From positions 1 to 32,994 of the forward strand of contig UYFQ01000559.1 in the NCBI GenBank assembly GCA_900617105.1: DNA of 32,994 nucleotides. The letters are read 5' to 3'. Positions 1-32,994 of the stretch are shown here, piece by piece. The stretch is from Hydrurus foetidus (Eukaryota). A model generated the notes under the pieces. It ran no database searches. It saw only the letters and a list, made by a program, of their open reading frames with translations, and was not told the DNA's origin. Positions within the stretch are counted from its first letter, which is position 1, and each line of letters opens with the position of its first letter. Position numbers and translations under genes: made by a program.

Positions 1-350
1 AAGGATGAAGGAAGTAATTCCACCAGCCAAAAGAAGTCGTTAGACTAATTTGGTGTCGGTAGCAATGAATCCAATGTTCAAATTGCTACCCGACGAGTTT
101 GAGAATGTCGAGTGGTGAAGGCTTTCGCGAATTCAACCAACTACGAACTTTGGAGACACCAATAATGGGTTCCAAGAGGAAAGAGGCTAAGCCCAACTTT
201 CGCTAACTTAAAACTAAGTTCTTGGAGCGTAGCTCAGCAAGAATTCGACTCCGCAGACGTCGTGAGTAATAATACTCAGGTGGTGGAAGTCGTAACTAAA
301 GTTAGGACGAGTAGAGGGGAATTAGAGGCAGCAGAAAATTTCCCGAGGAT

Positions 351-362
351 AATAGCGCTATT
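351..362. promoter_or_regulatory. 12-bp palindrome AATAGCGCTATT at the PBS position of element A
   Basis: Perfect palindrome that includes the terminal A of the LTR; no TGG-starting PBS. Confidence 0.8.
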
Positions 363-569
363 GTGGTCGGGCAAATGTAGAAAGGGGGGCGAGAGGAGGT
401 AGGCTTAGTTACAGATGTCTAGGCTAGAAGCTAGTTAACTTCTAAGTGGACGCTGCAGATGGCTACGACGATACTACAGCCTAACTGTAGTGTACAGTAG
501 TAGTACCCGGTAGGATCCGGTAGAGTCGGTACCCGGTAGGATCGGGACCCTGGGCCCGGTACTATCACA
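362..569 (-). repeat. 5' LTR of element A (208 bp, TG...CA)
   Basis: TG/CA termini, homology to the B LTR, repeated TACCGG(G) motifs near the U3 end. Confidence 0.8.
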
Positions 570-570
570 C

Positions 571-1160
571 TACCTTATATCGGGGCACTCTCACATGTGT
601 CCTGATCGTGTTGTATCTCACGTAAAAAGAAGTTTTGGAACAAACAATCTTTATTTGCCGTCCCATATGATTGATAAAATGAACACAGTAAAGTCTGTGA
701 CAGGAGAATTTATCGATCATAAAGATGCAAAACGGCCATTATTTTGTGATAAGTATTTTTAAATTGATAAGCATCTATACAAGTGTCATCGTAATTACTT
801 TCTTGTACATTTAAAATAGCATGGGAGAAAATACTAAAGAATCATATGGAAGCAATAAAAGGAATTGAAAAGGGCTATAGTAGGTATCATTTTATCGAAT
901 TTGCCAATGGAGAAGTGTCGATCCGTAACATCGTCACAGATGCGGTCAGACATGTTCACAAGTATTTTCCTTTCCATCTGTTGGAGTCGAAGAGAGCTGC
1001 GATACTTTCTGAAGTCATTGGAAATGGAGCGACTGCACACTGGTAGATGTGATACTGCAGCGGCATCCGGTATCGGAATTTCCGGCATAAAAAATAGAAA
1101 GTTTGAAAGAAAAATATTTCAGCATTCCCACAGAGTTTCTCAATTACTATCCTGTAGTAA
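571..1160 (+). pseudogene. Decayed C-terminal part of a DNA transposase-like gene (Sola-like motif pattern), with a probable intron at 749-819
   Basis: Manual translation gives YLISGHSHMCPDRVVSHVKR... (GHSxxxxD motif), then after the putative intron AWEKILKNHME...YHFIEFANGEV, and KIESLKEKYFSIPTEFLNYYP. It has a stop, a frameshift and a decayed donor (ATAAGT). Family assignment is from motif memory only. Confidence 0.45.
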
Positions 1161-1421
1161 ATAATGAAAATCTTACTAATAGAACACCATCTGAAAGATC
1201 CTCAATCCGAGCAAAAGAGGCCTTGGAAGGATTGAAGCGTAAAAGGGTCGAACGTCCGTTAATGGACAAAGAAGTCGAGGTAATTCTTTTTTATTGTGTT
1301 AAGAGTATCTTGAATTCCACAGGAACATTTTCACAGAATTATTACGTCTCATCAATTATGACAGGAAATTATCTCGAGTGGTAAAATAGGTAGAAAAAAG
1401 ATTATCGCGAAACCTTTACCA

Positions 1422-2254
1422 ATGTCAAAATCAATACTTAGATTTTTAAGCTTCAAAAGTCCGTCGACTGAATCGATAAAAAAAGAACCTATCAATAAAG
1501 AAAAGGAAAAAACAGATTGTCTAATGACACTGAAGCAAGTATTGGACAATGATTTCGATGACAAAATAAAACAATTTGGTAGTTCAAATGAATGTCTGAT
1601 AACACCGCAGCAAGTATTGGATAATGATTTCGATGACAAAATAAAACAATTTGGTAAGTCAAATGTATGTTCCCTGATACCACAAAAAGAGTCAAGAGCC
1701 CAAGAATACGTAGATGCTATGCTGTCAACGCATTTAATCAACAACAATATTATGGATGAGGTAGTTGCAGAAAATAAACAAATGTACGGACTCAAGTGGT
1801 TGGATTCATCCTGTTCCTTCGATACGAACTTAACTATACAGCTCATTTCTATACCTCTCTCTCAATTTCTGAAAAGGAGTTTTTCATGGAATCGATAATT
1901 TTATTAGGGAACATTTTCCAGAAATAGACATTACCTCAATGACATCACTAGCGGACGCCAAAGAAATACTAATACCATATTTTATGAATCGCGTCACGGA
2001 ACCTTTGTACTGCCCAAACAAGCACTTCTCATTGGAGAGTGTATATGATAATATAATGTTATCATTGATAAGTCCAAATGATATCATGGGAACAAATTAT
2101 AGTGTTCGAAGTCTCTGTACAAACAAGGACTGTGAGAGATATAATGCAAAAAAAGAAAGAAATGGCGAGAGGGTGGTCCACTCATATGAGAGTTGCTCTG
2201 TTTCAGATGGCAGGACCGATAATAATGTAAAATAGTTAATTGAATATTACTGGG
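1422..2254 (+). pseudogene. 5' half of a decayed USP/UCH-like cysteine protease gene, interrupted by element B
   Basis: Cys-box-like YGLKWLDSSCSFD (~1785-1823) and CTNKDC. The frame continues ...NVK*LIEYYW into the TGGG TSD and resumes after 17743. Confidence 0.55.
1517..1670 (+). repeat. 75-bp (25-aa) tandem duplication, 2 copies
   Basis: CLMTLKQVLDNDFDDKIKQFGSSNE / CLITPQQVLDNDFDDKIKQFGKSNV; GCAAGTATTGGA at 1535 and 1610. Confidence 0.9.
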
Positions 2255-2492
2255 TGTGGTCGTACCGGGTATACCGGGCCTACGAGCCGTACCGGGTATA
2301 CCGGGCCTGCGGGCCGTACCGGATCTAGTCACGATCCATCCGATCCGATCCTTCCGCCTACTGTACACTTACATCCTTGCATACTGCTAGCCAGCTGCAG
2401 CCGTCTCGTAGAAGTTAAACCTAGCTTCTAGCTTAGCCTCTGTAACTAACTAACACCTTTCCTACATCGACCTACCCTCCATCCGGACTACA
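2255..2492 (+). repeat. 5' LTR of element B (238 bp)
   Basis: Matches 17533-17743 apart from one extra 27-bp tandem unit and one C/G substitution. Confidence 0.95.
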
Positions 2493-2503
2493 ATAGCGCT
2501 ATT
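2492..2503. promoter_or_regulatory. 12-bp palindrome AATAGCGCTATT at the PBS position of element B
   Basis: Perfect palindrome starting at the LTR terminal A; identical to that of element A; no TGG. Confidence 0.85.
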
Positions 2504-3032
2504 CGTCCACTCCTTTCTCTTCTACCTCTTAGTCCCTCTACTCGTCCAACCTGTAGATAAGACCTCTAAGCAACTGCTCGTCGACTTGTAGCGATTGGCT
2601 CAGAGATTTGTAGTTTAAATCAGAGAAAGTCAGATGACCTTCTTTCTTGGAATCTCTGAGTTTGGGCTCTTTCATTCTTTGCATTTTCGGTGGAAGTTGA
2701 AAGATCCTTCCCGAAAATCATTGAAGACCTGTTCCGCTGGCTGTTTGAATCACAGATTCATCACCAGAGGCATCAGATTAGTCAAGAGACGTCTTTTGGT
2801 CGCTGAGGAACAGCGTCTTATACCTTTTCTGGTACCCATTTTTCTTACCACTCTAAATTTGGCTCTTACGCCATAGAACTTTTCAGGTCAAAAGTTGGTT
2901 AAAATTCTTTAACGCGTAGTTACTGACGTTACAGTACCCCTTTGCGAATAAGGCAAACCCCTTGAAAAAAACTTTTCGCTGAGGGTGATTGATCTCTGCT
3001 GTGTTTAAGCGAGATGTATATCTATTAACGAT

Positions 3033-4636
3033 ATGTCAGCTAATCCACCTTCTCCAGATCCACCTCGCGATGAGGAAGAGATTGCTCGTCAAGCAGCATT
3101 GGCTGCGCTCAACATTGTTTGGTAACAGCTCGCTGACGATGCAACTCCAGAGTGAGGTGTTCGTCTCAGGCACAACTTCATTGACGAAGCTGATGCCATT
3201 GAGTTCTACGAACAGGCTCAGAGAAATCCCGGCATGAAGCTGACCGATTGCATGCAGAAGCAGGCAATCGAACTATTGAACTTCAAAATCCTAGTCGACC
3301 CTGAATTCAACATCATCGATCGTCGGCTATGTCATGATTGGTTTACCATTCTGTCGGTGACTCAGGTAGCCACCCTGGTAGTTAAGTACTTCTGCCCAAA
3401 CGGTTTGGGGGAGTGTACGCTGATAGAGAGTTTTAGCCAAATTCCCCTCCACTACCAGATCGCTAACCACGATCATGAGAATGCCACATTCATTCGTTAC
3501 AATGAACTTGTGAGCAACTATGAGAGGTCCAAGGGCCCTCTGACTATGACTCAGCATGCTGAGCTTATTCAGATCTTGGAAAAGCGCCTAGCTAAGGGTA
3601 GTCAAATTCAACAACACTACCTGAGAGCAAAAGCAGCTGACACCTCATCACCTAACACGTGGACGTGGTTGAAGACTATGCTACGCATTGGTCAGGTTCT
3701 GGCTGAGGCTAGGTCAATGATGTACCTCATCAAGAGCTACGGCAACTCGGATGTGGTGTATTCGTTCCCTCCATCAGCCATTCCACCTGAGGTTGGTACG
3801 AAAGAGACAGGCAGAGCTAGTGTTAAAGCACCCTCTCCTACTCCATCCGTGACATCTAGACGACTGTGCGTACAACTGGCTCGTACATTCCGATCCAGCA
3901 TGGACTCGCCGTCCGTGCGTCGACGGAAGTGTCGTTCGTACCGAACTTGCTAGCGTGCTGCTCGTGCGGGTCTAAGTCGCACATGTTGGGTGAGTGCCCC
4001 ATTCGGTAACATTCAGACTCCAATACAAACCATTCGACTGATTGGGAGGATTCTACATTGGGGATGGCTTGGGCCGCGGTAGGGTTTACTGAATGGCAAC
4101 AACATCTCGTACTCCCCGGATACGAAGATCGCGTTCAGTATTTCCCCAGGGTTACGAAACCCTACATGATGGGTAACGACACCAAACGCGCCAAGAACAG
4201 CTGCGGTTCTCGTAACAACCCCAATGACTCAGATGGTTCAGACCGTTCCAACCAGGGACATAGGGGGAATAACCAGAACCAGGGTAACCAAGGTAACCAG
4301 GGAGGTGGTTACCAAGGTAACCAAGGAGGTGATAGAGGTAAGCAGAGGGGGGGATATAATCCCAATGCAAACCAAAATCAGGGTCGTGGGTCCGGTGGTA
4401 GGGGTAATCGTTACTACCCCCCACAGGGAAACTTCCCTCCTCCTTCTTCCTCTTCAGATCAGGATCAAGGTAAGAACCTTCATTTTGATGACATGGCTGC
4501 TATCTTTGATACTGATATCCATAATCTGATGGATGTTCATGTTGAAGAACAACCACATGTAATTATTCGTGAAGAATTCTTGCATAATCCGTCCATCTTT
4601 CCTTCTCACCACCTCAACGTAATTGTTATCGGGTAG
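3033..4636 (+). pseudogene. gag: Disrupted gag of element B
   Basis: ATG at 3033 is in frame with ORF 3234-3953, with stops at 3123 and 3153. After a frameshift comes a CX2CX4HX4C knuckle CCSCGSKSHMLGEC (3956-3997), a stop at 4007 and a G/N/Q-rich tail. Confidence 0.8.
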
Positions 4637-4674
4637 AATAAAGGAGGACAGGCTCAGCTAACGAGCTGCTTGCC

Positions 4675-7490
4675 GTGAGGAAAGCCGTGCTGGACACCGC
4701 AAACTACTCGGAGGATTTTATTTCTTTTACTATGTTAGAAAAACTTAGTGCTACTCATCTTTGTTATCCTGCTCTTCAAGCCATAACTGTTTGTAGCGGT
4801 CTTGATGGCCAATGCTATCTAAATAATGGAATTTGCGATTTGAAAATCTTATTTCACTCTTACGATGGCGAATGCCAAAGCATCAGCTTACCCATGAGAG
4901 TAAATCGAAAAACGGAAATTGATATTTTATTTAGCCGTAAAACGGTAAATAAATACGATTTCTGGTCTTTTACTCCTTTTGCCTTCGGCATTTCTCCAGA
5001 GCTTAGCGCTGAGAACAAAAATAAGAGTAATGCACGCAAACGTGACTTCGATAAGAAGGAAGCATTGGACAAGCTTGATCCAATGTATCAACATAAGTAC
5101 ACGCGTCGTATGATAGCGTTGGGTGCCGAACCTGATATAGCCGAAGTCGAGTCTACTACACCTCACTACGATAAGCTAAAGTATCCAGGCGGTAAACCAT
5201 CCTCTAAAAAGAGAGAAACATATGAATTACAAGAGTATCCGAATAGGAAGAGCGTATTGCATGGTCAATCTACTTCGAAGAGCAACGTCTCTTGTGTCCA
5301 TCCAATGTCGACATGTAACGATACCCAAATGGATATTGAAGGAGTAGCTACCCAAAATTCCTGTGGTGATGTAGATTGTGAGCGACTGAATAGTGTCACT
5401 CCTATTCTCGCAAAACGTACGGGTGATACACCGCACCTAGGTGGCGACCAGATTCCCACCCCTGCACATACCTTTGGGGACTCTGATACCCTAGACTATG
5501 TCACTGAGCCTTTATGGCCCAGTGGTGTCGCACCCTCAGTTGACGAGATTGACGATGGCAAAATAGACACGTTCGCCCACTTCTTGGCTGAGAAACTTAG
5601 TCAAGATGACTTGCCCAAGGGGCCAGAGGATTTCCTCAAGGAGATTACCTTTGAGGGAGATGAAAGCTTTCAAAGGAAGCTCCGAGAGCTCTGATCTGCA
5701 TATTCAGACATCTTTAGTGATCAGTTAGCTGAGAAACCAGCATCACTAAAACCTTTTGAGATCAACATTCTACTCGAGTTGTGGGAAATAGACGAAAACC
5801 GTACGCCGGTACGTCCCAAGTCATCAACAAAAGAGGCTGCTCTTAAGGAAAATCTCGATGAGATGCTTGCGTCGGGAGTTATAGAGCGATCAGATGCTGC
5901 TTATTACAGTCATCCTGTAATCGTAACTAAGTCGCCCGGTAAATTTCGAACCTGCATCGATTACCGGCCACTTAATAAGTGTCTGACTCCTGCCTCTTTT
6001 CCCCTGCCGAATATCAAACATCTTTTTGAGAGGATCGGTGACAAAAAACCGGATATTTTTGGTGTGATGGATTTAACCGCAGGTTACCATCAAGCACCGT
6101 TACACCGCTCACATCGCATTTTCACGGCATTCATATGCTTTGCGGGGTCTTTCAGTTTACGAGACTGCCCTTTGGGTCGTGTCGTGCCCCCTCTTACTTT
6201 CAAGAGCAGATGGTAACGGTGGTCCTCTATGGCCTTATCTATCATTGTTGCGAGATGTATCTCGACGATTGTATAGTATATGGCAAGGGTGAAGCGAAGT
6301 TTCTTACAAACTTGAAGAAAGTCTTTGAAAGATTCAGACTTAAAGGACTTAGACTCAAAGCCAAAAAATGCCGTTTCGGCCTGCCACGTATTGAATACGT
6401 GGGCAGAGTGGTTGACAAAGATGGTTTATCCATGTCAAAAGAAAAAATAAAAACAGTGCTTAACTTTTCTATACCTAAGAACTTGACCCTGTTAAGATCA
6501 TTCTTAGCACTTGCGAACTATTTCCGACAGTTTGTACCAGTGCATTCTACTTTGGTTAAACCAATGCAAGATATGATGGATCATTCTGCTCCGAAACATT
6601 CTGCCGTTGTATGGACTCCAGAGAGTACCAACAGCTTTCACGACACTCAGATTGCTATATCTAGATATCCATTGATGTACTTTATTGATGACGATAAGTT
6701 AGATGTACGGTTGTATACAGACGCGTCTGATTTTAGAATCGGCGGTGTCCTTTACCAAGTTGTTGATACCGTTCGGCAACCAATCGCTTTCATCAGCAAA
6801 TCATTGACACCAACACAAATAAGGTGGTCAACCTTACAGAAAGAAGCATATGCTATATTCTATTGTTGTACACAACTCGATTATCTAATCAGAGATCGTA
6901 CGTTCACAATCTATACGGATCATTTGAATATTACGTATATGAAACAAAATCCTACCTCGATGGTAGCGAGATGGTTTATTGCAATGCAAGACCTACATTC
7001 TACAGTGGTCTTTGTACCTGGTACGTCAAATGCTTTGGCGGATGCACTGTCTAGGCTATGTCCTAATTTGACAGAAATTGCATTACCGTTAAGAACACAA
7101 GAATTGGAATTACTTCCAACTTCTTCTTCGTCATTCACTGTATCAGCTCTGACGGCTATAGAGCCTGCGACAGACGAACAGTCAGAATATATTACTATGT
7201 GCCACAGTGCGTTTGTTGGTCACAACGGTTTAGACCGTACCCTTACTCGTTTGTTTAGTTTACAACAAGTTTGGAAAAACATGAAACAACATGTACGCAC
7301 GTTCATACGAAACTATCCGTGTTGCCAAAAGTTGAGTGCAACAGATCCTAATATCAATGCTTCTCACTTTGCAACGTCGAATTATGCTATCTTTGATACG
7401 CTCAATGTAGACTATGTTGGTCCATTCCTAGACAAAGGTTATATCCTTGTCATTATCGACACATTCGCACGATGGACTGAATTGTTCTGG
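4675..7490 (+). pseudogene. pol: Disrupted pol of element B (protease, RT, RNase H, N-terminal integrase)
   Basis: AVLDTA (PR), CIDYRPLN / DLTAGYHQ / YLDD (RT), TDASD / QKEA / TDH / ADALSR (RH), H..H..CC and NVDYVGP (IN). Stop at 5692, frameshift near 6145, cut by element C. Confidence 0.93.
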
Positions 7491-7714
7491 TGTGACCCGT
7501 ACACCGAGTATACCAGGTATACCGGGTTCGGGTACAAACGTACGCACGGTTCGGATCGAGGACGATCCGATCCATACGATTTGTTGCGTGATATCTGCTG
7601 TGCTTATCTGTAAGCTAATCACATTGCTATCCTTTAGCATCGTTCCCCAGCCATTTCACCTTTGCCCTCCGCCGTCCGGATTCCCGTTCCAGCCAAGGCC
7701 TCAGTGAGACCACA
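7491..7714 (+). repeat. 5' LTR of element C (224 bp)
   Basis: TGTGACC...GACCACA; direct repeat of 14664-14887. Confidence 0.97.
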
Positions 7715-7725
7715 GTAAGCTTACT
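7714..7725. promoter_or_regulatory. 12-bp palindrome AGTAAGCTTACT at the PBS position of element C
   Basis: Perfect palindrome starting at the LTR terminal A. Confidence 0.85.
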
Positions 7726-8274
7726 TGGAATCAGCTAGCCTTTCAAGACGAAAGCCGATTGCCAAATCAAGATTTCCCAAACCGCTACCCGACTCATTTT
7801 CGAAGCGAAAAGAGATTGTCAATAGCTTTCTGTAACAGAAACGTCTATTAGACTATATAGAGACTGATTCGCAAAGCGACAGCCTCTATCTCTTCGTCTT
7901 AACGAAGCTCGATCTCAGCGATTCCTCGCGAAATCAAGAAATCCCATCGAAAACTTTCGTCACACGAAAGCCGACACGCCAGTAGTAGCTTTCAGCATCG
8001 AAAGCGCTATTTAAGGACCCACTAGCAACGCTCCGTTCGTGGGATTGCTCACTCCGCAGGCCCCGCCGAGAAATTTCCTCCCGAAATTCTCGTCAATTTC
8101 CTCCCGAAATTGATCAAACCATTCCAATCCTCCTTTCTCTACTACTCCACTCTATACCTACCAGTCTTCACAAAAGTTCAACCTATCCTTCCTCTCCCTG
8201 AATTCACCGCGTCCGAGTTCCGTCGCGGTCCCTTCAATAAACTACCGACCATTATCGTAGCGAAGACGAAGACA

Positions 8275-11200
8275 ATGGAAGCTCAAGATATCCTCGACAA
8301 ATCAGCCTCCCCAGGAGCAAATACTACTTCCCTCGGCCTACCAGCCGCGACAATGCTTAGCATTCGCAAGGCACGAAAGGCCGAGGAGAAGATGAGAGCA
8401 GAAAACATTGCTCGGAGCAAATCTCTCATGGCCAGACAAGCCATAAAGGCCTCAGCCACCGCCACCCGCATTCCCGACGAGATTGCCGCCCGCAACTCCG
8501 AACGGTCTTCAGAACGTAAGCGTATTCAAGATGCTCAAAAGACATCAGACGCAACGACTGAAGACGAAGTGGCCATGATTGCATATGTCCTAGAGGCAAC
8601 GAACGAAGACGAGAGACGAGAACGCGAGATCTGCGCTCGATCTCGTCCGTGCTCTAGCACCTCAGTTGCAAAAACCATCGACGTAGAGGGAAGCCCAAAA
8701 GGCAGACCAAAACGAAGAAGAGGAGGCAACGAGAAAGACAAGAAAGCAAACGAACAAGATATCCTTGATGATGCTAAGTCAATCGAGAGTGAGCCCATCC
8801 CCGTCAGAAAATCATCTCGAACGACCAGGGTTCAAACCTCGATGGAGGTGGACTTAGAGTCGGGAGAGGACGAGGAGGATGAGGGCGACATCGAAAACGA
8901 CGACGAAATCAACGACAACGACGACGATAACGTGATAGTTGCGGAGTCAGTGTCGGATGAGGACGATCGATCGTCAGACGAGTCAGTGGAATCCACATCC
9001 CCTGAGAAGCGCAAGACTAAGTCTCCGCCAAAGCTAACAAAAAAGATTTCCACAAGAAAAAAGATTACCGTTCCACAAAAGACAAGAAAGGCAGAGCAGT
9101 CAAAAACTGCATCAGCAAAAGAGTCTAAGGAAGATGTGTCTAAAAAGACCATCCCTACTCAGAGGCCAAAACCGAAGACGTCTGCGGCGACAAGCGCCGC
9201 GTTGAAATTAAAAACAACAGAGGCTGCACGCAGACGCAAGGTGGAGGAAGATATCGACGATGAGCAGAGTGATACCTCAGTCTTATCAGACGAGAATTAC
9301 CAACAACAGCGTACACTCATCAATATGAATGAGGTATTCATGCTCAACGCCGAGAAACTCTTGACAGATGGTCCCGCTACCATCCAGGCATTCCACGATC
9401 AAGCCAACCTGCCCAATTTCAAAACACATTGGAAGCAGATCATTACCGAGAATGCCCTGGTACCTATAAGGTTCAGACTCAATGGAATGAAGGCAGTCCT
9501 GGGGTACACCCAACCTGAATGTTCCACTTGGCCAGTCATCCGCGGGGTCACCCTATCGATCCGACAAATCGCAAAGGACTTGACAGCCTGCTTCTCACAA
9601 GCAACTAGGACGTCCAACACGACCTACGATTGTAATGAGAAGATCAGAGCTTACAAGTTTGCTTACGACTTTGCTGACGCATATGTCGAAGAGGCATCGA
9701 TCACTCGGTTTGAGGAGATCATCAGCCTGTACTACCCTGATAGAACAGACCTCACACCCGAGCGCGAGAACGAAATCTGCAAAGCATTTTACAAAAAGCT
9801 TCCAGCAGAAAACGCACTCGGGATGAAATTCTTAGAGGCCACAAAGACAGCCATAAAGAAGACAAAAAGAGACACCATCCAAGACATGTACATGCGACTC
9901 AGCGACCACCTCAACATCGCACGTCAATGCGTCAACGACGCAGCGGAGTTGGGGAACAGCAGATACCGCTGGACCACTCCAGACAGCCCAACTTCCGAGG
10001 AGGCAAAAAGACAACGAAGCTCGTTGTCTAATGCATCATACTCCTCAAACCTGCACGCAGTGGGATTCCATCCAGAGGAGGACACACGCGCACCACCATA
10101 CAAGGCGATCGCAAAGCGTCAGCCAGAGGTACATCATTACCCCGGCCTTGACCGCAACACCAAGCTGTGCCACACCTGTGGGCGCAACGGGCACAACCGT
10201 TACAATTGCCGATTCCACATGAACGAGCATTGCAACAACTCGCACAAAATGTGGTCCGAATCCCTTATGGGACTCGAATGGAAACGGCTCGGTCACAAAC
10301 ATTTTGTAATCGATGCACATCTTCCATCGGGCGGAGTATCTCGGGAGCGAAAACAAATCCACGTCCCGACTAACTTCGAATTCCCCACGGATGAAGAGGA
10401 CATTGACATGGGTAACACCCAACAAAAGTCAAACCCTAGACAAGGTACCAGTGCACCACCATACAGCAAGGTTAAAAAGCCGGCGTACGACGACAGACGA
10501 AGAAGTGAGTTTTCAATACCACCTGTCAGTGTCGCAATTTTACCGCGTATCGACTTACCTCGAACACGAACATTACTTTCAGCAATACTACCTGAAAAAG
10601 TAAACGATTACTTACAAGTCAACATATCTCTCCCACAGATCAGTATGGCCCAAGACAAGACGAGCGCCCTCGCAAAGACGACCGCGCACAAGCAGACACC
10701 GACAACCGCGACCGCGACCGCCAACGCAACGAGCGAGAGGCCTTCGCGCGCGACAAGGCGAAAGAAAAGGAAGGATCCTCCAGCAGCTCCAACAAGCCCT
10801 ACTCCTCAAAGTAGAGGCATGGATGCACTGGCCCAGATCGATACGGGGTGCGAAGTCGGTGACGTCATTAACCGTAGAGTCCTCGAGGGCCTACGGGGCG
10901 AACACCGCTTACGCGACTCCGATTCACCTATGTGGATTTGTTCTGGTTTAGATAATAAGTGTATTGAATCCAAATCTGTGCTTGATATTGTTGTATCATT
11001 TAAAAAAGATTCTTTAAAATACATCTTTTCTCTTCCAGTCCGCATTGCCGAAGACTCTGAAATAGATTTAATTATAGGTATAAATACCATAAAAAATCTA
11101 AATTTAGTTAAAATTATGCCCGAATTTTTCGGCCATAAAAATCATACTGATCCATGGACCCGTATAGAAAATTCAATGGTACTAACCACGAATAATCTGC

Positions 11201-14200
11201 CGGACACAACTCCATCCACCGCGGTCCAAGAACCTCCAGTCAATAATGACTTGGACGGGGCAAAACCCTCCAACACAGACAACCTGAGGCAGGGTGACAT
11301 GGTGTCTGGAGGTGCTTGTACACACAAGAATTGCACATCGCCATATGGGTGTTCGCAGATTCGAGTAGCGGCCGCTACCGACCCTGTTCAAGACGGGTCC
11401 GTCTTGCAAGTATGTGAGAAGTCAACAACCCACTTGACTTCTCCTCGACAAGATGGTTTAGAGCTCACGCTCGACAGAGAAAAGGAAGTAGCTATCCAAA
11501 TCTCCCCTTCCATAACTCCACCCCAAACATATGGCTTTGTCGCGGCTCTACTTAGGGAGAAGGAATATCTCCCTGAGGCTCAACCTTTCGGTCCGGAAGA
11601 AATTGACTACAAGTCAAAGGACACATTCGCTCCTTTTATGCTCTCAACGCACACATCCACGGATATCATAGACCTCATTCACATTGAAGGTACTCATGAG
11701 GAAATTGCACGGATTCGAGAAATATGTGTAAAACACATAGTCCTGTTCAAAAATGAACTTGGACCAGAACCGGCAAGAATACCACCATTTGATCTTCCCG
11801 TAATGGAGAAACAATGGAAGGTTCCCAAAAACAGACATGCATCACGCATACAGTCTACAAAAAGACAAACAGTTATACGAGAGCTAGTGACAACTATGCT
11901 CAAAGGTGGTATAATAGTAAAGTCAAATGCATCGCATTATTCTCAAGTAATCCTGGCACCCAAACCGGATGGTACCTTCCGATTTTGTATTGATTACCGT
12001 GGACTCAATGAAGCTACGGAATCTGCAAGTTGGCCAATACCAAATATAAGACTCATGTTAGGACGTCTTGGAGCTGCAAAAGCAGATACCTTTGGTGTAA
12101 TTGACCTCACAGCAGGCTACCACCAGGCACCAATAACGATGAGCACAAGAATTTATACAGCCTTCATTACATTCATGGGCATATATCACTTTACGAGACT
12201 TCCGTTTGGACCTAAACGCGCGCCATCATATTTTCAAGAAATGATGGCGTCAATAGTCTTAATAGGTCTTATCTACTTCATTTGTGAGGTGTACCTTGAC
12301 GACATCATAGTGTACGCAACAGGTCACTTACAATTCTGTGAACGATTGGAAATAATATTTCAACGTTTAGAAGAGAAGAATATTTCACTTAAAGCAGCTA
12401 AGTTAAAACTTGGTATGAAGAAAGTGGAATATGTCGGTAAAGAAATATCGAAGGATGGTATAACTATGAGTTCCAAAAAGATAAAAGGCGTGACCGACTT
12501 TCCGATGCCAAGAAAGACGACAGAAATGAGGTCGTTTCTCGGACTCACGAATTATTTTAGGGATCATGTACCGAACCACTCAAACGTAGTTGCTCCTCTA
12601 CAAAAGATGATCCTGCACGCATCCAAAAAGCAAACATTGCTAATATGGACCGACGAAGCAGCCGATGCATTCTATATGATTAAGCAACGTATTGCAGAGA
12701 GTCCCTTGCTATATTTCATACACGATACAGCCCCAATAACCTTAATGACTGATGCGTCAGATTACGGTATTGGAGGTTACTTGTATCAGGAAGTCGACGA
12801 GAAGAAACAACTCGTCGCTCTCGTAAGTAAGTCTCTTACCAAGACACAACTGAAGTGGTCGACAATACAAAAAGAAGCCTTCGCGCTCTATTATTGTTGT
12901 ACTTACCTCGACGCACTACTACGGGATCGTAAATTTACAATTCTCACGGACCATAAAAATCTTACCTTTATTGAAAAAGATAAAAATGAAATGGTTGGCA
13001 GATGGCGAGTCGCCCTGCAAGAATTGGATTATACGATAGGCTACGTACCAGGTAGAGAAAACGACATTGCAGACGCGATGTCACGCCTATGTTTAAACAG
13101 AATGGAAAAGAAATCCGGACTAATGTCATCACTACATGAAAAACAATTAACGACAAATGAGCAATATGAACTCATTGGAAGTTGTCACAACGCAACGGTC
13201 GGACATGGTGGTGTACAACGTACGTTACGGAACTTAAAAACAAAGAAGAAGGTGTGGCCGGGCATGAAAGAAGCAGTAAAAACTTTCATTAAAAATTGCC
13301 CTTGTTGCCAAAAGATGTCTGCAGTAAAAATACCAGTCAATTCTTACACTTATACTACTTCAACATACAAACCAATGGAATGTCTCAACATAGATTTCAT
13401 TGGACCATTTCCTGATAAAGGATACATTTTAGTCATGATTGACACATTTACACGATTCGTCGAACTATATGCAACAAAAGATGCAACCGCTAAGGCGGCA
13501 TGCACGGCATTAGTGGAACACGTCGGACGATACGGATCTCCAAGATTCCTTAGATCTGACAACGGTCCTCACTTTGCCAACCACGTTATTGAAGAATTTA
13601 CAAAACTCGCAGGCACAGTCCACGAGAAAATTCTCGCCTATTCTTCGGAACACAATTCAATTGTAGAAAGAATGAATAAGGAAGTTAACAGGCACATTCG
13701 AGCATATACGTATGACAGAGCAACAACAGAAAATTACCAAGAAATTCTACCATTTGTTCAACGTATATTAAATACAACAATTAATGATAGAACAAAAATT
13801 TCACCGGCACAAATCCTTTATGGAAATGCCATTAATATGGATGAAGGAATTTTAATCCCAAGAGGAGAAGTTAACCTCATACCAGAAAACATAACAATTT
13901 CATCTACAAATATGATAAAGATACAAAGTGATCTTATTCGAATTGCGGCAAGACTCCTTAAGGAATCTGATGATGAACACAATGAGAAACAAAACCCAGA
14001 AATAACACATTTCGAGGTAGGCTCATATGTACTCGTTACTCAACGCACACAGCCAGAGACACGCATGCACACATTGTGGCGCGGTCCTCTTCGAGTTCTA
14101 AGCAATAAGAAAGGAGAATATACGCTACTCAATCTTATTACTCTTAAGAATGTTAAATACCACATGTCACAATTAAAAACTTTCTTATTTAATCCACTGC

Positions 14201-14451
14201 ACACTGATCCAACAGATGTAGCACGTCGAGATTATTTAGAATTCTTCATCGAAGAGATCATAGATATGAGGGGAAATATTTCATCTTATGGAGCTTTAGA
14301 ATTTGAGGTCAAATGGCTCAATTATCCCTCAGAAAGTAATACCTGGGAACCGTGGCGAAGTCTAAGAAAAACAGACAAACTACACAATTTTCTTATAAGT
14401 AAGAATCTACGTCACCTAATTCCAAGAGAATTCAGGTTAGACTACGTCTAA
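8275..14451 (+). CDS. gag-pol: Gag-Pol polyprotein (Gag with CCHC knuckle, aspartic protease, RT, RNase H, integrase, chromodomain), ~2058 aa from the first ATG
   Basis: CHTCGRNGHNRYNC, AQIDTG, CIDYRGLN, YLDD, TDASDYGIG, TDHKNL, H..H..CPCC, DFIGP / SDNG / VERMN (DDE), WRGP, FEVKWLNYPSESNTWEP. The ORF track opens at TTG 8110; the first in-frame ATG is 8275. Confidence 0.96.
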   Translation: MEAQDILDKSASPGANTTSLGLPAATMLSIRKARKAEEKMRAENIARSKSLMARQAIKASATATRIPDEIAARNSERSSERKRIQDAQKTSDATTEDEVAMIAYVLEATNEDERREREICARSRPCSSTSVAKTIDVEGSPKGRPKRRRGGNEKDKKANEQDILDDAKSIESEPIPVRKSSRTTRVQTSMEVDLESGEDEEDEGDIENDDEINDNDDDNVIVAESVSDEDDRSSDESVESTSPEKRKTKSPPKLTKKISTRKKITVPQKTRKAEQSKTASAKESKEDVSKKTIPTQRPKPKTSAATSAALKLKTTEAARRRKVEEDIDDEQSDTSVLSDENYQQQRTLINMNEVFMLNAEKLLTDGPATIQAFHDQANLPNFKTHWKQIITENALVPIRFRLNGMKAVLGYTQPECSTWPVIRGVTLSIRQIAKDLTACFSQATRTSNTTYDCNEKIRAYKFAYDFADAYVEEASITRFEEIISLYYPDRTDLTPERENEICKAFYKKLPAENALGMKFLEATKTAIKKTKRDTIQDMYMRLSDHLNIARQCVNDAAELGNSRYRWTTPDSPTSEEAKRQRSSLSNASYSSNLHAVGFHPEEDTRAPPYKAIAKRQPEVHHYPGLDRNTKLCHTCGRNGHNRYNCRFHMNEHCNNSHKMWSESLMGLEWKRLGHKHFVIDAHLPSGGVSRERKQIHVPTNFEFPTDEEDIDMGNTQQKSNPRQGTSAPPYSKVKKPAYDDRRRSEFSIPPVSVAILPRIDLPRTRTLLSAILPEKVNDYLQVNISLPQISMAQDKTSALAKTTAHKQTPTTATATANATSERPSRATRRKKRKDPPAAPTSPTPQSRGMDALAQIDTGCEVGDVINRRVLEGLRGEHRLRDSDSPMWICSGLDNKCIESKSVLDIVVSFKKDSLKYIFSLPVRIAEDSEIDLIIGINTIKNLNLVKIMPEFFGHKNHTDPWTRIENSMVLTTNNLPDTTPSTAVQEPPVNNDLDGAKPSNTDNLRQGDMVSGGACTHKNCTSPYGCSQIRVAAATDPVQDGSVLQVCEKSTTHLTSPRQDGLELTLDREKEVAIQISPSITPPQTYGFVAALLREKEYLPEAQPFGPEEIDYKSKDTFAPFMLSTHTSTDIIDLIHIEGTHEEIARIREICVKHIVLFKNELGPEPARIPPFDLPVMEKQWKVPKNRHASRIQSTKRQTVIRELVTTMLKGGIIVKSNASHYSQVILAPKPDGTFRFCIDYRGLNEATESASWPIPNIRLMLGRLGAAKADTFGVIDLTAGYHQAPITMSTRIYTAFITFMGIYHFTRLPFGPKRAPSYFQEMMASIVLIGLIYFICEVYLDDIIVYATGHLQFCERLEIIFQRLEEKNISLKAAKLKLGMKKVEYVGKEISKDGITMSSKKIKGVTDFPMPRKTTEMRSFLGLTNYFRDHVPNHSNVVAPLQKMILHASKKQTLLIWTDEAADAFYMIKQRIAESPLLYFIHDTAPITLMTDASDYGIGGYLYQEVDEKKQLVALVSKSLTKTQLKWSTIQKEAFALYYCCTYLDALLRDRKFTILTDHKNLTFIEKDKNEMVGRWRVALQELDYTIGYVPGRENDIADAMSRLCLNRMEKKSGLMSSLHEKQLTTNEQYELIGSCHNATVGHGGVQRTLRNLKTKKKVWPGMKEAVKTFIKNCPCCQKMSAVKIPVNSYTYTTSTYKPMECLNIDFIGPFPDKGYILVMIDTFTRFVELYATKDATAKAACTALVEHVGRYGSPRFLRSDNGPHFANHVIEEFTKLAGTVHEKILAYSSEHNSIVERMNKEVNRHIRAYTYDRATTENYQEILPFVQRILNTTINDRTKISPAQILYGNAINMDEGILIPRGEVNLIPENITISSTNMIKIQSDLIRIAARLLKESDDEHNEKQNPEITHFEVGSYVLVTQRTQPETRMHTLWRGPLRVLSNKKGEYTLLNLITLKNVKYHMSQLKTFLFNPLHTDPTDVARRDYLEFFIEEIIDMRGNISSYGALEFEVKWLNYPSESNTWEPWRSLRKTDKLHNFLISKNLRHLIPREFRLDYV

Positions 14452-14650
14452 AAGACACAAAGGAGAACAACAATATCATTGATGATTCCCCCATTTTTTT
14501 GCGTCTCATCCGAGATGTTTTAGGAGGTTTAGTCAGTAGGCAATAATTTTTTTACTATTATTATTGAGTCTGACATAATTGTTGTTACTTAACATAGACT
14601 TACACGTAGTTTAGTATTTATCATAGAGTAACAAATCTAGCTTCTTCTTC

Positions 14651-14660
14651 GAGGAGGGGG
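14651..14660 (+). other. Polypurine tract of element C
   Basis: GAGGAGGGGG, 3 nt before the 3' LTR. Confidence 0.9.
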
Positions 14661-14663
14661 CAC

Positions 14664-14887
14664 TGTGACCCGTACACCGAGTATACCGGGTATACCGGGT
14701 TCGGGTACAAACGTACGCACGGTTCGGATCGAGGACGATCCGATCCATACGATTTGTTGCGTGATATCTGCTGTGCTTATCTGTAAGCTAATCACATTGC
14801 TATCCTTTAGCATCGTTCCCCAGCCATTTCACCTTTGCCCTCCGCCGTCCGGATTCCCGTTCCAGCCAAGGCCTCAGTGAGACCACA
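14664..14887 (+). repeat. 3' LTR of element C
   Basis: Direct repeat of 7491-7714, followed by the CTGG TSD. Confidence 0.97.
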
Positions 14888-14891
14888 CTGG

Positions 14892-15834
14892 TGTGTGCAA
14901 ATGCTGACGCTAAATCGGCAGCCGATTGCTTGCTTTCTCATTTTGGTCGATTTGGATCGCCAAATATGATAAGATCGGATCGAGGATCCCATTTCGTAAA
15001 GGGTTTGATCAAAGATTTTTTAGATCTTTGTGGTACACCACATAACTTAACCCTCTTATACTCAAAATAAGAGAATGAGATTGTTGAAAGAGTTAACAAA
15101 GAGGTAAACAAACACTTAAGAGGTCTCGTTTTTGATAAACAGACTCTAGAAGGATATGCTAAGTCAATCCCGTTTGTGCAACACATCATTAACAGTTCAG
15201 TTAATGGACACACTAAAGTTGCTCCCGCTCATTTATTACTCGACTTGAATCGTGGTATTCTAACACCACACTTAAGTGTGAATACACATTCGAGATCGAC
15301 ATACATTGAAGACTTGATCAGTGTGCAAGACAAGATCCTTGATTCAGCTGTTTAAGCTTTAATGACAGCAGATGCTAAACACGCGGCATCAGCTAAGTGT
15401 GCGACAGTGTTCCCTATTGGGACATATGTTTTATGTCGTTACACGGATCGACCACCAACTCGTTTACACACTACATGGCATGGCCCGTACCGTGTTATCT
15501 CTTATAAGGGGTCCGAGTATGTCCTTGCAAACCTTGTGACTTACAAAGAACGAAGTGTTCATGTCAAAAATTTAAAAATTTTCAATTATGACTCAGAGGT
15601 AGATGTACCTGCTGACACTGCTCGCCATGATTACATGGAATTTGTAGTTGAGAAGGTACTTAAACACACCGGTGATACAAAGAAACCAACAGCGATGTCA
15701 TTCCACGTGAAATGGCTTAACTATGATGATAGTCATAACTCATGGGAGCCGTAAAAAAACCTACGGCTTTGTGAAGCACTCCATGATTATTTAAGGGACA
15801 ATAAAATGAAGCATTTTATCCCCAAAAACCTTAA
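14892..15834 (+). pseudogene. pol: Remainder of element B pol (integrase core, GPY motif, chromodomain); last codons at 17144-17156
   Basis: CANADAKSAADCLLSHFGRFGSP..SDRGSHF..IVERVNKEVN, WHGPYRV, FHVKWLNYDDSHNSWEP. Aligns with the integrase of C. Stops at 15068, 15353 and 15752. Confidence 0.92.
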
Positions 15835-17139
15835 TGTCTACACTCCAGTTGTTTGTCCGACCGGTGGACATGGGCACTGTCCGACTGGTCGGACAGTGCT
15901 GACATATGACATTTTTGACTCCTTACATCATCTTATAGCTTAGAAATCGATTGCAATTAGTTGCCTAGCATTAAATTGACATGCTTGATGATATTGGAGC
16001 CTTTGGTCGAACAGAAAAAAACTAGTTATAGTCAAATAATATGTTTAATACGTTCTTTTAGTGCTCATACAGGACACTGATATATCAAACTTTTAGGAGC
16101 AAAAAAGGATTATACAACTGCAAGAACCATTGAAGAAGGGTCGAGTAGGTAAGATGCCATGAAGGCGACATCAAGGGCTGATAATATCATTTGTTTGAAG
16201 ACAGGTGGAGTACGCAGGAAAATCGACTCAATAAAAATATTGAGGGATACCCAAAACAGAGACTTTACACCAATATGCAATATCAAAACGATGATTCATA
16301 ACATATTTGATGCTCTGGAACGATACAAGTGACTGCATCGGAGAGATTCGCTTGAAATAGCCGTCCGAGGTGGAAATCTGAAATCGGTCCGAAATCGGTC
16401 GATGGGGCAAACGCTGACAGCTATAACTTCACTACAAAAGTGGCGCTTCCTCAGGCATCGATGGGAAACTGTTGAGGAAGTCCTGATCAATAGAAGCTTG
16501 AAAATTTCCTAGTCAGAATGGGCGTTGCTCGGAAATTATCAGGCTGCATTTCCTTGTGAAAATCGATTTGCATTTTAGATTGCAATCCTCACCATATTCC
16601 AATCGCTCCGCTATTACACCAATATTCCGTGATCTCCTTTTGGCGTTTGAACTTGATCATCATTTATGACACAAAATAATATGATCTGCAGGCACAGAAG
16701 TGAAGAAATTTCAGAGAAAATTTTGACAGAAGATTTCAGCCACAAATCGCCAAACCAAAGGAGCAATCAGCTATTGCGCTGTCGCCACATAACCAAAATT
16801 CGAGGCGATTGACTTTACCGGAGGGGAAACTGTTCATTGCACTCTGGCCAAACAGTCGACGTCGAAAATGATTCCAACACCTTAGAGATTCGCTTGGAAG
16901 TTAGACCATCGCCAAATTTGGCGAACCAGCGAGTTGATCCACTGCCCCAGTCCATATCTCAGCAAAGAAGTCTCCGTTTGAAGAGGTGAAGTTATGCCTT
17001 TGATCGGCACATTTGGAGCTATCGAATTCGCCGAGATACTGCTTCAAACTCATCGAATTGAGGAATATTTCATATGGGTAAAAATTGTCCGACCGGTCGG
17101 ACAAATGTCCTACCGGGTGGACGGCCTGGAGGATAGACA
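15835..17139. mobile_element. 1305-bp non-autonomous TIR DNA transposon inserted at TTAA
   Basis: TTAA-TGTCTACACTCCAG ... CTGGAGGATAGACA-TTAA. Removing it restores the pol end IPKNLKASV*. Subterminal TGTCCGACCGGTCGGACA-type palindromes at both ends; no long ORF. Confidence 0.88.
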
Positions 17140-17508
17140 TTAAGGCATCAGTCTAAGAAGACTGATCTCGAACGTATTATCTTTTGAAGATTTTGCCTAA
17201 TTTTCCCCTGATGGAGGTTTTATGGTTTTAGTCAGTAAGAATCTGACATAATTACGTATCGAGGCCTCGTGCACATGTATTTATGTACTAGGCACCCACC
17301 TCATCTCTTTGACCGACCCACCACGTTGTCTATTTTGTATAGATTTTTATTAGACTTTTATTTTATTTTTGTTCTATTTAAATTTGAGTTTTTCATTTTC
17401 GTAATCTCATCTTTCCGTTTTAATCTTTCTCTTCCATCTCTGTAGTTATCATTAGTTATATATATTTGTACAAAAATGTGGTGGTTGCATCATAGATTAG
17501 TTTTCTTC

Positions 17509-17532
17509 AGAAAAAGAGATAAGTGGAGGAAA
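17509..17532 (+). other. Polypurine tract of element B
   Basis: AGAAAAAGAGATAAGTGGAGGAAA directly before the 3' LTR. Confidence 0.8.
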
Positions 17533-17743
17533 TGTGGTCGTACCGGGTATACCGGGCCTGCGGGCCGTACCGGATCTAGTCACGATCCATCCGATCCGAT
17601 CCTTCCGCCTACTGTACACTTACATCCTTGCATACTGCTAGCCAGCTGCAGCCGTCTCGTAGAAGTTAAACCTAGCTTCTAGCTTAGCCTCTGTAACTAA
17701 CTAACACCTTTCCTACATCGACCTACCCTCCATCGGGACTACA
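17533..17743 (+). repeat. 3' LTR of element B (211 bp)
   Basis: TGTGGTCG...GGACTACA followed by the TGGG TSD. Confidence 0.95.
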
Positions 17744-17747
17744 TGGG

Positions 17748-18095
17748 CTAGAAAGTACACATTTGTCGTATTTGCGAGAAGGAGTTAGAAGTGACAAGAA
17801 TATTTAGGGAGGTGAATCCCTTACTAATAACTGTTAGCTTTAATCTTATGGATACAACAATTGGCCCTATGATAAACTCTAACGAATCAAACTATTATAT
17901 ATTTGCAGTAGCTTACACAAATCAGACACATTTCTAAGCTCAAATTCAATTGACACATGGTGTCTAAGAGTATGATGGAATATAATCATTGGGCTCTCTT
18001 CAAGAAATAGAAGCAAATGATCCTTTTCAAAGCAAAATAAAAAAGCTGTCAAATAAAAATTACAAAGCCCAAATGGTTTGGTACAAAAAGAAAAA
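17748..18095 (+). pseudogene. 3' half of the decayed USP/UCH-like cysteine protease gene
   Basis: Frame of 17764 reads CRICEKELEVTRIFREVNPLLITVSFN...YYIFAVAYTNQTHF*AQIQLTHGV*EYDGI, and a later segment reads AQMVWYKRK. This fits the USP His-box / YDG / C-terminal Y-x-R pattern. Confidence 0.55.
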
Positions 18096-18337
18096 TTAAT
18101 TTTCACGTGATGCAAAAAACAACACTGCTTATATTACTAAATATACATGTTCTACTTATCAAATGTAATATCAATAGGAAACAGTTAACAACTTCATAGA
18201 ATTTTGTTTCATTGAAGATGTTGTCAGAGCAACAGCATTCAAGCAGTATGTGCAATGTCGCATTGAAACACTTCAGCTGGATAAATAATCATACAACCTC
18301 GCAGTTATAAATAATTAATCGAGATGATATTTAATTA

Positions 18338-21300
18338 CGTTAACGGCTTGTATCGTGTACTCCATAAGTGTACAAACAGTATTCGCAATGTTGCTTATGA
18401 TAACTCTTCGTGGTTGAATAGATACACAACTTCGCAGGTACACAGTACTGCTATTTAAGTCATAATACTGTATTTGATAATGTATTAGATCAAATTAGAC
18501 GTTTAAATATCGTTGACGGCTTGTATTGTGTACTCCATAAGTGTACAAACAGTATTCGCAATGTTGCTTATGATAACTCTTCGTGGTTGAATACATACAC
18601 AACTTCGCAGGTACACAGTACTGCTATTTAAGTCATAATACTGTATATGATAATGTATTAGATCAAATTAGACGTTTAAATATCGTTGACGGCTTGTATT
18701 GTGTACTCCATAAGTGTACAAACAGTATTCGCAATGTTGCTTATGATAACTCTTCGTGGTTGAATAGATACACAACTTCGCAGGTACACAGTACTGCTAT
18801 TTAAGTCATAATACTGTATATGATAATGTATTAGATCAAATTAGACGTTTAAATATCGTTGACGGCTTGTATTGTGTACTCCATAAGTGTACAAACAGTA
18901 TTCGCAATGTTGCTTATGATAACTCTTCGTGGTTGAATAGATACACAACTTCGCAGGTACACAGTACTGCTATTTAAGTCATAATACTGTATATGATAAT
19001 GTATTAGATCAAATTAGACGTTTAAATATCGTTGACGGCTTGTATTGTGTACTCCATAAGTGTACAAACAGTATTCGCAATGTTGCTTATGATAACTCTT
19101 CGTGGTTGAATAGATACACAACTTCGCAGGTACACAGTACTGCTATTTAAGTCATAATACTGTATATGATAATGTATTAGATCAAATTAGACGTTTAAAT
19201 ATCGTTGACGGCTTGTATTGTGTACTCCATAAGTGTACAAACAGTATTCGCAATGTTGCTTATGATAACTCTTCGTGGTTGAATAGATACACAACTTCGC
19301 AGGTACACAGTACTGCTATTTAAGTCATAATACTGTATATAATAATGTATTAGATCAAATTAGACGTTTAAATATCGTTGACGGCTTGTATTGTGTACTC
19401 CATAAGTGTACAAACAGTATTCGCAATGTTGCTTATGATAACTCTTCGTGGTTGAATAGATACACAACTTCGCAGGTACACAGTACTGCTATTTAAGTCA
19501 TAATACTGTATATGATAATGTATTAGATCAAATTAGACGTTTAAATATCGTTGACGGCTTGTATTGTGTACTCCATAAGTGTACAAACAGTATTCGCAAT
19601 GTTGCTTATGATAACTCTTCGTGGTTGAATAGATACACAACTTCGCAGGTACACAGTACTGCTATTTAAGTCATAATACTGTATATGATAATGTATTAGA
19701 TCAAATTAGACGTTTAAATATCGTTGACGGCTTGTATTGTGTACTCCATAAGTGTACAAACAGTATTCGCAATGTTGCTTATGATAACTCTTCGTGGTTG
19801 AATAGATACACAACTTCGCAGGTACACAGTACTGCTATTTAAGTCATAATACTGTATATGATAATGTATTAGATCAAATTAGACGTTTAAATATCGTTGA
19901 CGGCTTGTATTGTGTACTCCATAAGTGTACAAACAGTATTCGCAATGTTGCTTATGATAACTCTTCGTGGTTGAATAGATACACAACTTCGCAGGTACAC
20001 AGTACTGCTATTTAAGTCATAATACTGTATATGATAATGTATTAGATCAAATTAGACGTTTAAATATCGTTGACGGCTTGTATTGTGTACTCCATAAGTG
20101 TACAAACAGTATTCGCAATGTTGCTTATGATAACTCTTCGTGGTTGAATAGATACACAACTTCGCAGGTACACAGTACTGCTATTTAAGTCATAATACTG
20201 TATATGATAATGTATTAGATCAAATTAGACGTTTAAATATCGTTGACGGCTTGTATTGTGTACTCCATAAGTGTACAAACAGTATTCGCAATGTTGCTTA
20301 TGATAACTCTTCGTGGTTGAATAGATACACAACTTCGCAGGTACACAGTACTGCTATTTAAGTCATAATACTGTATATAATAATGTATTAGATCAAATTA
20401 GACGTTTAAATATCGTTGACGGCTTGTATTGTGTACTCCATAAGTGTACAAACAGTATTCGCAATGTTGCTTATGATAACTCTTCGTGGTTGAATAGATA
20501 CACAACTTCGCAGGTACACAGTACTGCTATTTAAGTCATAATACTGTATATGATAATGTATTAGATCAAATTAGACGTTTAAATATCGTTGACGGCTTGT
20601 ATTGTGTACTCCATAAGTGTACAAACAGTATTCGCAATGTTGCTTATGATAACTCTTCGTGGTTGAATAGATACACAACTTCGCAGGTACACAGTACTGC
20701 TATTTAAGTCATAATACTGTATATGATAATGTATTAGATCAAATTAGACGTTTAAATATCGTTGACGGCTTGTATTGTGTACTCCATAAGTGTACAAACA
20801 GTATTCGCAATGTTGCTTATGATAACTCTTCGTGGTTGAATAGATACACAACTTCGCAGGTACACAGTACTGCTATTTAAGTCATAATACTGTATATAAT
20901 AATGTATTAGATCAAATTAGACGTTTAAATATCGTTGACGGCTTGTATTGTGTACTCCATAAGTGTACAAACAGTATTCGCAATGTTGCTTATGATAACT
21001 CTTCGTGGTTGAATAGATACACAACTTCGCAGGTACACAGTACTGCTATTTAAGTCATAATACTGTATATGATAATGTATTAGATCAAATTAGACGTTTA
21101 AATATCGTTGACGGCTTGTATTGTGTACTCCATAAGTGTACAAACAGTATTCGCAATGTTGCTTATGATAACTCTTCGTGGTTGAATAGATACACAACTT
21201 CGCAGGTACACAGTACTGCTATTTAAGTCATAATACTGTATATGATAATGTATTAGATCAAATTAGACGTTTAAATATCGTTGACGGCTTGTATTGTGTA

Positions 21301-22029
21301 CTCCATAAGTGTACAAACAGTATTCGCAATGTTGCTTATGATAACTCTTCGTGGTTGAATAGATACACAACTTCGCAGGTACACAGTACTGCTATTTAAG
21401 TCATAATACTGTATATAATAATGTATTAGATCAAATTAGACGTTTAAATATCGTTGACGGCTTGTATTGTGTACTCCATAAGTGTACAAACAGTATTCGC
21501 AATGTTGCTTATGATAACTCTTCGTGGTTGAATAGATACACAACTTCGCAGGTACACAGTACTGCTATTTAAGTCATAATACTGTATATGATAATGTATT
21601 AGATCAAATTAGACGTTTAAATATCGTTGACGGCTTGTATTGTGTACTCCATAAGTGTACAAACAGTATTCGCAATGTTGCTTATGATAACTCTTCGTGG
21701 TTGAATAGATACACAACTTCGCAGGTACACAGTACTGCTATTTAAGTCATAATACTGTATATGATAATGTATTAGATCAAATTAGACGTTTAAATATCGT
21801 TGACGGCTTGTATTGTGTACTCCATAAGTGTACAAACAGTATTCGCAATGTTGCTTATGATAACTCTTCGTGGTTGAATAGATACACAACTTCGCAGGTA
21901 CACAGTACTGCTATTTAAGTCATAATACTGTATATGATAATGTATTAGATCAAATTAGACGTTTAAATATCGTTGACGGCTTGTATTGTGTACTCCACAA
22001 GTGTACAAACAGTTTTCGCAATGTCGCTT
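18338..22029. repeat. Satellite array, 173-bp monomer, 21 full near-identical copies plus partial ends
   Basis: TCCATAAG recurs at 18361, 18534, 18707 and so on, with the variant TCCACAAG at 21994 (3633/173 = 21). Confidence 0.98.
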
Positions 22030-23740
22030 CGGTATTCTTTTTGTTGCTAATCGATTCTAGAGACCTTCTATTCTTTTGGCTGTATTCAAACTTTTTCAGT
22101 TTAATGAGTTGATTAATGTTGCTGTAGGAAATTTTTACAGTACAGTGCAGAAACAGCGGTAGGCATATATTGTGAATATTCTTATCTTTTCGCGCTGATT
22201 CTTTTAAGCTAACTAGTGTTAATATTGCGATTTTTTTAAGTGACCCGACCGGTCACGAGATTATCTACTTTTTGAAACGACTTCAACGGGCTTTTCTTTT
22301 TTTGGTCTGTTTACAAGATCAGTCATAACTCCTTAATTAGCACGAAGTTAGAATCTTAAAAGAGTCATTACAGATCTTATCTCGTGAAGACCTATCCAAA
22401 AAGCTAATGTCCGTGTAACCGGTCATGGAATTATGACCGGTCACAGCGAGAGGTCTTCAGGTCGGCGACGGTACATGTGAACACAAGCACCAAGCAAAAG
22501 TTGGCAGCAGCACAACGAGGCCAATCCAGCTGCTTCGCATTGTAAATCATACTAGATTCATCGTCGAGCCTACTCATGTTCATGCTTTGAGCCATTGGTA
22601 ATCATGTCAAGAAATCTTACAGATTTTCTGCGCAATGTCGGGACATTTGCGACATCCCACACCGGGACCTCAACGACGAAAATCTGTCATGAAATACAAG
22701 GAGCCTCGGCAGAATGCAATGGCATTTTAGTCATCGATCTCGATGTCGAAAATCCGTCCATCTCGATGTGTAGTTCTGGAAAAGCACCGCAGAATCGATG
22801 TGCCTTCTGGAAAGTACTGCTCAACTACGAAATAATTGAATCTCAGGTGACAACTGTACAAATGACGTTTACGTAGATTATTAGCCTTCAGTTCAATATC
22901 GACAAGATACATGAAGAAATGCCAATGGTATTATACTAACCGGCAATCTATCAGCTCAGCTCCTGTGATGACCAACCACTACTCTTTACTCATGTACAAC
23001 CGAAGTAACTAACACATCAAAAACATTCAGATGGTTGACTCAGCCGGTCTCATGATGGATGGAGATGATGTCAACATGGAAAACACCCTACTCAGCTTTG
23101 CAGGGTACTTCGCAAGCTCTTTACTCACAGAAAAAAAGATTTCTTTTACGCTACCTCATGGAACGAATTCACACTTACAACTGCATCTGCAATACGATAT
23201 GGGGACTTATGAAGCACCTGCAACTCTAAAGGTAAGAGATAGTAGTCTGTGGAGATTTTTAGACGCCTCTCATAACTGTGCTGTCCTGGCTAATCGTAGT
23301 CCCATCGCTAATGAAGTTAAATGAATAACCACCCTTCACTTCTCTGCCATACAGATTCCTCTCATCCAGGATGACTTGCATAACGATATCTACGATATCA
23401 TAAGAAAACTGAGTGGATTCAAGACGTCGCCTCTATCTTCATCCTGCCATTCCAGTGTCGCAGTGCGTGAAGCAAACGCAACTGGACCTTCTCAGAACGA
23501 TTTTACATCCATCAGTCTCGGTGATATTTCTCCGCCACGTAAGTATTTGATATATTTGAATACAAGTGAGATTGATAACGTCAACTGACTGAATAAGTTA
23601 TCAAATCCCTGATAATGTGCGATGATCGATTAGTATAATTCAAAGTTCTCTGACGTAGTCTCGTTTGGCGACTTGACCATGTTTGAAGATAAACGCTTGC
23701 CCTCTCTAAGTACACGCACACACACACACGCACTCACTCA

Positions 23741-23932
23741 GGCCATAAATCACGGGAACGATAGAATTTTTTCACGGTTTTAAATTCATTCTATTGCTTT
23801 CCGTTTTCGGATGCCCGTTTTTTACGATAGAATCCAGAATCTTTCGTAAAAAATGTACGAAAGATAGAATTAATTGAAAATTGTGAAAAATTTCTATCGT
23901 AAAATATTATATCGTTCCCGTCAATTGTGGCC
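23741..23932. mobile_element. 192-bp MITE (Harbinger/Tourist-like)
   Basis: Imperfect ~30-bp TIRs GGCCATAAATCACGGGAACGATA / TATCGTTCCCGTCAATTGTGGCC, 3-bp TSD TCA (23738-23740 / 23933-23935), internal (AC)GATAGAAT repeats. Confidence 0.85.
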
Positions 23933-24672
23933 TCACTCTAAGTGGATGCTTTTGTGGACACATTTATGTACCTTGACTCACCTTAATCGATCATATAAAA
24001 TGACACCATATCGTCGTAATTCATTTTTTTTGCAGGAAAACGAACAACTGTTGAAGACATCGTGTCTGTAAGCGAAGCGGCGGGTAGAAAGAAAGCCAAA
24101 GGATCCTTCACAAACGTGTCGAGAGGAGGGGGGGTTAGTCTCTTCCCGTCTAGAAGGTACGACAGAAACCGTCATTGTACTGAGTGTACGTGGATTGTAT
24201 GCAAATGTTCGAGAATGTAAACGAATCCAACACGAAAATGGCGATTTTGACAGCGCTCCAACATGTTACCATTCTTTCTCCCGGACATTTGTTCTGCGCC
24301 GGTAATACCACTTTTACTGATGTCCTTGTTGGCGCTGCCGCCGATCCGTTATAACCTCGTATGACCCCTCTAGGTCAGCCAGGTGAGTCACACAGGCGAT
24401 CAAACGTTGTAAGTCCCAACACTCAGCAGTGCAGTGCGATGCGATGTGGAGTAACGGAACAGAGACAAACAGACACGCTTGTAGCACCATCATTTAGAGA
24501 GTGAGACACACTTATCGACTTCCCCTTTACTGGAGTTAGCTGAACTAAATTCAACTCCCGCACGGACGGAAGAGGTGGTATAGGAGAGAAACACAGACGG
24601 CCTCGTACAAACACAAACACAAACACACACATAAAAAGGTACGTCATGATATTTGGCTTTAGATTAGTTCAT

Positions 24673-26349
24673 TGTGTAGCGTATCATACTGTACTTCAGT
24701 GTAGTGTGTCGTGCTGTAGTATGGCGTGGTGTGGTGTGGTGTGGTGTGGTGTGGTGTGGTGTGGTGTGGTGTGGTGTACGATGATCGATTAGTATAATTC
24801 AAAGTTCTCTGACGTAGTCTCGTTTGGCGACTTGACCATGTTTGAAGATAAACGCTTGCCCTCTCTGAGTACACACACACATATGTACGCACGCACGCAC
24901 ACTCGTATGGATGCTACTGATGACGTCAGTATGTCATGTGCTCCTAACCATTCCATACATCGAATCATATGTCAATTCATCTCCCTCTTTTTAGTTTCTC
25001 TACCTCTCTTTATCTTAGTTAATGCAAGAGTTTAGTTTAGAATATTGTAGCTCATCACAGCTCGGGCTGACACTGTGTGAAGAATGCCACCCGTCAGTCG
25101 ATCGGTCAGTCAGTCGGTCGGTCGGTGTCTTGGTGGGTCGGTCAGTGGGTGGGTACAAATGATGTTTTCTTAGGTTATGAGTCTTAAGTTCCATGTCGAC
25201 AAAACAAACGAAGATATACCACTGATGTTCCAACCACCTACCCACATACACACAGACACACCATTACACTGACCTAACGACAAACTGACCAATCGATGGA
25301 CCGACAGACAGACAGACGGTTGGGTGATGTGTATGCCCAGCCCAGCTCTGCTAAGATGATCTCAGCTGAGCTGATGTGATGTGATGTGATGTGATCTGTT
25401 GTGTTGTGTCGATGAGCTCCTAGTAGTTGTTATAGTTACTGTAAGTGTTAGTGTTAGCCATGCATCCGACTCAGCTCATCTCATCTCATGCCATCATCCT
25501 ACATGTTCAGACGGTAGAACGAGCTGAGCCAGGTCGACGAACACAACGCAATATAGTACGATGCGATGTAGAGCTACGATGCAGACAGACAGACAGACAG
25601 ATAGACGAGTCGCGTAGCGTCACCTCGAAGCACGGACGCAGACAGGTATGACACAGCATCTGAGTTGAGCTGAGTGTCGTCGATTTGGTATGTGACATGA
25701 GTTTACTTTTCTTAACTTAACTTAACTTGACTGACTTGACTTGACTTGAGTGTGTAGCGTATCATACTGTATCGTATCACATTGTACTGTAGTGTGGTGT
25801 GGTGTGGTGTGGTGTGGTGTACGATGATCGATTAGTATAATTCAAAGTTCTCTGACGTAGTCTCGTTTGGCGACTTGACCATGTTTGAAGATAAACGCTT
25901 GCCCTCTCTGAGTACACGCACACACATATGTACATACGCACGCACACTCGCATGGAAGCTACTGATGACGTCAGTATGTCATGTGCTCCTAACCATTCCA
26001 TACATCGAATCATATGTCAATTTATCTCCCTCTTTTTAGTTTCTCTACTCCTGTTTATCTTAGTTAATGCAAGAGTTTAGTTTAGAATATTGTAGCTTAT
26101 CACAGCTCGGGCTGACACTGTGTGAAGAATGTCACCCGTCAGTCGATCGGTCGGTCAGTTGGTCGGTCGGTCGGTGTCTTGGTGGGTCGGTCAGTGGGTG
26201 GGTACAAATGATGTTTTCTTAGGTTATGAGTCTTAAGTTCCATGTCGACAAAACAAACGAAGATATACCACTGATGTTCCAACCACCTACCCACATACAC
26301 AGACACACCATTACACTGACCTAACGACAAACTGACCAATCGATGGACC

Positions 26350-26388
<39 letters not shown>

Positions 26389-29300
26389 GGTTGGGTGATG
26401 TGTGCGCTCAGCCCAGCTCTGCTAAGATGATCTCAGCTGAGCTGATGTGATGTGATGTGATGTGATCTGTTGTGTCGATGAGCTCCTAGTAGTTGTTATA
26501 GTTACTGTAAGTGTTAGTGTTAGCCATGCATCCGACTCAGCTCATCTCATCTCATCTCATGCCATCATCCTACATGTTCAGACGGTAAAATGAGCTGAGC
26601 TGATCTAATCTGAACTGAGCTGACGAACACAACGCAGTGCAGTGCAGTGCAGTGCAGTGCGATGTAGATCTACGATGCAGACAGACAGACAGATAGACGA
26701 GTCGCGTAGCGTCACCTCGAAGCACGGACGCAGACAGGTGTGACACAGCATCTGAGTTGAGCTGAGTGTCGTCGATTTGGTATTTGACATGAGTTTACTT
26801 TTCTTAACTTAACTTGACTGACTTGACTTGACTTGAGTGTGTAGCGTATCATACTGTATCGTATCACACTCTAGTGTAGTGTGCTTTGCTGTAGTTGGTG
26901 TGGTGTGGTGTACGATGATCGATTAGTATAATTCAAAGTTCTCTGACGTAGTCTCGTTTGGCGACTTGACCATGTTTGAAGATAAACGCTTGCCCTCTCT
27001 GAGTACACGCACACTCGCATGGAAGCTACTGATGATGTCAGTATGTCATGTGCTCCTAACCATTCCATACATCGAATCATATGTCAATTTATCTCCCTCT
27101 TTTTAGTTTCTCTACTCCTGTTTATCTTAGTTAATGCAAGAGTTTAGTTTAGAATATTGTAGCTCATCACAGCTCGGGCTGACACTGTGTGAAGAATGTC
27201 ACCCGTCAGTCGATCGGTCGGTCGGTGTCTTGGTGGGTCGGTCAGTGGGTGGGTACAAATGATGTTTTCTTAGGTTATGAGTCTTAAGTTCCATGTCGAC
27301 AAAACAAACGAAGATATACCACTGATGTTCCAACCACCTACCCACATACACACAGACACACCATTACACTGACCTAACGACAAACTGACCAATCGATGGA
27401 CCGACAGACAGACAGACGGTTGGGTGATGTGTATGCCCAGCCCAGCTCTGCTAAGATGATCTCAGCTGAGCAGATGTGATGTGATCTGTTGTGTTGTGTT
27501 GTGTCGATGAGCTCCTAGTAGTTGTTATAGTTACTGTAAGTGTTAGTGTTAGCCATGCATCCGACTCAGCTCATCTCATCTCATGCCATCATCCTACATG
27601 TTCAGACGGTAAAATGAGCTGAGCTGATCTAATCTGAACTGAACTGAGCTGACGAACACAACGCAGTGCAGTGCAGTGCGATGTAGATCTACGATGCAGA
27701 CAGACAGACAGATAGACGTGTCGCGTAGCGTCACCTCAAAGCACGGACGCAGACAGGTATGACACAGCATCTGAGTTGAGCTGAGTGTCGTCGATTTGGT
27801 ATGTGACATGAGTTTACTTTTCTTAACTTAACTTGACTTGACTTGACTTGAGTGTGTAGCGTATCATACTGTATCGTATCACACTCTAGTGTAGTGTGCT
27901 TTGCTGTAGTGTAGTGTGGTGTGGTGTGGCGTACGATGATCGATTAGTATAATTCAAAGTTCTCTGACGTAGTCTCGTTTGGCGACTTGACCATGTTTGA
28001 AGATAAACGCTTGCCCTCTCTGAGTACACACACACATATGTACGCACGCACGCACACTCGTATGGATGCTACTGATGACGTCAGTATGTCATGTGCTCCT
28101 AACCATTCCATACATCGAATCATATGTCAATTCATCTCCCTCTTTTTAGTTTCTCTACTCCTGTTTATCTTAGTTAATGCAAGAGTTTAGTTTAGAATAT
28201 TGTAGCTTATCACAGCTCGGGCTGACACTGTGTGAAGAATGTCACCCGTCAGTCGATCGGTCGGTCGGTGTCTTGGTGGGTCGGTCAGTGGGTGGGTACA
28301 AATGATGTTTTCTTAGGTTATGAGTCTTAAGTTCCATGTCGACAAAACAAACGAAGATATACCACTGATGTTCCAACCACCTACCCACATACACACAGAC
28401 ACACCATTACACTGACCTAACGACAAACTGACCAATCGATGGACCGACAGACAGACAGACGGTTGGGTGATGTGTGCGCTCAGCCCAGCTCTGCTAAGAT
28501 GATCTCAGCTGAGCTGATGTGATGTGATGTGATCTGTTGTGTTGTGTCGATGAGCTCCTAGTAGTTGTTATAGTTACTGTAAGTGTTAGTGTTAGCCATG
28601 CATCCGACTCAGCTCATCTCATCTCATCTCATGCCATCATCCTACATGTTCAGACGGTAAAATGAGCTGAGCCAGGTCGACGAACACAACGCAGTGCAGT
28701 GCAGTGCGATGTAGATCTACGATGCAGACAGACAGACAGATAGACGAGTCGCGTAGCGTCACCTCGAAGCACGGACGCAGACAGGTATGACACAGCATCT
28801 GAGTTGAGCTGAGTGTCGTCGATTTGGTATGTGACATGAGTTTACTTTTCTTAACTTAACTTAACTTGACTGACTTGACTTGACTTGAGTGTGTAGCGTA
28901 TCCTACTGTATCGTATCACATTGTACTGTAGTGTGGTGTGGTGTGGTGTGGTGTGGTGTACGATGATCGATTAGTATAATTCAAAGTTCTCTGACGTAGT
29001 CTCGTTTGGCGACTTGACCATGTTTGAAGATAAACGCTTGCCCTCTCTGAGTACACGCACACACATATGTACATACGCACGCACACTCGCATGGAAGCTA
29101 CTGATGACGTCAGTATGTCATGTGCTCCTAACCATTCCATACATCGAATCATATGTCAATTTATCTCCCTCTTTTTAGTTTCTCTACTCCTGTTTCTCTT
29201 AGTTAATGCAAGAGTTTAGTTTAGAATATTGTAGCTTATCACAGCTCGGGCTGACACTGTGTGAAGAATGTCACCCGTCAGTTGGTCGGTCGGTCGGTGT

Positions 29301-31155
29301 CTTGGTGGGTCGGTCAGTGGGTGGGTACAAATGATGTTTTCTTAGGTTATGAGTCTTAAGTTCCATGTCGACAAAACAAACGAAGATATACCACTGATGT
29401 TCCAACCACCTACCCACATACACACAGACACACCATTACACTGACCTAACGACAAACTGACCAATCGATGGACAGACAGACAGATAGACAGACAGACGGT
29501 TGGGTGATGTGTATGCTCAGCCCAGCTCTGCTAAGATGATCTCAGCTGAGCTGATGTGATGTGATGTGATCTGTTGTGTTGTGTCGATGAGCTCCTAGTA
29601 GTTGTTATAGTTACTGTAAGTGTTAGTGTTAGCCATGCATCCGACTCAGCTCATCTCATCTCATCTCATGCCATCATCCTACATGTTCAGACGGTAAAAT
29701 GAGCTGAGCTGATCTAATCTGAACTGAACTGAGCTGACGAACACAACGCAGTGCAGTGCAGTGCGATGTAGATCTACGATGCAGACAGACAGACAGATAG
29801 ACGAGTCGCGTAGCGTCACCTCAAAGCACGGACGCAGACAGGTATGACACAGCATCTGAGTTGAGCTGAGTGTCGTCGATTTGGTATGTGACATGAGTTT
29901 ACTTTTCTTAACTTAACTTGACTTGACTTGACTTGAGTGTGTAGCGTATCATACTGTATCGTATCACACTGTACTGTAGTGTGGTGTGCTTTGCTGTAGT
30001 GTAGTGTGGTGTGGTGTGGCGTACGATGATCGATTAGTATAATTCAAAGTTCTCTGACGTAGTCTCGTTTGGCGACTTGACCATGTTTGAAGATAAACGC
30101 TTGCCCTCTCTGAGTACACACACACATATGTACGCACGCACGCACACTCGTATGGATGCTACTGATGACGTCAGTATGTCATGTGCTCCTAACCATTCCA
30201 TACATCGAATCATATGTCAATTCATCTCCCTCTTTTTTGTTTCTCTACTCCTGTTTCTCTTAGTTAATGCAAGAGTTTAGTTTAGAATATTGTAGCTTAT
30301 CACAGCTCGGGCTGACACTGTGTGAAGAATGTCACCCGTCAGTCGATCGGTCGGTCAGTTGGTCGGTCGGTCGGTGTCTTGGTGGGTCGGTCAGTGGGTG
30401 GGTACAAATGATGTTTTCTTAGGTTATGAGTCTTAAGTTCCATGTCGACAAAACAAACGAAGATATACCACTGATGTTCCAACCACCTACCCACATACAC
30501 ACAGACACACCATTACACTGACCTAACGACAAACTGACCAATCGATGGACCGACAGACAGACAGACGGTTGGGTGATGTGTATGCCCAGCCCAGCTCTGC
30601 TAAGATGATCTCAGCTGATCTGATGTGATGTCATGTGATCTGTTGTGTTGTGTCGATGAGCTCCTAGTAGTTGTTATAGTTACTGCAAGTGTTAGTGTTA
30701 GCCATGCATCCGACTCAGCTCATCTCATCTCATGCCATCATCCTACATGTTCAGACGGTAAAATGAGCTGAGCTAGGTCGACGAACACAACGCAGTGCAG
30801 TGCAGTGCGATGTAGATCTACGATGCAGACAGACAGACAGATAGACGAGTCGCGTAGCGTCACCTCGAAGCACGGACGCAGACAGGTGTGACACAGCATC
30901 TGAGTTGAGCTGAGTGTCGTCGATTTGGTATTTGACATGAGTTTACTTTTCTTAACTTGACTTGAGTGTGTAGCGTATCATACTTTAATGTAGAGTGTCG
31001 TGCTGTAGTATGGTATGGTGGGGTGTACGATGATCGATTAGTATAATTCAAAGTTCTCTGACGTAGTCTCGTTTGGCGACTTGACCATGTTTGAAGATAA
31101 ACGCTTGCCCTCTCTGAGTACACACACACACATACGCACGCACACACACACACTC
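24673..31155. repeat. Tandem array of ~1.04-kb microsatellite-rich units (6 full units plus partial)
   Basis: Anchor TACGATGATCGATTAG at 24777, 25820, 26911, 27932, 28959, 30022 and 31026 (spacings 1043, 1091, 1021, 1027, 1063, 1004). Embedded (GTGTG)n, (GGTC)n, (GACA)n, (GATGT)n, (CTCAT)n, (GCAGT)n and (ACTTG)n. Confidence 0.97.
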
Positions 31156-31628
31156 TTGATTAGGATTGCTCGGTTTGGTGTTCCGCAGTCTTAACAAATA
31201 TGCCACTGGCTTTCAAATAGGTGCTACATAGTAGTCTGTCAAGAACGCACAGCGCAATTGCTGGCAATGCATCGTACATTGTTCAAGTGAACCTATTGCG
31301 TAATCTGACGATCTGAGGATAATCGAACCATTTCCACGATGTGCGGATTTTGCTCTGAACTTTTGTGTAATTAACTGGAGACTTGATGTAGTGTGGTAAA
31401 CGTCTCACCCGCCTCCGCCTACCGCAACGGGGCTCTGTTTCGCACAACGAAATCACACCATACAAATGGTGACTGGAGCAGCAAATAGTGAGAATTAATT
31501 ACACGATTTTGAGTTACAATGGAATCTCCTGCGAAACTAATTGGCATCAACGACTACGAACAGTATTACAGCGGCGATCCATAATGGTTCCACGCATGCG
31601 CCAGACTCCTGCAGCAGGGAGAACATTT

Positions 31629-32084
31629 CTAAACCTTATTTTTTAACCCCTTCCTTTGAGCTAATTGATCTTCCCTACGTTTTCTGAGCATGGCACTGAG
31701 AGAGATATCGTAGATTGGCCTTGGCTGTCTTGGAATATTAGGATTGACGTCTGACACAGTTACAAATTGCTGTTTCCTATATGCGTCCCATACGAAGAGA
31801 ACATAACCATCCTTTATTGAGTATATCGTTTGGTCTCTTCCCAGTCTAGTTGAGTCGCCAGGTCTATATCGTTGGCCTCTCTGTCTAATTATTATGGTCC
31901 CATTCTTCACAACTTCGCCACCAAACTTCTTGACTCCCAGTCTCTTGCCGATGCTATCTCTTCCATTTCTAGACGATCCTCCGGCCTTCTTCGTTGCCAG
32001 ACGTGTTTGTTGACACCAAATTTGACTCGCAGTTCGAGATATCACTGCGACGTGCGTTTTCAATGACGTTCCAAAAAAGCTCAT
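31629..32084 (-). CDS. MRPL27: Nuclear-encoded organellar ribosomal protein bL27, probably mitochondrial
   Basis: [47 protein letters not shown] is the L27 signature. It is preceded by a ~29-aa basic, non-acidic presequence. Confidence 0.93.
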
Positions 32085-32994
32085 GTTGAGGCCGCCAACC
32101 TGTTACTGAAGAGCTGTCGGACAGTCGAATGAACTGACAGGATCTCCTAGAGCTCGCTCTTTTTGGTGCTACTGATATGGTAGCAGCACAGATAAAAATA
32201 GTCGAGAGGCCGACGAGAGAGAGTGCGGAGAAGAAGTACTGAATTCCACTAAACATGTAATTGAATACCGTCGAGTGCCCTTTCTTTTATTTCCGTGTGT
32301 TCGGAAAATATCAGGGTCCGTTCGGTAACTTCTGTATTCTATTCCAGTGGATTCGTAAAAGCGGTGGAATTTGTATTTCCAGTGGATTCAACTTTTACCG
32401 CTTTTTTGGTTGTTTTTTGGCTAAATTATTATACATTTTTAATTTTTACGAATCCAATCGTGTCGCTCGAAAGCTCTGATTAATGATTAATGCGCTGGCT
32501 TATCTGCGCATTTTGCTCAATTTACATTTTGCTATCGATAAGTTGGGAAATAGTTATAAGCGACTGATTTTTCAACCTTCGCCACTTTGGACAGCTGCAC
32601 TTCATCGATTTTCTTCCGAAGACAATATTTAGAGACCTCCTCCTGCTTAAAGAATCATGCTGAATCCGAATCTGAATGTGCTAAGCATCAATTGCATCGC
32701 GATTACTACACCAATTACGTGTTGTAAATATGACCGCTGCGAATATTTTTGATACTCTGTTATCCACTCTACATCAAATCTACTACACGGCATAATACCT
32801 GTAATCTCAAAACTCACCATATGATATTCAAGATATGTTCAGATGGCATCATGTATCTATCCGAACAAAATCATCCGTAAATGCGTCGTAGAAATCAATT
32901 AAATGTCATATTTTAATATCATCTTCCACAACTACTGGACGCATTATCGATGCATTGCATAGCCTATTAACATCATGTCTGATCCATTATGCTA

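Follow-up and report, generated by a model that had tools for sequence, protein, structure and literature searches.

A self-complementary site occupies the primer-binding position in a clade of chromodomain Ty3/Gypsy retrotransposons and may let packaged genomes prime each other

Introduction

The closest described counterpart of the site reported here is the Conserved Hairpin Site of the fungal GalEa Ty1/Copia elements, a 10-bp palindrome that includes the terminal A of the LTR and replaces the primer-binding site (PBS) (Donnart et al. 2017, PMC5445492). Its two main sequences differ by one compensatory pair, a bulge is predicted at the LTR junction, and a likeness to the retroviral dimer-initiation site (DIS) was raised in the same report. 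GalEa elements have a 5-bp target site duplication (TSD), most families carry an inverse-complement partner sequence, CHSeq2, downstream, and the available portion of the report contains no priming model.

Among Ty3/Gypsy elements, the Tf1/sushi group (Tf1, Tf2, Tj1, and Tosmo) combines a chromodomain with priming that uses no tRNA (PMC4600332, PMC11042837). The PBS of Tf1 begins right after the CA of the LTR, with ATAAC (PMC11042837), and its priming depends on a structure of three duplexes, the central one being the primer duplex (bioRxiv 2022.12.06.519325). The primer is the 5′ end of the transcript acting in cis, and the PBS is non-palindromic. Hairpin-loop palindromes able to pair two RNAs are found in the retroviral DIS and in the primer tRNA of Ty3 (PMC5445492, PMC5371799), but, as far as the accessible parts of these papers go, they act beside a tRNA PBS. 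Dictyostelid Skipper chromoviruses are chromodomain Gypsy elements with neither a PBS nor an LTR self-primer, for which an unknown priming mode was proposed; the consulted part of that report describes a polypyrimidine tract and no palindrome (PMC5006619). In plants, no PBS was detected in 6% of elements (PMC6317226). The priming of LTR elements without a tRNA site, as in GalEa, Skipper, and these plant elements, is a wider puzzle.

Here we describe chromodomain Gypsy elements in which a palindrome that includes the final A of the LTR takes the PBS position itself. The terminal-A palindrome is shared with GalEa, but the Ty1/Copia domain order is absent, a CHSeq2-like partner was found at 0 of 37 sites, and the clade differs in its palindrome of 12 (in some sites 14) bp, 4-bp TSD, 19 site sequences, and symmetric flank stems. 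With Tf1 it shares the chromodomain, the absence of a site for a tRNA 3′ end, and a site that starts with ATA directly after CA, and its predicted three-duplex dimer would be an analogue of the Tf1 structure. It differs in that the LTR holds no complement of the site; a second RNA is predicted to supply the primer, in the form of its own copy of the site. In the literature outside subscription journals and Repbase reports, we found no palindromic primer site in Gypsy elements and no partner-priming model; the word 'palindrom' is absent from the accessible text of Kojima 2024 (PMC10886601), and the available parts of PMC6934838 and PMC7472051 hold merely citing or unrelated uses. A terminal-A palindrome replacing the PBS is already in print for Copia; the Gypsy site would add a further form of priming without tRNA, and there is a fair chance that its mechanism is distinct.

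Results

Elements and palindromes in the window

The window is the whole 32,994-nt stretch of Hydrurus foetidus DNA analyzed here (contig UYFQ01000559.1, assembly GCA_900617105.1). Element C, on the forward strand, is an intact chromodomain Ty3/Gypsy element nested in the integrase of the decayed element B. Its 224-bp 5′ LTR (TG...CA, 7491-7714) was delimited by comparison of the LTR pair; its ends are confirmed by contigs of other samples, which depart from the window sequence ahead of 7491 and past 7714. The 3′ LTR (14664-14887) differs from it at one position and is followed by the TSD CTGG, which flanks the element; element C is apparently young. Its single gag-pol ORF of 2141 codons (8026-14451) contains a zinc knuckle, DTG, a reverse transcriptase (RT) with YLDD, RNase H, integrase, and a chromodomain, and a polypurine tract (PPT) lies at 14651-14660. 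The Pfam order is RT-RNase H-integrase, with the chromodomain (PF00385, at 2075-2122 of the ORF) at the integrase C-terminus, and the best solved relative is the RT of Ty3 (E 4e-65).

Element B, on the same strand, has a 5′ LTR at 2255-2492 that holds a 27-bp tandem duplication, the first part of a decayed gag-pol at 3156-7490, where C interrupts it, and a 3′ LTR at 17533-17743; the LTR stretches 2288-2492 and 17539-17743 show one difference, and the TSD TGGG flanks the element. B and C are 49% identical across RT-RH-IN. Element A is represented in the window by a single LTR on the reverse strand (362-569). It is 71% identical to B over 185 nt spanning the 3′ half of the LTR, the site, and the leader, and its LTR end was placed by this identity because the window holds no second A LTR.

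Several LTR junctions lie inside the integrase core of related elements (window 7491; L033:5323; L022:1-169), a possible nesting preference. The LTR 5′ ends (2255-2330, 7491-7560, and 500-569) abound in short palindromes, ACCGGGTATACCGG and CGTACG among them, as do those of relatives, and the long 3′ non-coding region of B contains a 20-bp perfect palindrome (17085-17104) with related imperfect copies upstream, at about 15853-15897. The remainder of the window carries a 173-bp satellite (18330-22029, 21.4 copies, 99% matches), 6-8 tandem units of about 1,045 bp (about 23500-31150), each with GTGTG and TGACT microsatellites and without an Rfam match, and, on the reverse strand, a ribosomal L27 gene with an N-terminal extension (31629-32081), whose product is probably organelle-targeted.

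The sequence-only reading had placed a perfect 12-bp palindrome on the terminal A of the 5′ LTR in all three elements. These palindromes, AATAGCGCTATT at 351-362 in A (reverse strand) and at 2492-2503 in B and AGTAAGCTTACT at 7714-7725 in C (both forward strand), are indeed perfect and maximal at 12 bp. In B and C the first A of the palindrome is also the last base of the LTR repeat, and the same start follows for A from its identity with B; in C the site consists of the LTR terminal A and an 11-nt putative PBS (7715-7725). The low chance of palindromy stated for a fixed 12-mer also stands, at an expected value of about 2.6e-4 per site; palindromic 12-mers start at 13 of 18,289 positions in 1-18300, a rate of 7e-4. 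A is a relative of B with an identical palindrome, which leaves the window by itself with two independent sequences rather than three.

Conservation and covariation among relatives

A protein search gave 865 relatives, and an alignment of 58 of them, used as a further query, gave 52 metagenome loci (from the best 80 of 417 matches) and 19 loci on contigs of metagenome-assembled genomes (MAGs). The relatives come from freshwater or sediment samples, plus one coded organism; none was found among the viral contigs scanned. Loci L053-L070 are chromovirus pol contigs assigned to bacterial MAGs (Paceibacterota, Saccharibacteria, and others); two of them carry a palindromic site, and they are most likely eukaryotic contamination. 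Many loci were too short to reach the 5′ LTR. Forty-four sites, 3 from the window and 41 from other loci, were picked by palindromy; removal of near-duplicates left 38, which represent 21 RT families at 80% Pol identity; the tree built covers these relatives only. A further LTR copy with a different flank bears out the LTR ends of C, L004, L005, L020, L030, and L032, and also those of B. The LTR ends in TA instead of CA at 8 of the 38 non-redundant sites (L006, L008-L012, L014, L015, L034, L050, L001). In collapsed contigs, a number of sites follow pol and could be those of a tandem neighbor, as is the case for L016.

The proposed check on relatives was to test palindromy and covariation of the site after the 5′ LTR; in this set, chosen by palindromy, the site covaries across the 21 RT families. 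The 38 sites comprise 17 distinct 12-mers and two 14-mers, and their register is fixed on the LTR terminal A in 38/38. The five inner pairs (2-6) are Watson-Crick in all 36 12-mers, with no G-U, in this set chosen by palindromy; the outer pair, A1-N12, is the sole pair that breaks, in 4/36. Among the 17 distinct sequences, the two inner pairs were intact in all 34 cases, while shuffling gave a mean of 10.2 and a maximum of 23, again for the ascertained set. The AATA start is kept in most sites. Self-complementarity rather than sequence is conserved, as had been suggested: of the 16 palindromic tetramers that could stand at the center, 12 occur in the set. Pairs 5-8 and 6-7, at loop positions, covary as well, which is more than a lone hairpin requires.

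Because the main set was chosen by palindromy, we devised a second test that ignored the right half of the site. The PPT set the LTR start, a profile of the left side built without the element's own family set the LTR end, and rows were kept when gag followed. Five or six of the six pairs were found in 15 of 18 rows; in the background this held for 11 of 2130 windows. The misses could be explained post hoc: L037 has a palindromic site but an LTR of 169 nt, just short of the cut-off, and the other two rows are false PPT hits within gag. In the 22 rows without a following gag, a 12-bp site occurred three times and a 14-bp site once; the others were 3′ LTRs or false starts. With a stricter PPT pattern, 16 of 20 rows had at least 5/6 pairs, and the four misses were at contig ends without a leader. 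The self-complementary site in the PBS position is a real, clade-wide feature.

L017 and L020, whose Pol is 99.4% identical and whose flanks are 93-97% identical, have sites that differ by one exact compensatory pair. A second candidate for such a close pair, L016 and L018, was dropped, the L016 site belonging to a second element downstream. In the C family, no site variant was listed at 1% depth in four runs, though the LTR shows many, and the contigs compared drop rare variants.

Known primer types

The absence of a site for a tRNA 3′ end, claimed for the window, extends to the relatives: TGG was found within 0-5 nt of the 5′ LTR at 0 of 38 sites, and within the window there was no tRNA and no Rfam match. 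The same applies to the ordinary Tf1-type self-primer. Using the 10-nt threshold of PMC6317226, an LTR complement to the site of at least 10 nt was found at 0 of 36 sites (mean 5.6, compared with 5.8 in shuffles); LTR matches reached 7 nt in C (p 0.04), 8 nt in L002, and 9 nt in L006. A GalEa-type downstream partner at 8/9 or better was found at 0 of 37 sites (mean 5.6, against 5.7 for comparison).

The sequence-only reading had set two caveats against element C, a TGG just downstream of the palindrome and the partial LTR match GTAAGCT (7610-7616). Both are real and both can be accounted for. GTAAGCT overlaps TGTAAGCT (7609-7616, forward strand), a TGTAA-type motif present in the LTRs of 21 of 38 elements whatever the palindrome, which can pair with part of the C site in monomer folds. 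UGUAA is an algal poly(A) signal. The TGG is predicted to pair with CCA of U5 in a flank stem, with a bulged C.

RNA folding

Predicted folds bear out the proposal that two RNAs could pair through the site, the 12-mer folding solely as a two-strand duplex. The isolated hairpin had a minimum free energy of 0.0 for 18 of 19 sequences, and self-duplexes ranged from -6.2 to -15.5 kcal/mol; AU-rich duplexes were weak, at -5.3 to -6.5 kcal/mol in the 11-bp form. With flanks, the predicted dimer was better than two monomers in 37/37, as is expected of any palindrome. In monomer folds, element C favors pairing of the site with LTR 7609-7617 (probability about 0.55), and A and B form a stem-loop with a self-complementary loop, with an in-context hairpin probability of about 0.65-0.75.

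The U5 end and the leader start are predicted to extend the pairing around the site. The mean pairing energy was -4.0, compared with -2.6 when flanks were permuted among elements (p 5e-5; p at most 7e-4 with one element per family), and 28 of 37 elements had values better than their own swapped-flank mean; the stems are short and their register varies. Predicted extended stems are CCCGA/TCGGG in A (342-371, reverse strand), GGAC/GTCC flanking the palindrome in B (2485-2508, forward strand), and, by cofolding, AGTGA and CCA of the U5 end with TGG, TCA, and CT of the leader in C (7703-7736, forward strand), with C7713 bulged. Diverged relatives match C only at about 7702-7744, roughly the predicted stem span.

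The duplex energies of the sites, -14.9 for A with B and -3.3 with C, agree with the expectation that A and B are cross-compatible and C is not. The strict family specificity also proposed did not hold: AATATTAATATT is present in five different RT families, and L017 and L020 differ, so that specificity is partial. A pairing code of this kind would be small and is shared across families.

Discussion

On balance, and with modest confidence, we favor a reading in which this chromodomain Ty3/Gypsy clade uses the self-complementary site instead of a tRNA site, its own RNA serving as primer within a dimer. The sequence by itself would be compatible with priming, with pure dimerization, or with a requirement of second strand transfer.

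In the favored scheme, each RNA is predicted to form a weak hairpin with a 4-bp stem, a self-complementary 4-nt loop, a bulged LTR base, and a lower U5:leader stem. Two such hairpins would convert into a dimer held by three duplexes, one formed by the site and one by each flank stem, a predicted two-molecule version of the three-duplex 'pretzel' of Tf1. RNase H of the RT would cut one RNA between positions 11 and 12, leaving its A1-N11 end paired with the 11 nt that follow the LTR in the partner (positions 2-12), and DNA synthesis would begin by copying the LTR terminal A. The uncut RNA would retain the site for the second strand transfer. The Tf1 primer has a length of 11 nt, with the cut at 11/12, and is reportedly made by an RNase H cut of an RNA duplex.

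A nick at the 3′ side of the palindrome had been proposed in the sequence-only reading; we retain the nick and move it to between positions 11 and 12, since the outer pair is broken in 4/36. A cut at this place would account for a palindrome that begins on the LTR A, is 12 bp long, and tolerates a mismatch at the outer pair alone, whereas a cut after 12 is disfavored as it would place outer mismatches at the primer 3′ end. The plus strand would copy the primer in reverse, so that a single change would give mismatches at i and 13-i, and the two-mismatch heteroduplex may resolve to a new perfect palindrome. Such re-symmetrizing fits the absence of G-U and the L017/L020 pair.

The alternative with most in its favor, which we nevertheless consider unlikely, is that the palindrome is a dimer-initiation or packaging signal alone and another, unseen primer is used. 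The monomer folds of A and B resemble the retroviral DIS, a likeness raised in the GalEa report (PMC5445492), and Ty3 couples dimerization to a 12-nt palindrome in its primer tRNA (PMC5371799). However, a retroviral DIS exists in addition to a PBS, whereas here the register is fixed on the terminal A and no TGG lies within 0-5 nt in 38/38 sites, and RNA pairing alone would accept G-U, of which none was found.

Slightly less likely again is snap-back in cis, in which the cut RNA folds on itself to prime and full palindromy serves a later step, the second strand transfer, whose target is a copy of the partner RNA. This would likewise demand perfect Watson-Crick symmetry, and the hairpin does form in context in A and B; but the cut removes the lower stem and leaves 3-4 mostly A-U pairs, and 18 of 19 isolated hairpins were unfolded. 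We regard as improbable a Tf1-like second transcript that starts on the LTR terminal A and provides its first 11 nt as primer. It would have the identical 11-bp geometry and a short capped primer of the length familiar from Tf1, but a start at the LTR end is unsupported and the flank-stem excess is accounted for without it.

Priming by a host tRNA, half-tRNA, or other cellular RNA, or a role of the palindrome as the DNA site of a dimeric protein, is very improbable: half-tRNA priming does yield non-TGG sites in Copia (PMC6317226, PMC10886601), and the kept AATA start could be read in this way, but it would take a separate palindromic RNA for each of the 17 symmetric 12-mers, with their 12 central tetramers, or else a protein indifferent to sequence. 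Ordinary Tf1 self-priming, with the transcript 5′ end in the LTR as primer, or use of a GalEa-type downstream copy, is largely refuted by the counts given above, the 7-9-nt LTR matches of C, L002, and L006 notwithstanding.

Taken further, priming by a partner genome might be a third way of starting LTR reverse transcription, beside tRNA priming and self-priming in cis, in which packaged genomes prime each other via a palindrome re-symmetrized by replication, priming requires dimerization, and the pairing code changes fast. Gypsy and Copia would then have acquired it separately, and it would account for the GalEa site. We give this wider proposal an even chance. With an intact element, 19 natural variants of the site, and a cut predicted at a precise position, the clade makes partner priming directly testable. 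If it is true, such elements will be overlooked or misclassified by LTR finders in which a PBS is required, the diploidy of the packaged genome would be tied to priming, and the elements would be freed from the host tRNA and from silencing by tRNA fragments.
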